From NCBI GenBank assembly GCA_019637115.1, contig JAHBWH010000003.1, positions 7,701 through 71,700 on the forward strand: a DNA stretch of 64,000 nt, written 5' to 3'. The notes under the pieces were generated by a model that was not told the DNA's origin, ran no database searches, and was given only the letters and a program-made list of their open reading frames with translations. Below are positions 1 to 64,000 of this stretch, piece by piece. This stretch comes from Myxococcales bacterium (GTDB taxonomy: Bacteria > Myxococcota_A > Polyangia > Polyangiales > Houyiibacteriaceae). How positions within the stretch are numbered: position 1 is the first letter of the stretch; the number at the start of each line of letters is the position of its first letter. A program made the position numbers and the translations under genes.

Positions 1-1
1 G

Positions 2-306
2 TTCAGCGCCCGCGCGCGTGCGAACCAGAGCCCGAATGGCGTGCGCCGGCGTCGCTGTGATGCGATGGCCAAGGCCACGGCCCGCTTCAAACCGACCATC
101 GTGCTGCAGCATCCGCACAGCACCGACACGCCGAACATCTGGCGAATGCCTTGGTCCTGCCTGGCGCGCGACTACCCGACGGTGCGCACATACGCTTCCG
201 GCATCGGCTACTTCCGGTGGAGCGGCAAGCCACGTCGACCTCTCCGGGAGGTTCTCGATGGAACCCGCAGCGCGACGGGCGTCGCTGACGTCGTCGTGAA
301 GTCCCG

Positions 307-310
<4 letters not shown>
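2..310 (+). CDS. hypothetical protein, possibly 5'-partial (internal ATG at 65)
   Basis: The frame of ORF 41..310 has no stop back to nt 2. Residues are diverse and non-repetitive ([25 protein letters not shown]...) with GC-rich third positions. Its stop overlaps the terL stop convergently. Confidence 0.3.
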
Positions 311-1806
<1,496 letters not shown>

Positions 1807-1817
1807 GGAGAGCGCCC

Positions 1818-2435
1818 ATGACCGCCTACGCCGACACCATCTCGCGCCCCGTGAAGACGCTGACCGAGGCCGAGCAGCGCGCGCTGCTCAAGGTCACCGG
1901 CCAGCACGTCGACGGCTTCCGGGACCACGTCATCTTCAGCCTCGCGATGGGCACGGGCCTGCGCGAGCACGAGCTCCTCGCGCTCGACGTCGGCGACGTG
2001 TTCGACGACGCCGGACGCGCCAAGCGCCGTGTCGCCCTGCGCGTGTTCAAGCGTTCCGCGAAGGACCCCGTCGCCCAGGAGGTGCTGTTGCCCGACGCCG
2101 TGCGCGCCAAGCTCGAACGGCTCCTCACGACGCGCAAGCGCGTGGGCGACACCATCACGCCCACCACGCCGGTCTTCGTGAGCCGCCTCGGACGACGGCT
2201 CTCGGCGCGCCAGCTCCGGCACCTCTTCGCGGTCTGGCAGGAGCGCGCCGGCTTCGAACGCCACGTGGGGTTTCACACGCTGCGCCACCACGCCTGCAGC
2301 GCCGTCTACCGGCAGTCGAAGGACCTCCGGCTCACGCAGAAGTTCGCGCGCCACAAGTCCGTGGTGACGACCAGCATCTACACGCACCCGACCGACGACG
2401 AGCTGCTCCGGGCGGTCCAGGGGCTCGTCTGCTGA
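1818..2435 (+). CDS. tyrosine recombinase (catalytic domain only, 205 aa)
   Basis: TGLREHEL (box I Arg), HTLRHH (HxxRH) and TSIYTH (catalytic Tyr). It is too short to carry a full N-terminal core-binding domain. Confidence 0.8.
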
Positions 2436-2462
2436 GCCCGCGCCGCGCCCGCGACCCATTTG

Positions 2463-2565
2463 CCGAACAGAACCGAACGCGCGCGCGTGCTCGGTTTCTT
2501 GTTCGGCGCTCGGTTTCGAATCGCGGGGCTGCTCGGTTTCCCAAAACTGACCCACTCGGAAACGG
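2463..2565. repeat. three direct copies of GCTCGGTTTC (2489, 2508, 2531) plus inverted CCGAAC-type half sites
   Basis: Read directly from the sequence. The repeats lie in a 650-bp ORF-free gap just after the recombinase stop codon. Confidence 0.5.
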
Positions 2566-3091
2566 CCCCAGGCACCCTGGGGCGGGCGCGCGGCGCCACG
2601 AAAAGCGGACCCCTCCCCCCCTTCGGCAGGTTGTAGGCATGCGGAGGCCGATGCCGGCGTGCCGACGCCGCGGGCCGGCATGGTAGGCGTGTGCCGCGAG
2701 GGCGCGCGGCGACCGCCGCTAAGAGAGAAAAGCGGCGGTTCGCGCCCAGCGCAGCGCGCGTTCTCGGGGACTTTGAGCGCCTCGAACGCGCCGTACCCGC
2801 GGAGCCGTACCGCCGCTTTCCGTGGATCGGCGCCGTGGACGCGCGCGAGGCTCGGCTCGGCAGCGCCGTCTCGGCGCGCGTGGCTGCCTGCGTGTTCCGG
2901 CAGGCGCCCCGGTGAGCTCGTCGTGCTCGAGCGCTCGGAGCTGGGCGGCGGCGTAAGCCAGCAGAACCCCAGGGTCGGCGGGAGGGGCGCGTGTTCTTCC
3001 GGCCCGCTGTGGGCCTCCTGGGCGCCCGTCTGTGAGGCTCTGCTGGTCGCGTCGTCCTGGCCGCGTGGGCGCGCGGCTGCGCCAGGGGCAA

Positions 3092-4330
3092 TCATCCCTC
3101 GTCCTCCTCGGCGTTCGCGCTACGTGGGCCAACGTCGGCGCCGTCGTGCGCGCCCAGCGCTGCTTCGACGGCAGCGGCCGCCACGAGCACCTGGTTCTCG
3201 ATCAGCTCGGCGTCGTCCGGGTCGGCGCCCATCTGCTCCGCGAGTTCGCGGGCGAGGTTCACGAGGCGGCGCACCTCGTCGCGCAGGTCCTGGGACAGGT
3301 TCGGTTCCGCCGCGCCGTCCCGAATCGAACGGGAGGGGGGCAACCGAACACCGCCGAGGCTGCTCGATTTCCCGTGCTCGATTTCGACCGCGTCACCGCG
3401 CACGTCGATGATGCCGGCCATCGCGGGCGTCGAGGACTCGAGGTCGCGCATGTAGCGCTCGTGCCTCTCCGACAGCACCTCGAGCGAGAGCATGTGGCGG
3501 ATCTCCTGCCGCGAGTCGGCGCCGCCTTCGAGGAACGACTTGAGCCGAATGAGCGTGTTGACGTCTGCGGGGCTGTCGGTGCGGACGCGGCCTTCCTTGA
3601 GCGCCTCCCTGAACTTGATGAGGAACTCGTCGATGAGCGCGAGCATCTCGGCGACCGTGATCGCCTCGGCGGTCGCGCGCGCCTCAATGATCTTCTCGTC
3701 GCGCCGGGCCTCGATGCGGTGCTCGCCGTACTTGCGGCGGTGCATCGTGTTGTGGCTCTTGGCGTAGTCGGCGATGACGCTCGGGGCGACGCCGTACTTC
3801 TCGGCCAGCTCGCGGTACGTCGGGTAGACGGTGTTCGACGTGCCGTCGTCGTTCATCGACACCTCGCCGAAGACGAGCAGGCGATCCAGCTCCGCGAACG
3901 GGATGACCGGCGCCTGCTGGTGGCGAGGCCGCCCGGGTCGACGACGCTCATCCAAGGGTGCGGTGTTCTCGGTCGCGGGCTCTGGGCTGTCTTCGACGCT
4001 CGCGCGCACGACGGCGCTGGGCTCGGGCACTTCGACGGAGCGCTCGACCTTCGGCGGCGGCGGGGTCTTCGGCGGATCGAGCTGGGCCCGCAGCTCCTCG
4101 CGACGCTCGGTGGTCCGGTGCTCCTTGGCGAACGCGGCGATGGTGCTGACGGCGACCCCGAAGCGAGCCGCGACATCGCGCTGCGTCAGCCAGACGCGCT
4201 TCGCCTCGCCGTGCTCATCGGGCACCACCTCGCCCTCGACGAGCAGGCGCTCGACCTCGTCGGGGTTCGAGAGCTTTGGGCCTTCGCCCTTCGTGGGCCG
4301 GCCACTCTTCGCGTGCTTCTGCTTCGCCAT
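3092..4330 (-). CDS. DNA-binding protein with duplicated HTH module; possible small terminase / DNA-recognition protein
   Basis: N-terminal KSGRPTKG, then two internally repeated modules ([34 protein letters not shown] / [34 protein letters not shown]). The functional call is an inference from position near terL. Confidence 0.4.
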
Positions 4331-4336
4331 GTTCCC

Positions 4337-5143
4337 TCAGAAGCCGATGGAGAGCTGGATCGGGGACGCGCTGGTGAGCAGCGACTTCAAGCGCTGCATC
4401 GCGCGCGATCGCTGCCGCTTGAGGCGCTGGTAGAGACGCTCGCGGGCCACGTCGTCGTCGGGCTCGAGACGCTCGACGTACGCGCGCAGGAGTTCTCGGC
4501 GCAGCACCGTCGCCTCGACCACGTCGAGCCCGCTCGTGGAGAGGCCCTCCTGGACCGCGCACTGAATGAGAAGCGCGAGGTCGTACAGCTCCTCGTCCGT
4601 GCGCGCGCGACGGGGAGCGAGGGAGTCCGGGTCGAGGTCTTCCAGCGCCTCGACGTCGATGCCCGGGTGGCGCTGCTCGCGCTCCTTGCGGAGGAAGGCG
4701 AACACCTGCCGCTCGGTGCGCTGGCGCAGCCGCATCGGCAGGCGGTCCATGAGCGGCACCTCGGTGAGCGCTGCCAGGAACGCGGTGACGACGAGCTGGT
4801 CGAGCTCATCGCCCGGCACCGTGTCGCTGACGAGGCGGCCCCGCAGGCGCACCAACATCGGCTTGAACGCGCCGAGCAGGAGGGACGCCCACACCGTAGC
4901 GCGGCTCGCCCGGTGCTCGGTGATGATCGCCCTGGTGAGCGCCTCGCGCGACGCGTAGGTGCCCTCCGCTTCGTCGTCGAGCATGGCGAGAACGGAGGCC
5001 GCGTCGGCGTGCGCCGCGATGGCGGGCTGCTTGGCGCGGCCCGCCTTGAAGGCATGGCGGTGGCGCTCGGAGAGCGCGTCGCGGCGCAGCCGCTCGAGGT
5101 CGTTGCGGAGGGCGCTCTTCACTTGTCCCTCCGGGTCCACCAC
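4337..5143 (-). CDS. sigma-70/ECF-like regulator (paralogue 1)
   Basis: 268 aa. It resembles the ORFs at 9951 and 12247 in layout. The C-terminal region-4-like helix is [26 protein letters not shown] start. Confidence 0.4.
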
Positions 5144-5457
5144 TCGGCGACGAACTCGAGGAAGTCGTCGAGGCTCAGCGCAACGAACGGCTCGGCGCGG
5201 TCGTCGCGGATGATGGCGATGGGGATGCGCCCGGGCGGGGCGGCGTTCGTGGCCTGGCGCAGCGCACCCCGGACGTTCGGCTGCTTGCCGCGCTTGGCCT
5301 CGGGCCAGAACACCGGGCAGTCGACGTCGGGCGTCTCCTCGCCCGTGCGGAACTGGAGGCCGCGCCGGATGGTCGCGTCCGGCATGACCTCGCGGAAGCG
5401 CTGGACGAGCTCACGCTCGAAGCCGGCGCCCTTTCTGCGAGAGTGCGCGCCGCTCAT
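5119..5457 (-). CDS. Hjc/phage-type PD-(D/E)XK resolvase-like endonuclease
   Basis: Only the last 112 codons of ORF 5119..5877 look real. The N-terminus [18 protein letters not shown] is typical of this family. ATG 5457 overlaps the upstream stop (ATGA). Confidence 0.55.
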
Positions 5458-6590
5458 GCTCGCACCTCCCGAACGAAGTGAGCCGGGAGGCCGAGCCGCT
5501 TCGCCTCGCGCAGCTCGCGCTCCATGCCTTCGGTGACGATCTCGCCGAAGACGCGGACCTCGTCGCACGTGGCGAGCAGCTCGAGGCAGAGCGCGAGCGC
5601 CTGCTCGCGGCCGTTCGTCTCGTCGATGAGCTGCGGCAGGTAGAGGTGCGGCGCGATGGGAAGCGCACCGTCGTCGATGAGGAACTGGCTGATCGCGCGG
5701 ACCCGCTCGATGTTGCCGGCCGGGTCGTTCGCGAACGGATGGCAGACGTAGACGCGGCGACGCCGACCTGCCTCGATGCGACGACGGCGCACCAGCTCGG
5801 CGGCCGTGTAGTGCAGGCCATCCAGCACCTCGGCGTAGGCCTCGCTCGGGTAGTCGCGCCCGTCGTCGAGGCGCCACGGGCCGTACTGACGTCGACCTTG
5901 CGCGAGCCGACCGAGGAGCGCGTCGCAGATCTGCCGTTCATCCGCAGGGAGGCCGGTGACCAGACCGCCCGCGCGCATGCGCTCCACGAGACGCCGCGCG
6001 ACTTCGAGCGAGCAGCGAGCATCGGCGAGCGCACGATGCGGGTGGGGGCGCTCGAGCCCGAGCAGCTTCGCGAGCGGCTCGAGCGACATCGACGGCAGCT
6101 CGCCGGTGACGACCAGCGTCCACGCGAGGCTCGCGGTGTCGAGCCGGTGGTAGTCGACGTTCGGCAGCGCGAGCCCGGCACGTCGAAAGCCGGCCTCGAG
6201 GAACGCCCAGTCGAAGCCGACGTTGTGGCCGGCGACGAGAACGCCATCGAGGAGCGGAGCAACCTCGAGCAACGCCTCGCGGAGCGGGAGCGCGTGCTCC
6301 CACGCCGCCGTCGTGAAGCCGTTGAGCGCCAGCGCGTCGAGCTGCGCCTCTCCGAGCCGCTCGGGCGCGACGAGCGCCTCGTACTCGTCGAGCACCTCCA
6401 ACGTGCGCGCGTCGACGCGAACGATGCCGATCTCGATGATGTCGTGCCGCGACGGATCGAGCCCGGTGGTCTCGAGGTCGACGAAGGCGACGGTCGTCTT
6501 CGGTGCCCGGCGTGCGAGGCGCGGAGCGTCGTGAGCGATGATGGGCGCGGCGGCTGCCGACGCCGGGTCGAGGGGCGGCGGGAGCAGCAT
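5454..6590 (-). CDS. DnaQ-like DEDDh 3'-5' exonuclease fused to a nucleoside 2-deoxyribosyltransferase-like (DUF4406-like) domain
   Basis: ExoI FVDLETTG, Exo[15 protein letters not shown], ExoIII HRALADA. The C-terminal 120 aa ([19 protein letters not shown]...LPIAPHLY...TCDEVRVFG) match the NDT-like fold pattern. ATG 6590 overlaps the upstream stop; the ORF track extends to 6611. Confidence 0.7.
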
Positions 6591-7774
6591 CACGCCACCT
6601 CCTTCGCCCACAGGCGCGGCGACATGCGCTTATCGGCGTGCGCTTCGAGCTCGGCCTTCAGCAGCGAGACGCGCGGCTTGTCGAGCTTCTTGCCCAGCGA
6701 CTTGAGGAGCGCGTCGAGGGCCTTCTTGTCGATGGCGCCGAGCTTCCCGAGCACCTCGTCGCGCGAGAGACCCGTCGCGTCCGCGAGCAGTGAGAGCGTC
6801 GGCTCGAGCGGGTAGTCGAGGCTCGTGGTCGCGAACATCCGGTAGCGGACGCCGCCGAGCACGAGCTCGTCGCGCTCCTTGAGCTGCGCCTTGAGGATGT
6901 CCTCCAGCTCCTCCTTGCGCGCGTAGAGCGCCTTCGCGAGGCGAGCGACCTCCTCGCGCTCGCGGGCGACGCCTTCGAGATCGGCGAGGTCTTCGACGAT
7001 GAACTCGCGCTTGCCCTTGAGCGCTTCGGCGTAGGCCGGGCACTGCTTGCGGTGGTCGCAGTAGGAGCAGTTGGTGTTGAGGCGCGCCGGGTACTCCGTC
7101 GCGGTCTCCGTCTGCCGCCCGAGCGTCTCGACGTAGGCGAGCGCATCGGCGAGCTGCTCCTCGGTGCGCGTCGTCTCCTGCCGAACGCCGTGGCGCAGCA
7201 TCCAGAAGGTGAGCTTCACCTTCTTCGCCCACGGCCAGAGGCGGCGCACCGCCACCTCGTAGAGGCTCATCTGCAGCGAGGTGTCGACCTCGTCGCGGGT
7301 GAAGAGCTGGTGGTTGGTCTTGTAGTCGATGACCTCGACGGTCTCGTCGTCGAGCCAGTCGACGCGATCGATGAAACCCAGGACCTCGAAGGGCCCGACC
7401 GGCAGCCGGAACTCCTTCTCGACGGCGAGGACGTCGCGGTGGTCGACGACGCCCTGCTCGGCGATGAAGCGCCGGAGGATGGCGAGCCCCTCGGCGAAGA
7501 CGTCCATGCCGGTGAGCTGCTCGGCGCCCCACGCCTCGCGATAGAGCTCAATGGCACGCTCCTCGGAGAGCGGGCCCGTGCGCTCGTCGTCGACGACCTC
7601 CTTGATGAGGCGCTCGAGGACGGCGTGGATGGTCTTGCCGAACCGGAGCGGCAGCCCTGGCTCGGCCTGCTGCTTCTCGATGTAGTGCAGCCGGTACGAG
7701 AGCGGGCAGGTCTCGAACCTCGAGAGCCTGCTGTAGCTGAGATGCTGGTTCTTGAACGGGGCGACGGTGGTCAT
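6590..7774 (-). CDS. PD-(D/E)XK Cas4/RecB-family exonuclease
   Basis: [15 protein letters not shown]-terminal Cys. Motifs GFIDRVD, VIDYKT and QMSLY. C-terminal [13 protein letters not shown] Fe-S-type cysteines. Confidence 0.75.
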
Positions 7775-8448
7775 GAGCGCTCCTCGAGGGGGCGCTCTCG
7801 GCGCTCAGGGTTGTTGGTCTTGGCGGTCTTCTCGAACGAGACGATGTGCGAGCTGGGGAACACGCTCATGACGCGGGCGAGCGTCGCGGCGTGCTCGGGG
7901 GTGATCTCCTTGCGGTCGCGGCCCGTGTACTCGGGCACCAGCCACACGTCGCCGTAGGTCTCCGAGTGCAGCAGCACCTCGACGCCGAGCGCCTTGAAGC
8001 TCTCGATGTCCTCGGTGGTGAAGCCGCGAAGCTGATCGACGTCGACTGCGGGCTGCGCGTCGGCGTCGGGCTTCGGAGCGAGCGCGATCGGGTGCGCAGG
8101 CGCGGTCGAGACCTTCGCCGCGGGCTGCGCGACCTCGGGCAGCGGGTTGCCGAAAAGGTCGCGCGCGACGGGCTTCGGGGCCGGCGCATGCTCGACGACG
8201 GGCGCAGGCGCGACGACGCGCAACGTGCGCTTGTGCGGCCCGTTGTGCTTCTGCCACTCGGTGCAGACGAACTCGTCGGGCAAGGCGCACGTGCCGCCTT
8301 GCTGGAAGTGGATGCAGCGCTTGCCCTCCTCGCCCCGCGTGTACTTCTCGCAGGTGATGTTGGGCGGGCGCTCTGCGGCCGGTGTCGGCGGCGGCAGCTC
8401 CGGTCTGACGAGGTCCTTGATGGCCATGCGCTTCCTGGCCGGCGACAC
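7771..8448 (-). CDS. hypothetical Cys-rich protein
   Basis: 225 aa. N-terminal C..C.H....C.......C cluster, Pro/Ala linker and a folded-looking C-terminal domain. ATGA overlap with the downstream gene. Confidence 0.5.
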
Positions 8449-8481
8449 GAAGCGCCGGTGGGGAAGGAAACGCGGGTCGGC

Positions 8482-9003
8482 TCAGCGGGCTGGGACAGGC
8501 TTCGAGCGACCGCCGACGAATTTCCGCGCCGAGGGGAGGTGGAGGACGGCGCAGCGGCGGCGGTCGCCCTCGTGGTCGAAGCGCACGCGCTCGGAGCGCG
8601 CGACCACGACGTCGCGTTCGTGCCGCCACCCGAGCTCGAGGAGCGCGCGCAGCTCGCGCCGGAGGAGCCGCCCGCGCTCGGCCCGGTAGAGGGCCGTGGC
8701 CACCGCCTCGGGATGGACGGCCACGCGCTCGCCGGGCAGTCGGGCGAAGTGCTCGCCCTCCTTCAGCGTGCCGTCCTCGATGCTGACCAGGATGTTGAAC
8801 ACCAGGTCTGCGAGGTGGCCTTGCCGTTCATCGGCGAGGCGCCGCTCGCGGTGGATGGTCCGCATCAGGCGCGTCGAGGTCGCAGGCGCGATGAGCCTTG
8901 CCTGCGCGAGGCGGGCAGCGAGGCGCTGGAACTCGAGGACGAGCGCGTCGCGCTCCTCCTTCGTGAGGAACGGGATCGGCTCGTCGGGCTGGGGCGCGTT
9001 CAT
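8482..9003 (-). CDS. hypothetical protein
   Basis: The internal ATG at 9003 (MNAPQPDEPIPFLTKEERD...) gives a plausible 173-aa product. The upstream part of ORF 8482..9150 is Arg/Val junk. Confidence 0.45.
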   Translation of the reverse strand: MNAPQPDEPIPFLTKEERDALVLEFQRLAARLAQARLIAPATSTRLMRTIHRERRLADERQGHLADLVFNILVSIEDGTLKEGEHFARLPGERVAVHPEAVATALYRAERGRLLRRELRALLELGWRHERDVVVARSERVRFDHEGDRRRCAVLHLPSARKFVGGRSKPVPAR

Positions 9004-9362
9004 GGGGACGAAAACGCGACCTCGTCCGATGCGCTGGGACACCACCGCGAACGCGGTCCTGGCCCGCACGCTCCGTTGGGACAGCAGGACAGCTACCGGT
9101 TCCGTCCCGACCGCCCGCCAACGCCCTCTTTCGCCAGCAACCGCAGGCACTTGCGCGCCCTGGCGGACAGGGACAGCCGCCAGCGGGTAGCACCACAGGC
9201 GTAGCGAGATCTCGTTTTTCGAAGGCCGACGACTCGAAGGCGCCCTCGAGAAGAAATCGCGAGTCGCTTCTGAGTAGACCTACCCGCCGAGAGCTGTCCA
9301 GAGAGAGGAGAGATACGTAACTATTGAAGAAGAGAAGGGAAAGAAGGGGCAGGGGGCCGTCC

Positions 9363-9394
9363 TGGGACTGTCCACGGCCCGTCAAAATGTCCCA
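9363..9394. promoter_or_regulatory. TGGGAC-N20-GTCCCA inverted repeat in the divergent control region
   Basis: tgggactgtccacggcccgtcaaaatgtccca. It sits in the 600-bp AT-richer gap between the leftward and rightward operons and is related to the sites at 52614/52690. Confidence 0.4.
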
Positions 9395-9610
9395 GCGCTG
9401 AGCGCGCCTTCTTCAGGCCTTCGCAAGTGAGCGAGCGCGCTGTGACGATCCTCCGGGAGGTGCGGAGGGGCCGGCGAACGCGCTCGCCGCGGGAGGGGAG
9501 AGAGGGACCCCGGAACCGGCGCCCGATCCTGCCCTGGCTTCCACCTTCCCCTCTCCAACGAGGCTGCCCTCGTACCCGCCGATGACCGGTGGGTCGCGAG
9601 GAGACAGCCC

Positions 9611-9853
9611 ATGAAAACCCAGTCCACCACCGCCACCGATTGCCGATGCAAGGCCTGCGGCGCCCTCTTGGCGAAGCGCGATCGCGACGGCCTCACCATC
9701 CGGCGCGGCGACATGCAGGTCGTCGTCAGCGGCGACAGCACGGTCGCCGTCACCTGCTACCGCGACCGCTGCCGCACGTTGAACGTCCTCGCGTCGCGCA
9801 CGCCGATGCCGCCGACGCCCGTGCCCGCGCTCCCGAGGGCGAGAGCCGCGTAG
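9611..9853 (+). CDS. Mu Com-like zinc-ribbon protein
   Basis: 80 aa. CRCKACGALL...VAVTCYRDRCRTLNV gives two Cys pairs in the Com-type arrangement. Confidence 0.45.
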   Translation: MKTQSTTATDCRCKACGALLAKRDRDGLTIRRGDMQVVVSGDSTVAVTCYRDRCRTLNVLASRTPMPPTPVPALPRARAA

Positions 9854-9950
9854 CTCGCGGCGCCCTCCTTCACCTCAAGTCCACCGAGCGCAAGACGCCG
9901 TAACCACGGCCCCAAGGAGCGCCTGACGCCCGCCGGAAAGGCGGCGCGTC

Positions 9951-10829
9951 ATGCTCGCACGTTGGGAGGCGCTGCATGCAGCCCTCGACCGTTCCGTTCG
10001 TTCTCTTCAGGCAGAGCAGGCGTTTCAACAGGCAAGGCAGCACCCCGCGCTCACGCGCTTCGACCAGCCCTTCGAGGTGGTCGAGTACCTCGCGAGCAAG
10101 GGCGGCGACCTCGACGAGAAGGATCGCGTCCTCGGCGTGCTCGTGACCCTCGTGCAGCGGCGCGAGCACCACGAGCTCGTGAGCGGGCTCCTGTGGCTCG
10201 GGCTCTGGCCCGGCCTCGACGCCGTCTACCGGCGGCGGCAGCGCAACTTCCGGGGACAGCCCGAGGAGCTGATCGCCGAGCTGGCCGACGTCTTCACGGG
10301 CATCATCGAGCGGCTCGACCTCGAGGTGGTTCACCGCGTGGCCGCGACGCTCGTGCGCAGCACCGCGCGCGACCTCATCGATCGCCGCCGCCGCGTGTGG
10401 GCCGACGCTGACCGGATCGTCTACCGGGACACCTTCGAGCCGGTACGTGACCAGGACGACCGCATCATCGTCGCGAGCCATCTCGACCGCCTTGCGCGCG
10501 CCGAGTGGGAGGCGTCGCAGGCGGAAGCCCCGCTCGGGCTGACGCAGGGGCTGTCGTTCGAGGACGACGTCGCCGAGCTGCGCGTGTGGCTCACCGAGAT
10601 CATCGGCGCCGACGCCGACCTGCTGCTCGCGGTGCTGGTGCTGGACGAGAACCAGCGCGAGGCCGCCCAGCGCCTCGGGCTCTCGCACGACGCCGCTCGC
10701 AAGCGCTTCCAGCGCGCGCTCGGCCGACTCCGCGAGCACCTCGCGAGCTCGCTGTCCCACTCCGACCTCGCGGGCCGCGTTTGCCTCCCCACGAACCGGA
10801 TGAACCGCCCGGAGGAGCCGACCGCATGA
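9951..10829 (+). CDS. sigma-70/ECF-like regulator (paralogue 2)
   Basis: Region-2-like LLWLGLWPGLDAVYRR..EELIAELADVF. Region-4-like LLLAVLVLDENQREAAQRLGLSHDAARKRFQRALGRLREHL. Confidence 0.55.
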   Translation: MLARWEALHAALDRSVRSLQAEQAFQQARQHPALTRFDQPFEVVEYLASKGGDLDEKDRVLGVLVTLVQRREHHELVSGLLWLGLWPGLDAVYRRRQRNFRGQPEELIAELADVFTGIIERLDLEVVHRVAATLVRSTARDLIDRRRRVWADADRIVYRDTFEPVRDQDDRIIVASHLDRLARAEWEASQAEAPLGLTQGLSFEDDVAELRVWLTEIIGADADLLLAVLVLDENQREAAQRLGLSHDAARKRFQRALGRLREHLASSLSHSDLAGRVCLPTNRMNRPEEPTA

Positions 10830-10960
10830 CCCACGAACCGATCCCCATCCACGACCTGCCCGGCGACGAGGACTTCATCCGCCTGCCGGGCCTCTTCCGA
10901 CGCTGTCGACGTCCAAGCCTTCGCGCTTCATATGCGCGGCTGCCGCCCAGTGGAAGGTGA
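10826..10960 (+). pseudogene. truncated copy of the 13130..13378 small protein
   Basis: The first 26 codons (MTHEPIPIHDLPGDEDFIRLPGLFRR) match 13130..13207. Homology stops at about 10906, where IS66-derived DNA begins. Confidence 0.55.
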
Positions 10961-11945
10961 CGAGGCATTTCATGGATCACCACGAGGATCAAGTCTATCG
11001 AGGCGGGCGCTGGAAACAGCTTCGGAGGCGCTGGCGTCGTACACGATATGCGTGAATTTCCAGCGTGCCTTCTGCTGATCTTCTTGCACACGAACCGCGC
11101 GTGATGACATCAACTTAATGTTTGCCTTCAAACTGGCCCGGCCACCTCGACGGCCTTTTTACAGTGCTCGCAGACCGTATTGCAACGGGCCGGAAGGTCG
11201 ATGACCTGCTCTGACTCCCCGGCAGATTCTGTTTCTTCGGACCGTGCCTGCGCCAGGCGGCTTTGCACCCGAGCGCTTGTCTTTAGCTCGGCGCCCGACG
11301 AGTCGCCGAAGAAGGTCTGATTGCGCTGAGCAAGTTGTTGCCGAGCCTCGGCGAGAGTTTGAGCGCAAGCTGCGTCGGGTCGCCTCCCTTCAGCTGAAGC
11401 GCAGCTCGCGCTGCAGCACCAGGATTCTCTGGACCAGCTTCTGATTCTCCGCCTCGGCGCAGCAGCGCGCGGCCTGGCGGACGACTTCGATGTCCTTCTC
11501 CACGCCAAGACGCAGCATGCCCGTAGGACGCGTCGGCGGCGAATGGATTCAACCATTCAACCGGCGCGTCGATTCTTTTCTGGCCAGCGAGGTGTCAAGT
11601 TCGCCCACGGTCAACAGAGCCGGCTCTGTCCGGTTTCAGTCGCCGCCCTCGATGTATTGCGTGAGCTCGCTCAGCGTCATCGTAACCGAGCTACTCCGGA
11701 CGCGATCACAGACCGTGCGAAGCGCCCCTTCTCCAACCGCTTTGCGAATAGACATAGCCCGGTGCCGTCGAAGTACAGCACCTTCTCGCTCGCTTTCGAT
11801 CTTTCGAGACGAACAGGAACAAACTCCCGCTCAACAGATCCTGTCGAGCGCATGCTTCACGAGCGGCGAGCGTGTCGAAGCTCTTTGGCATGTCTACGGG
11901 CTCGCGTACGCGAACACCGCTACCTGTCGCGCTGAAAAACGATCA
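10906..11945 (-). mobile_element. decayed IS66-family fragment (tnpB pseudogene plus 5' part of the transposase)
   Basis: Stitching three minus frames gives ..GVRVREPVDMPKSFDTLAA..LLSGSLFLFVSKDRKRA / KVLYFDGTGLCLFAKRLEKGRFA / VTMTLSELTQYIEGGD, the IS66 TnpB pattern. Downstream fragments are AENQKLVQRILVLQREL, LAQRNQTFFGDSSGAEL, LPARCNTVCEHCKKAV and APAPPKLFP...HLPL..AYEARRLG (IS66 transposase N-terminal third). There is no tnpA and no 3' part. GC is lower than in the flanks. Confidence 0.6.
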
Positions 11946-12011
11946 CCGAGTCTCCGTAGAAGCTCGGCTAGACCGTCAAGATCCAGACCTCAATCCGCAC
12001 ACCGTGCGACC

Positions 12012-12149
12012 ATGCACGTCGTCAGCGGCGACAGCACGGTCGCCGTCACCTGCTACCGCGATCGCTGCCGGACGTTGAACGTCCTGTCGTCGCGCAAGCC
12101 GACGCCGCCGGCGCCCGCGAACGCGCTTCCGAACGTGAGCGCGGCGTAG
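12012..12149 (+). pseudogene. 3' fragment of a second com-like gene
   Basis: MHVVSGDSTVAVTCYRDRCRTLNVLSSR.. matches codons 35-80 of 9611..9853. It lacks the first CxxC. Confidence 0.55.
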
Positions 12150-12246
12150 CCCGCGGCCTCGCACTCACCACCAGTTCAACGGAGCGCATGACGCCCTAAC
12201 CACGGCCCCAAGGAGCGCCTGACGCCCGCCGGAAAGGCGGCGCGTC

Positions 12247-13107
12247 ATGCGCGCGAGCTGGGAGGCCCTGCGTGCAGGCCTCGATCGTTCCGTTCGTACT
12301 CTTCAGGCAGAGCAGTCGTTCCAACAAGCCAAGGCCCAACACCCGGTGCTCACCGGGTTCGACGACGCGGAGAAGGTCGTCGACCACCTCGTGAACGCGC
12401 GCGGCGACGGCGAAGCAAAAGATCGCCTCCTCGCCAGGCTCGTCGCGATGGTGCAGCAGCGCGAGCACCACGAGGTCGCGAGCGGGCTGCTGTGGCTCGG
12501 GCTGTGGCCCGGCCTCACCGGCGTCTACGGTCGCCGCGTTCGCCACTTCAACGGTGAGCCCGACGAGCTCGTCGCGGAGATCGCGCGCGCGTTCACCGAG
12601 CTGGTGGAGCGCCTCGATCTCACGGCCGTCAACCGCGTTGCGGCCACGCTCGTGCGCAGCACCGAGCGCGACGTGATGTACCGACGCAAGCGCTCGTGGC
12701 TGGCGGCGAGCGATGGGCTTCGCATCGATCACGAGGAGATTTCCGCTTCGATCGACGCGGACGAGGACGACGGCATCGCGAGCTGGTTCGACAAGGCCTC
12801 GCTCAAGCGCTGGACCGAGACCCAACACGGCTCCGCGCTCGGCCTCACGCCGGGACTCTCGTTCGAAGAGGACGTCGCCGTGCTGCGCGCATGGCTCGAG
12901 CCCGTGGTTGGCGAAGACGCGGAGCTGCTCATCGCCGTGCTGGTCCTGGACGAGTCGCGTCGTGAGGTCGGTGAGCGCTTGGGCCTCGCCACCGACAGCG
13001 GGCGCAAGCGCGTCCAGCGCGCCGTGGCCCGCCTGAAAAAGCACCTCGCGAGATCGCTGTCCCGTTTCGCGCGAGCGGACCGCTTTTCCCACCCACAGGC
13101 CCCCTGA
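12247..13107 (+). CDS. sigma-70/ECF-like regulator (paralogue 3)
   Basis: Roughly 60% identical by eye to the 9951 product. Same LLWLGLWPGL and C-terminal HTH (REVGERLGLATDSGRKRVQRAVARLKKHL). Confidence 0.55.
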   Translation: MRASWEALRAGLDRSVRTLQAEQSFQQAKAQHPVLTGFDDAEKVVDHLVNARGDGEAKDRLLARLVAMVQQREHHEVASGLLWLGLWPGLTGVYGRRVRHFNGEPDELVAEIARAFTELVERLDLTAVNRVAATLVRSTERDVMYRRKRSWLAASDGLRIDHEEISASIDADEDDGIASWFDKASLKRWTETQHGSALGLTPGLSFEEDVAVLRAWLEPVVGEDAELLIAVLVLDESRREVGERLGLATDSGRKRVQRAVARLKKHLARSLSRFARADRFSHPQAP

Positions 13108-13129
13108 ACCGCACGGAGGACGCACCGAG

Positions 13130-13378
13130 ATGACCCGCGAACCGATCCCCATCCTCAACCTGCCCGGCGACGAGGACTTCATCCGCCTGCCGGGCCTCTT
13201 CCGACGCTGGGAGCTGAACGACGTCATCGAGCTCGGCGCGGACTTCCACCTCGAAGACGCCGGCGAGGCCGCCGACGGGACGCAGCTCATCGCCGTGTAC
13301 CGGCGCGAGCGACGCAGCACCCGCAACACGACCACCGACAGCAGCAGCACCACCAACCATAACAAGAAGGAGCAGTGA
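13130..13378 (+). CDS. small hypothetical protein (82 aa)
   Basis: Full-length version of the truncated 10826 ORF, positioned after the sigma-like gene. Confidence 0.45.
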   Translation: MTREPIPILNLPGDEDFIRLPGLFRRWELNDVIELGADFHLEDAGEAADGTQLIAVYRRERRSTRNTTTDSSSTTNHNKKEQ

Positions 13379-13381
13379 CCA

Positions 13382-14134
13382 ATGACGAACAGCATGTGGC
13401 AGCAGACCGAAGAGATGGCGAAGAAGCACGACCAGGGCGGCTCGCTCTGGCTCAAGCTCGCGGGCGACGGCGACAAGGCCGTCGTCGTCTTCCTGGGTGA
13501 GCCGCACCCGCGCGAGGTGGCCTTCGTCGACGGCAAGTACGTCGAGGTCGACGAGAAGATGAAGGCCGCGGGCACGAAGGCCTCGCTGCGCGTCGCGCTG
13601 AACGTCGCCCTCTACGACTCGAAGGAGGTGAAGGTCCTCGAGCAGGGCGTGATGTTCTTCAAGGACCTCGTCCGCGTCCGCGAGAAGTACGGCCTCGAGA
13701 AGTGGGCCTTCGAGATCCAGCGCCACGGCGCCGCGAAGGACCCGAAGACCACGTACTCGATCCTCCCGGAGCACCAGCTCTCGGTCGAGCAGCAGAAGGC
13801 CTTCCAGGCGCTCCCGCAGCACGACCTCGCGAAGCTCTACTCCGGCGAGGCGGACGGCGGCGCGAAGGGTGGCCAGTCGCTCGACAGCTACGACAAGAAG
13901 AGCGACGCGAAGGGCGACGGCACCGTGGCCCCCAACGTCGCGCAGGGGCTCGTCACTGCGCTCAAGGCGCTGCCGCGCGAGGCGACGGACAAGTTCCTCG
14001 CGAAGTTCGGCGTCCAGCGCATCAAGGACCTGCCGACGTCGCAGGTGGAGAAGGCGCGCGCGTTCGTCGAGCAGCTCCAGACGGAGAGCGCCGCGCCCGC
14101 CGCCGCCGAGACCGAGGTCGATCCCTTCGCCTGA
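13382..14134 (+). CDS. putative phage ssDNA-binding protein
   Basis: 250 aa. Beta-rich N-terminal half, a flexible Ala/Gly/Lys linker and an acidic C-terminal tail ending ETEVDPFA (SSB-type D-x-P-F tip). It sits at the head of the replication genes. The call is an inference. Confidence 0.35.
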   Translation: MTNSMWQQTEEMAKKHDQGGSLWLKLAGDGDKAVVVFLGEPHPREVAFVDGKYVEVDEKMKAAGTKASLRVALNVALYDSKEVKVLEQGVMFFKDLVRVREKYGLEKWAFEIQRHGAAKDPKTTYSILPEHQLSVEQQKAFQALPQHDLAKLYSGEADGGAKGGQSLDSYDKKSDAKGDGTVAPNVAQGLVTALKALPREATDKFLAKFGVQRIKDLPTSQVEKARAFVEQLQTESAAPAAAETEVDPFA

Positions 14135-14155
14135 ACGAGCCGCGAGGAGCCACCG

Positions 14156-16090
14156 ATGAATGACTACCTCTCCGAGGTCTTCGGGGACGGCGGGCTCTTC
14201 GCCTCGCGGTTCCCCGGGTACGAGATGCGCGAGGGCCAGGTGGCGCTCGCCCGCATGGTCGATGAGGCCATGCGCGGCGGGCGTCACGCCCTCGGCGAAG
14301 GGCCGTGCGGAACCGGCAAGTCGGTCGCGTACGCGGTGCCGGCCGTTCACCACGCGCACCACGAGAAGAAGCGCGTCGTGATCGCGACCGCGAACATCGC
14401 GCTTCAGGAGCAGCTCGTCCGCAAGGACCTTCCGATGCTCGCGAGCGTGCTGCCGTGGCCGTTCACCTTCGCGCTGCTCAAGGGCCGCAACAACTACGTC
14501 TGCCTCGATCGCATGGCCGAGAGCGAGGCGCGCGGCGAGCTGCGCGGGCTCTACTACGACGACCAGCAGCGGCAGGTCGACGAGGTGCTCGCGTGGGCCG
14601 AGGCGACGAAGACGGGCGACGTCTCCGAGCTGCCGTTCATCCCGCACGCCCAGGTCTGGTCGCGGTTCTCGGTGGGCTCCGAGGAGTGCAAGGGCGACGG
14701 CTGCCCGTTCCGTGACGACTGCTTCGCCGAGCGCGCGAAGGCGACGGCGCAGGGCGCGGACATCGTCGTCACGAACTACCACATGCTCTTCGCGCACCTC
14801 GCCGTGCGCCAGGCGACGGGGCAAGACCTCGTGCTGCCTGCGTTCGATTTGCTCGTGCTCGACGAGGCGCACGAGGCCGCCGAGATCGCCCGCGAGTTCT
14901 TCGGGTTCACGCTGTCGGAGCACACCTTCGGGCGGCTCGCCTCGGCGGCGGCCGACCTCGGGAACAAGCAGCTCGCGGGCGAGCTTCGCCAGGAGGCGCA
15001 GCGCCTGTTCGCGGCGCTCTCCGACTTCGCCCGCTCGCCCCGGTACAAGAAGCGGCTCAAGGCGCCGGGCTTCGCCAACGACGCGGGCGTCCAGCGCGCG
15101 CTGGGCAAGCTCGTGGCGCTCGCCAAGGCCCGCGCCGAGGACGAGCTCGCGGACAAGAAGGAGCGCGCTACGGCGCGCAACGTGGCCAAGAACGCAGCCA
15201 CAGCGGCCGCGCGCCTGTCCGAGGGGCTCGCGCAGTCGAACCACGCCTGCGTCTACTGGCTCGACCTCGACAACAAGGGGCGCACCAAGCTCCGGTCGAA
15301 GCCCATCGACGTCAGCGATCTGCTGCGCGCTGAGCTGTTCGCGCGCTGCCCGTCGGTGTCGCTGGTGTCAGCCACGCTCACCACCTCAGGCACCTTCGAC
15401 TTCGTGCGCCGCGAGCTCGGCGTGCCCGAGGGCGCGCTCGAGGTCGTCGCCGAGACGCCGTTCGACTTCGCGTCCCAGGCGCTCCTCGTTGTGCCCGAAC
15501 GGCTGCCGGACCCACGCGACGCCGAGTTCATCGACGAGGCCGCGCGCATCTTCCAGTACGTCGTCGACGTCTGCGACGGCCGCACGCTCGGGCTCTTCAC
15601 GTCGTACCGGAACTTGAACGCCGTCTACGAGCGCCTCGACGGGCGCGAGCACCGCGTGTTGCGCCAGGGCGAGCTCCCGCGCGCGGAGCTGACGCGCCTC
15701 TTCAAGGAGGACGTCGGCAGCATCCTGCTGGGCACGGAGAGCTTCTGGACCGGCATCGACGTCGCCGGCGAGGCGCTCACCGGGCTCGTCATCGACAAGC
15801 TGCCGTTCCCGCAGCCGGACGACCCGGTCATCGACGCCATCTGCGAGCGCGATCCGCGTGCCTTCGACAACTACCTCGTGCCGCTCGCCATCATCGCGCT
15901 GCGCCAGGGTGTGGGCCGCCTCATTCGCTGCAAGTCGGACGTGGGCGTCGCCGTCATCCTCGACAAGCGCATCGCCGAGAAGGGCTACGGGAAGAAGTTC
16001 CTCAAGAGCCTGCCGCCGATGCTCACCACCCGGCGCGTCGAGAACATCACCCGCTTCCTCGAGGAGGCTGCCTATGCGCGCGCGAGTTGA
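14156..16090 (+). CDS. DinG/XPD-family (Rad3-like) ATP-dependent helicase
   Basis: Walker A GPCGTGKSVAY, DEAH box LLVLDEAHEA, Fe-S Cys cluster (NNYVCLD...CKGDGCPFRDDCF), and C-terminal GTESFWTGIDV..LVIDKLPFP. Confidence 0.8.
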   Translation: MNDYLSEVFGDGGLFASRFPGYEMREGQVALARMVDEAMRGGRHALGEGPCGTGKSVAYAVPAVHHAHHEKKRVVIATANIALQEQLVRKDLPMLASVLPWPFTFALLKGRNNYVCLDRMAESEARGELRGLYYDDQQRQVDEVLAWAEATKTGDVSELPFIPHAQVWSRFSVGSEECKGDGCPFRDDCFAERAKATAQGADIVVTNYHMLFAHLAVRQATGQDLVLPAFDLLVLDEAHEAAEIAREFFGFTLSEHTFGRLASAAADLGNKQLAGELRQEAQRLFAALSDFARSPRYKKRLKAPGFANDAGVQRALGKLVALAKARAEDELADKKERATARNVAKNAATAAARLSEGLAQSNHACVYWLDLDNKGRTKLRSKPIDVSDLLRAELFARCPSVSLVSATLTTSGTFDFVRRELGVPEGALEVVAETPFDFASQALLVVPERLPDPRDAEFIDEAARIFQYVVDVCDGRTLGLFTSYRNLNAVYERLDGREHRVLRQGELPRAELTRLFKEDVGSILLGTESFWTGIDVAGEALTGLVIDKLPFPQPDDPVIDAICERDPRAFDNYLVPLAIIALRQGVGRLIRCKSDVGVAVILDKRIAEKGYGKKFLKSLPPMLTTRRVENITRFLEEAAYARAS

Positions 16091-17474
16091 TGCGGCGCTG
16101 ACGCTCGACGCCCGGGAGATGCCGCCGAAGGTCGTCGAGCGCCTGTGCCGAATGCTGTCGTTCCCGAACCCCGCGTTCCTCGACCGGCTTCGCCTCGGGC
16201 TGAACCCTGGCGCCGAGCTCGAGACGGTCTGCTTCGTCGAGCAGGAGGAAGGGAAGCTGCGTCTCCCGCGCGGGGCCATCCACGTACTCCGGCGCGCGGC
16301 CGCGCAGGACGGGCTCATCGTCGCCTGCGATGACGCGCGCGTGCTGCCCGAAGCGACGCTCGATGTACCCGCGCTCGGCCTCCGCGACTACCAGTCGGTC
16401 GCCGTCGAGAAGCTCGCGAGGGTCACGCAGGGGACGGTCGTCATCCCGTGCGGCGGCGGCAAGACGCGCGTCGGCATGGGCGCGATCGCCAAGCTGCGCA
16501 CGCCGACGCTCATCCTCGTCCACACCCTCGACCTCGCCGAGCAGTGGCTCGGGGAGCTGAAGGACAAGCTCGGGATCGAGGCCGGGCTGATCGGTGACGG
16601 CGAGGAGCGCCCGGCGCCCGTGACAGTGGCCGTCATCCAGGCGTTGCTGCGCTGGGAGCCCGCGAAGCTCGACGCCTTCCTCGGGGGCTTCGGCCTGCTC
16701 ATCCTCGACGAGGCCCACCACGTCGCCGCGAGCACGTTCCACTCGGTCGTCGATCACTGCCCCGCGCGCTACCGCCTGGGGCTCACCGCGACGCCCGAGC
16801 GCGAAGATGGGCTGACCGCGCTGCTCGACCTGTTCATGGGCGCGCCGCTCGTCAACGTCACGCACGACGAGCTGGTCGCGGCGGGCGTCCTCACGGTGCC
16901 CGACATCCACAGCGTGGAGACGGACTTCACGTACCTCTACACCGGCGCCGAGGACTACGCGCCGATGCTGGCCGCCGTCGCGAGCGATCCCGCGCGCAAC
17001 GCGCTCATCGTCGAGCACGTCGCTCGCGAAGCCCATGCCGGCCACGTCTGCCTCGTGCTCTCCGGCCGCATCGACCACTGCCACACGCTCGCCAACGCCA
17101 TCGAGGCCGAGGGCGTCTCGGCGGCGGTGCTCACCGGGGAGGTCAAGCGCGCGGTCCGCAAGGAGCTGCTCGATCGCGCCCGCGCCGGGGAGCTGGCGGT
17201 CATCGTCGCCACCAGCCTCGCCGACGAAGGCCTCGACCTGCCGCGCCTCTCCCGCGTGTTCCTCGCGTACCCCGGCCGCGCGCGCGGTCGCACCGTGCAG
17301 CGCCTCGGGCGCCTGATGCGCCCGCATGCTGAGAAGACCGACGCCGCCCTGTTCGACTTCGTCGACCGTAAGGTGCCGCTCCTGCGGCGCCACCACCTCG
17401 AGCGCCGGAAGCTCTACGCCGAGGTGCTGGGCGTGCCAGCGTCGAAGCTCGGCACGCGCCAGGGAGCCGCATGA
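16074..17474 (+). CDS. SF2 DEAD/DEAH helicase (XPB / type III res-like)
   Basis: The internal ATG at 16074 overlaps the upstream gene. Motifs PCGGGKT, LLILDEAHH, GLTATPER and QRLGRLMR. Confidence 0.75.
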   Translation: MRARVDAALTLDAREMPPKVVERLCRMLSFPNPAFLDRLRLGLNPGAELETVCFVEQEEGKLRLPRGAIHVLRRAAAQDGLIVACDDARVLPEATLDVPALGLRDYQSVAVEKLARVTQGTVVIPCGGGKTRVGMGAIAKLRTPTLILVHTLDLAEQWLGELKDKLGIEAGLIGDGEERPAPVTVAVIQALLRWEPAKLDAFLGGFGLLILDEAHHVAASTFHSVVDHCPARYRLGLTATPEREDGLTALLDLFMGAPLVNVTHDELVAAGVLTVPDIHSVETDFTYLYTGAEDYAPMLAAVASDPARNALIVEHVAREAHAGHVCLVLSGRIDHCHTLANAIEAEGVSAAVLTGEVKRAVRKELLDRARAGELAVIVATSLADEGLDLPRLSRVFLAYPGRARGRTVQRLGRLMRPHAEKTDAALFDFVDRKVPLLRRHHLERRKLYAEVLGVPASKLGTRQGAA

Positions 17475-20400
17475 GCGCGCTCGGTCCCGACGAGAGCACC
17501 ATCCGCGCCACCTGGCGCTGGCTCGCCCACGGCGCGCACGGCGTCTCGGAGGTGCGCGTCATTCGCCCTGCGGGCGGCATCATCGGCATCGGCTTCTTCG
17601 ACGACGAGGAGGCCTTCGTCCGCGAGTGCGTTCGCACCAACGCGATCGGCAACGTCTACGTCGGCATCCAGCCGCGCCCACGCCGCCTCTTCGACGCCGC
17701 GCCGAACGTGGTGCGCCCGCTCAAGACCGGCGCTGGCCGAAAGGACATCGAGGTCATCACCGCGACGGTCATCGACCTCGACCCGGTGCGTCCGAAGGAC
17801 ACCGCCAGCACCGACGCCGAGCTGGCGCTCGCGATGGCCGCCGCGAACGAGGCCATCGCATGGTGCGAGTCCGAGGGGCTCGTGCGCCCGCGCCTGATGA
17901 TGAGCGGCAACGGCGCGCAGCTCTGGTTCGTGTTGCCGCCCACGGTGCTCGAGGGCGAGCGCCGCGAGCGGCTCCAGGCCGGGCTCAAGGCCTTCGAGAC
18001 GAAGGTCCGCGAGCGTGCGCAGACCGACGCCGTCCACGTCGACTCCATCCACGACGTCGCCCGCATCATCAAGGTCATCGGCACGGTCAGCCACAAGGGC
18101 GACGGCCAGGGCGACCGCCCGCACCGCGTTAGCGCCGCGCTCTCCGGCTTCGACCGCGTTGAGGACGAGAGGCTCCTCGCGCGTCTCGACGTCGAACCCG
18201 AGCCCACGCTGCCCGTCGCGGCCCCACGTGTATCGCTGCCGCTCGTCGGCAACGTGCCCGCCCCGGGCACCATCAAGGCGAAGCGCACGCCCGAAGGCGA
18301 GTACGACTGGGAGCACCCGGTCGAGATGTGCGGTCCGGTACAGCGCCTCTGGGACCACGGCGCAGAGGATCGCAGCGTCGCCATCTTCGACATGGTGCGC
18401 TTCTTCGCGCACAAGGGACTCGGCCTCGACGAGCTCACCGAGCTGATCCTCGAGTGGGATCGCCGTGGCGAGAGGATGGGCAAGCTGCGCGGCCGCGACG
18501 GCGTCCGCTACATCGCGAAGGCGCATGAGAAGGTGCTCGCCACCGCGCGCGCCGACGGCTCCGTCGCGCCGCCGTGCCACTCGCTCCAGAAGATCGGCTT
18601 CTGCAAGGTGAACGTCGAGCCGACGGCGCGGTGCGACCTCTACGACGTCGTCTTCGACATCGAGAAGGCGATCGAAGCCGTGCCAGCCGACACGCCCGCG
18701 CGCGAGCTGGAGTACCGGCTCAAGCCCATCCTCGACGCCATCGCGCACCGCGACCCGTCGGTGCAGTCGAAGTACCTCGGCGCCGTCGAGAAGCGCTTCG
18801 GGCTGAAGGCCAAGGACCTGCGCAAAGCGGTCGCCAAGGCAGCCACCACGCCCGCGCGCGAGGACGGCGAGGGCGCCGATCCCGAGAGCAGCGACGAGGA
18901 CATGGAGGGCGCGATCTTCGAGGACGCGTCCTGCTACTACTGCATGACCGCGCGCGGCGATTCGAAGGTCATCTCATCGTTCACCATCGAGCCGACGATG
19001 CGCGTCCTCACCGAGGACGGCGAGATGATCTTCGGCGACGCGCTCACCGACAAGCACGGCAAGGTGCCGGGGCTGCGGCTCCCGCTCACCGCGTTTCACA
19101 GCAAGCGCGACCTCATTCGCCAGCTCCCGTCCGCCGACCTCCAGTGGACCGGCAGCGACAACAACGTCCAGGGGCTCCTGCGGGTGCTCGCGCGCCGGGA
19201 GATCCCGCGTCGTCCGGGCTCCAACATGCTCGGCGACTACAAGAAGGGCGAGCACCACGTCTGGCTCGGGCCGAACTGCGCCATCGGAAAGGAGGGCTTC
19301 ATGGAACCGTCTCCCGTGATGTACGTCCCGAGCGGCGCCTCGCTCGACAAGCGCATCGCCTACGTGAAGGTCGACGAGGACACGTTCCTCGAGGTCGCGG
19401 CGACGGTCTTTCGCTGCCTGCCGCAGGTGAACCGGCCTGAGGTGATGCTGCCCGTCATCGGCTGGTTCTTCGCCACGCCGATGAAGCCGCGCTTCATGGA
19501 GAGGGTCGGCACGTTCCCGACGCTCTTCGTGTGGGGCACGCAGGGCTCGGGCAAGTCGAGCCTCTGCATCGACATCATGTGGCCGCTCTTCGGCATCCGC
19601 GACGCCGAGCCGTACTCCGCGACGGAGACCGAGTTCGCGCTCCTCAAGCTCCTCACGTCGACGCGCTCGGTGCCCGTCTTCATCGACGAGTACAAGCCCT
19701 ACGACATGCAGCGCCAGCGGCTGAACACCCTGCATCGCTACCTGCGACGCCTGTACCGAGGCGAGACCGAGGAGCGCGGGCGTCCCGACCTCAAGGTGAA
19801 CAGCTACCACCTGCAGGCGCCCGTCTGCGTCGCGGGCGAGACGCGCCCCACGGAGGCCGCGCTGCTCGAGCGCATCGTCACCGCGAACCCCGACAAGACG
19901 ACGCTCGCGCAGAACCCGACCGCGCGCGCAGCCTACAAGGAGCTGCGCTCGGTTGACCTGGTGCTGTTCGCCCCGCGTTACATCCAGTTCTGCCTCGGGC
20001 GCGACTTCGACGCCGACCTCGAGGTCGCGCGCGCCGTGGCCAAGGCGCTCCTCGACGGCCGCAAGGTGCCCGTGCGTATCGTCGAGAACCTCACGGCCAT
20101 GCTGCTCGGCGTGCATCTCTTCGAGGAGTTCGCCAAGCATTGCGGCTGCGAGCTGCCCGACGAGCTCGGCGTCGAGGCCGCCGTCAACGCCATCCTCGAG
20201 GACGTGCTCGAGACCGATCACGGCGTGAAGAACGCCCTCGACCACTTCCTCGAGATGCTCGGCGTGATGGCCGTGCAGGGAGACCTCAAGCACAAGGTCC
20301 ACTACGTGTTCGAGAACGGGCACCTCGCCGTCCACCTCGAGAGCGCCTACGACGCCTTCCGCGCGCACTGCAAGCGCATCGACTACGAGGGCGAGATGGT

Positions 20401-20626
20401 GGACCTGAAGGCGCTCCGTCGCCTCGTCACCGAGAGCAAGAAGCAGGGCGGCTTCGTCACCGCCGAGAGCGAGCGCGTCACCTTCGACAGCGGGAGGCGC
20501 CGCGCGTTCCTCGTGGACCTCACCAAGACCAAGGTCGTCACCGCAGACGACTTCCCGACGCCCGAGGAGGGCGGCAGCAGCGGCTTCCGCGACAACTTCA
20601 AGGGTCGCTACGGGCGCGAGGACTGA
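17471..20626 (+). CDS. primase-polymerase (AEP) fused to a D5/P4-type replicative helicase
   Basis: AEP motifs VIDLDPV and SGNGAQLWF. Mid/C-terminal Walker A WGTQGSGKSS and Walker B VFIDEYK. ATGA overlap with the upstream helicase. Confidence 0.75.
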   Translation: MSALGPDESTIRATWRWLAHGAHGVSEVRVIRPAGGIIGIGFFDDEEAFVRECVRTNAIGNVYVGIQPRPRRLFDAAPNVVRPLKTGAGRKDIEVITATVIDLDPVRPKDTASTDAELALAMAAANEAIAWCESEGLVRPRLMMSGNGAQLWFVLPPTVLEGERRERLQAGLKAFETKVRERAQTDAVHVDSIHDVARIIKVIGTVSHKGDGQGDRPHRVSAALSGFDRVEDERLLARLDVEPEPTLPVAAPRVSLPLVGNVPAPGTIKAKRTPEGEYDWEHPVEMCGPVQRLWDHGAEDRSVAIFDMVRFFAHKGLGLDELTELILEWDRRGERMGKLRGRDGVRYIAKAHEKVLATARADGSVAPPCHSLQKIGFCKVNVEPTARCDLYDVVFDIEKAIEAVPADTPARELEYRLKPILDAIAHRDPSVQSKYLGAVEKRFGLKAKDLRKAVAKAATTPAREDGEGADPESSDEDMEGAIFEDASCYYCMTARGDSKVISSFTIEPTMRVLTEDGEMIFGDALTDKHGKVPGLRLPLTAFHSKRDLIRQLPSADLQWTGSDNNVQGLLRVLARREIPRRPGSNMLGDYKKGEHHVWLGPNCAIGKEGFMEPSPVMYVPSGASLDKRIAYVKVDEDTFLEVAATVFRCLPQVNRPEVMLPVIGWFFATPMKPRFMERVGTFPTLFVWGTQGSGKSSLCIDIMWPLFGIRDAEPYSATETEFALLKLLTSTRSVPVFIDEYKPYDMQRQRLNTLHRYLRRLYRGETEERGRPDLKVNSYHLQAPVCVAGETRPTEAALLERIVTANPDKTTLAQNPTARAAYKELRSVDLVLFAPRYIQFCLGRDFDADLEVARAVAKALLDGRKVPVRIVENLTAMLLGVHLFEEFAKHCGCELPDELGVEAAVNAILEDVLETDHGVKNALDHFLEMLGVMAVQGDLKHKVHYVFENGHLAVHLESAYDAFRAHCKRIDYEGEMVDLKALRRLVTESKKQGGFVTAESERVTFDSGRRRAFLVDLTKTKVVTADDFPTPEEGGSSGFRDNFKGRYGRED

Positions 20627-21987
20627 GCGGGATCGGCTACCGGAAGGTGCCGCTTGAGTCGCGACTGAACGGTGGTTTCCGTCAGCTCCTCGTCGAAGCG
20701 GAACTCGAGCAGCGTGTAGCCGAGCTGCTTGCAGAGCGCGCGCTTCCTTCGATCATTCGCTTGGCGTTTAGCGAGTCCTTCGTCACCGCCCCAGTGCTTG
20801 ATGGCCTCGTAGTGCTGCTCGCCCTGGTATTCGATGCCGAGCCTCAGCTCCGGCACCCACACGTCGAGTTCGAGCCCTTCGAGTTCCTTGCCGCGATAGT
20901 GATGAACGACCTCGCGAGGTGCGACGAGCGCCTCGACGACACGAAGCAGGATCGTCTCCGAGGTCCATCGTTCGCCGATCGCTGGGAAGCCGAAGTGGGC
21001 GCGCGCCTCGTTCTCGGCAGCCCTTCGTTCGGGCCCAAGCGAGAGGCCGGCCCGCCGCGCGAACAGCTCCACGTACGGCAGGTACCGTTGCGCAAAGCTC
21101 GAGTAGTACATCGGGTGCCCGTAGCTGTGGCGCGGGACGCCGCCCCGGCAGAGGTGGCAGAGCCCGCTCGTGAACGTCAGGGACTCCATGCGGTCACGAT
21201 CCTCGCTGCGAGCCACCAACCGCCGAATGTCCATCTGCACGTCGAAGTGCGGCTGGAAGCATTCGCACGCGTGGAGCCTGCCGCAGTAGCGGCAGATGTA
21301 GAGGATCGGGAAGTGGATGGTGCCGACGTGAACCTCGTCGAGCCACGCGACCTCGCAGCGCTCGTGGTCGATCAGCGTGGCGCCATCACCAAGCAGGTCC
21401 CGGATCCCTTGGCGCTCGAAGTGAACGCCGAGCGCGGCCACGTAGGGCTTCCGCTTGCGAGGTCCGGTGTCCGCGACGTGCCCGACGATCCGCATCGGCG
21501 TTGCCGGCACGAAGCGGAGCTCGTTGGTCCCGGGCGTCAGGGGGACGAGGATGTTCCCGGCGCTGAACAGGTCGACCTCCAGGAATGCCCGAAGCGACGG
21601 GAGCTTCGCGTGAGGACCGCACAGGTAGTTGATCGCCGATGCGCTGTAGTCGGCGGTGCCGTACCCAGCGCAGAACGCCGCGTCCAACGTGACGAGCTTC
21701 TGGTGGTCGCCCGCGCGGTGCTGGATGGGCGTGCCGGAGTCGACCGCGCGCGCTCGCGAGAGCTGCGGGCGAACGTCCCACTGTGCAGGTCGCACGCCAG
21801 CCTCGACCATCGCCTCTTCGAGGCTGGTTCGCAGCATACTCCGCACGTCGGCAAAGAAGTCCGACCGCCTCGTCGGCGCGAGGTCCACGGCGCGCATGAA
21901 CGCGCGGCGAACGTGATCGCTGGAGACCGGCACTTCGATGGGCACGCCGCCACGGTGCGCGATGGGGGCTCCTTTGCCGCGACTCAT
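20608..21987 (-). CDS. protein C of the orphan operon: unknown N-domain, Cys clusters, C-terminal Vsr/DUF559-like PD-(D/E)XK endonuclease
   Basis: YICRYCGRLHACEC and GLCHLCRG. C-terminus ERWTSE...LELDVWVPELRLGIEYQGEQH...RQANDRRKRALCKQLGYTLLEF. It uses more A/T-ending codons than its neighbours. Confidence 0.6.
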   Translation of the reverse strand: MSRGKGAPIAHRGGVPIEVPVSSDHVRRAFMRAVDLAPTRRSDFFADVRSMLRTSLEEAMVEAGVRPAQWDVRPQLSRARAVDSGTPIQHRAGDHQKLVTLDAAFCAGYGTADYSASAINYLCGPHAKLPSLRAFLEVDLFSAGNILVPLTPGTNELRFVPATPMRIVGHVADTGPRKRKPYVAALGVHFERQGIRDLLGDGATLIDHERCEVAWLDEVHVGTIHFPILYICRYCGRLHACECFQPHFDVQMDIRRLVARSEDRDRMESLTFTSGLCHLCRGGVPRHSYGHPMYYSSFAQRYLPYVELFARRAGLSLGPERRAAENEARAHFGFPAIGERWTSETILLRVVEALVAPREVVHHYRGKELEGLELDVWVPELRLGIEYQGEQHYEAIKHWGGDEGLAKRQANDRRKRALCKQLGYTLLEFRFDEELTETTVQSRLKRHLPVADPAQSSRP

Positions 21988-23201
21988 GACTTCAACGCCT
22001 TGTCGTCGGGCAGCGGCACGCCGAGCGCGCGGGCCTCGCCGAGCATCTTGATCGCCTTGGCGCGCGCCTGCGTCTTGTTGTGCGCCAGCTCGTCGCTGCC
22101 CGAGGTCTTCCGCTTACCCTTGGCAGCCTTCTCCTCGCGCGGCTCACTCTGCTTGTCGCCGAGGAGCCGGAGGTTCGCGAGGCTGGGGTCGAAGTGGACG
22201 TGGCGCGGGTTGATCGGCAGGCGCAGCATCCCTGGGCGGTCCGTCGACGACTGGAGGAGCGCCTTGCGCTCGGCGGCGGTCATGCCGGCGTAGCCGTCGG
22301 GCTGGTCCGCGACGAGCGCGTTGCGTAGGTCGACGAGGTCCACCTCGCGCTCGTCGAGCTGGAGGTGCGGGGACTTCTTCAGCCAGCCGCCTTCCTCGAC
22401 GTCGGGCGCTGCCGCACGCGCCGCCGCGAGTCGGAGAAGCCGCGCGAACTTCGCATCGCTGACGCGGAAGGCGGCGAGCAACTCGCCGTTGAGGCGGACC
22501 ACGTGCCGCTCCGGCTCGGAGGCGAACACCAGCTCGACGTCCTCGAAGAGCGCCTCCTTGGCCTTCGCGCGAGCCGCCCACGACTCGGGCCAGAGCAGCT
22601 TCAGCGCGCGGTGCAGCCGGAGCCCGGGCGCGTCGAGCCCAAGCTCGGCGTGACCATCGCCCACGAGCCGCGCCTCCCTTCGCCCCGCGACGACCACCGC
22701 GACCGCGTCGGCGCCCGACGCGCGCCGCAGCTCGAGGATCGCCCCGCGCTGCCCGCTGCCCTCGCTGGTGGCGAGCACCACCAGGGTGTGCCCCACGCGA
22801 CGCTCCAGGACCCCGAGGGGCAGCAGCCCTTCGAGCCCGGCGACGCTGGTGCCTGCGAGCACCTCCTCGGCGCACACGCGCGCCACGACGGGCCCAAGGG
22901 CCGCCGCGCGATCGAGGGCGAGCACGGCGAGCTCGGTCATCGTCAGCGGGATGGGCTCGCACTCGGCGGGAACGTTTCCGCAGACCGCGACGAACCCTCC
23001 GTCGCGCTCGTGGACCTGGCGCGGGCAGCCGTCGCCGCCGCCGTTGGGACACGGGAACACCCCGGCGCGCTCGCCGGTGGGCTTCAGGTGGGGCTTGAGC
23101 AGCGCGAAGTCCTGGCCGAAGCGCTCCTGCCACTCAGCGAGGATCGCGCGGTTCCAGGGCGCCGCCTCAAGCGACCGCTGCAGCCGGAGCAAGGTCTGCA
23201 T
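21984..23201 (-). CDS. protein B of the orphan operon: hypothetical, N-terminal Cys cluster, Lys-rich tail
   Basis: 405 aa. FPCPNGGGDGCPRQVHERDGGFVAVCGNVPAEC. No recognisable catalytic motif. ATGA overlap with protein C. Confidence 0.55.
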   Translation of the reverse strand: MQTLLRLQRSLEAAPWNRAILAEWQERFGQDFALLKPHLKPTGERAGVFPCPNGGGDGCPRQVHERDGGFVAVCGNVPAECEPIPLTMTELAVLALDRAAALGPVVARVCAEEVLAGTSVAGLEGLLPLGVLERRVGHTLVVLATSEGSGQRGAILELRRASGADAVAVVVAGRREARLVGDGHAELGLDAPGLRLHRALKLLWPESWAARAKAKEALFEDVELVFASEPERHVVRLNGELLAAFRVSDAKFARLLRLAAARAAAPDVEEGGWLKKSPHLQLDEREVDLVDLRNALVADQPDGYAGMTAAERKALLQSSTDRPGMLRLPINPRHVHFDPSLANLRLLGDKQSEPREEKAAKGKRKTSGSDELAHNKTQARAKAIKMLGEARALGVPLPDDKALKS

Positions 23202-24360
23202 CCTGCGCCTCCGGTGCCGACTTCACGAAGCCGCGGGCCGTGAGCCACGCCTCGACGACGCTCGCGTCGGAGTCGCGGGTGTAGCTCGCGATGTTCTGGG
23301 GACGGATGGTCACGGTGCGCGGCGTCTTCGCGTCCGTGAACTTCACGAGGAAGCTCGCCTTCACGAGGCGTCCCTTGGGGAGCTCCTTCTTGCGGCCCTT
23401 GAGCGCCTCGAAGAGGTCCTTCGCGCGACGGATCTCGATCTCGCCCTGGGGCCCGCCCCAGAGGATCTGCACCTCCTTCAGCGTGATGGTGTCGATGCCC
23501 TCGACGTCGCTGCAGATGAGCGCGGCGGCACCGTCGTCCTGCAAGGGCGCGAGCGTATACTTGGCGGTGTTCGGAAACCGCTTCGGGTCGCCGAAGAGCA
23601 GCTCGCCGAACAGCTCGCGGTAGAGCGCGACGAGCTTCTTGTTGCCCTCGGCGTTCACCGACAGTTCGCCGAGCCCCTGGTCGTACTTGAGCACGTCGTA
23701 CTTCTCGGGCCGGTAGTAGACCGAGGTCATCCCGGTCTTCTCAATCGAGCCCTCGCGCTTGAAGGGATCTCCGCGACGCACGAGGAACCAGATGCCGTCG
23801 GGGCGCGGGAACACGAACAGCTTGCAGGTCCGCCCTCGCTTCATCGCCTCGAGTCGAATGCCGAGCGCGTCCTCGCAGGCCCGCAGCTTCTTGGCTCCGG
23901 GCGCCCGGTACTTGGTGTCGACGCCGTCCGGCGACTGGAAGTACTCGAACGTCCGGCGGCGCTGCAGAAGAAAGTGCTCGGCGTGCTTCTGCTCGAGCAA
24001 TGCGGGCGCGCGCAGCCGCACCTGCACCGCGACGTCGGCGGGCGTCGGCTCGTCGCCGACGTCGAGCTTCACGCCCGCGGCGGCAGCCGCCTCCAGGAGA
24101 CCGTCCATCGCGTCAGCCGTGGCCATCTCGTCGACGTAGTAGAGGTCGTCGATCAGCTCGCTCGGCGTCTGCTCGTCGGGCGTCATCAGCACGGCAGCGA
24201 TGGCCTCGTAGTCGGGGCCGTGCCCGTTGAACGAGCCGAAGTCGACGCCACGCGTCGCGAAGTAGGCCGCCTGCTTGTCGAGCAGGTCCATCAGGTACTT
24301 GGCCTGCACGGCTTGCAGCGACTCGGCGCTGGAGAAGTGTCGGAGCGTGAACGTGGCCAT
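23167..24360 (-). CDS. protein A of the orphan operon: hypothetical
   Basis: 397 aa with coding-like composition. I recognise no motif. The 3' end overlaps gene B by 35 nt. Confidence 0.55.
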   Translation of the reverse strand: MATFTLRHFSSAESLQAVQAKYLMDLLDKQAAYFATRGVDFGSFNGHGPDYEAIAAVLMTPDEQTPSELIDDLYYVDEMATADAMDGLLEAAAAAGVKLDVGDEPTPADVAVQVRLRAPALLEQKHAEHFLLQRRRTFEYFQSPDGVDTKYRAPGAKKLRACEDALGIRLEAMKRGRTCKLFVFPRPDGIWFLVRRGDPFKREGSIEKTGMTSVYYRPEKYDVLKYDQGLGELSVNAEGNKKLVALYRELFGELLFGDPKRFPNTAKYTLAPLQDDGAAALICSDVEGIDTITLKEVQILWGGPQGEIEIRRAKDLFEALKGRKKELPKGRLVKASFLVKFTDAKTPRTVTIRPQNIASYTRDSDASVVEAWLTARGFVKSAPEAQDADLAPAAAVA

Positions 24361-24363
24361 GGC

Positions 24364-24435
24364 TCAGCCCTCCTCGCGAGCGAAGAGGACGCCGCGAAGC
24401 GACGTCGGGTTGTGGGCGGTGGCGGTGAGCTGCAT
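24364..24435 (-). CDS. possible 23-codon leader ORF (MQLTATAHNPTSLRGVLFAREEG)
   Basis: ATG preceded by AGGAG at a spacing of about 8 nt. Its stop lies 3 nt before the ATG of gene A. It is too short for the ORF track. Confidence 0.2.
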   Translation of the reverse strand: MQLTATAHNPTSLRGVLFAREEG

Positions 24436-24446
24436 GGCGACGTCTC

Positions 24447-24472
24447 CTGTGAACTGTGAACTAAACTGTGGA
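24447..24472 (-). promoter_or_regulatory. three CTGTG(A/G)A repeats (plus-strand spelling) in the operon leader
   Basis: cctgtgaactgtgaactaaactgtgga. This is the most AT-rich patch between the ImmA stop and gene A. Confidence 0.35.
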
Positions 24473-24499
24473 CACTCCGAGCACGGCAAAGCCGTGCGG

Positions 24500-25201
24500 C
24501 TACAGCAGGCTCCTCTGCGGGTTCGACGCGTCGAGGACGAGGTTCAGGTCCAGGAGGCGGTAACGCATCGCCTCGTTCGACACGTTGGTGAAGTTGCCCT
24601 TCGCCATCACCTCGGTGGCGAGGTCGCGGAGCTTCTCGTCGAGCACGCGAGCCTTCCGCTTCGCCTCGACGTCTTCCCACGTCGGCAGCGTGTCACCGCA
24701 GAGCGCACGCACGGTGGCGCGCACGTCGGCCGCAGGCATGAGGAGCGCTGCGGCGAACCGGTCCGCCTGCCACTCGACGGGCGCCTTCTTCTGGCTGGAG
24801 CGGCAGAAGATGGTGGGCTGCTTGGGCACGTCATCCTTGCCGAACAGCGGGGCCGTGACCTGCTCCATCTCGATGAGCGGGCGGTGCAGGTACCAGTGCC
24901 CACCCTCGTGGGCGAGCGTGAACGCGAGGCGTCCCTCCTTGCCCTCGATCATCAGGGACTCGTCGATGAAGACGCGCTGGTCCTTGATGAACGTCGCGCC
25001 GAGCACGTCGGGCACGCCGATGAAGTCGGGCAGGTCGATGTAGACGAGGTCGAGCTTGAAGTAGCCCTCGAGGATGTTCTCGACGTCGATGGGCGCGCGC
25101 ACGGGCTTGCCCTTCTCCTTGGCGTACTTGTGCAGCAGCTCGTTGGCCGCGCGCTCGACCTGCTTCTCGTGCAGGTAGGGGACCTTCAGCTCTGGAATCA
25201 T
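24500..25201 (-). CDS. ImmA/IrrE-family metallopeptidase
   Basis: Last 233 codons of ORF 24500..26791. HEXXH as LAHEGGHWYLH, and downstream EWQADRFAAALLMP. Confidence 0.8.
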   Translation of the reverse strand: MIPELKVPYLHEKQVERAANELLHKYAKEKGKPVRAPIDVENILEGYFKLDLVYIDLPDFIGVPDVLGATFIKDQRVFIDESLMIEGKEGRLAFTLAHEGGHWYLHRPLIEMEQVTAPLFGKDDVPKQPTIFCRSSQKKAPVEWQADRFAAALLMPAADVRATVRALCGDTLPTWEDVEAKRKARVLDEKLRDLATEVMAKGNFTNVSNEAMRYRLLDLNLVLDASNPQRSLL

Positions 25202-25551
25202 TTGCCCCCCTTCTTCTTCGTCTCGAGCCACTCCAGGAACTCCGCGCCCGTCACGTTCTGCTCGCGGGCGCGCCGCAACATCACGGGCATGTCCGGGTCC
25301 GCCTTGATCAGCTTCTCGACGTCCTCTGGCACGCGGCCGGCGAGCTGCATCAGCTCGTCGAGGTTGTCCTCCAGCACGTCGGCCAGTGCGCGGAGCGTCT
25401 TCTCCGTGGGCGGGCTCGGGTCGAGGCAGTTCTCGACGCGCGACAGGTACGTCGGCGACACGCCGACCTTGTTCGCCGTCTCGCGAAGGCTCAGGTCGCG
25501 GGCGATGCGCACGCGCTTCAGTCGATGTCCGAGTTTCTCTCGCTTGACCAT
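25198..25551 (-). CDS. XRE-family HTH transcriptional regulator
   Basis: Internal ATG at 25551. LGHRLKRVRIARDLSLRETANKVGVSPTYLSRVE. ATGA overlap with ImmA. Confidence 0.8.
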   Translation of the reverse strand: MVKREKLGHRLKRVRIARDLSLRETANKVGVSPTYLSRVENCLDPSPPTEKTLRALADVLEDNLDELMQLAGRVPEDVEKLIKADPDMPVMLRRAREQNVTGAEFLEWLETKKKGGK

Positions 25552-25584
25552 TTCGCTCGCTCGTCCCGGGCGGCAGGCCTGGGA

Positions 25585-25614
25585 TGCAGTGTGCAGTAGA
25601 TACTGCACACTGCA
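25585..25614. promoter_or_regulatory. 30-bp palindromic operator candidate
   Basis: tgcagtgtgcagta-ga-tactgcacactgca has perfect 14-bp arms. It lies between the divergent XRE gene (25551) and the small ORF at 25692. Confidence 0.6.
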
Positions 25615-25691
25615 CACCCGGCGCAAGAGGGATCAGGCAGTGGATGATCTCCCTGTCCCACCGCGCCCATCGGGACCGCGTTTTCCGTCCC

Positions 25692-25877
25692 ATGAACGCG
25701 ATCCCGACGCCGCCCGCGAGCGCGGCCGCACCTGCCACCGAGAGCGCCGAGGAGCGCCGCGCCGACCGTGAGCGCCGCCTCGACGAGGCCGCGTCCATCC
25801 TCGCCCGGACGCTGCTCGACATGTGGCGGCGCGAGCACCGCGCACGACGAGAAGCAGCCAGCGGAGGTGCGTCGTGA
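25692..25877 (+). CDS. small protein (61 aa) with an EERRAD..LLxMWR..HRA module
   Basis: Internal ATG of ORF 25584..25877. Its core is about 55% identical by eye to the N-terminus of the GNAT protein at 51767..52513. Confidence 0.4.
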   Translation: MNAIPTPPASAAAPATESAEERRADRERRLDEAASILARTLLDMWRREHRARREAASGGAS

Positions 25878-25978
25878 GGTCGGCGCTCTCGCGGGCTCTC
25901 GCCTTGTCTTCCACCGGGGAAGAAGCCGTCATGCCCGAGGCGCGCGAGCACGGTGCTCTCGCGAACCACGGAGGCACG

Positions 25979-26560
25979 ATGAACAAACCGACCACGAGAT
26001 CCCGCGCCGAGATGCGCAGGCTCGACGACATGCCGAGCCAGCTCGCCGCGCTCGAGACCATGAACGTCCCGGCGCTCGCCGAAAAGTACCGCGAGCTTTA
26101 CGGCGAGCCCACCCGCTCGCGGAACCGGGCGTACCTGAAGAAGCGCCTGGCCTGGCGCATCGAGGCGAACTTCCAGGGCGACCTGTCGCAGGGCGCCATC
26201 GCGCGCATCCACCAGCTCGGCGATCAGCTCCCCGAGCGCTGGCAGATGCGGCTCGGGCAGCCCGCGAACGCAGCCGACGCGACGAGCGACGACGCCCCGG
26301 CGCCGACGACGCAGGCGGTCCTCGCGGCGACGGAGCCCCGCGATCCCCGCGTGCCGCCGCCGGGCACCGTCATCAGCCGCGTCTTCGACGGCAAGACCCA
26401 CGAGGTGACGGTCTGCGTCGAGGGCTTCGAGTACGCGGGCCGAAAGTACAAGACGCTCTCTGCCATCGCGACGCAGATCGCTGGAACGCGCTGGAACGGC
26501 TACCTCTTCTTCGGGCTCAAGAAGCACGGCGACGGCGCGAGCGAGGAGACCGCGGCATGA
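25979..26560 (+). CDS. DUF2924-like protein
   Basis: LAEKYRELYGEPTRSRNRAYLKKRLAWRIE and C-terminal GFEYAGRKYKTLSAIATQIAGTRWNGYLFFGL. This family commonly precedes large serine recombinases. The start could instead be at 25931. Confidence 0.65.
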   Translation: MNKPTTRSRAEMRRLDDMPSQLAALETMNVPALAEKYRELYGEPTRSRNRAYLKKRLAWRIEANFQGDLSQGAIARIHQLGDQLPERWQMRLGQPANAADATSDDAPAPTTQAVLAATEPRDPRVPPPGTVISRVFDGKTHEVTVCVEGFEYAGRKYKTLSAIATQIAGTRWNGYLFFGLKKHGDGASEETAA

Positions 26561-26735
26561 GCAGCGACTTCTTCCGCACCCGCATGGGCCAGACGTTCTA
26601 CGAAGCGACAATGCCGTCGCTCGTGCGCGAGCTGGCGCGCCTGAACCAGAACCTCGAGCGGCTCGTCGCCATTGCCGAGGAGCGAGAGGCGAAGCCCGCC
26701 GAGCCCGCGCCCGTCGCGACCGCGCCGGAGGAGCG

Positions 26736-26739
<4 letters not shown>
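26557..26739 (+). CDS. small hypothetical protein (60 aa)
   Basis: ATGA overlaps at both ends (26557 and 26736). Helical-looking MSSDFFRTRMGQTFYEATMPSLVRELARLNQNLERL. Confidence 0.4.
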
Positions 26740-28276
<1,537 letters not shown>

Positions 28277-28280
<4 letters not shown>

Positions 28281-28741
28281 GCGATCGCCAGACCAGCGAC
28301 GAGGGCGCCAGGAAGAACACGCCGAGCGACTACCGGGTGATCGAGGAGCCGATCTTCTGGCGCCGAAGCCGCAGCGTGGAGCTCACCCCGACGCCGCCAC
28401 CTGACAAGCCCGAGCCCGTGCGACGCCCCGCCAAGGTCGCCCGGCAGCTCGCCCTCGCGCACCACCTGCAGGCCGCCATCGAGCGCGGGCTCGTGGCCGA
28501 CCAGGCCGCCCTGGCGCGCAAACTGGGGCTCACGCGCGCCCGCGTCACGCAGCTTTTCGACCTGCTCATGCTGGGCGCCGACCTCCAAGAGCAGGTGCTG
28601 GCCCTCGAAGCCGTCGACGGCGCCGAGCCGATGGCCGAGCGAACGCTGCGGGAGGTGGCCCACGCGGGTACGTGGGCCGAGCAGCGGGCAGCGTTGGAGA
28701 AGCTGATGGCCGCGCGCGTTGACGAGACGAAGCGCTTCTGA
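28277..28741 (+). CDS. HTH DNA-binding protein
   Basis: GTG start overlapping the recombinase stop (GTGA). LARKLGLTRARVTQLFDLLMLGADLQEQVL. Confidence 0.5.
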
Positions 28742-28895
28742 CCCGAAAAGGGGCGCGCGCGCCCTCCGGTAGCCCGTACTGACTCCCCGAGCGCTCCTCT
28801 GGTCTTTTCGACTCTAGTCCGCTCTTGTTGGCTGGGCTGGCTCGGCGTACCCTGCTCCGGTGCGCAGTGTTCCCCACCCAATCGGAGCGGAGCCG

Positions 28896-29105
28896 ATGAC
28901 GACAGAGCCTTGGGCTTCCGTAGAAGACGTCGCCAAGCACCTCGGCGTCGCGAAGGATTCCGTCTACCGCTGGATCGAGAGCCGGCACCTCCCCGCCCAC
29001 AAGATCGGGCGCCTGTGGAAATTCAAGCTCTCAGAGGTCGACGAGTGGGTGAGAGCCGGCGGCGCTGACGCCGACGACGGCGCCGACAAGGGAGGCGCCC
29101 GGTGA
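28896..29105 (+). CDS. excisionase/MerR-type HTH protein
   Basis: WASVEDVAKHLGVAKDSVYRWIESRHLPAHKIGRLWKFKLSEVDEWV. It is directly coupled to the next gene. Confidence 0.7.
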   Translation: MTTEPWASVEDVAKHLGVAKDSVYRWIESRHLPAHKIGRLWKFKLSEVDEWVRAGGADADDGADKGGAR

Positions 29106-29665
29106 GCACCGAACTCGACCTCGACCGCCTGCTCAAGCTGCGCCTCGTCGTAGCGCGCTTCGGCGAGATGGACCTCGCCAAGTGGTGGAACACCAAGGGC
29201 CAGCTCGGGCGCCTCGGCGCTGCTGCCCTTCGGCGTGGCTTTCCGCGCACACACCGCTTCGCGCAGGCTCGCTCGGTGTTCGCAGTCGCCGCCCACCGCT
29301 GCAGCGAGGTCTTCGAGCCCCCGGGCTGCGTCACGCTCTGGCGCCTCCCCGAGGCCGTCGAGGAGGCCTTCGACGCGCGCTGGGAACATTGGCTCGACCA
29401 CGCGGGCGAGTGGAGTGCGTTCTTCGAGAAGCTCGAGGCGCTTTCGGGCACCGACCTTATCGAGGTCCTGCGCGCCTCCGAGCTGGTCGAGGCGCGCGAC
29501 GTTGAGGCCTACGGCAAGCTGAAGCGCTCGGCCGAGGGGCGCGCCGTCCCACTGCCCGGCATTTTCTCAGGCACCGACGCCGACGTCGCGCTTCTGGCGC
29601 TCGGCTTCGCGCGCGGCGAGCCCTCCGCGCTGGCCGTCCCCTACGCGAGGAAGGCCGAAGCATGA
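29102..29665 (+). CDS. BREX-associated protein of unknown function (possibly BrxE-like)
   Basis: 187 aa. GTGA overlap upstream and ATGA overlap with brxA. I cannot confirm family membership by eye. Confidence 0.4.
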   Translation: MSTELDLDRLLKLRLVVARFGEMDLAKWWNTKGQLGRLGAAALRRGFPRTHRFAQARSVFAVAAHRCSEVFEPPGCVTLWRLPEAVEEAFDARWEHWLDHAGEWSAFFEKLEALSGTDLIEVLRASELVEARDVEAYGKLKRSAEGRAVPLPGIFSGTDADVALLALGFARGEPSALAVPYARKAEA

Positions 29666-30447
29666 AGGCTAGCTCGCGCGCGAACGTCGCCTCGTCCTTC
29701 ACCGTCGTGAAGGGCGCGATGATCGAGGAGACCTACGCCGTGTTTGCGGCGTGGGACTTCGAACGTTCGAAGCGCGAGAACCTCGACCGCCTGCGTGAGC
29801 AGAACTTTATCGGCGCGAAGAGCGCTACCTGGCTTCGCGACGTCGCCAAGGTGCTGAACCGTCGCTTTGATCCCGCGGGCCGGGACCGCCCCCTCGTCGT
29901 GCTGGCGAAGCACGGTTTGCCCGTCGAGGAATGGAAGCCACTGCTTCTCTGGCACATGACGCGCGACGAGTTCCTCGTCCGCGACTTCCTCGAGAGCTGG
30001 CTCTTCGGCGCGTACGACGGCGGCGCGTTTCGTGTCCACACGGAGGACGTCGAGAAGTACCTGGGCGACATCGGCAAGCGTGGCGGCACGACCGAGCACG
30101 CGTGGTCCGAGCAGACCACTAAGCGCGTGGCGGCAGGGTTGCTCAAGATGGCCGTCGACTTCGGCCTCCTGCGTGGCTCGGTCGCCAAGGAGTTCGTCTC
30201 GTTTCACCTTCCCGAGCGCAGCTTCCTCTACCTGCTCCACGCGATGCGTGACGAGAAGCTGAGCCCGTCGAAGCTCGTCGCCTCGCGGGAGTGGCGCCTG
30301 TTCCTCATGCGCCCTTCCGACGTCGAGCACGAGCTTCTGCGTCTGCATCAGTACCGCAAGCTCGAATACCAGGTCGCTGGCAGCCTCGTGCAGCTCTCGT
30401 TGCCCTGCGCGAGCACCCGTGAGTACGCAGAGAGGATGGTTGCATGA
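29662..30447 (+). CDS. brxA: BrxA (DUF1819-like)
   Basis: Position and size immediately 5' of brxB/brxC, helical composition (..LLLWHMTRDEFLVRDFLESWLF..) and 4-nt overlaps on both sides. Confidence 0.7.
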   Translation: MKASSRANVASSFTVVKGAMIEETYAVFAAWDFERSKRENLDRLREQNFIGAKSATWLRDVAKVLNRRFDPAGRDRPLVVLAKHGLPVEEWKPLLLWHMTRDEFLVRDFLESWLFGAYDGGAFRVHTEDVEKYLGDIGKRGGTTEHAWSEQTTKRVAAGLLKMAVDFGLLRGSVAKEFVSFHLPERSFLYLLHAMRDEKLSPSKLVASREWRLFLMRPSDVEHELLRLHQYRKLEYQVAGSLVQLSLPCASTREYAERMVA

Positions 30448-31022
30448 GCGACCTCGAACACCGCCTGAAGCAGAACCTCGAGCCGATCCTCGAGCTGCCC
30501 GATCCCCGGCCACGCATCAGCGCGTACCACGACATGCCCTACGCGCTCTTCCGCTACGACCCGGAGGAAGAGTTTCCGCTGCGTCAGCAGGTGAAGCTGC
30601 TCGAGACCCGTCTCGAACAGAAGGGCAAGCGCGTGCGCCGCATCTCGCTGGCCCAGTGCCTCGACGCCGCGATGCGCCTGCAGCGCCCGCTGCCCGAGTG
30701 GTTCGAGGTCGAGCGCGAGCTCGGCACGGAGACCGTGGTCGAGACGGTCCACGCTGTGCTCTCCGAGGGCGAGTCGTCGCTCGTCGACCTCGTTGCATCG
30801 CAGCTCCCGGAGGATGGGGACCCGCTTCACGACATCGTCTTCATCCTGCGCACCGGCGCGCTGTTCCCCGTGTACCGCACCTTCTCGCTGCTGGAGCAGC
30901 TCAAGGGCCGCGTCTACGTTCCGACCGTTCTCTTCTACCCCGGCGACCTCGATGGCGCGGCAGGCCTGCGCTTCATGGGCGTGCTCGACGCGGAGCACAA
31001 CTACCGCCCGAAGATCTTCTGA
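30444..31022 (+). CDS. brxB: BrxB (DUF1788-like)
   Basis: 192 aa. ISAYHDMPYALFRYDPEEEF...VLFYPG pattern and position before brxC. Confidence 0.75.
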   Translation: MSDLEHRLKQNLEPILELPDPRPRISAYHDMPYALFRYDPEEEFPLRQQVKLLETRLEQKGKRVRRISLAQCLDAAMRLQRPLPEWFEVERELGTETVVETVHAVLSEGESSLVDLVASQLPEDGDPLHDIVFILRTGALFPVYRTFSLLEQLKGRVYVPTVLFYPGDLDGAAGLRFMGVLDAEHNYRPKIF

Positions 31023-31027
31023 GGACC

Positions 31028-34000
31028 ATGACGATGACGACGCCCATCAAGGCCCTGTTCGCGAACGACATCCACCGTCGCATCGAGGAGGTCATCAAGG
31101 TTGACCAAACCGACGAGGAGATCATCCGTGACGAGATCTCCGAGTACGTCGTCACGGACGCGATCCGCACGCACTACACCGGCATCTTCGAGGCGTACCG
31201 CGAGGCCCCGAACAAGCCGACGGACGGCGTCTCCATCTGGGTTTCGGGCTTCTTCGGCTCTGGTAAGTCGAGCTTCGCCAAGATGCTCGGGCTCTCCGTC
31301 GCGAACCGTACTGTCGCGGGCGAGTCGGCTGCTGAGCGATTCGCGAACCGCACCGGCGACAAGAAGCTCCAGGTCCTGCTCAAGGCCATCAACGAGAAGA
31401 TCCCGACCCACGCGGTCATCTTCGACGTCTCGACGGACCGAGGCATTCGCAGCGGCAACCAGACGCTCACCGAGATCATGTACGGGCTCTTCCTCCAGAG
31501 CCTCGGCTACGCGAAGGACCTCGACCTCTCGGAGCTGGAGATCGGCCTCGAGGAGAAGGGCACGCTCGGGAAGTTCGAGGACGAGTACAAGCGCCTGTTC
31601 AAGAAGGAGTGGTCCAGCGAGAAGGGCAAGATCGCCTTCGCGCTCTCCGAGGCGAGCCGCGTGCTCCACAGCCTCGACCCCGACACCTACCCCGTCGCCG
31701 ACTCGTGGGTGAAGGCCGTCAAGAACAAGGCCGACATCACGCCGGGCAAGCTCGCCGAGCGCGCGGGCGAGCTGATGAAGCGGCGCAAGCCGGGCCTGTC
31801 GCTGATGTTCGTGGTCGACGAGGTCGGCCAGTTCGTCGCCCGCGACGTCCAGAAGATGCTCGACCTGCAGGCCATCGTGCAGCAGCTCGGTGTGAAGGGG
31901 CGCGGCAAGCACTGGGTCGTCGTCACCTCCCAGGAGAAGCTCGGCGAGCTCGTCTCCGGCCTCGACGACAAGAAGATCGAGCTGGCCCGCCTGATGGACC
32001 GTTTCCCGCTGCAGGTTCACCTCGAGCCGAGCGACATCTCCGAGGTCACCAGCCGCCGCGTGCTCTCGAAGAACGCCAACGCGCAGACCACGCTCGGGAC
32101 GCTCTTCGACGAGCACCGGGGACGGCTTACGGAGCACACGCGGCTCACCGCTGACATCAAGCTCCCCGAGGTGACGCGCGAGGCCTTCATCGACCTCTAC
32201 CCGCTGCTGCCTTACCAGATTGACCTCATCATCCAGGTCGTCTCCGGCCTGCGAACCCAGGGCGGTGCGAGCAAGCACGTCGGCGGTGCGAACCGCACCA
32301 TCATCAAGCTCGCGCAGCAGCTCCTCATCAACCCGGCGGTGAACCTCGCCGACGGCGCGGTCGGCGACCTCGTGCGGCTCGATCAGGTCTATGACCTCGT
32401 CGAGGGCAACATCGGCTCCGAGGTGCGCGCGAAGATCGCAGCCCTCTCCAAGCTCGTCGAACACCCGCTGGCGCAGCCGGTGGCAAAGGTCATTTGCCTG
32501 CTCCAGTACGTGAAGAGCGTCCACCGCAGCGCGGAGAACCTCGCGGCAGCCCTGCACGGCCAGGTCGGCGGCGACTCCCAGCTCGCCTCGGTGAAGGAGG
32601 CGCTCCGCGCGCTCGAGGCCGCCCACCAGGTTCGCCACGGTGACGATGGCTACCGCATTCCCACTCCCGCCGAGGACGATTGGGAGCGCCTGCGCAACGG
32701 CATTAGCCCGAAGCCCGGCGACTCGCATCGGCTCTACCAGGAAGTGCTCTCGGGCTTCTGGCAGCCGCAGCCCTCGCACACGCTCTTCGACACCAAGACC
32801 TTCAAGGCGGGCCTCGCCATCCACGGCCGCGAGCTCACGGCGGGCGACATGATGTTCCAGGTCCACCTCGCCGAGGACGGTAAGGACTTCGACGGCCTCG
32901 CCGCCGAGCTGCGCACGCGCAGTCAGCAGGAGCGCAAGCACGTCTTCTGGGCCATCGCGCTCACCGACTCCATCGACCGCGAGACCGTCGAGCTGTTCCG
33001 GTCGAAGGAGATGCTTGCCCGCAAGGAGCGCGAGACCAAGGGCGAGGACACGCCCGCGTTGATCGCTGAGGAGCGCGTTCGGCTGCGTCGCCACGGGGAC
33101 GAGCTGCGCCGCCTCCTCAAGGCGGCGGCGCTCTCGGGCCGCATCTACTTCCGGGGAAACGACAGGAGCCCCAGCGACCGCGCCGTCGACGTGGGCAAGA
33201 CCGCCGCCGAGGTGCTCGGTACCGTGCTGCCCGAGGTCTTCGACCGCTTCAAGGAGGCCGCCGCCAAGGCGACGGACGTGAAGAAGGGCACCGACGCGCT
33301 CTTCACCGCCGAGAACCTCCAGGGCCTCCCCAGCGTGTTCGGCGCAATCGGCCTCCTCCGCGACGAGAAGGGCAAGACCGTTTTCCGCACGGAGAGCGGC
33401 CCGCTGAAGGAGGTGCTCGACCGCATCGAGGAGCGCGCCAACTACGGCGACACCGCGAACGGCCGCTACCTCACCGACGAGTTCGCGAAGGAGCCGTTCG
33501 GTTGGGACTTCGAAGCGGTGCGCCTGCTCGTTCTCTCGTTGCTGCGCGCCGGGAAGATCGAGGCGACCAGCAAGGGGCAGACGCTCGACACCGTCACGGG
33601 CGTCGAGGCGCGCGACACCTTCTCGAACAACAACCTGTTCCGGCAGGCCTCGTTCCGCCCCAAGAAGGGCATCGAGTTCGAGGAGCTGGTGAAGGCCTCA
33701 GAGGCCTTCAAGGACACCTTCGGCAGCGAGGTGAAGGAGCTGAACGCCGGCGCCATCGTCGCCGAGCTGCGCAAGGAGGTCGCCCGCAACGAGGACACCG
33801 TCGCCTCGGCGCTCGGCACGCTCACCGCGCATCGCCTGCCGGGCGGCGCAGTGCTCGACGGCGCCATCGGCCAGATGAAGGCCATCCTCCGGGGCTCGGA
33901 GGACAACGCCATCGCGACCTTCAACACGAGTCACCGCGCCATCAAGGACGCCATCAAGCGCGCCGTCGAGCTGGAGCAGGTGCTGAGCGATCCGCGCCTC

Positions 34001-34573
34001 CACGACCTCGAGCGCGCCCGCAAGGCGCAGAGTGGCCTGTGGAGCTTTCTTTGTCAGGAGGCGGACATCGCCGACGACTTGCGCACGCGCGCGACGGATC
34101 TCGACGACCTTCTGCAGCGCGAGACCTTCTTCAAGGAGCTGCCTGCGATCGAGCAGCACACCAAGGCGCTGGAGGTCGAGTACCAGAGGCGCTTCGACGA
34201 GGCACTCGACGCGCGCGTGGCCGCGTACACCAAGGCGTTCGACAAGCTGGTGAAGACGCCGGGCTGGACGGAGATCGACGAGGACCAGCAGCGGCGCCTC
34301 GCCGAGCCCTTCGAGCGCGGGAAGAAGCGCGACGAGACCCGCGCGCCGATCCCGCAGCTCCGTGCCGACCGTGACGCCTGCGGCGGGCGCCTCAGCGCCG
34401 CCATCGCCGAGCTGCGACGCATCATCGACGGCGAGCGCGTCGTCACCGTGAGCGTCGGCAGCTACTTCGCCGGAGGCGTCGAAACCGAAGAGCAGCTCGA
34501 GGCTGCGCTTGACGGCGTGCGCGAAGAGTGCGCGCGCCTCATCGGCGCCGGCAAGAAGGTCATCGTTCAGTAA
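31028..34573 (+). CDS. brxC: BrxC/PglY P-loop ATPase
   Basis: Internal ATG at 31028 (MTMTTPIKALFANDIHRRIEEVIKV). Walker A VSGFFGSGKSSFAKMLG. 1181 aa. Confidence 0.9.
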   Translation: MTMTTPIKALFANDIHRRIEEVIKVDQTDEEIIRDEISEYVVTDAIRTHYTGIFEAYREAPNKPTDGVSIWVSGFFGSGKSSFAKMLGLSVANRTVAGESAAERFANRTGDKKLQVLLKAINEKIPTHAVIFDVSTDRGIRSGNQTLTEIMYGLFLQSLGYAKDLDLSELEIGLEEKGTLGKFEDEYKRLFKKEWSSEKGKIAFALSEASRVLHSLDPDTYPVADSWVKAVKNKADITPGKLAERAGELMKRRKPGLSLMFVVDEVGQFVARDVQKMLDLQAIVQQLGVKGRGKHWVVVTSQEKLGELVSGLDDKKIELARLMDRFPLQVHLEPSDISEVTSRRVLSKNANAQTTLGTLFDEHRGRLTEHTRLTADIKLPEVTREAFIDLYPLLPYQIDLIIQVVSGLRTQGGASKHVGGANRTIIKLAQQLLINPAVNLADGAVGDLVRLDQVYDLVEGNIGSEVRAKIAALSKLVEHPLAQPVAKVICLLQYVKSVHRSAENLAAALHGQVGGDSQLASVKEALRALEAAHQVRHGDDGYRIPTPAEDDWERLRNGISPKPGDSHRLYQEVLSGFWQPQPSHTLFDTKTFKAGLAIHGRELTAGDMMFQVHLAEDGKDFDGLAAELRTRSQQERKHVFWAIALTDSIDRETVELFRSKEMLARKERETKGEDTPALIAEERVRLRRHGDELRRLLKAAALSGRIYFRGNDRSPSDRAVDVGKTAAEVLGTVLPEVFDRFKEAAAKATDVKKGTDALFTAENLQGLPSVFGAIGLLRDEKGKTVFRTESGPLKEVLDRIEERANYGDTANGRYLTDEFAKEPFGWDFEAVRLLVLSLLRAGKIEATSKGQTLDTVTGVEARDTFSNNNLFRQASFRPKKGIEFEELVKASEAFKDTFGSEVKELNAGAIVAELRKEVARNEDTVASALGTLTAHRLPGGAVLDGAIGQMKAILRGSEDNAIATFNTSHRAIKDAIKRAVELEQVLSDPRLHDLERARKAQSGLWSFLCQEADIADDLRTRATDLDDLLQRETFFKELPAIEQHTKALEVEYQRRFDEALDARVAAYTKAFDKLVKTPGWTEIDEDQQRRLAEPFERGKKRDETRAPIPQLRADRDACGGRLSAAIAELRRIIDGERVVTVSVGSYFAGGVETEEQLEAALDGVREECARLIGAGKKVIVQ

Positions 34574-34587
34574 GGGGCGCCCGAGAG

Positions 34588-37500
34588 ATGGACAAGGACA
34601 CACGCAACGCCATCGAACGCGCCACCCAGAAGGCGCGGAAGCTCCTCGAGGAGGACTTCGCCGCCCAGCTCGAGGGCGACTTCGACGTGCATCGCGACGG
34701 CGAGGTGGCCGCCAAGGCGGGCAAGCACCTCTCCGCGCGCGATGCGTATCGGCGCGAGCGCATCGTCGCCGCCATCGAGCACAAGCGTGCCGCCGGGATG
34801 AGTGCGGCCGACGCCGCCCGCGACTACCTGCGCGACGCCGCCTTCACCACGCTCAACCGCTTCGTCGCCTTGAAGATGCTCGAGGCCCGCGAGCTGGTGC
34901 AGGAGTGCATCACGAAGGGCGAGCAGTCAGGCGGCTACCGCGAGTTCTGCGGCATGGCGCCGGGCCTGCCGCTCCTGCCCGAGAGCGCGGGCTACCGCCT
35001 CTACATCGAGTCGCTCTTTGACGAGCTGTCGACCGAGGTGAAGGTCCTCTTCGACCGGCGCGATCCGTCGAGCGTGCTGTGGCCGAAGCGCGCGACCTTC
35101 GAGCAGCTCCTCGAGATCCTGAACGCCACCGAGCTCGCCCGCGTATGGGGCGAGGACGAGACCATCGGCTGGGTCTACCAGTTCTTCAACGGCCAGGACG
35201 AGCGCCGCAAGATGCGCGAGGAGAGTCAGGCCCCGCGCAACAGCCGCGAGCTGGCGGTGCGCAACCAGTTCTTCACCCCGCGCTACGTGGTGCAGTTCCT
35301 CACCGACAACACGCTCGGCCGCATCTGGTACGAGATGCGCGGCACGAATACCGCGCTCGCAGACAGGTGCGAGTACATGGTCCGCAAGCCCGCCGAGGAG
35401 TTCGCGCCACGTGCGAAGAAGGACCCGCGCGATCTGCGCGTGCTCGACCCGGCCTGCGGCAGCGGGCACTTCCTGCTCTACGCCTTCGACCTGCTGCTCG
35501 CGATCTACGAGGAGGCCTACGTCGACCCGGAGAGCCCGAAGAGCGAGGCGACGGGCAAGGCGCTCGCCGAGGACTACCCGAGTCTCGACGCGCTGAAGAA
35601 GGCTGCGCCGGGGCTCGTCCTCGCACACAATCTGCACGGCGTCGACATCGACCCGCGCTGCGCGCAGATCGCCCAGCTCGCGCTGTGGATGCGGGCGCAG
35701 AAGGCGTACCGGGACTTCGGCATCGGGCGCGGCGACCGCGCGCAGATCCGCCGGTCGAACATCGTAGTGGCAGAGCCGCTCGTCGCCGACGACCAGATCG
35801 CAAAGGAGTTCGTGGCAAAGCTGGGCGACGCGGAGCTCGGGCGCGTGTTCACGTCGCTGGTCGAGTCGCTGAGCCTCGCGGGCGACCTCGGTCTGCTCCT
35901 GCGCGTCGAGCAGCTCGTCGCGCGGCAGGCGAAACGGGGGCAGACCGGAGACCTGTTCGCGCCGCCCGAGGAGCGCATCCGCGCTGCGCTCGATCTCTTC
36001 GCGAGCGACGAACGCTCTCGTGCCAACACGCGACGTCGCCTCTTCGCCGATGACGCCGCGCACGGCGTAGCGCTGCTCAGCGTGGCCGAGAAGAAGTTTG
36101 ACACGGTGTTGATGAATCCACCCTTTGGCGCCGGCAGCCTGCGAGCCAAGCGAGACTTCGAAAAAGCGTATCCCAGGACCAAGAACGACATCTACGCGGC
36201 CTTCGTTGAACGCGGCGTAGAGTTGCTCACTGTAGGCGGCCGGGTTGGAGCGATCACGTCCCGGACCGGCTTCTTCCTCGCGAGCTTTCAATCTTGGCGC
36301 GAGGACGTGCTGCTCCAATTTGCACCGCCCGTCGTCCTCGCCGACCTCGGGCTGGGGGTAATGGACGGCGCGATGGTCGAGGCTGCTGCGTACTGCCTTG
36401 AAGCCAAGCGACCTGGCGCCGATCTGTCCGTCTTCCTTCGAGTCCTGGAGGAACAGCATGACAAGCAGAAAGCCTTGCGAGCCGTCATCGCTGACCCGAC
36501 AGGGGCAGCTATCTCGCGTGCTCGATTCGAGGTCGACCCGCTGAGCTTCTCCAGCGTTACCCGTTCACCGTTCGCGTACTGGGTGAGCGACCAGATGCGA
36601 GGGCTCTTCAAGAGGTGGCCGCTCTTGGACGCCGACGGGCGTACTGCGCGTCGCGGGCCGTCGACCTCTGAGGACGCGCGGTACCTCAGATGTTTCTGGG
36701 AGGTCGATCCGGGGGCTACGCACGGACTCGGCGTTTGGCGGCCGTTCGCGAAGGGGGGACCGTTTGCTCGGTACTACGCTGATATACACCTCGTTGCAGA
36801 TTGGGAGCCGCGACGTGCGACCTTTCATGGCTTCTGCGGTCGCCCCGGACGAGAGATCGAGAAGCCTGAGTCTGTCGACTGCTTTTTTCGCGCTGGCCTG
36901 ACCTGGTCCCTTCGAACAAAGCGCGACCTCTCGCTGCGTGCGATGCCCGCGTCTTGCATCTTCGGTCACAAAGGCCCTGCGGCTTTCGTTGAGCACGATG
37001 ATGAAGAGGGCCTGCTTCGGCTGCTCGGTGTGGCAAACAGCAAGGCATTTCGCGCGTTGGTCGAGTTTCAGCTTGCCGCAGCGGACGCGAAGGCGGGCGG
37101 CGCTGCGCGATCTTATGAGGTAGGTGTAATTCAGTCGACCCCGTTGCCCGTTCTGGACGACGACCGAGCCGGCACGCTGGCCCGTCTCGCGCGGCGTGCT
37201 TGGTCGCTGAATCGTACCATCGACACCACCAACGAGACCTCACACGCATTCATCCTGCCGAACGGGCTGGCTGGGAACGCCACGGCCATCGACGCAGCGT
37301 CCGTCGAACGAGAGCTGGCGGGTATCCAAGCGCAGATCGACGACGTGACGTTCAGCCTCTACGGCATCAGCGCCGAGGACCGCGCGACCATCGAGGAGCC
37401 GACCAAGGCAGAAACGTCTGATTCGGACGACCTCGAGGCCGAAGCCCCCGACGATGCAGATGAAGGTGACGACGAGACCGCCGCGGGTGGAGGTTCGGAC

Positions 37501-38523
37501 GCGCTCGGCTCTTGGCTTGTCGGCGTCGCCTTCGGCCGCTTCGACCCGCGCCTCGCGACCGGCGAGCGCGCCATCCCGCCGGAGCCGGAGCCCTTCGACC
37601 CGCTGCCGTCGCGCTCGCCCGGCATGTACCCCGAGGGCGAAGAGCCCACCGTTCGTCCTGATATCCTCGTCGATGACGAAGGCCACGCCGACGATCTCCC
37701 GGCGCGCGCCATCGATGTTGCCGAGCGGGTGAAGGTCGATGCACCCGAGAACCTCCGCGCGTGGCTCGCCAAGGAGTTCTTCACGCTGCACATCAGGATG
37801 TACTCGAAGAGCCGTCGCAAAGCGCCGATTTACTGGCAGCTCGCGACGGCCTCGGCTGGCTACTCCGTGTGGCTCTACATTCACGCCTTCAGCAAGGACA
37901 CGCTCTTCCGCGTCCAGAACGACTACGTCGCGCCCAAGCTCGCGCACGAGGAGCGGCGCCTCGAGTCGCTTTCCAGCGAACTGGGCGCCGGAGCCACTGC
38001 CGCCCAGCGCAAGCAGCTCGCCGCGCAGGATGCGCTCGTCGAGGAGCTGCGGGCCTTCCTCGACGAGGTGAAGCGTGTTGCTCCGCTGTGGAAGCCGAAC
38101 CTCGACGACGGCGTGATCATCAACTTCGCCCCGCTCTGGCGCCTCGTTCCGCAGAACAAATCTTGGCAGAAGGAGCTGAAGTCCACCTGGGACGCGCTCG
38201 CCGACGGCAAGTACGACTGGGCCCACCTCGCGATGCACTTCTGGCCCGAGCGCGTGGTCCCAAAGTGCGCCAAGGACCGCAGCCTCGCCATCGCCCACGG
38301 GCTCGAGGACGTGTTCTGGGTCGAGGGCACCGACGGCAAGTGGACCGCTCGCAAGACGCCCACCAAGAGCGTCGAGGAGCTCGTGAAGGAGCGCACGTCG
38401 CCCGCCGTGAAGTCCGGGCTGAAGAGCCTGCTCGAAGCGCCCGTGGCGAGCGGTAAGAGCACCGGGCGCAAGGGCGGTGGCCGTCGCAAGGCCGCTGCCG
38501 CCGCCGAGGGAGGAGACGCCTGA
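34588..38523 (+). CDS. pglX: PglX adenine-specific DNA methyltransferase
   Basis: Motif I VLDPACGSGHFLLYAFD and motif IV VLMNPPFG. 1311 aa. The start is the internal ATG at 34588. Confidence 0.9.
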   Translation: MDKDTRNAIERATQKARKLLEEDFAAQLEGDFDVHRDGEVAAKAGKHLSARDAYRRERIVAAIEHKRAAGMSAADAARDYLRDAAFTTLNRFVALKMLEARELVQECITKGEQSGGYREFCGMAPGLPLLPESAGYRLYIESLFDELSTEVKVLFDRRDPSSVLWPKRATFEQLLEILNATELARVWGEDETIGWVYQFFNGQDERRKMREESQAPRNSRELAVRNQFFTPRYVVQFLTDNTLGRIWYEMRGTNTALADRCEYMVRKPAEEFAPRAKKDPRDLRVLDPACGSGHFLLYAFDLLLAIYEEAYVDPESPKSEATGKALAEDYPSLDALKKAAPGLVLAHNLHGVDIDPRCAQIAQLALWMRAQKAYRDFGIGRGDRAQIRRSNIVVAEPLVADDQIAKEFVAKLGDAELGRVFTSLVESLSLAGDLGLLLRVEQLVARQAKRGQTGDLFAPPEERIRAALDLFASDERSRANTRRRLFADDAAHGVALLSVAEKKFDTVLMNPPFGAGSLRAKRDFEKAYPRTKNDIYAAFVERGVELLTVGGRVGAITSRTGFFLASFQSWREDVLLQFAPPVVLADLGLGVMDGAMVEAAAYCLEAKRPGADLSVFLRVLEEQHDKQKALRAVIADPTGAAISRARFEVDPLSFSSVTRSPFAYWVSDQMRGLFKRWPLLDADGRTARRGPSTSEDARYLRCFWEVDPGATHGLGVWRPFAKGGPFARYYADIHLVADWEPRRATFHGFCGRPGREIEKPESVDCFFRAGLTWSLRTKRDLSLRAMPASCIFGHKGPAAFVEHDDEEGLLRLLGVANSKAFRALVEFQLAAADAKAGGAARSYEVGVIQSTPLPVLDDDRAGTLARLARRAWSLNRTIDTTNETSHAFILPNGLAGNATAIDAASVERELAGIQAQIDDVTFSLYGISAEDRATIEEPTKAETSDSDDLEAEAPDDADEGDDETAAGGGSDALGSWLVGVAFGRFDPRLATGERAIPPEPEPFDPLPSRSPGMYPEGEEPTVRPDILVDDEGHADDLPARAIDVAERVKVDAPENLRAWLAKEFFTLHIRMYSKSRRKAPIYWQLATASAGYSVWLYIHAFSKDTLFRVQNDYVAPKLAHEERRLESLSSELGAGATAAQRKQLAAQDALVEELRAFLDEVKRVAPLWKPNLDDGVIINFAPLWRLVPQNKSWQKELKSTWDALADGKYDWAHLAMHFWPERVVPKCAKDRSLAIAHGLEDVFWVEGTDGKWTARKTPTKSVEELVKERTSPAVKSGLKSLLEAPVASGKSTGRKGGGRRKAAAAAEGGDA

Positions 38524-41081
38524 TGCACCCGCTTCACGACTATGTGGCCAAGCAGCTCGCCGACAAGCTCAAGGACCGTCGTGTCGTCGTCTGGTACGAC
38601 GAGCGCGGCGAGTTCCGGCCCTTCGTCGACGAGGTGCGCGGCGGGCCGCGCGCAGCGGCCGAGCCGGTGGCGGTGGGCGTCGCCGGCATCAAGGCGAGCC
38701 TCGCGGAGTACGCGGGTTCGTTGTTCGAGCTGCGCGCCGTCGTCGAGCCGCTGGTGAGCGGCGACAAGCCCGACGTGTTGGTCCTCTACATCCCCGGCCT
38801 CGCCCACGACGCGAAGGCCTCGGTGCTGATGGAGTTGGAGAAGGCCGGTCGCACCTGGAAGCCCGAGCTGAAGCAGCTCGCCAAGAACGTCCTGCTCCAG
38901 AAGTACACGCTCGGCGTGGTCGACGAGATGTTGCCCTTCGATCGCAAGGTCTCCTACGCGGACCTCGCGCGCGCGGCGGCGGGCAACTCGGGCGCGGAGC
39001 CGCCGTCGATCTTGAAGAGCATCTTCCACGATGCGAGCGGCAACGATGGGCTGCTCACGGCATGGCTCGTGAGCGACGCGCGCGACGCCGAGATCGTCAG
39101 CAAGGAGGCCACGCGCGAGCTGACCAAGCTCGTCAAGGCACGCCTGGGCTTGGACCTCGTGGCCGACTCACCCCTCGCGAAGCTGCGCGCCATCGTGCTG
39201 CGCTACGTGCTCGCAGGCGAGTTCCGCCTCGACCTCTCGTGTGACCCGCCCGCCTCGCTCGACAGCGTCGCCAAGCCGCCCACGAAGGACGAGGAGTCGG
39301 CCGTGCGCGAGCTCGCCCGACGCCTGCGCACCGGCCACGCTGACACCTACGCGGCGCTCGCCGATCGCGTCGAGGAGGAGCTGGGGCTCAAGAACGCCAA
39401 GCTGTCCCCCGGCGCGCTCGGCTCCATTGACACGTTCCGGTTCGAGGAACGCGCGCTGCTCCGTCACGCCGGTGATCTCGTCGCGAACTGCAAGTTCGAG
39501 AGCGCTCTCTCGCTCGTGTCCGAGCGAGAACAGAGCTTCTGGCTTGACCGTGACGTCGCTCGGAAGGCCCAGTGGGAGGCCACTCGGCGCATCGCCGAGC
39601 TCGGCCATCTGGCGGTTCAAGTGAAGGCAGCAGTGGGCAAGACCTCGGGAGATGCAGCGACGTGGCTCGACGCCTACGTCACGCAGTCGGGCTCCGGCTG
39701 GTTCCGCCTCGACCAGGCCCAGCGCCGCATGGAGGCATGGGTCGCGAACCTCGACGATGAGCCCGAGGAGCGCCCGCTCGCCGTCGTGCGCCGCGCCTAC
39801 GAGGACGCCGTCCACGCGATGGCCGAGGCCTTCACCAAGGCGCTCGGCAAGGCCGGGTGGACGGTGCCCGGTGCTCTGCACCAGACGCGGATCTGGAGCG
39901 AGGTCGTCAGCGACAAGCCCAAGCCCGTCGCCTACTTCCTCGTCGACGCGATGCGCTTCGAGATGGGCGTCGAGCTGGCCGAGCGCCTGCCGAAGACCTC
40001 AGAGGTCGCCGTGCGCGCCGCCGTCGGGGCGCTGCCGAGCATCACGCCCGTCGGCATGGCGGCGCTGATGCCCGGTGCCTCGGCGAGCTTCTCGGTCGTC
40101 GAGGAGAAGGACAAGCTCGGCGCCCGCATCGACGACGCCTTCTTGCCCGATCTCCCGGCCCGCAAGAAGCACGCTGCGGCGCGCGTGCCGAAGCTCGTCG
40201 ACCTCGCGCTCGACGAGCTGCTCTCGCTGCAGCCCTCGAAGCTCGCGAAGAAGGTCGAGGGCGCGCAGGTCGTCCTCGTTCGTTCCCAGGAGATCGACCA
40301 CGCGGGCGAGAACGGCTTCACGTACCAGGCGCGCCAGGTGATGGACACCGTCATCGACAACCTGGCGCGCGCGCTCGGCAAGCTCGCCAGGGCGGGCATC
40401 GAGCACGCGGTGGTGAGCGCCGACCACGGCCACCTGTTCTTCGCCACCGACCGCGACGAGTCGATGCGTACCGATGCCCCGGGCGGCGACACCGTCGAGC
40501 TGCACCGGCGCTGCTGGCTCGGGCGCGGCGGGGCGACGTCGGCAGGGTGCGTGCGCGTCGCGGCCTCGCAGCTCGGCTACGCCTCGGACCTCGAGCTGGT
40601 GTTCCCGGCCGCCACGGGCGTCTTCAAGGCGGGCGGCGATCTCGCTTTCCACCACGGCGGGCCATCGCTGCAGGAGCTGGTCATCCCGGTGCTGACCGTG
40701 CGCACGAAGACGCGCGACTCGGCGCGCCCCTCGGCGGGGCCCATCGAGGCGAGCGGGCTGCCCGAGGCGGTGACCAATCGCATCTTCAGCGTCACGCTCA
40801 TCTACGGCGCGAAACAGATGCTGCTCGGCGCGACGGGCATCCAGGTGCGGCCGCTCTTGATGGCGGCCGGGAAGCAGGTCGGCGCGGTGGGCATGGCGGT
40901 GGACGCACAGTTCGATCGGGCCACCGGCACCGTGAAGCTCGAGCCGAACAAGCCCGTGACCATCGCCTTCCTGTTGAGCGACGAGAGCGCCGCCTCGTTG
41001 CGCGTCGTGGTGCAGGACCCGACGACCGACGCGGAGCTGTACCGATCGCCGACCGACATCCCGGTTCGACTTGGAGTGTAA
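38523..41081 (+). CDS. pglZ: PglZ alkaline-phosphatase-superfamily protein
   Basis: 852 aa. YFLVDAMRFEMG and SADHGH motifs. The start overlaps the pglX stop. Confidence 0.9.
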   Translation: MHPLHDYVAKQLADKLKDRRVVVWYDERGEFRPFVDEVRGGPRAAAEPVAVGVAGIKASLAEYAGSLFELRAVVEPLVSGDKPDVLVLYIPGLAHDAKASVLMELEKAGRTWKPELKQLAKNVLLQKYTLGVVDEMLPFDRKVSYADLARAAAGNSGAEPPSILKSIFHDASGNDGLLTAWLVSDARDAEIVSKEATRELTKLVKARLGLDLVADSPLAKLRAIVLRYVLAGEFRLDLSCDPPASLDSVAKPPTKDEESAVRELARRLRTGHADTYAALADRVEEELGLKNAKLSPGALGSIDTFRFEERALLRHAGDLVANCKFESALSLVSEREQSFWLDRDVARKAQWEATRRIAELGHLAVQVKAAVGKTSGDAATWLDAYVTQSGSGWFRLDQAQRRMEAWVANLDDEPEERPLAVVRRAYEDAVHAMAEAFTKALGKAGWTVPGALHQTRIWSEVVSDKPKPVAYFLVDAMRFEMGVELAERLPKTSEVAVRAAVGALPSITPVGMAALMPGASASFSVVEEKDKLGARIDDAFLPDLPARKKHAAARVPKLVDLALDELLSLQPSKLAKKVEGAQVVLVRSQEIDHAGENGFTYQARQVMDTVIDNLARALGKLARAGIEHAVVSADHGHLFFATDRDESMRTDAPGGDTVELHRRCWLGRGGATSAGCVRVAASQLGYASDLELVFPAATGVFKAGGDLAFHHGGPSLQELVIPVLTVRTKTRDSARPSAGPIEASGLPEAVTNRIFSVTLIYGAKQMLLGATGIQVRPLLMAAGKQVGAVGMAVDAQFDRATGTVKLEPNKPVTIAFLLSDESAASLRVVVQDPTTDAELYRSPTDIPVRLGV

Positions 41082-41084
41082 GCC

Positions 41085-43124
41085 ATGAGCAACGGAGCAA
41101 CTCCTCAGAGAGACACCCTCGACGACAAGGTCAACCGCCTGTTCGCAGGCAAGGTGGTGCGCAAGGACCTCGTCCGAAAGGTGAAGGTCGGCGCCAACGT
41201 GCCGGTCTTCGTCCTTGAGTTCCTGCTCGGGAAGTACTGCGCGTCTTCCGACGAGGTGGCGATCCAGATGGGGCTCCAGGTCGTCAACGACACCCTCGCC
41301 AACAACTACATCCGCTCCGACGAGTCGATGAAGGCGCAGGCGATGGTAAAGGATCGCGGTCGCCACACCTTCATCGACAAGGTGAAGGTCCGCCTCGTCG
41401 ACTCGGACTACTGGGCCGAGGTCACGAACTTCGGCCACAAGAACGTCCACGTGCCGGAGCACTACGTGCGCGACTTCGAGCGCCTGGTGATGGGCGGCGT
41501 CTGGTCGCAGGTCGACATGCGCTTCGAGTACGACGAGGAGTCGAAGGGCAAGAACCCGTTCTGGATCGACAAGCTCACGCCGATCCAGATCGCCACCTTC
41601 GACCTCGAGGAGTACCGCCGCGTCCGCAGCGAGTTCACGCTCGACGAATGGCTCGATCTCATCATGCGCAGCATGGGCTACGAGCCCGGCGAGATGAGCC
41701 GCCGCCTGAAGCTGCTCTTCCTCGTGCGCCTCATCCCGCTCGCCGAGCGCAACTACAACCTCGTCGAGCTGGGCCCGCGCGGCACGGGTAAGAGCTACGT
41801 CGTGCAGGAGGTCTCACCGTACTCGGCGCTGCTCACCGGCGGCACCACGGTGGCCAACCTCTTCGGCCACATGAACGGCCGCCAGAAGGGAATGGTGCAG
41901 ATCTGGGACGTCGTCGGCTTCGACGAGGTCGCCGACCTGCAGAAGATGCCGAAGGAGGTCATCACGACGATGAAGACCTACTGCGAGTCCGGCACCTTCC
42001 AGCGCGGGCAGGAGGCGGTCTCGGGTGACGCGAGCATCGCGATGTTCGGCAACACCAACCAGCCCGTCGACGTGATGGTCCAGACCGGCCACCTCTTCGC
42101 GCCGATGCCCGACATCATCCGCGACGACATGGCCTTCATCGACCGCATGCACTTCTACCTCCCGGGCTGGGAGATCCCGAAGATGCGGAACGAGATGTTC
42201 ACGAGCCACTACGGCTTCGTCGTCGACTACCTCGCCGAGGCGCTCCGCGAGATGCGGAAGCACAACTTCACCGAGGTCATCGATCGCCACTTCTCGCTCG
42301 GCGCCCACCTCAACGCCCGCGACCGCAAGGCGGTGCGCAAGACCGTCTCGGGCCTGATGAAGATCCTCTTCCCGCACGGTGAGATCACGCGCGACGAGCT
42401 GGGCGAGATCCTCGAGCTGGCCGTCGAAGGCCGCCGCCGGGTGAAGGAGCAGCTCAAGAAGATGGGCTCCTTCGAATACTACCACACGTCCTTCAGCTAC
42501 TCGGATAACGAGACCGGCGAGGAGAAGTTCGTCGGCGTGCCCGAGCAGGGTGGCCGCGACCTCATCTCCACCGACCCCTTGGCCCCTGGCACCGTCTACA
42601 GCGCGGGCGTCACGTCCGATGGCACCGTCGGTCTCTACCGCGTCGAGGTCTCCGTCTCGAGCGGCACGGGCAAGTTGAAGCTCGCGGGCGGCGTGGCCGG
42701 AGCCATGAAGGAGTCCGTGCAGCGCGCCTTCAGCTTCCTCCAGACAAGGAAGTCCGAGCTAGGCATCGCGCGCGACCTCGACGTCTCCGACCTCCACGTC
42801 GAGGTCATCGACCTCCTCGCCAATCGCGTCGAGGCCGAGCTCGGCGTCGCCTTCTTTGTCGCCGCCTACTCGGCGATCCGCAAGGCGCCCGTCAGCCCCG
42901 CGCTCCTCATCCTCGGCGACCTCAGCGTGCAGGGGAACATCAAGCCCCTGCGCTCGCTCACCGAGCCCCTGCAGGTCGCCAAGGACAACGGCGCCAAGCG
43001 CGCCCTCATCCCCATCGAGAACAAGCGGAACTTCCTCGACGTCAGCGCCGACATCATGGAGCACGTCGACCCGATCTTCTTCGGCGACGCGAAGACCGCC
43101 GCGATGAAGGTGCTGGGGGGCTGA
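41085..43124 (+). CDS. brxL: BrxL Lon-like protease/ATPase
   Basis: 679 aa. NLVELGPRGTGKSY Walker A and a C-terminal Lon-protease-like domain (LILGDLSVQGNI...). Confidence 0.9.
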   Translation: MSNGATPQRDTLDDKVNRLFAGKVVRKDLVRKVKVGANVPVFVLEFLLGKYCASSDEVAIQMGLQVVNDTLANNYIRSDESMKAQAMVKDRGRHTFIDKVKVRLVDSDYWAEVTNFGHKNVHVPEHYVRDFERLVMGGVWSQVDMRFEYDEESKGKNPFWIDKLTPIQIATFDLEEYRRVRSEFTLDEWLDLIMRSMGYEPGEMSRRLKLLFLVRLIPLAERNYNLVELGPRGTGKSYVVQEVSPYSALLTGGTTVANLFGHMNGRQKGMVQIWDVVGFDEVADLQKMPKEVITTMKTYCESGTFQRGQEAVSGDASIAMFGNTNQPVDVMVQTGHLFAPMPDIIRDDMAFIDRMHFYLPGWEIPKMRNEMFTSHYGFVVDYLAEALREMRKHNFTEVIDRHFSLGAHLNARDRKAVRKTVSGLMKILFPHGEITRDELGEILELAVEGRRRVKEQLKKMGSFEYYHTSFSYSDNETGEEKFVGVPEQGGRDLISTDPLAPGTVYSAGVTSDGTVGLYRVEVSVSSGTGKLKLAGGVAGAMKESVQRAFSFLQTRKSELGIARDLDVSDLHVEVIDLLANRVEAELGVAFFVAAYSAIRKAPVSPALLILGDLSVQGNIKPLRSLTEPLQVAKDNGAKRALIPIENKRNFLDVSADIMEHVDPIFFGDAKTAAMKVLGG

Positions 43125-43366
43125 CGATGACGACCGAGTTCCCGCCGCTCGTGCAGTCCAAGCGCCCCCCGGCGTCGAGGGAGGCGGCCGCGCAAGTCGA
43201 CGCCGGCCTAGCCGGTGAGCGCGCGGGCCTGGGAGACTCCAGACCTTCGGTGACGCGGAACGCGGTAGGAGTCGTGACCAGTGGTTAGCGCTAAGCCCAG
43301 TACCGATCGTTGCGTGTCCCTGCGTCAGGGAACGCGGCCCCTTTGCTTGAGCGCCGGAGCCATCCC

Positions 43367-44458
43367 ATGAGCAACGACGCCCTGAACGCGGTCTGCCCCT
43401 ACTACACGATGTACCCGCTCGACTTCCCGCTGCGCGTCTTGGAGAAGTTCGGCAAGCGAGGCGACTGGGTCATCGATCCCTTCTGCGGGCGCGGCACCAC
43501 GAACTTCGCGGCGCGGCTGCGGAGGATGCCTTCGATCGGCGTGGACAGCAGCCGAGTGGCAACCGCTCTCGCCCAGGCAAAGCTCGCCACGGCCACGCCC
43601 AACGGAGTCGTCGAGAGCGCCAAGCGCATCCTGAAGGATGCGAAGCCTCCGACCTCGATGCCCACGGGCGAGTTCTGGAAGCTCGCCTACCATGAGCACA
43701 CGCTCGTCCAGCTCTGCCAGCTCCGCGAGGCACTACTCGCACAATGCTCCTCGGACACGCGCATCTTGCTGCGCGCGATCATGCTCGGCGCACTCCACGG
43801 CCCAAAGCCCAAGGGCACGCCGTCGTACTTCTCGAACCAGTCGCCGAGAACGTTCGCGCCCAAGCCGAAGTACGCGGTGAAGTTCTGGACCGAGCGCAAC
43901 ATGCACCCGGTCGAGGTCGACGTGTTGTCGATCATCAAGGCGAGGGCGAAGCGCTACCTCACGGAGCCGCCGCCGAGCATCGCTGGCAAGGTGCTGCTCG
44001 GCGACAGCCGCGTGGCCGATACCTTTGCCGACCTGCCCAAGAAGGCGCGTCTTGTGGTCACGTCGCCTCCGTATTTCGGCATGCGGACCTACTTGCCAGA
44101 CCAGTGGCTTCGGCTCTGGTTCCTCGGCGGCCCGGACTACGTCGAGTACCGGCAGCCCGAAGGGCAGCTCGAGCACTCCGGCGCCGACCACTTCGCCGCC
44201 GAGATGGGGCGCGTCTGGACGAACGTCGCCAACCACACGACCGACGATGCGCGGCTCATCATCCGTTACGGAGGCATCCACGACCGGGATGCCGTGCCGC
44301 TGGACGTGCTGAAGAAGTCGCTGGTGGAGTCGGGCTGGAAGATGAAGACAGCTCAGGCCGTGCCTGCTCCTGTCGCCGCCCGCCGGCAGGTGGTCCAGTT
44401 CGGCGCCGAGCCGAAGGAAGCGAAGACCGAATATGACGTGTACTGCCACCGTGCCTGA
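43367..44458 (+). CDS. N6/N4 DNA methyltransferase (motif I before motif IV)
   Basis: WVIDPFCGRGTTNF (AdoMet binding) followed about 190 aa later by LVVTSPPYFGM. The start is the internal ATG at 43367. Confidence 0.75.
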   Translation: MSNDALNAVCPYYTMYPLDFPLRVLEKFGKRGDWVIDPFCGRGTTNFAARLRRMPSIGVDSSRVATALAQAKLATATPNGVVESAKRILKDAKPPTSMPTGEFWKLAYHEHTLVQLCQLREALLAQCSSDTRILLRAIMLGALHGPKPKGTPSYFSNQSPRTFAPKPKYAVKFWTERNMHPVEVDVLSIIKARAKRYLTEPPPSIAGKVLLGDSRVADTFADLPKKARLVVTSPPYFGMRTYLPDQWLRLWFLGGPDYVEYRQPEGQLEHSGADHFAAEMGRVWTNVANHTTDDARLIIRYGGIHDRDAVPLDVLKKSLVESGWKMKTAQAVPAPVAARRQVVQFGAEPKEAKTEYDVYCHRA

Positions 44459-44470
44459 AGGAGAAAGCCA

Positions 44471-45778
44471 GTGACGAAGGGCAACCAGAAGAAGCCGGCG
44501 GCAGGCGCGAAGACGCAGCAGGCAGCGGCGAGCCATCTCCTGAAGGGGGAGAAGGTATCGTTCGATGACAAGGATATCGAGAAGAAGGTCAGTGATGAGG
44601 ACCTGAACAGCCGTTACGCGAAGGGTGAGATGCGCATTGTCACGGAGCAGGCGCGCTATCCGCTCGCGGGTATCCTCGCGATGTTGAAGGAGGAGGTTGA
44701 GGGGGAAGGCGGCAAGATGGAGCCGCGCTACAAACTCGACCCCGAATACCAGCGGCGGCACCGGTGGAGCGTGGAGCGGAAGTCGCGGCTCATCGAGTCG
44801 TTCTTGATGAACGTGCCTGTGCCGCCCGTGTTTCTGTTCGAGCGCGAACTCGCGCGCTTTGAGGTGATGGACGGCCGCCAGCGGTTGACTGCGCTCAGCG
44901 ATTTTTACGCAAACAAGTTCGCGCTGGCGGGCCTCGAGCAGTGGGCAGACTTGAACGGTCGCACATACTCGGAGCTGCCCTCGAAGATCCAGGACGGCAT
45001 CAACCGCCGCTACATCTCGTCGATCATCCTTCTCAAGGAGACAGGTGGCGACGAGGCGAAAGCGGCGGAGCTGAAGAAGATGATCTTCGAGCGCCTCAAC
45101 TCCGGCGGCGTAAAACTGGGCAGCCAAGAGACCCGCAACGCAGTGCATGGCGGACCGCTCAATTCACTGTGTCTCGCACTATCCGAGAACGAGAACTTCC
45201 GTCGCATGTGGGGCATCCCGTTGGACCCATCGCCAGAGGAGAGGGACGCCGACGAAGAGGAGGCTGACGAAGCCGTCGACGAGTCGACGAAAGCCGGCGA
45301 GCGCATGTTCAAGAACATGGAGGACGTCGAGCTCGTCCTTCGCTTCTTTGCGTATCGGCAGATCACCCCCAAGTTCAACCTGAACAAGATCTCCGAGTTC
45401 CTCGACCGGTTCATATCGGAGGGCAACAACTTCCCGGCGACGGTCCTGGCCGAGTACAAGACGATGTTCGAGGCGACGGTGGCGTTCCTTTGGGAGGCGC
45501 TCGGGACCGAGGCTTTCACCGTGCTCGATCCCTCGAAGAAGCGGCCAACCAAGATCGTTTACGACCCGCTGATGTTCGTGGCTAACAGCGCCGCCGTCGT
45601 CCCGCATCACGCGAAGCTCGTCGCCAAGAAGGCGGTCCTGCGTGGCGAACTTGAGGCCATGTACAAGGCGAACCACGAGCTGTTCTCCGGGCGTCGCACG
45701 AACTTCAAGGACACCCAGGACCGCAACCGTTGCGTGAGCGAGGCCTTCGCCGCCGCGATCACGAAGACCAAGAAGTGA
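44471..45778 (+). CDS. DUF262 (ParB-like NTPase, GmrSD N-domain) protein without a DUF1524/HNH domain
   Basis: DPEYQRRHRWSVERKSRLIESF...FEVMDGRQRLTAL (DGQQR-type motif). GTG start. Confidence 0.75.
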   Translation: MTKGNQKKPAAGAKTQQAAASHLLKGEKVSFDDKDIEKKVSDEDLNSRYAKGEMRIVTEQARYPLAGILAMLKEEVEGEGGKMEPRYKLDPEYQRRHRWSVERKSRLIESFLMNVPVPPVFLFERELARFEVMDGRQRLTALSDFYANKFALAGLEQWADLNGRTYSELPSKIQDGINRRYISSIILLKETGGDEAKAAELKKMIFERLNSGGVKLGSQETRNAVHGGPLNSLCLALSENENFRRMWGIPLDPSPEERDADEEEADEAVDESTKAGERMFKNMEDVELVLRFFAYRQITPKFNLNKISEFLDRFISEGNNFPATVLAEYKTMFEATVAFLWEALGTEAFTVLDPSKKRPTKIVYDPLMFVANSAAVVPHHAKLVAKKAVLRGELEAMYKANHELFSGRRTNFKDTQDRNRCVSEAFAAAITKTKK

Positions 45779-45796
45779 TCGCGACGGAGTCCGCCT

Positions 45797-46897
45797 GTGC
45801 GTTCCACGCTGGATGAACTCATCACGGAGCTGGGCGAGCTGAAGGCGCTCATAGCGTCCATCGAGCCGGTCAACGCCGCACTCCTGGGCCACAAGGACAG
45901 CGTGGTCCAGCAGTACGTCTCGATCCGACGGCGCTTCGACTACGCTGCGTTTGCCGTCGCGCTGTACGCGTCGTTCGAGAAGTTCGTCGAGAACCTCGTC
46001 ACCGCGTACGCGCTACTCGAGGCGCGTCGAGTCGAGTACGCGAAGCTCCCGGAGAAACTGACGGAGAAGCACCTGGCCGGGACGGCCGAGCTGCTGTGGC
46101 GTCGCCGACTCGGAGAGGGACGGTACGTCGGTATGAACGAGCTGGGCGTGGTCAAGAACCTCTTCGAGTGCCTCAGCGGCACCAGGCCCTATGCGCTGAA
46201 CGAGGCCGTGGTGAGCGCCCACGACGCGAACCTGCGCGCGGGCGAGGTCGATGCTGTCTTCGCTGCCGTTGGCATCGAGAAGATCTGCGACCGTGCATGT
46301 CGCGCCGACGCAATCACCTCCTGGTATTGCACCGTGCAGGGACTCGACACGCCGCCCCAGGACGGCGTGAAGCGAACGGTGCTTGAGGAGCGCCTAAAGG
46401 GCATCGTCGAGCGCAGAAACCAGGTCGCCCACCGAGGCGGCAACCCGATGAACCTCCTCGGAGGCGCCGACATGAGCGAGGCGGTGGCTTTCATCGAGAG
46501 CTTGGGGGTCTCGATCTTCGGGCTGGTTGTTGGTCGCTATCTGGTGGCCCACCATGCAACGTCTTCCGGCCGCATCGAGCTGCCGTTGCGTGACGGGGAT
46601 GGCCCCTTCAAGGGCCGCACGGTCGTCGTCGTCGACAAGCCCGCTCAGCGGCTCTTCGTTGGGCAGCCGGTGTTCGTCGTCGTGGAGTCCACCGGCGCTC
46701 GGTGGGGGCGCATCCAGAGCCTACGAGTCGATGATGCCGACGTGCAGGAGCTGGCGGCGAACGCGAACGCGCCCACGGGCGTTGGCGTCGGCCTGGACTT
46801 CAGGTTCCCCAAGAGCGCCGACGCGAAGCTGGTTGCCCTCGCGGCCGATGACGACGTGGTCTGGAGCCCGCTGGCGGTGGCGGCGCCGGCCGCGTGA
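45797..46897 (+). CDS. HEPN-domain protein (RiboL-PSP / MAE_28990-like) with a C-terminal beta-rich domain
   Basis: Rx4H motif in IVERRNQVAHRGGN. Helical N-terminal 240 aa. 13- and 18-nt gaps to neighbouring genes. Confidence 0.6.
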   Translation: MRSTLDELITELGELKALIASIEPVNAALLGHKDSVVQQYVSIRRRFDYAAFAVALYASFEKFVENLVTAYALLEARRVEYAKLPEKLTEKHLAGTAELLWRRRLGEGRYVGMNELGVVKNLFECLSGTRPYALNEAVVSAHDANLRAGEVDAVFAAVGIEKICDRACRADAITSWYCTVQGLDTPPQDGVKRTVLEERLKGIVERRNQVAHRGGNPMNLLGGADMSEAVAFIESLGVSIFGLVVGRYLVAHHATSSGRIELPLRDGDGPFKGRTVVVVDKPAQRLFVGQPVFVVVESTGARWGRIQSLRVDDADVQELAANANAPTGVGVGLDFRFPKSADAKLVALAADDDVVWSPLAVAAPAA

Positions 46898-46902
46898 CCG
46901 CG

Positions 46903-49032
46903 TCAGCGCCGGATGATGAAGAGCGTGTTCTTGGCGCCGCGTCGCTCGGTGGCCCACGCCTTGTCCTGCTGCCCATTGACGATCTTCGAGACGGCGTTCG
47001 CGACGAGGCGGTTGATGCGGTTCTTGTCCTGGCGAAGGCTCTCGGGGAGCATCGCCTCGATCTTCCGCATCACGACGAACCACGGGATGCCGTCGCCTTG
47101 GAGGATCTTCTGGCGCACCTCGGCGTCCTGCTCGACGGCGGCCACGGCGCTCTCCGTGTCGGCGCGGAGGGTGTCTTGCGGGGTGACCGAGATGTCCGGG
47201 CCGTCTTCGTCGCCCGAAGCGGCGGGCACCGCCACGGCGCTGGCCGACGCCTTCGCCACGGCGGCCGCCGTCGGCGGGGTAGCAGAGGTCAGCGGGGCGC
47301 TGTCGCGCAACTTCGTCGCGTAGTTCTCTACCGGCCCGAGCGCGTAGCCCGGGTCGCGCGTCGTGTGCATCTTCTCGAACGAGAGGATGCGGAGGGGCAC
47401 CGGGTAGGCGTTGCCTTTCACGCTGCTCCAGAACACGCCCTGGCCGACGAGCGGCTCGTTGAGAAGGCTGCTCAGGAGGTCATCGCTGAAGTGCGCGTTC
47501 GCCTTCCGCACGTTCTGAAGATCGCTCGCCGAGAGCAGGTGGAAGATGAACCAGTTGTCGCCTTGGCTCAGGATCTCGACGGGGATGCTGCCGGGCTGCT
47601 GCGTGATGAGCACAGCGCCAAGATCGTACTTACGGCCTTCCTTCACCCACTCGATGTAGGGCGTCGCGGCCGAGGCCTTGTCGTTCAGGACGCTCTGCGC
47701 CTCTTCGACCACGGCGATCGTCGGGATGCTCTCCGAGTCAGCGCGCGTGAACTGCTCTTGGTTCCAATCGAAGATGCGGCGCAGGATGAGGCCGGAGAGG
47801 ATCATCGAGGCGCCGCCACGGAGCTGCGACACGTCGACGACGCAGAGCTTCCCGTCACGCAGGGCGCGCAGCAACAGATCGAGGAGGCGGCTCGCAGGAT
47901 CGTGGAGCTGCGAGACAATCTTGGTCATGTTCCCGCGCGCCGCGAGCGCCTCGGGGTCCTGGCTGTCAGCGAGGCCGAGCAGTTCCTTAATGTCGTCGAG
48001 GTCGGCGTTGTTGCGGTCTGCCCAGATAAGGTCGACGAGTTGCTCCCACCGGCCCGAGTCGAGCCCGCGCAACTTGCTGACGTTCTGCTGGTCTTGTCGC
48101 TCGGGCGGCAGTGCGATCGAGATGACGTCGGAGGGACGGAGACGTCGGATGTCGAGCTTGATCGTGCCTGCCACGAACGACTGGTAGAACGGGCTCGGCG
48201 CCGCCCGCGAGGTGAAGACCACGACTTGGTCTTCGAGCGCGGGCACGTCGCACAGCCCGGGACGCCCCTTGTCGTCAGGCCAGAAGTACTCGCCGTCGGG
48301 GTCGAAGATCATCGTCCCGACGGGGACCTTCTTGCCGCCGCGCTTCTCGACGGTGGGCGTCTGCGAGTAGAGCGCACTGAAGAGCAGTTTGTTCAGGTTC
48401 GACTTGCCGAAGCCGGCGCGCGCGAAGACGAACGACCTGCGCGACACCAGGTTCGCGATGTCGAACTTCACCGTGATGGTCGGGTCACGGAGCTGCATCC
48501 AGTTCTCGGCGTTCAGCCGGCCGTCGCCCTTGGCGAAGATGTACTCGCCGAGCGCAAAGAACCCGAGCTCGGCGCCGAGCTGGTTGTGGCCTGCGATCTC
48601 GCGGAGCACGGCACCGGAGGGAAACGCGACGGGGCTGCCAACGTGCGGCAGGCGTCGGTGCGACGGGACGAACACCAGGGAACCGTTGTTCTTGCGCAGG
48701 ACGCCGAGCACGCGGATGTTCACGCGGTACTTCAGGTAGTCCTCGCGGAGCCCTTCGGGGACGGCGCGCCGTTCGCGCACAGCGCGGATGTTGAAGTCCT
48801 CGCCAGAGGGGCCGCTCAGTCGCCCCTCGGACGAGAGCGACGTGATGCGCCCGAGAACGGCCTCGTCTGGCGTTTCGAGCTGCACGAGCAAGAACTGCCC
48901 ATGCATCGGCGTGTTGTGGAACTCGGTGCGGTAGGGCAAGGCGAGGTCGGCGTGGAACTCCATGCCCCCCTCACGGAAGCCACGGAAGACGCCGACGACC
49001 TGATCGTCTGGGAAGAGATTGAGGTCCGCCAT
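46903..49032 (-). CDS. herA: HerA/FtsK-like ATPase with a ~170-aa C-terminal extension
   Basis: N-terminal HAS-barrel-like segment (..GQFLLVQLETPDEAVLGRITSL..). Walker A FARAGFGKSN, Walker B IAVVEEAQSVL, and DLGAVLITQQPGSI. Confidence 0.75.
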   Translation of the reverse strand: MADLNLFPDDQVVGVFRGFREGGMEFHADLALPYRTEFHNTPMHGQFLLVQLETPDEAVLGRITSLSSEGRLSGPSGEDFNIRAVRERRAVPEGLREDYLKYRVNIRVLGVLRKNNGSLVFVPSHRRLPHVGSPVAFPSGAVLREIAGHNQLGAELGFFALGEYIFAKGDGRLNAENWMQLRDPTITVKFDIANLVSRRSFVFARAGFGKSNLNKLLFSALYSQTPTVEKRGGKKVPVGTMIFDPDGEYFWPDDKGRPGLCDVPALEDQVVVFTSRAAPSPFYQSFVAGTIKLDIRRLRPSDVISIALPPERQDQQNVSKLRGLDSGRWEQLVDLIWADRNNADLDDIKELLGLADSQDPEALAARGNMTKIVSQLHDPASRLLDLLLRALRDGKLCVVDVSQLRGGASMILSGLILRRIFDWNQEQFTRADSESIPTIAVVEEAQSVLNDKASAATPYIEWVKEGRKYDLGAVLITQQPGSIPVEILSQGDNWFIFHLLSASDLQNVRKANAHFSDDLLSSLLNEPLVGQGVFWSSVKGNAYPVPLRILSFEKMHTTRDPGYALGPVENYATKLRDSAPLTSATPPTAAAVAKASASAVAVPAASGDEDGPDISVTPQDTLRADTESAVAAVEQDAEVRQKILQGDGIPWFVVMRKIEAMLPESLRQDKNRINRLVANAVSKIVNGQQDKAWATERRGAKNTLFIIRR

Positions 49033-49035
49033 GTT

Positions 49036-50163
49036 CTATCCGTACCGCTTTCCTGCAGGGTCCGCGTCGATGAGGGCCAGCTCGTCGAGAACTGCTGCGC
49101 TCTCGCCAAGGGACTCGCGGATCGCGTTCACGATTCCCTGCTGGAGAATGTCCATGTCGAAGTCGACGAGGGCGGCGTTCTCGTGCGCCCGCTGGAGGCA
49201 CCGCGGGTAGAACGGCACCGGGAAGCCTTCGATCGCATCAGCGAGCAAGCTGCCGAAGATGAGCTGGGCGTCGCTGAGCTGCGTCTCGAGCAGGTCGACG
49301 GGCCAGATCGGGTCGCGCGGTCGACCACCGAACTTCACGAAGAACATCTTGCCGGCGACGAACTTGTTGACCTCGCCGGTTTCGACCTCGCCGCCGCGCG
49401 CGTACTCGGACCAGACGTACGCGTTCTGCTCCAGCTCGCGCGAGACGTCGGCGTAGCAGGGGTAGTCGGTGCGCATGGTGCCCTCAAGCATCATGGCAAG
49501 TCGGTAGCGCTGGAGCACCTTGGAGTGCTTCGCGACCCCGACCACGTAGATGTTCCGGCGCTTGGCCTTCTGCGCGCGCAGGGCCTCCTCAATGCCCTTG
49601 CGAAGGTCGGCGAAGAGCGTCGTCGAGAAGACCTTGCTGCGCAGCAGGCCATCCCAGACGATCACTGTGTCCGTGCCGTAGTCCTTTTCGCGCACGAGCG
49701 AGAAGAGCACCGCCCACTCGGTCAGCTCCCGGTAGACCTGCACCCAGCTCGGCGAGGGCGTCGCCGGCGGCTTCTTGATCATCGGCGACAGCTCCCAGAG
49801 GAACGTGACGCCGAGGAACTTCATCATCTTGCCGAGCGGGGTCTTGGCGCTCCCGTCTTCGAGGTGGCGCTTCGAGAGCGCGACGAGGTCGGAGGTTGGT
49901 GTGACGACCTCGAGGCAGTACTCGTTGTTGCTCGAGTCCACGACGCGAACGAGCTGCGCCATGAAGGGATCGAATTCGACTCGGTTGTTGCCTCCGTCGG
50001 TGCCGACGAGGGACACGGCGGTGGTCTGCCTCGACATGATCCGCCGCGCGTCACCGAGCCCCGAGCGCACCTCCGCGCGCAGGTCCTCCAGGAGCTTCCG
50101 GTCCTCGACCATCCGCTCCCGAAGTTCCTTGCGCAGTTGCGCCATGCTCTCGGGGGCGATCAC
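49036..50163 (-). CDS. nurA: NurA-like nuclease
   Basis: SLVGTDGGNN, TVIVWDGLLRS and IYVVGVAKHSK follow the NurA motif I-III pattern. 3-nt gap to herA. Confidence 0.6.
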   Translation of the reverse strand: MIAPESMAQLRKELRERMVEDRKLLEDLRAEVRSGLGDARRIMSRQTTAVSLVGTDGGNNRVEFDPFMAQLVRVVDSSNNEYCLEVVTPTSDLVALSKRHLEDGSAKTPLGKMMKFLGVTFLWELSPMIKKPPATPSPSWVQVYRELTEWAVLFSLVREKDYGTDTVIVWDGLLRSKVFSTTLFADLRKGIEEALRAQKAKRRNIYVVGVAKHSKVLQRYRLAMMLEGTMRTDYPCYADVSRELEQNAYVWSEYARGGEVETGEVNKFVAGKMFFVKFGGRPRDPIWPVDLLETQLSDAQLIFGSLLADAIEGFPVPFYPRCLQRAHENAALVDFDMDILQQGIVNAIRESLGESAAVLDELALIDADPAGKRYG

Positions 50164-50270
50164 GATCTGGCAGTGTACCAGGGCGGTCTGACGGCGTTAA
50201 CCAACTCCTTGATTTCAGCGGCGGTCTCGGGGCGGAGCCTGCGCACCGCATCGCGCGGGATGGCGCGCCG

Positions 50271-51302
50271 GTGCTGGCCATGCCCTGGCGCTTGGCGGAT
50301 GGGGGCGGCGTGAAACCGGCCGAGTCATCGGTGATCGCGACCCTGCGCTGGTACTTCGCGCGTCGCCATCGGGGAGTGCCGTTCTACTGCGACGTGGCCC
50401 AGGTGGGCGCGTTCGCCGTCGCGCCCGACGAACTCGCGGAGGGCACCGACGCGGCCATCTTCCGGCTCTTCGTCACGCTCTCGATGTACCAAGCGCTACG
50501 CGACGTCACGATCATGCGCCAGCAGCAGTCGCTTCCGCGCAGGTCGATGCGCGTCGTCGCCGACGCCGCGACGGTGAAGCGGTTGATCTCCCAGCACCCC
50601 TGCCCGACGCTGGGCTCGGTCGAGGCCTTCGAGCACGGCTGCGACGTCGCGAAGGACGGCGAGGACGTGGACTGCGGCACCTGCCCCGACGTCGCGTGCC
50701 ACGTGAAGGACGCGACCCGCGTCTTCAAGCGCATGGGCGACATGGGCAAGCTGCCGACCTCGGCGTGGCTCCGGCTGTGGCGAAACGGTGGGGTGCAGAC
50801 GTTGCTCAAAGAGGTCTGCCGCGAGGAGCCGTCGCCCACGAGCCGCGCCACGCTCCTCGTGGAGCGGTTCGCCGCTGTGCATCGCGTCGGGCGCAAGCTC
50901 GCGACGATGTTCGTCAGCGCGCTCTCCACACCAGCGCTCGCTCCGGGGCTCACGCCCTGGTTCCCGGAAGTTGACGGCAACGAACTGGTGGTCGTCGACA
51001 CGAACGTCGCGCGCGCCGTCGATGCTCTCCGCGCCCCCGGCGCGGCCAAGACCTACGATGCGCGCGAACGGTGGGTGCGCGAGCAAGCCGCCAAGCTCGA
51101 CCTTCGCGTGTTCGGACCGAACCTGCCCGCGTACTCGCCGAGGCTCGTGCAGGAGGCACTCTACGTCTTCTGCTCGAAGTCGAACCGCGCCGCACGAGGG
51201 GACGACTGCTCCAGCCGGAGCTCGCCCTGCGCGGCGTGTGCGCCCGCGTTGTGCCCCTTCACGAGGCCGATCGAGAAACAGACGAGGGAGGCCAGCGCAT
51301 GA
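50271..51302 (+). CDS. EndoIII-like HhH-GPD DNA glycosylase/AP-lyase with an Fe-S cluster and an extra Cys-rich insert
   Basis: HhH VHRVGRKLATMF (Lys equivalent to Nth K120). VVVDTNVARAV (Asp equivalent to D138). C-terminal CSSRSSPCAACAPALC (C-X6-C-X2-C-X4-C). Insert CPTLG..HGCD..DCGTCPDVAC. Confidence 0.6.
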   Translation: MLAMPWRLADGGGVKPAESSVIATLRWYFARRHRGVPFYCDVAQVGAFAVAPDELAEGTDAAIFRLFVTLSMYQALRDVTIMRQQQSLPRRSMRVVADAATVKRLISQHPCPTLGSVEAFEHGCDVAKDGEDVDCGTCPDVACHVKDATRVFKRMGDMGKLPTSAWLRLWRNGGVQTLLKEVCREEPSPTSRATLLVERFAAVHRVGRKLATMFVSALSTPALAPGLTPWFPEVDGNELVVVDTNVARAVDALRAPGAAKTYDARERWVREQAAKLDLRVFGPNLPAYSPRLVQEALYVFCSKSNRAARGDDCSSRSSPCAACAPALCPFTRPIEKQTREASA

Positions 51303-51363
51303 GGAGCTCCGCGCCCGAGCAGCGCCAAGGGCCGCCCCTTGTCCCGAGCGCGCCCTCGTCGCC

Positions 51364-51751
51364 CCCTGGGCCAACGTGGCGCCCCAGTGGCGCTCGTCGG
51401 CGGGAGCGCCCGAAGGAGTGGACCATCAAGTCTCGCTTGCCCGTAGCCGCCGAGGACCCGGGCAGGGAGTCGCCGAGGAAGTCGCCGGGGATGTCGCCGA
51501 GGAAGTCACCGGGATGTCACCGGGGATGTCGCCGGGGATGTCGCCGTCCCTGCCGACGCCCCGGGCGCTCACGGCCCCTGAAGTCGCCCCCGAAGTCGAG
51601 AGGACGCCCAGCTTCGCCACGGGCGCGCCCGCTCCGCTCGCCGCGCCCCTCGCTCGGTCCAGCGCCTTCGGCGCGCCCTGGGCCAACGTGGGCGCCCTGG
51701 TGGCGCTCGTCGCTACGGCTTCCCGAGCCCGCCCCCATCAAGCCTGGCTTG
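51364..51751. repeat. two ~76-bp direct repeats (51364-51439, 51676-51751) flanking GC-rich short tandem repeats
   Basis: ccctgggccaacgtgg..ggcgctcgtcg..catcaag.ct.gcttg occurs twice, 312 bp apart. Between the copies is (G)GGGATGTC(G/A)CC / GAGGAAGTCGCC reiteration. No convincing ORF. Confidence 0.5.
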
Positions 51752-51766
51752 AACGATTCGGCCGGG

Positions 51767-52513
51767 TCAGCAGGAAGCTCGACCGCCGAGCGCGGCACGC
51801 TCTGGTCGCGGCACGCGACGCCCGTTCTGGGTCGGCCTCAGTTCGAAGACGAAGGCGTTGCTGGGCGCGTCGATGATGCCCGGGAGGCGACGCGCGTCCT
51901 CGGGCAACATCGTGCGCTTGCGAAGCTCGAAGCCGACTGCCTCGACGAACCACTGCATCGCGCTGACGGCGTACATGCGGCCGACGCCGACCTCGTACGC
52001 GTGGCGCACGATGTACTCGACGAGCGCGCGGCCGTGCTTCTGCCGCCGACAGGTCGCGCGAACCGCGAGCGCCCGCAGCACCGCGGCGTCGCCGTACTCG
52101 TCGAGCACCGCGACGCCGATGACGACGCGGCCGTGCTCGAGTACAGCGCGCGTCCGCCTTCCGCCCGCGGGCTCGAGCCAGAGCTCCGACGTGGGGAACC
52201 AGGTCATCTCCAGCAGCATGTTCGCGACCAGCTCATCCCGGGCCTCGAGCTCGCGGAACACTCGGCGCGGCGGCCCCTTCGGCTTCTCGAGCAGCCCCGA
52301 GGTGAGAGGCGGCTCCGGCTTCGGCGGCTCGGGCGGCGGCCAGGCTTCCCCACGACGCTCGGCCCGGTGCTTCGCCCGCCACATGCCGAGCAGGGTCTCG
52401 GCGAGCACGCCGGCCACCTCCTCGATGCGGCGCTGCACGTCGGCGCGTCGCTCCTCGCGCTCGGTGTTCGCGGCGGCGTCTTCGGGCTGCGGGGCCTGGT
52501 CCATGCAGACCAC
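51767..52513 (-). CDS. GNAT acetyltransferase with a ~110-aa N-terminal extension
   Basis: Motif A CRRQKHGRALVEYIV and the beta-strand pattern of GNAT. The N-terminus EERRADVQRRIEEVAGVLAETLLGMWRAKHRA is related to the 25692 ORF. The likely ATG is at 52504. Confidence 0.65.
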   Translation of the reverse strand: MVCMDQAPQPEDAAANTEREERRADVQRRIEEVAGVLAETLLGMWRAKHRAERRGEAWPPPEPPKPEPPLTSGLLEKPKGPPRRVFRELEARDELVANMLLEMTWFPTSELWLEPAGGRRTRAVLEHGRVVIGVAVLDEYGDAAVLRALAVRATCRRQKHGRALVEYIVRHAYEVGVGRMYAVSAMQWFVEAVGFELRKRTMLPEDARRLPGIIDAPSNAFVFELRPTQNGRRVPRPERAALGGRASC

Positions 52514-52613
52514 ACAGGCTCGCTTCCCCGCTACAGTCCAGCGGGAGCCGGGACGCCTCGCTTTCGCTCAACGTGTCCCGAGGGCACCCGCTCCCGAGGC
52601 GACGGACCCACGA

Positions 52614-52720
52614 TGGGACAGTGCGAAGCGGCGAATCTGTCCCAGCGCTCTCGGCGCAAGTTCTCGGAGTCGCAGCGCGAGCGCCTGTGTGGGTCAGTGC
52701 GAAGGTACGAAGCTGTCCCA
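52614..52720. promoter_or_regulatory. two 31-bp inverted-repeat units (52614-52644, 52690-52720)
   Basis: TGGGACAGTGCGAAGCGGCGAATCTGTCCCA and TGGGTCAGTGCGAAGGTACGAAGCTGTCCCA. 8-bp arms, with a conserved GTGCGAAG at the start of the spacer. Confidence 0.5.
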
Positions 52721-52769
52721 ACTGCGTTTACCGAGAGCGTTCGCAGGCTGCGCCGCACACGGAGCTCAT

Positions 52770-52806
52770 GAAGCCCCAGACGAGTCCGTCTGGGGCTTCC
52801 GTTTTA
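52770..52806 (+). terminator. intrinsic-terminator-like hairpin
   Basis: gaagccccagacg-agtc-cgtctggggcttc is a perfect 13-bp stem followed by cGTTTTA. No T-run follows it on the other strand. Confidence 0.55.
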
Positions 52807-53044
52807 CAGGGGCCTCGCTGGCGATGTCGGCGAGGGCCTTGTCGTTTCTGCCCTATTTTCCGAGGGTTTGCGACGGCCCTGTGCGCACCGCGACGCGCCA
52901 CGCTCGGTGAGCGCCAGAGCCACGCCGAGCCGATGAGACGCTCTCTCGGGGTCGAAATCGGCTCTCCGTCGCCCCGCAGACACCTGGAGACGCGTCCGGG
53001 CGCTTAACACCAAAGAGCACCCGGTTTACAGCGGCGAGTGGGAC
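52803..53044 (+). repeat. copy A of a ~250-bp non-coding element
   Basis: Starts TTTACAG plus a hairpin plus a T-rich tract. Ends GCGCTTAACACCAAAGAGCACC..GGCGAGTGGGAC. Collinear with copy B. Confidence 0.55.
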
Positions 53045-53327
53045 GTCCCGCTAGCGCTTTTCGGCGCGCGCGGGTGCGTCTCCGTCGGCCGACTCGCCCG
53101 CAAGCTCCCGGAGCGCGAATAGCATCCACCTCCCCTGTTCGGCTCTGCCGAGAGCACGCAGCGGCGATGAGACGCCACCAGACGTGCATCGTGGGTCTCG
53201 TCGTCGACGTGTCGTCGGTGCATCCAGCGTCTGACGTCCTACTCGGCGCGCGGCGGTAGACGCTCCGCGAGCACCGGGTCCTCGTCGATGAAGGCGTCCA
53301 CCGTGATGTCGTCGAGCACGAGCTTCG

Positions 53328-54575
53328 TCAGGCCGAACTCGCGGTCCCACTCGGCGCTCCACACGAGCCGCGCACCATCGCGTTGCGGGCGCCGACGTCG
53401 TCGCGCTGCCACGCGGTCCAGGCGGGCGCGAGGGCTTCGAGGAATCCGCGCGAGCGGTCGTCGCGGAACCAGGAGATGTGCGCCTCACGAAGCACCGTGA
53501 GCACCCGCGCCTCGACGTGGCGCGCGGCGACCTGCACCGGCGGCGAACAGGCCGGACGCGCCGCGTCGCCCCGGCAGCGGTAGTAGCGCGGGACCTCGTC
53601 GGCGTTCTCCATCGTGACTGCCGCCGACGCAGTCGTCGTCATCACCCGGCCGCAGCCGGTGCAGCGCAGCAGCCCACGCAGCATCCACGGGTCCTGGTCC
53701 CACGGTGGCGCCTTCGATCGAGGCGACGGTTCGCGCGTGCGCCGAGCGTCGAGCGCCGAGAAGGCGCGGCGGGCGAGGTCCTCGTCGACGATCGCCTCGT
53801 GCACGCCCTCGACCGTGCCCTCTCCGTGAGCGCGACGGCCGAGGTAGATCGGGTTGCGGACCACCTGCAGCACCGAGCGCCCCGTCCACATCGCGCCGCC
53901 CTTGCCGCCGTGGACCTTGGTGCGATGGCCAGCGTCGTTCGCCCAGGCGGCGATGGACGCGCCCGACTCGCCCGCGGCGCAGCGCTCGAAGAACGCCCGC
54001 ACCAAAGCGGCCTCGTCCTCGTCGACAACGAGCTGCCGCGTGTTCGGGTCCGCCTCGTAGCCGAGCGGTACGCGCCCAGCGGCACGACGACCGTGAGCGC
54101 GAGCCCGCCCTTTCGCCTCGCGCAGCCGCTCGCTGATGATGTCGCGCTCGAACTCGGCCAGGCTGGCGACCACGTTGTTCACGAGCTCGGCGAGCGGCCC
54201 ACGTGCCCCGCCGGCGCCCTGCAAGATCACCAGTTCGACGCTCGCCTGCTTCAGCCAGTCGTTGAGCCGCACCCAGTCGGACATCTTGCGCGCGAGCCGG
54301 TCGATGCTCGTGACCACCACGACGTCGACGCGCCCCTGTACGCACCACGAGAGCAGGCGCCGCAGCGCGGGGCGCTCGAGGTTGCCGCCGCTCACACCGA
54401 GGTCGTCGAAGTGTTCGTCGAGCGTGACCCAGCCCTCGTACTGCATGGCCCGCACGTAGTCCTCGCAGCGCTCGCGCTGCACCTCGCACGAGGTCAGGTC
54501 CTGCTCCCCGCGCGCGACCGACTGGCGGGTGTAGATGGCGCAATGGAGAACGGGTTGACCACGCGAGGTGAACAT
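53328..54575 (-). CDS. large serine recombinase, C-terminus apparently frameshifted (would extend to 53239)
   Basis: AIYTRQS..SCEVQ..DDLGVSG..SIDRLARK..LAEFERDIISERL. Zn ribbon CTGCG..YYRC. See the finding on the frameshift. Confidence 0.85.
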   Translation of the reverse strand: MFTSRGQPVLHCAIYTRQSVARGEQDLTSCEVQRERCEDYVRAMQYEGWVTLDEHFDDLGVSGGNLERPALRRLLSWCVQGRVDVVVVTSIDRLARKMSDWVRLNDWLKQASVELVILQGAGGARGPLAELVNNVVASLAEFERDIISERLREAKGRARAHGRRAAGRVPLGYEADPNTRQLVVDEDEAALVRAFFERCAAGESGASIAAWANDAGHRTKVHGGKGGAMWTGRSVLQVVRNPIYLGRRAHGEGTVEGVHEAIVDEDLARRAFSALDARRTREPSPRSKAPPWDQDPWMLRGLLRCTGCGRVMTTTASAAVTMENADEVPRYYRCRGDAARPACSPPVQVAARHVEARVLTVLREAHISWFRDDRSRGFLEALAPAWTAWQRDDVGARNAMVRGSCGAPSGTASSA

Positions 54576-54636
54576 CGTCGACCTCGCTTGTCAGCGGATG
54601 ATGAAGGGACGCCGGCGAAGGCGGCCGGCTCGCACG

Positions 54637-55470
54637 TCAGCGCGCATCGCCGTCCCCCTTCCACGGATCGCCGGGGAGACGGCTGACGAGCGCCGCGTGG
54701 ACGCGCGCCCATGCCGCGGCGGCGTCGTGCTCGAGGCCCGTCCTCAAGAGCGGCGGCACATCGGTGAGGAACGCCGGGTCGGTGAGCTTCGCCGCCATGT
54801 TCGCCTCGAACTGCGCCCGCGTCACCGGCGTGCAGCCGAACGCCATGTACTGGTCGAAGGCCTCGAGCAGACGGTCGCCGTCGAAGGCGGGGTGGTCCAG
54901 CGCGAGGTCGAGGTCGAAGAGGTCGCGCCCCTTCTTGCGCTGATAGAGCGCGCGCAGCTTCGTCCCCAGAAGCTCCGGCAGGCTGAAGGTCGCCACGTCG
55001 GCGTGCCCCGAGAACCAGGGGTTCGCGACATCTACCCGCTGCGTGTCGTAGCCGTGGACGGCGAAGTGCTCGCGGGTGTTGATCTCGATCTTCACGCGCA
55101 TCTGCACGACGGGCGTGAAGGTCGTGTCGAAGCGGTAGTACAGGGTGAAGCGGCCCTGGCCGGCCTTCCACTTCGGCTTGCCGAGCCAGGGGTCGAGGGC
55201 GGCGCGGATCTCGTCGACGAGCGGGCCGATCGGCCCCGCCGTGCGCTGCACCAGATCGATGTCTTCGGAGTAGCGACCGGGCGGATCGAAGAAGAGCTTG
55301 TGCAGCGCCGTTCCCGCCATAGACACGGCGCCACTCGGCGAACGCGGGGCGGCGAAAGAGCTCGACGAGCGCGCGGGGAGAGCACGAGGTCCTGCTCCAC
55401 CTGCGTGTTGTCGGGCGGGCGCGGCCTTGCGCCACGCGGTGATGCTCGCTCTCGGGATCACAGGTCGGGC
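54637..55470 (-). pseudogene. abiEii: AbiEii/AbiGii nucleotidyltransferase toxin, N-terminus frameshifted
   Basis: The intact C-terminal 240 aa read GTALHKLFFDPPGRYSEDIDLV...KIEINTRE. N-terminal pieces (ITAWRKAAP / VEQDLVLSPRALVELF) are scattered over three frames. Confidence 0.7.
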
Positions 55471-56255
55471 TCCACGTCGTCGTTGACCAGCACGTGCCAG
55501 CGGGGTCGAGAGGGCGTCCGCCGACTCGCAGGCCCCGTGAGCGGGAATCGGCAGCAGGCGCTTGCCCGCGACCGTGGCGGCGGAGGTTCCGCAGGTCCGA
55601 CTGCTCCACGCAGTCGAGGAGCCAGCCGAGGCGCTGCACGTCCGTCCTCGCCATGCGCGCGGCGCCGGTGGCGAAGCGCCTCGAGGTCGAGCTTCTCCGC
55701 GAGCTCCGAGGAAGGTGACCGCGATGTTGCTCCAGTACCCCGCTGCGGCCGGGAAGCGCACGGATCGAAGGCGGTCGTCTCGGGCGTCGCGACCATCGTG
55801 CCGGTCTCGGTCTGCATGGGCTGTGTGGCCGCGCCATCGAAGACGCTGCTCATGTGGAAGTCGATGCGGACGCGCCCCACCTCGATGTCGCGCTCTCGGC
55901 CGAGTCCCACGGTGATCACCTGGAAGGCCATGGGCTGCTGATGCCCCGCCTCGTGGAGCGCGGCCGCGGTGAGCAGCCCGACGTAGTAGCATCACCCCAT
56001 GTGACGCATGAGGTCGTCGATGGGCCGGCTCGCCGGCGGGCAGCCAGCCGCGCGAGCATTCTCCCTCGGCACCACGACGAAGAAGTCCCGCCTCGGCGTG
56101 ACGATGGCGCCGCTCTGCTTCAACCGGTAGAGCGTCATCTTGATGGCGGCGGCGGAGGCATCGGTCACCGCGTCGACGTCCGGGCGCGCGAAGACGTACC
56201 TCCCCTCCTCAGGGAGCGCCTCGATCCAGTCATGTAGGGTGCCGGGACTCGCCAT
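55458..56255 (-). pseudogene. abiEi: AbiEi antitoxin with an in-frame TGA and several frameshifts
   Basis: The N-terminal wHTH ORF ends at TGA 55992-55994. The same frame then continues CYYVGLLTAAALHEAGHQQPMAFQVITV. Later pieces (VRFPAAAGYWSNIA, ELAEKLDLEAL, ARTDVQRLGWLLDCV, RWHVLVNDDVEPDL) are in different frames. Confidence 0.7.
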
Positions 56256-56385
56256 CGCTGAACCTCGCGCAAAAAGTAACGCGATGCGTAACCTTTTGCA
56301 AGTCGTTCAGCATGAGCGCTCGCAGCCTTCCACCCCGGCCGCGCTCACCGTATGTTTTCTACGGTTGATTCCATCCGGAGACGCC

Positions 56386-56964
56386 ATGAGCGCCGCAGCA
56401 CAACCCCACCTCGAGCCCGGCCAGGCCTACCGCACCCGGGACCTGCGCCGGTGGAGCGCGAACCCCACGCGGCTCGCGCGACGTCTTGTCGACGAGGGCA
56501 AGTTGCGGGAGGCCGCCCACGGCCTCTACTACGCGCCGATGCCGACTCGCTTCGGGCCTGCGCCCGCGTCGAGCGAGGAGCTGCTGCGCGCGTTCCTCGG
56601 CGGCGAGCCCTTCCTCGTCACGGGCCCGCCGCAGTGGAACGCGCTCGGCCTCGGCTCGACGGCGACGTTTGCGGTCACGCTGGTCTACAACACCCGCCGG
56701 ACGGGCGAGGTCCTTCTCGACGGGCGGCGCTTCCTGCTACGTCGCGTGTACTTCCCCAAGGACCCCACCCCGGAGTGGTTCGTGATCGACCTGCTCCAGC
56801 ATCACGAGATGGCCGGCGCCGCGCGCGAGGGACTCGTGGCCACCCTGCGGCTCGGCCGATGGGATCGCGGGCGCCTGCGGGAGATGGCCGAGACCTACGG
56901 CACCAAGGCGACGCTCGCCCTCGTCGAGGGCGCACTTCGGGAGACCGAGACGGGTACCCCATGA
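56386..56964 (+). CDS. AbiEi_4/DUF6088-like wHTH protein
   Basis: Internal ATG at 56386. RLARRLVDEGKLREAAHGLYY and GPPQWNALGLGST patterns. Confidence 0.5.
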   Translation: MSAAAQPHLEPGQAYRTRDLRRWSANPTRLARRLVDEGKLREAAHGLYYAPMPTRFGPAPASSEELLRAFLGGEPFLVTGPPQWNALGLGSTATFAVTLVYNTRRTGEVLLDGRRFLLRRVYFPKDPTPEWFVIDLLQHHEMAGAAREGLVATLRLGRWDRGRLREMAETYGTKATLALVEGALRETETGTP

Positions 56965-57217
56965 CCTTCGCCACAGCGAAGCCTGCTCGAGGATCCGGCT
57001 CGCTGCGCAGGTGACGTCGGGTTGGTCGTAGCCTCCCGGTGTGATGGCGACGGACACGAGCCACGCGCCGACCGAGCCCTCCGGTCAGTGCTCGTGAACA
57101 CCGGGATTCCAGGCACTTGCGGCGCCAGCCTGTAAACCAACGGGTCACTCATGCGTCCGGCAAGGTAGGCCCTATTTGAGCCATTTTACCCCACCGCGAG
57201 TCATCGACGGTGGGCGG

Positions 57218-57470
57218 TTTACAGAGAGCCTCGACGGTCACCCCGTCGGGGCTCTCGCCGTTTTGGCCCTGCTTTTCCGGGCTTTCGCGCGACGCGGCGT
57301 GGACGACGACGGGTCGCGGTGCTCTCGTCGAGAGCGCGCGTGTCTCGCCTGCGACCCTCGGCGACGCGCTCTCCGGGTCGATCTGGGCTCTCGCGGGCCG
57401 GGAGACACCCGGAGACGCCTCCGCGGCGCTTAACTCCAAAGAGCACCTGATTGACTCTGGCGAGTGGGAC
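57218..57470 (+). repeat. copy B of the ~250-bp non-coding element
   Basis: TTTACAG plus a 12-bp hairpin (gagcctcgacgg/ccgtcggggctc) plus a T-rich tract ... GCGCTTAACTCCAAAGAGCACC..GGCGAGTGGGAC. An inverted CTGTAAACC lies at 57130. Confidence 0.55.
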
Positions 57471-57517
57471 ACGCGGCGGGCGGAAATCCGGCGCCACGCG
57501 CACGCTGTCGGTGCGCG

Positions 57518-59029
57518 TCAGTGGAGCGCCACCGGAAGCCTTGCGCGCTGCACCTCGTCCTCGTCGATCGGGAAGCCGTCCTCGCCCACGAGCCAGGTGC
57601 GCCAGCCGCTGTCGTCCTGCTCGACGTGCGCGAGGCGGACGCGCGACCAGGGCTCGCCCCACCCCGGCGCGCTGCCGACCACGACCTCGAGAGGCACGTT
57701 CATCGCCAGCGCGGACCGCTTGAGGTCGTAGAGCATCGGCTCGTCGCGGTGGACCCACGGCGCGGGGATGCGCTCGTCGAGGAAGCCCCAGCGCAGCCGC
57801 ACCGCGCCGTGGAGGCGGCCGTACTCGTAGAGCGCGTAGAGCGACTTCACGTCGGCCTCGAGCCGGCGACGCAGCTTCGTCTCGTCGCCCTTGGCCAGGT
57901 ACTCGGCGAGCTTCTTCTCGTCGCCGAAGGGCTTGCCGATGCCGCAGGAGCCCTGCACGAGCAGCGCGGTCGTGATCTTCAGCGTGCGCCCGCGCTGGTT
58001 GAGCTTCTTGGTCTTCTGCGGTGGCCCGAGCTCAGCGAGCCGGCGCTCGCCAGGCTCGAAGCCGAGCGCGCGCAAGAGCCCGCGCACGTCGATTGCGCCG
58101 AGGACCTCGAACGCGGCGAGCCGCGACGGCAGCGACGAGAGCTCGTCGCCGACGAAGGTGGTGATCTCGCGCTCGCCGACGTCGAGGAGCGCCACGGCCT
58201 CGGGCCGGGCCGGTGGGAACGCGACCAGCAGCGCTCGCGAGAGGCTCGCGAGCTCGGCCCCGTGTGCGGCGCGCTTCTTCTCCCACTCCGCGCGCCGCTC
58301 CTCGACCACCGCAGGGTCGGTGCGCATCGTCGTGTGCCTCCGCGCGACGACGATGCGGTCGCGGACGGCCGACCGCGCCTGCTTCACGGTCGCGTCCGCG
58401 TCCGCGGCGACCGCCCAACGGCCGTCCGCGAGCACCTCGACGGCGCTGCCGCGCCGCTTGAACTTCGCGGCGTCCTCCTTGAGGCCATGCCACTTCGTGC
58501 GCGCGGCCACGGCCGCCACGACCTCGGCGGGCGTGAGCGGCCCGCCATGGGCGTCGAGCACCGCGACCGCCAGACGCTGGGCCGACCAGCTGAAGAGGCT
58601 CGCGTCCTTCCACGCCTCGTCCAGCTCGCCGACGGTGAGCGCGGTGTCGGGCCCGGGGAGCGGCGCGGCCTCGACCACCTTCGGCACAGGCCGAGCGACC
58701 TTCGGTGGGCGCAGCCCGAGCCGGAACGCCCAGAGGTCGAGCTCGTCGTCGTGCGGGTCGAGGTGGTAGAGGTCGCCCTCGCGGTAGACCGGCGGCCGCC
58801 CCGGCTTGCAGCGCTGCAGCGAGAGCAGCGCGCGCGAACTCTCAGCGATGCCGGCCTCCTCGAAGCGGGCGGCCACGTCGGCCAGCGTCATCGGCTCGCC
58901 GCGCTCGAGCAACGCCACGAGCAGGAGCGCGAACGTGTTCGCCTCGCGGTGGCTGGCCACGGCCTCGAGCTTCGGCGGCGTGATGCCGAGGGTCTGGCAC
59001 CAGTCGCTCGTGGAAGTCGGCTCAGCCAT
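57518..59029 (-). CDS. hypothetical protein (503 aa), last gene of the disrupted operon
   Basis: Coding-like composition. Its ATG overlaps the stop of the upstream (IS-disrupted) gene (ATGGCTGA). I recognise no motif. Confidence 0.55.
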   Translation of the reverse strand: MAEPTSTSDWCQTLGITPPKLEAVASHREANTFALLLVALLERGEPMTLADVAARFEEAGIAESSRALLSLQRCKPGRPPVYREGDLYHLDPHDDELDLWAFRLGLRPPKVARPVPKVVEAAPLPGPDTALTVGELDEAWKDASLFSWSAQRLAVAVLDAHGGPLTPAEVVAAVAARTKWHGLKEDAAKFKRRGSAVEVLADGRWAVAADADATVKQARSAVRDRIVVARRHTTMRTDPAVVEERRAEWEKKRAAHGAELASLSRALLVAFPPARPEAVALLDVGEREITTFVGDELSSLPSRLAAFEVLGAIDVRGLLRALGFEPGERRLAELGPPQKTKKLNQRGRTLKITTALLVQGSCGIGKPFGDEKKLAEYLAKGDETKLRRRLEADVKSLYALYEYGRLHGAVRLRWGFLDERIPAPWVHRDEPMLYDLKRSALAMNVPLEVVVGSAPGWGEPWSRVRLAHVEQDDSGWRTWLVGEDGFPIDEDEVQRARLPVALH

Positions 59030-59250
59030 CGCGCGTGCTGAGGTAGTCGAGGTCCAGCGGGTCGCTCTCGACGTACTCGCGGGCGGTCAGGTCGTCGAGT
59101 GTCTGCACCACCGCCTGGACGTCGACGAAGCGTCCGCCCTTCGGAATCCGCTGCGCATTTCGCGCATCGTGAACACCCGTATCGCCGCATTGTGATCACC
59201 TGGGTCGGCCATCGTGATCGGAGCGAAGCGACGCAGAGCGTCCGGGTGGG

Positions 59251-59988
59251 TTAGTGGGTCTTGCGGTCCTTCCTACGCGAGGGCCCCTTCAGGTCGAGCT
59301 TGTAGGCGTTGTGAACGAGGCGGTCCAAAATTGCGTCAGCGGCCGTAGCGTCCCCGATCCACTCGTGCCACTTCGCCACGGGAAGCTGGCTGGTGACGAT
59401 GGTGGAGGAGCGGCCGTAGCGGTCCTCGAGGACCTCGAGCAGGTCGTTCCTCTGGGGCTCCTTGATGGTCCCGATGCCCAGGTCATCGAGGACGAGCACC
59501 TGGGCGTTCGAGAGCTTGGCCAGTGTGCGCGCGTAGGTCCCCGAGGCCTTGGCCAGCCCCAGCTCCTCGAAGAGGCGGGGCAGGCGGCGGTAGAGGACGC
59601 GATGGCCCCGTCGACAGGCCGCCTGGCCGAGCGCGCTGGCGATGTAGCTCTTGCCGACCCCCGTCATCCCGGTGACGAGGACGTTGAGGTGGTCCCCGAT
59701 CCAGCTGCACGTGCTGAGCTGGCGGACCACCGCCTTATCGAGCCCACGAGTCGCCGAAGCTTCGATGTCCTCAATGCACGCCGAGGGGATCCGCAGCTCG
59801 GCCTCTTTCAGCAGCCGGGCGAGGCGGCGATTGTGTCGGGCTTCGTGCTCGGCCTGGACGATCAGGGCGAAGCGTTCGTCGAAGGTGAGGTCTCCGATCT
59901 TCGGGTCCTTGCGCTGCTGTTCCCAGGCCTCGGCCATGGCCGCGAGGCGCAGCGCGTAGAGATGTTCGCGTGTCGGTTCGTTCAGCAT
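59251..59988 (-). CDS. istB: IS21 helper ATPase IstB
   Basis: Walker A LVTGMTGVGKSY and Walker B VLVLDDLG. DnaA/IstB-like. Confidence 0.9.
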   Translation of the reverse strand: MLNEPTREHLYALRLAAMAEAWEQQRKDPKIGDLTFDERFALIVQAEHEARHNRRLARLLKEAELRIPSACIEDIEASATRGLDKAVVRQLSTCSWIGDHLNVLVTGMTGVGKSYIASALGQAACRRGHRVLYRRLPRLFEELGLAKASGTYARTLAKLSNAQVLVLDDLGIGTIKEPQRNDLLEVLEDRYGRSSTIVTSQLPVAKWHEWIGDATAADAILDRLVHNAYKLDLKGPSRRKDRKTH

Positions 59989-60012
59989 TCTCGTTCTCCA
60001 GTCGTCAGTCGG

Positions 60013-61605
60013 TCAGTGGTAGTAGTCGGGGCCGCGCACGTTCTCGTGTGTGATCCCGGAGTCGGTGGGCTCGGTGTCGTCGCTTGGCGTTGTCTCCCGC
60101 CCGAGCCGGAGGATTCGCTCGACCGGCTTGTACGAGCGCGCCCCGAAGGCGAGCGCCTTGGCGCATGCCGCCTCGGTTCGCTCGGGACCGTGCTTCTCGC
60201 CGATCCGCTGTAGGCCCCGCGCAGAGCGCCAGCCCTGCTCGCGGTAGGGGTTCGCGTCGAGGATCCGCTCGACCAGCGTGGCCGTCATCGGGCCGACGCT
60301 CTTGGCCCAGGCGACCACCGACTCGACACCGTCCTGGGCGTGTCGATGCTTCGGTGGCATGTGCCCGGGGTCGGTGGTGTGCTTGTAGGGTTCGCGGCTG
60401 CGTACGTGCGCGGCCACCCGCCGACCGCGGAAGAAGAGCTCCACCGTGGTCGTGGTCAGGCGCGCTTCAACCCTCTCGCCCACGAGGGCGTACGGCACCG
60501 AGTACCAGTGCTTCTCGAGCTGGACGTGGTAGTCGCGGCTCACCCTCGCCGAGCTCCAGTCCGAGACCTCGAAGCGCGTCTCCGCTAGAGCCCGCAGCGC
60601 AGGCTGGTCCAAGCGCTCGAAGAGCTCCCGCCTCGTCGCGCCTCCGTACCCCCGCATTGGGCGCTCGTTGAGCTCGATGAGCAGCTCACGGATACGCGCG
60701 TTCAGGTCGGTGAGGGAGAAGAACGTCTCGTGTCGAAGCCGAGCCAGGATCCACCGCTGCGCGACCTGCACGGCCACCTCGACCTTCGCCTTGTCCTTCG
60801 GCTTGCGCGGGCGTGCGGGCACGATTGCCGTCCCGTAGTGCCGGGCCCAGTCCGCATACCCGCGCGTGATGCCCGGCTCGTATCGGCTGGGCTCCTTCAC
60901 CGCGCTCTTGAGCTGGTCGGGGACGTAGACCGCCGTCACCCCGCCGAAGAACTCGACCATCCGCACGTGCGAACCAAGAAAGTCCTCGGTGCGCTGGGTC
61001 CTCGTCGCCTCGGCGAACGTGTAATTCGAGGCGCCGAGCGCCCCGACGAAGAGCTCGACCTCGATCACCTCCCCCGTCTGTGGATCGACGATGCTCGGCT
61101 TCTTTCCCGAGTAGTCGACGAACGTCTTTTCGCCCGCCTTGTGTACCTGTCGCATCGACAGAGGCCTCAGCGCCAGCCAGCGCCGGTACACGTCGCAGAA
61201 CGCCGTGTATCGGTACCCGTCGGGGTGCTCCTCGAGGTACTCGAGGTGCAGAAGCTCGAGCGTAACCCCCTGCTTCCGAAGCTCCTTGTGCATGTGTAGC
61301 GGGTCCGGCATCGGCCGCGCCGCTCCCGGCTTCTTCGGCCCGGTCCCGTACAGTCGCACCTCGAGTTCGTCCTCCTCGAGCCCCTCGATGGCCTCCCACG
61401 TCAGACCTGCACTCCGCGCTCGACACACCGTCTTGTCGATCACGCCCGTGCTCACCCCGACGCTCTTCGACGTGTCCCGGACGCTAAGCCCCTGCTGCCA
61501 TCGCAGTCGTAAAATCTCTTTCGTTTTCCTCATCGGCAGTCGCTCCTTCGCCATCGCGGGACCTCCTTTGGTCGCCGCACTGGCCTGAACGACGCTCTGC
61601 GTCAC
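60013..61605 (-). CDS. istA: IS21 transposase IstA
   Basis: N-terminal HTH (LSVRDTSKSVGVSTGV) and a DDE core (VDYSGK...YVPDQLKSAV...). 530-aa ORF. The true start is probably ATG 61554. Confidence 0.9.
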   Translation of the reverse strand: MTQSVVQASAATKGGPAMAKERLPMRKTKEILRLRWQQGLSVRDTSKSVGVSTGVIDKTVCRARSAGLTWEAIEGLEEDELEVRLYGTGPKKPGAARPMPDPLHMHKELRKQGVTLELLHLEYLEEHPDGYRYTAFCDVYRRWLALRPLSMRQVHKAGEKTFVDYSGKKPSIVDPQTGEVIEVELFVGALGASNYTFAEATRTQRTEDFLGSHVRMVEFFGGVTAVYVPDQLKSAVKEPSRYEPGITRGYADWARHYGTAIVPARPRKPKDKAKVEVAVQVAQRWILARLRHETFFSLTDLNARIRELLIELNERPMRGYGGATRRELFERLDQPALRALAETRFEVSDWSSARVSRDYHVQLEKHWYSVPYALVGERVEARLTTTTVELFFRGRRVAAHVRSREPYKHTTDPGHMPPKHRHAQDGVESVVAWAKSVGPMTATLVERILDANPYREQGWRSARGLQRIGEKHGPERTEAACAKALAFGARSYKPVERILRLGRETTPSDDTEPTDSGITHENVRGPDYYH

Positions 61606-62555
61606 GGTCTCGTCCTCGATCCCTCTGGCGTGGCCCCGAGACCGCCGTCCTAGACGCCGAGCCCGGCGTTCATCACGCCGGGTTCGGTGTCCACGACGCC
61701 GATCTCGGTGTTCACGACCGCGATCCCGCCGTCCACGATGGCGCGATCTCGGTGTTCACGTGGCCGATCCAGGTGTCCACGAACCGCCGATCCGGGTGTC
61801 CACAATGCCGCGATCTCGGTGTCCACGATGGCGCGATGCGCGCAGAATCCGCTTCTCCCACTCCTCGAGGAACTGATCCCAGCGCTTGCCCTCGAACGTC
61901 GCGTCGTCCGCGTCACGGATGAACCAGAACGCGAGCTTCACCGCGTCGGCATCCCAAGACGGCTCCGCGCGAACACGAATCTCCCGCAGGGCTCGCAGCG
62001 CCCGGCCCTCGTCGCTCTGCTTGTCGTGCTTCGACGACATCCGGTTCATGAGGGGCGTCGCGAACTCTACGAAGTCGTCTGGAAACGCGACGCGCGCCCG
62101 CTTCCTCGCGAGGGCGAGCGCGAGCCGGCGGGCCTCGGCGTCGGTCTGCCAGCCGGCCACGCGATCCCAGCCGGCGACCACCGCCTTCTCGATGGTCATC
62201 ACACGATCGAGATCTCCGACGAGGCCGGTCAGCCAGCGCGGGGACGAACGCGTAGTTCGGTCGGCGGCCCCGCTCGATCTCCCGGTGCTGGGCCTCGTCG
62301 ACCTCGACGAGCGGGCACACCTCGACGAAGGGCCGCTCGCTGGACTTCCTCACCAGGTCGCAGGTCTGTGTGAGCACCATGAAGCCGAAGACCTCGGACT
62401 CCGCCGTGTCGACGCCCTCCGCGGCTGCTGCGGCGCCGTCCGACGTGAGCGGCCGTTCGAGGTCCGTGCGGAACACGAACCACTGCTCGCCGACGACGCA
62501 GTCGCCCTGCCGCCAAGTCAGGAGCGCAGCGTCGACCTGATCGCAGCCATCGGCA

Positions 62556-63269
62556 TCAAGTGGTTCCACGCCGCGAGTTCCTCACGGTGCGGGCGGCGCG
62601 TGCACGCCCGGGGTCCCGATGCACGCGGTCGTGCTGCGCAAGGGCCAGCTCCTCCGGGGGAAGCGGCGCGCGCGCAGCCTTAGCCTCCGCGCTGAGTTCC
62701 CCGAGCACGGGGCGAGGACGCCCTGCCCCGACGCCGAGCCGCGCGCGCGCCTCGTCGAACCGCTCCTCCACGAGCAGGTCGAAGGCAGAGGAGCCATCGT
62801 GCACGTCGAGGAGCGCCGAGCGTGTGGAGCGCGCGTCGCCCCGATCCGCGGTTCGGACGATGTCGAGCACCTGGAGTAGGCGCGTCTCGTTCTCCGCGTT
62901 GAGGGATTTGCCGCTCGCCCAGAAGTGAACGCTCCGGCGGGAGACCGCGAAGAGCTGTCCAAGCTGCTCCCAGGTCAGGCCCGAGATGCGCCGCAGCTCC
63001 GAGACGGCGTCCCGCGTGGCCTCGTGCGGCTGCTCGGCGCCTTCGCGTTCGGGCAGGGCCCAGCCCTCGCCGCTCGCGGTCGCGTCGTACTCGTGGACGT
63101 AAGGCGCCTCCCAAACACGGTTGGGCTCCGCCGACGACGTGCCCGACACGGAGAGCGCACCGCTGACGACGATCACCGACAGGCGGGGGAGCCGCTCCCG
63201 CCCGAAGACCGATGCCGACGTGGTGACCTCGTACAGAGGCCCGCTGCTGTCGATGGTCTGAAGGTTCAT
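62556..63269 (-). CDS. Xre-like HTH protein with a MbcA/ParS (DUF2384)-like C-terminal pattern
   Basis: Internal ATG at 63269 (ATGA overlap). LTWEQLGQLFAVSRRSVHFWASGKSLNAENETRLLQVLDIV...SSAFDLLVEERFDEA. Confidence 0.55.
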   Translation of the reverse strand: MNLQTIDSSGPLYEVTTSASVFGRERLPRLSVIVVSGALSVSGTSSAEPNRVWEAPYVHEYDATASGEGWALPEREGAEQPHEATRDAVSELRRISGLTWEQLGQLFAVSRRSVHFWASGKSLNAENETRLLQVLDIVRTADRGDARSTRSALLDVHDGSSAFDLLVEERFDEARARLGVGAGRPRPVLGELSAEAKAARAPLPPEELALAQHDRVHRDPGRARAARTVRNSRRGTT

Positions 63270-64000
63270 GGCTGGCCTCCGTAGCGCAGCAGGAGCTCGT
63301 CGGTGACCGCCCACCGAAAAATGCTGTAGATCCGCTCGGCGAGGCTCCGCGCCTGCGCGACCGTGGCGTCGACGTCGAGCGCGCGCGTGTCTCCTTGGAA
63401 GGCGTCGACGTCGAGCAGCCAGCTCGGCTCCTCGATGGGCTCGACCGCCGCCGGGTCGACGGTGGAGCGGCCGGGGACCAGGCCCCACCGAGCCGTCACG
63501 AGCCCCGCCCCCTCGGGCAGGACGAACACGTGCTCCGAGAGCGCGTGCCGCACGAGCTGCGCGAGCGGGGTCGAGAGGACGCCGCTCACTTCCGGACGCA
63601 CCAGCGCAGGGAGTTCGGCGAGGTTCGCACCGGTGACCCGATCGATGTAGCGGACGCCCAGCCGGTCGATCACCTTCGGGTCGACGTGCTCCTCGAGGGC
63701 GCGGAGCACGCGGCGGAAGCGCGCCAGGAAGTCATCGCGGCTGGTGTACCGGCCCGTCTCGAGCGCCAGGAAGTCGGGGGCGAGCGTCACCCTCCAGTCC
63801 GACCGCACGTCGTGGAAGCGCCACGCCGTCGTGGCCCGCGCGTCGCGGACCCCGTCGGGGCCAAGCACCACGCTCCGGCTCTGTTCGGGCCGCAGAACGG
63901 GGTAGTCCTTCCGGACGGCCTCCTGAAACGGGGCGATGAACTCACGCTTCTCGACCGACGCGATGACCGGGAACCGCACCTGGGTGATCACGCGCACAAG
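63266..64000 (-). CDS. TIGR04255-like protein (5' end probably beyond the window)
   Basis: LVRVITQVRFPVIASVE...GVRYIDRV pattern. The frame is open to the window edge. Confidence 0.5.
   Translation of the reverse strand, partial: LVRVITQVRFPVIASVEKREFIAPFQEAVRKDYPVLRPEQSRSVVLGPDGVRDARATTAWRFHDVRSDWRVTLAPDFLALETGRYTSRDDFLARFRRVLRALEEHVDPKVIDRLGVRYIDRVTGANLAELPALVRPEVSGVLSTPLAQLVRHALSEHVFVLPEGAGLVTARWGLVPGRSTVDPAAVEPIEEPSWLLDVDAFQGDTRALDVDATVAQARSLAERIYSIFRWAVTDELLLRYGGQP

Follow-up and report, generated by a model that had tools for sequence, protein, structure and literature searches.

A NurA/HerA gene pair with its DNA methyltransferase gene, and a separate endonuclease III-like Fe-S protein gene: two probable modules side by side in a Myxococcales defence island

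The 4.4-kb span at positions 46903–51302 of the window (the 64 000-nt stretch of Myxococcales DNA that was analysed) is very probably the seam between two independent modules. One is a NurA/HerA gene pair, whose conserved third gene is a PF01555 methyltransferase gene; the other is a gene for a 343-aa endonuclease III (EndoIII)-like Fe-S protein, here called X343. Taken as a whole, including the functions proposed below for both modules, this picture is likely.

The ORF check found three ORFs in the span: a HerA-like ORF (46903..49032, minus strand, 709 aa), a NurA-like ORF (49036..50163, minus strand, 375 aa), separated from the former by a gap of 3 nt, and the X343 ORF (50271..51302, plus strand, 343 aa), divergent from nurA and 107 nt off its start. 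These ORFs agree with those of the original prediction, and all the motifs that it quoted are present in the translations: TDGG, VWDGLL and VGVAKHSK in the NurA-like protein; GFGKSN, VVEEAQ and ITQQP in the HerA-like protein; VGRKLA and VVDTN in X343. The cluster cysteines of X343 are C313-x6-C320-x2-C323-x4-C328, and further cysteines are at positions 111, 124, 135, 138 and 143. Because conservation among X343 homologues begins near 50346, the real start is likely ATG at 50280 or GTG at 50310 (V14).

We surveyed loci seeded with NurA (n = 84) and with X343 (n = 51); counts are given over testable loci. HerA was adjacent to NurA in 58 of 59 loci, and a homologue of the PF01555 methyltransferase was located beside herA in 41 of 43 (directly adjacent in 39; 24 of the 41 convergent and 17 co-directional). 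X343 was present in 1/56 NurA-seeded loci, and NurA/HerA in 2/42 X343-seeded loci, both 98–99% identical to the window. All three loci with X343 and NurA/HerA are 97–99% identical to the window and represent a single lineage.

Large serine recombinases flank the window's island on both sides. Upstream of the span there is a complete BREX type 1 operon (BrxA, BrxC, PglX, PglZ, BrxL; 29662..43124, plus strand), followed by a HEPN gene; a large serine recombinase is located downstream. Pfam matches in the operon include BrxA, BrxC wHTH/DUF6079, Eco57I/MmeI MTase, PglZ and BrxL_ATPase (1.5e-129). The view that the genes of the span are accessory defence-island cargo, not housekeeping genes, was upheld. 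The brxL stop (43124) is the left edge of an insertion hotspot: the 3′ end of brxL is 91–97% identical at the nucleotide level in loci L003, L011, L023 and L045, and similarity stops at the stop codon. X343 starts 3 nt past brxL in L003 and L011 (Archangium, Hyalangium); the window and L045 have a 7.2-kb cassette (genes for the methyltransferase, DUF262, HEPN, HerA and NurA) at this junction, while L023 has a different one, a 6.3-kb GAP1 cassette. The brxL|X343 junctions inspected revealed no conserved DNA site. The 7.2-kb cassette is inserted between brxL and X343, placing NurA/HerA beside X343. Just downstream of X343 there are repeats and a mobile GNAT module.

Nested in the cassette is a gene for a 435-aa ParB/DUF262 (GmrSD_N) NsnA-like protein (44471..45778, plus strand; Pfam GmrSD_N 9e-25). 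Its co-occurrence with the cassette is limited to the sub-lineage of the window (L004, L020, L045, L052 and L056), and the RiboL-PSP HEPN gene with which it pairs (45797..46897, plus strand; Pfam HEPN_RiboL-PSP 1.2e-14) has an identical distribution. In Archangium Cb G35 (L004) the same five-gene cassette is flanked by a trehalase gene and lptD, and both BREX and X343 are absent; L005 and L007 have NurA, HerA and the methyltransferase only; L020 has X343 with the methyltransferase-DUF262-HEPN part and no NurA/HerA.

The original prediction had joined the glycosylase, NurA and HerA into one type IV-like system, in which a nick made by the EndoIII-like enzyme would let NurA/HerA load and degrade the DNA. 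In its favour, the genes are adjacent, divergent and 107 nt apart in the window, L045, L052 and L056, and a bifunctional glycosylase-lyase could in principle give a resection machine its entry point. However, the co-occurrence counts are those of one lineage (97–100% identical); in genomes outside it, nurA/herA and the glycosylase gene are unlinked. The cassette exists without X343 (L004), X343 accompanies the rest of it without NurA/HerA (L020) or directly abuts brxL (L003, L011), and NurA/HerA are strongly tied to another partner, the methyltransferase. On comparative grounds the one-system model is already refuted, and we give it hardly any weight. Its three family assignments (EndoIII-like, NurA-like and HerA-like) held.

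The NurA-like protein falls below the threshold of the Pfam NurA model (E = 0.17; 11.8 bits vs the cutoff of 21) and has no match among PADLOC models. Its AF2 model (pLDDT 76, pTM 0.76) matches TdpB (8wet_G/8wfd_G; Foldseek E about 1e-11, TM 0.62–0.68) and Sulfolobus solfataricus NurA (2ygk; E 2e-6), so that the 375-aa protein does model as NurA; a profile of its family had TdpB as the sole match among PDB sequences (E 0.0084). The HerA-like protein matches Pfam DUF87 (E = 2.8e-18) and, weakly, the HAS-barrel (E = 0.043); among PDB sequences it matches TdpA best (8wet_A, 2.9e-21, vs 8.5e-13 for archaeal HerA 4d2i). A HAS-barrel-like N-terminus and the DUF87 core are followed by a variable linker and a C-terminal domain of ∼85 aa. 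The C-terminal extension noted originally is present, though its size beyond the HerA/TdpA-alignable core is ∼150 aa, not ∼170. Within the family the core is 67–74% identical and the tail 19–27%; judged by these identities, the C-terminal domain is fast-evolving.

The methyltransferase gene (43310..44458, plus strand; Pfam N6_N4_Mtase 4e-10) lies on the other side of the NurA/HerA pair, outside the span originally considered; its product has motif I DPFCGRG at aa 56 and motif IV SPPY at aa 252. By analogy with known systems, NurA, HerA and this methyltransferase make up, on balance, a TdpAB-like, modification-dependent restriction-modification (R-M)-like cassette. TdpABC is described as an R-M system that relies on phosphorothioate, with tdpC responsible for the modification (An et al., Nat Chem Biol 2025, as cited in PMC12914056). 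In both cases adjacent genes encode a HerA-like protein (the TdpA hexamer) and a NurA-like one (the TdpB nuclease; PDB 8wet/8wfd), and the pair has a linked gene for DNA modification; TdpA and TdpB are the closest relatives noted above (TM about 0.65 for TdpB). Still, the linked gene in the window encodes a PF01555 SAM-dependent methyltransferase rather than the phosphorothioation enzyme TdpC, the HerA-like protein carries the extra C-terminal linker and domain, and the NurA-like protein is only 16–18% identical to TdpB. Archaeal HerA-NurA (PDB 4d2i, 2ygk) shares with the window the DUF87 core, the NurA fold and adjacent, probably co-translated genes, but the window pair has no Mre11/Rad50 neighbours, is coupled to a methyltransferase, is located in defence islands and has a NurA-like protein that misses the Pfam model. 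If the cassette works as TdpAB and archaeal HerA-NurA do, the methyltransferase would mark host DNA, probably with N4-methylcytosine, judging from the SPPY motif; the HerA hexamer would thread dsDNA into the NurA dimer, and unmarked DNA would be degraded. A candidate for reading the mark or the target is the fast-evolving C-terminal domain of HerA. Our literature search found no paper on a methyltransferase-coupled NurA/HerA defence system.

X343 is below threshold in searches with Pfam HhH-GPD (E = 0.25) and against PDB sequences. Nonetheless, in its C-terminal half the family profile aligned with EndoIII (hhalign 83%, E 8.9e-6, score 44.9), while 200 column-shuffled controls scored 13.2 ± 2.4 (maximum 23.7) and none reached 44.9. 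The alignment is colinear, with K209 opposite K120, D243 opposite D138 and the four cluster cysteines paired; the N-terminal half aligned with low confidence (including LSMYQALRDV to LLSAQATDV), and the AF2 model is of low confidence (pLDDT 46). Across the family, down to 26% identity, at least 90% of sequences retain K209 and D243. Two Cys4 sets (Cys111/124/135/143 in an insert and Cys313/320/323/328 of the cluster) are invariant or almost so; one cluster cysteine is missing from a few divergent members. From its sequence, X343 is probably a divergent, catalytic EndoIII-like Fe-S protein outside any Pfam family. Its HhH Lys, catalytic Asp and C-x6-C-x2-C-x4/5-C loop are colinear with those of EndoIII/Nth (HhH-GPD, [4Fe-4S], PDB 2abk). 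Unlike EndoIII, X343 is ∼130 aa longer, has 17 extra residues inserted between the HhH motif and the Asp and another insert of ∼65 residues with the four further invariant cysteines, and is multi-copy and island-borne, not a single-copy core gene. The family is small, with 204 representative clusters out of 1.84 billion, and hardly extends beyond Myxococcota.

X343 is a recurrent last gene behind unrelated Myxococcota defence systems, as a tendency rather than a rule. Upstream systems include BrxL (BREX-1), DUF499/DUF1156/SNF2 (Hma, called BR type 1 in PMC12839542), McrBC+S8, AAA_23/SMC+MTaX1, GAP1-N1 and PglZ; in one tight clade (73–83% identity) the upstream system differs every time. The upstream neighbour is co-directional in 31 of 46 cases (19 of these with a gap of at most 150 nt) and on the opposite strand in 15; gaps to the upstream effector are as short as 3–30 nt. 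On its upstream side are defence genes; the downstream side holds transposases, integrases and housekeeping genes. Archangium gephyra has two copies on one chromosome. Our tentative reading, at somewhat less than an even chance, is that X343 is an auxiliary anti-invader glycosylase acting without NurA/HerA. As a glycosylase/AP-lyase it would damage invading DNA carrying non-canonical bases; such an attack on DNA with non-host bases, independent of NurA/HerA, is possible, and X343, acting alone, would add a layer to whichever defence system precedes it. Brig1, Brig3 and END nucleases (PMC11078745, PMC13160076, PMC12191111) are likewise encoded in defence islands and recognise non-canonical phage bases, and the discussion of Brig1 presents a glycosylase as a complement to BREX and R-M against modified phages (PMC11078745). 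END nucleases contain an EndoIII/OGG-like domain; however, this domain forms a fusion with a PLD nuclease and has lost the residues for catalysis, and Brig1 (UDG-like) and Brig3 (AAG-like fold) are not HhH enzymes. X343, known from sequence alone, is free-standing, with the Lys and the Asp both retained and with two Cys4 sites.

For the NurA/HerA/methyltransferase triad an alternative is a DNA-mobilisation module that pumps DNA from a donor (transjugation) instead of restricting invaders. The tdtA operon of Thermus thermophilus ICEth1, an integrative mobile element, encodes a NurA-like protein (TTC1878, 377 aa), the HerA-like TdtA (TTC1879, 568 aa) and a PF01555 methylase (TTC1880, 410 aa), and the need demonstrated for its NurA and TdtA is in transjugation (DNA donation), not in defence (PMC5365140). 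Compared by gene content and length, the three-gene architecture is the same and protein sizes are very similar (375 aa for the window's NurA-like protein and ∼560 aa for the HerA core minus its tail), and the recombinases around the window's island fit a mobile element. On the other hand, the Thermus operon, which was assigned to DNA donation, also contains the type IIG enzyme Tth111II, and TdtA has no C-terminal extension (568 vs 709 aa). Near-obligate coupling to the methyltransferase (41/43) suits self/non-self marking more than DNA export, the nearest solved relatives, TdpA and TdpB, belong to a restriction system, the cassette is found among BREX, DUF262, HEPN and type III-like systems, and the plasmid search found no homologue. 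We regard mobilisation as quite improbable.

X343 could instead be a self-protective, Vsr/Mig-like repair enzyme that clears damaged bases, or abasic or nicked intermediates, left in host DNA by neighbouring modification and restriction systems, a reading that we consider unlikely. It shares the catalytic Lys, Asp and Fe-S cluster with the repair enzyme EndoIII, many upstream systems hold methyltransferases (PglX, DUF1156, PF01555, MTaX1-associated), and repair enzymes beside methyltransferases have precedents (Vsr with Dcm, Mig with M.MthTI). Yet X343 also trails systems without a methyltransferase (McrBC+S8, GAP1), and most of the methyltransferases concerned are of N6-adenine type, with products that do not readily deaminate. 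Moreover, BREX and Hma outside the near-exclusive Myxococcota range of this small family manage without X343, and a broad BREX survey mentions no glycosylase or HhH protein (PMC12839542). Less probable still is that X343 is no effector but binds DNA as a sensor or regulator (redox-sensitive Fe-S, HhH), or is a factor in cassette exchange at island edges. On this reading, its retention beside ever-changing cargo would stem from a role in acquiring or expressing that cargo; it marks the border of the defence genes, a position that could mean a role in mobility or regulation; one and the same junction, brxL|X343, holds various cassettes, with the repeats and GNAT module close by; and END nucleases use their EndoIII domain purely as a sensor (PMC12191111). 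Against this, the Lys and Asp of X343 are conserved, unlike in the END iEndoIII domain; X343 has no recombinase-like domain, no conserved site was seen at the junctions inspected, and the 3–30 nt gaps give X343 a tight translational coupling to the effector genes upstream. The auxiliary glycosylase is the reading that we prefer.

The NsnA-like protein of the cassette matches the PADLOC NsnA model (8.8e-55) and has the ParB-DUF262 domain seen in Menshen (NsnABC) and other DUF262 systems (PMC12065111). Judged by its gene content, with neither the NsnB ABC-ATPase nor NsnC, the window's DUF262 locus is not a canonical Menshen; it has instead the RiboL-PSP HEPN gene and the methyltransferase.

In the window (G+C ∼65–72%) an HTH_31 repressor-like gene (25198-25626) precedes a DUF2924 gene and the first of two large serine recombinase genes (25823-28280, + strand). 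A complete BREX type 1 operon, BrxA-BrxC-PglX-PglZ-BrxL, occupies 29.7-43.1 kb. It is followed on the + strand by genes for a PF01555 methyltransferase (43310-44458), a DUF262/GmrSD_N protein (44471-45778; PADLOC NsnA, 8.8e-55) and a RiboL-PSP HEPN protein (45797-46897), and on the − strand by genes for a 709-aa HerA-like protein (46903-49032) and a 375-aa NurA-like protein (49036-50163), the latter located 3 nt upstream of the former. At a distance of 107 nt from the NurA-like gene, on the opposite strand, lies the gene for the 343-aa Cys-rich protein that we call X343 (50271-51302, + strand). A GNAT ORF (51767-52513, − strand) and the second large serine recombinase gene (53328-54575, − strand) are located downstream. 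All three ORFs of the original prediction are present in 46903-51302, and their translations contain every motif quoted for them. An ORF of 1139 aa overlapping herA and nurA on the opposite strand (46894-50313, + strand) failed the GC3/GC2 codon-position filter and was rejected as a high-GC artefact.

The glycosylase, NurA and HerA had been proposed to form one three-gene system. The genomic record argues against it. We made two neighbourhood surveys, one seeded with the NurA-like protein (84 loci) and one with X343 (51 loci), with each count taken over testable loci only. X343 was present in 1 of 56 NurA-seeded loci (L056, with NurA 97% identical to that of the window), and NurA/HerA in 2 of 42 X343-seeded loci (L045 and L052, 98–99% identical to the window). 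The same five genes (methyltransferase, DUF262 and HEPN, then herA and nurA in the reverse orientation) occur as an identical cassette in Archangium sp. Cb G35, flanked by a trehalase gene and lptD, and neither BREX nor X343 is present there. NurA, HerA and the methyltransferase occur on their own in one Phycisphaerales genome and on many metagenome contigs. In one X343 locus (L020) a methyltransferase-DUF262-HEPN run lacking NurA/HerA, with the DUF262-HEPN pair at 7584-10004, abuts or overlaps the start of X343. Taken together, these counts and loci show that the glycosylase gene is not linked to nurA/herA in other genomes; the accessory, rather than housekeeping, status originally proposed was upheld.

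How nurA came to face X343 is seen at the 3′ end of brxL. This end is 91–97% identical at the nucleotide level in the window, Archangium violaceum (L003), Hyalangium (L011) and two further loci (L023 and L045), and the similarity stops exactly at the brxL stop codon. In the Archangium violaceum and Hyalangium loci X343 begins 3 nt after brxL; in the window and L045 a 7.2-kb, five-gene cassette (the genes from the methyltransferase to NurA) separates the two, while the insertion in L023 is another one, of 6.3 kb, whose last gene codes for a GAP1-N1 protein. Different insertions at one junction make brxL|X343 an insertion hotspot, and nurA faces X343 by accident of cassette insertion. Both L023 and L045 originate from one MAG (CAYMUE01, Polyangiaceae), where the same junction holds different cargo; the two are separate loci, or else population or strain variants in a co-assembly. 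No conserved recombination site was found at the junctions. The apparent new three-gene system is a chance juxtaposition, an example of why adjacency in defence islands needs cross-lineage testing, and the junction offers a natural site for studying cassette turnover in myxobacterial defence islands.

The true partner of NurA/HerA is the PF01555 methyltransferase. Among testable NurA-seeded loci, herA adjoins the NurA-like gene in 58 of 59, and a homologue of the window's methyltransferase is found beside herA in 41 of 43; in 39 of these 41 the genes are directly adjacent, and of the 41 arrangements 24 are convergent and 17 co-directional. In the window's enzyme the PF01555 match covers only aa 30-85. 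Motif I (DPFCGRG, aa 56) comes before motif IV (SPPY, aa 252), ∼190 aa apart, an order permuted in comparison with the usual PF01555 layout. Motif IV of the SPPY form is typical of N4-cytosine methyltransferases, which suggests that the window's enzyme is one of them. The DUF262 and HEPN genes make up a two-gene unit nested between the methyltransferase gene and herA (44471-46897, + strand). We considered assigning the DUF262 gene to canonical Menshen (NsnABC), which is defined by NsnA, the ABC-ATPase NsnB and NsnC (PMC12065111), and rejected the assignment, as its neighbours are the HEPN and methyltransferase genes, with no NsnB ABC-ATPase and no NsnC.

The earlier assignments of the HerA-like and NurA-like proteins were confirmed, the first by profile and the second by fold. 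The HerA-like protein is a genuine DUF87 ATPase: it matches PF01935 (DUF87) with E = 2.8e-18 (67 bits versus the Pfam cutoff of 23), and its Walker motifs GFGKSN and VVEEAQ are legible. The match of its N-terminus to the HAS barrel PF09378 is weak (E = 0.043; 14.4 bits versus 25.2). Searched against PDB sequences, it comes closest to TdpA of the TdpAB complex (8wet_A, E = 2.9e-21), followed by archaeal HerA (4d2i, 8.5e-13) and the HerA partners of Sir2 and DUF4297 systems. The DUF87 match was the one foreseen profile match to be obtained: the NurA-like protein stays below the gathering threshold of Pfam NurA PF09376 (E = 0.17; 11.8 bits versus 21), as X343 does for HhH-GPD PF00730 (E = 0.25; 12.1 bits versus 26.2). 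The AF2 model of the 375-aa protein (pLDDT 76, pTM 0.76) has the NurA (RNase H-like) fold; the best Foldseek matches are TdpB chains 8wet_G and 8wfd_G (E about 1e-11, TM 0.62–0.68), then Sulfolobus solfataricus NurA (2ygk, E = 2.2e-6) and, weakly, Argonaute PIWI and EndoV. In PDB sequences TdpB is the sole match of the family profile (E = 0.0084), and the family shows no variation at D56, E81, D171 and H327, candidates for the acidic and His residues of a NurA active site. With TdpA and TdpB as top matches, the two proteins have the restriction half of TdpABC as their nearest characterised relative.

The C-terminal extension of HerA (residues ∼560-709; 46903-47355, − strand), which has no Pfam match, is family-wide, the proteins being 680–720 aa long. 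Its two parts are a variable linker rich in Ala, Ser and Pro (19% identity) and an ∼85-aa domain (27%). Compared with the motor core (67–74%) the extension evolves far faster, as an element for specificity or sensing would be expected to do, and the domain may be such an element.

The NurA-like family is widespread, with 3328 protein hits (>3000 protein clusters) and a best homologue, 98% identical, in Sorangium. No homologues were found in the plasmid collection. Four IMG/VR contigs classed as viral (L136-L139) carry homologues with 36–68% identity, so the triad of NurA, HerA and methyltransferase may also be carried by mobile elements, prophages among them.

By analogy with TdpAB and archaeal HerA-NurA, the HerA hexamer would move dsDNA into the NurA dimer, and the near-obligate methyltransferase would provide the self mark. 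TdpABC is a phosphorothioate-based restriction-modification system, its modification being made by tdpC (PMC12914056). The pair studied here shares with it the TdpA-like and TdpB-like proteins; however, a gene for TdpC phosphorothioation is not linked, and its place is taken by the methyltransferase (41 of 43 loci), with the DUF262 and HEPN genes added in the cassette. The methyltransferase partner suggests that motor-nucleases of the TdpAB type are not restricted to phosphorothioation and can also be keyed to methylation. A concrete rival is that the triad could be DNA-donation machinery. The Thermus element ICEth1 has an operon of the same architecture, coding for a NurA-like protein (377 aa), the HerA-like TdtA (568 aa) and a PF01555 methylase (410 aa), and this operon is required for DNA donation (transjugation; PMC5365140); the same three-gene cluster is present in the window's cassette and in the 41 of 43 loci. 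One and the same machine may thus have been interpreted as defensive in one organism and as donating DNA in another. We found no paper on a defence system of NurA/HerA with a methyltransferase, and PADLOC has no model for the triad. Deinococcus DraI was rejected as a precedent, R.DraR1 being a GIY-YIG enzyme. In kind the triad belongs with TdpABC and the ICEth1 operon, as a widespread variant linked to methylation.

For X343, significant matches were absent from Pfam, where the EndIII_4Fe-2S threshold was likewise not reached, and from NCBIfam, PADLOC and PDB sequences. Divergent members gave weak Pfam matches in only 2 of 29 cases, and no bridge to EndoIII was found among 1.84 billion representatives, all 204 matches belonging to its own family. 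The AF2 model, built on a 28-sequence alignment, was of low confidence (pLDDT 45.6), and Foldseek on it was uninformative. The family alignment, extending down to 26% identity, has two invariant or nearly invariant four-Cys sets (C111/C124/C135/C143 and C313/C320/C323/C328), with Q74, D78 and P290 invariant and K209 and D243 kept in at least 90% of sequences. We used hhalign to compare this alignment with an EndoIII profile of three verified sequences (2abk, 1orn and 9nzc); the collected DNA contained no Nth/MutY homologues with which to enrich the profile. The alignment was colinear across 96 columns (83% probability, E = 8.9e-6). It pairs the HhH segment VGRKLATMFVS with VGRKTANVVLN of EndoIII (K209 with K120), VVDTNVARAV with VDTHIFRV after a 17-residue insert in X343 (D243 with D138), and C313/320/323/328 with C187/194/197/203 of the [4Fe-4S] loop C-x6-C-x2-C-x5-C. 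The score of 44.9 was reached by none of 200 column-shuffled EndoIII alignments (13.2 ± 2.4, maximum 23.7), and reversed or unrelated profiles scored 17 or less. With a less divergent X343 alignment the probability was 12%; addition of members at 26–50% identity raised it to 83%. Under relaxed settings, and with low confidence, the N-terminal helix FRLFVTLSMYQALRDV aligned with PFELLIAVLLSAQATDV of EndoIII, and the extra Cys4 region appeared as an ∼65-residue insert relative to EndoIII. On the strength of the colinear alignment, the shuffled controls and the conserved residues, X343 was accepted as a predicted EndoIII-like Fe-S protein with an intact catalytic dyad, in agreement with the original assignment.

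The X343 family (642 clusters at 90% identity; 204 representatives among the 1.84 billion) is nearly confined to Myxococcota, with a few MAGs of Planctomycetota, Nitrospirota and Holophagales; plasmid, phage and IMG/VR collections gave no match. One Archangium gephyra chromosome has two copies (L018 and L028). Upstream of X343 we found BrxL; GAP1-N1; another PglZ system; McrB/McrC with an S8 peptidase; a system of DUF1156 methyltransferase, DUF499 ATPase and SNF2 helicase, named Hma or ‘BREX-related type 1’ (PMC12839542); and a cluster of MTaX1, SNF2 and SMC-like AAA_23 genes, located on an ICE in Anaeromyxobacter. A single tight clade (73–83% identity) shows each of these systems, which indicates that cargo turns over beside a stable X343. 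In 31 of 46 loci X343 and its upstream neighbour point the same way, 19 of them with no more than 150 nt between the two genes; transposases, integrases, GNATs, methyltransferases and housekeeping genes lie downstream. In L019 and L047 X343 is divergent to the BREX 5′ end. A role as a BREX-specific accessory was rejected because X343 follows at least six kinds of system (Hma/DUF499, McrBC, SMC-like, GAP1 and PglZ too). X343 thus emerges as a gene that sits at the 3′ edge of defence islands irrespective of the system. A 2026 survey covering the neighbourhoods of BREX and BREX-related systems makes no mention of a glycosylase, HhH or NurA component (PMC12839542). No sigma-70 promoter or intrinsic terminator was seen around X343, an uninformative result at 70% GC.

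The EndoIII-like family of X343 has not been described before and is distinctive in its genomic setting: it is compact and Pfam-less, keeps its catalytic residues and sits at the edge of many defence islands. On present evidence, neither it nor the triad is categorically new. The single most likely role, held tentatively and by analogy, is that of an auxiliary anti-invader base-excision enzyme. The authors of the Brig1 study argue that modified phages escaping BREX or restriction-modification meet a further layer of defence in a glycosylase (PMC11078745), reasoning that suits a gene added to systems of many kinds. Known anti-phage glycosylases have other folds (Brig1 UDG-like, Brig3 AAG-like; PMC11078745, PMC13160076), whereas X343 is HhH/EndoIII-like; should it act on the modified DNA of phages, the HhH superfamily would join the antiviral glycosylase folds, and a new enzyme for modified-base detection would be at hand. 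Repair of the host's own DNA ranks below the anti-invader role and appears unlikely; a function as sensor, regulator or edge factor is less likely still. In END nucleases the EndoIII domain serves as a sensor and is inactivated (PMC12191111), whereas X343 keeps both Lys and Asp. A joint reading, which we regard as doubtful, would have X343 as the first catalytically active HhH/EndoIII-type anti-phage enzyme, a free-standing glycosylase/AP-lyase with a double metal site, added 3′ of BREX, Hma/DUF499, McrBC and other systems in Myxococcota in a system-agnostic way and excising hypermodified or non-canonical bases of invading DNA, with the NurA/HerA/PF01555 triad as a widespread methylation-keyed counterpart of TdpABC. 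If this were true, X343 would close the escape route that DNA modification gives phages.

In three X343 loci (L008, L009 and L014; ∼2400-9990) genes for a McrB-like AAA_5 protein, McrC, an ∼370-aa protein and a 939-aa subtilase (Peptidase_S8) directly precede X343. They form a conserved four-gene unit, in which the pairing of McrBC with a protease is unusual.

The two large serine recombinases of the window bracket the whole region of BREX, cassette and X343, and the island may be an integrative element, present or former. A small ORF with only weak HTH-like matches (28223-28741, + strand), beside the DUF2924 and first recombinase genes, has counterparts in L009 (16074-16346), L018 (3351-3746), L034 (3419-3628) and L038 (11396-11713), located across the defence cargo from X343; DUF2924 and serine recombinase genes adjoin it in the window and L009. 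This ORF and X343 may bracket the cargo slot of an integrative element.

The GNAT module with its flanks (51466-52770) recurs beside X343, in either orientation, in L012 (∼11300-12640), L033 (∼11500-12650) and L039 (∼11350-12510). Its identity is 77–92% at the nucleotide and 89–95% at the protein level, while X343 there is only 58–77% identical; the module looks like a separately mobile unit. Just 3′ of X343, an ∼50-bp direct repeat (88–91% identity; 51350-51399 and 51662-51712) brackets a 12-nt tandem repeat (51469-51546, 6.6 copies, consensus GTCGCCGAGGAT), and a 44-bp copy of the direct repeat adjoins the GNAT module in L012, L033 and L039.
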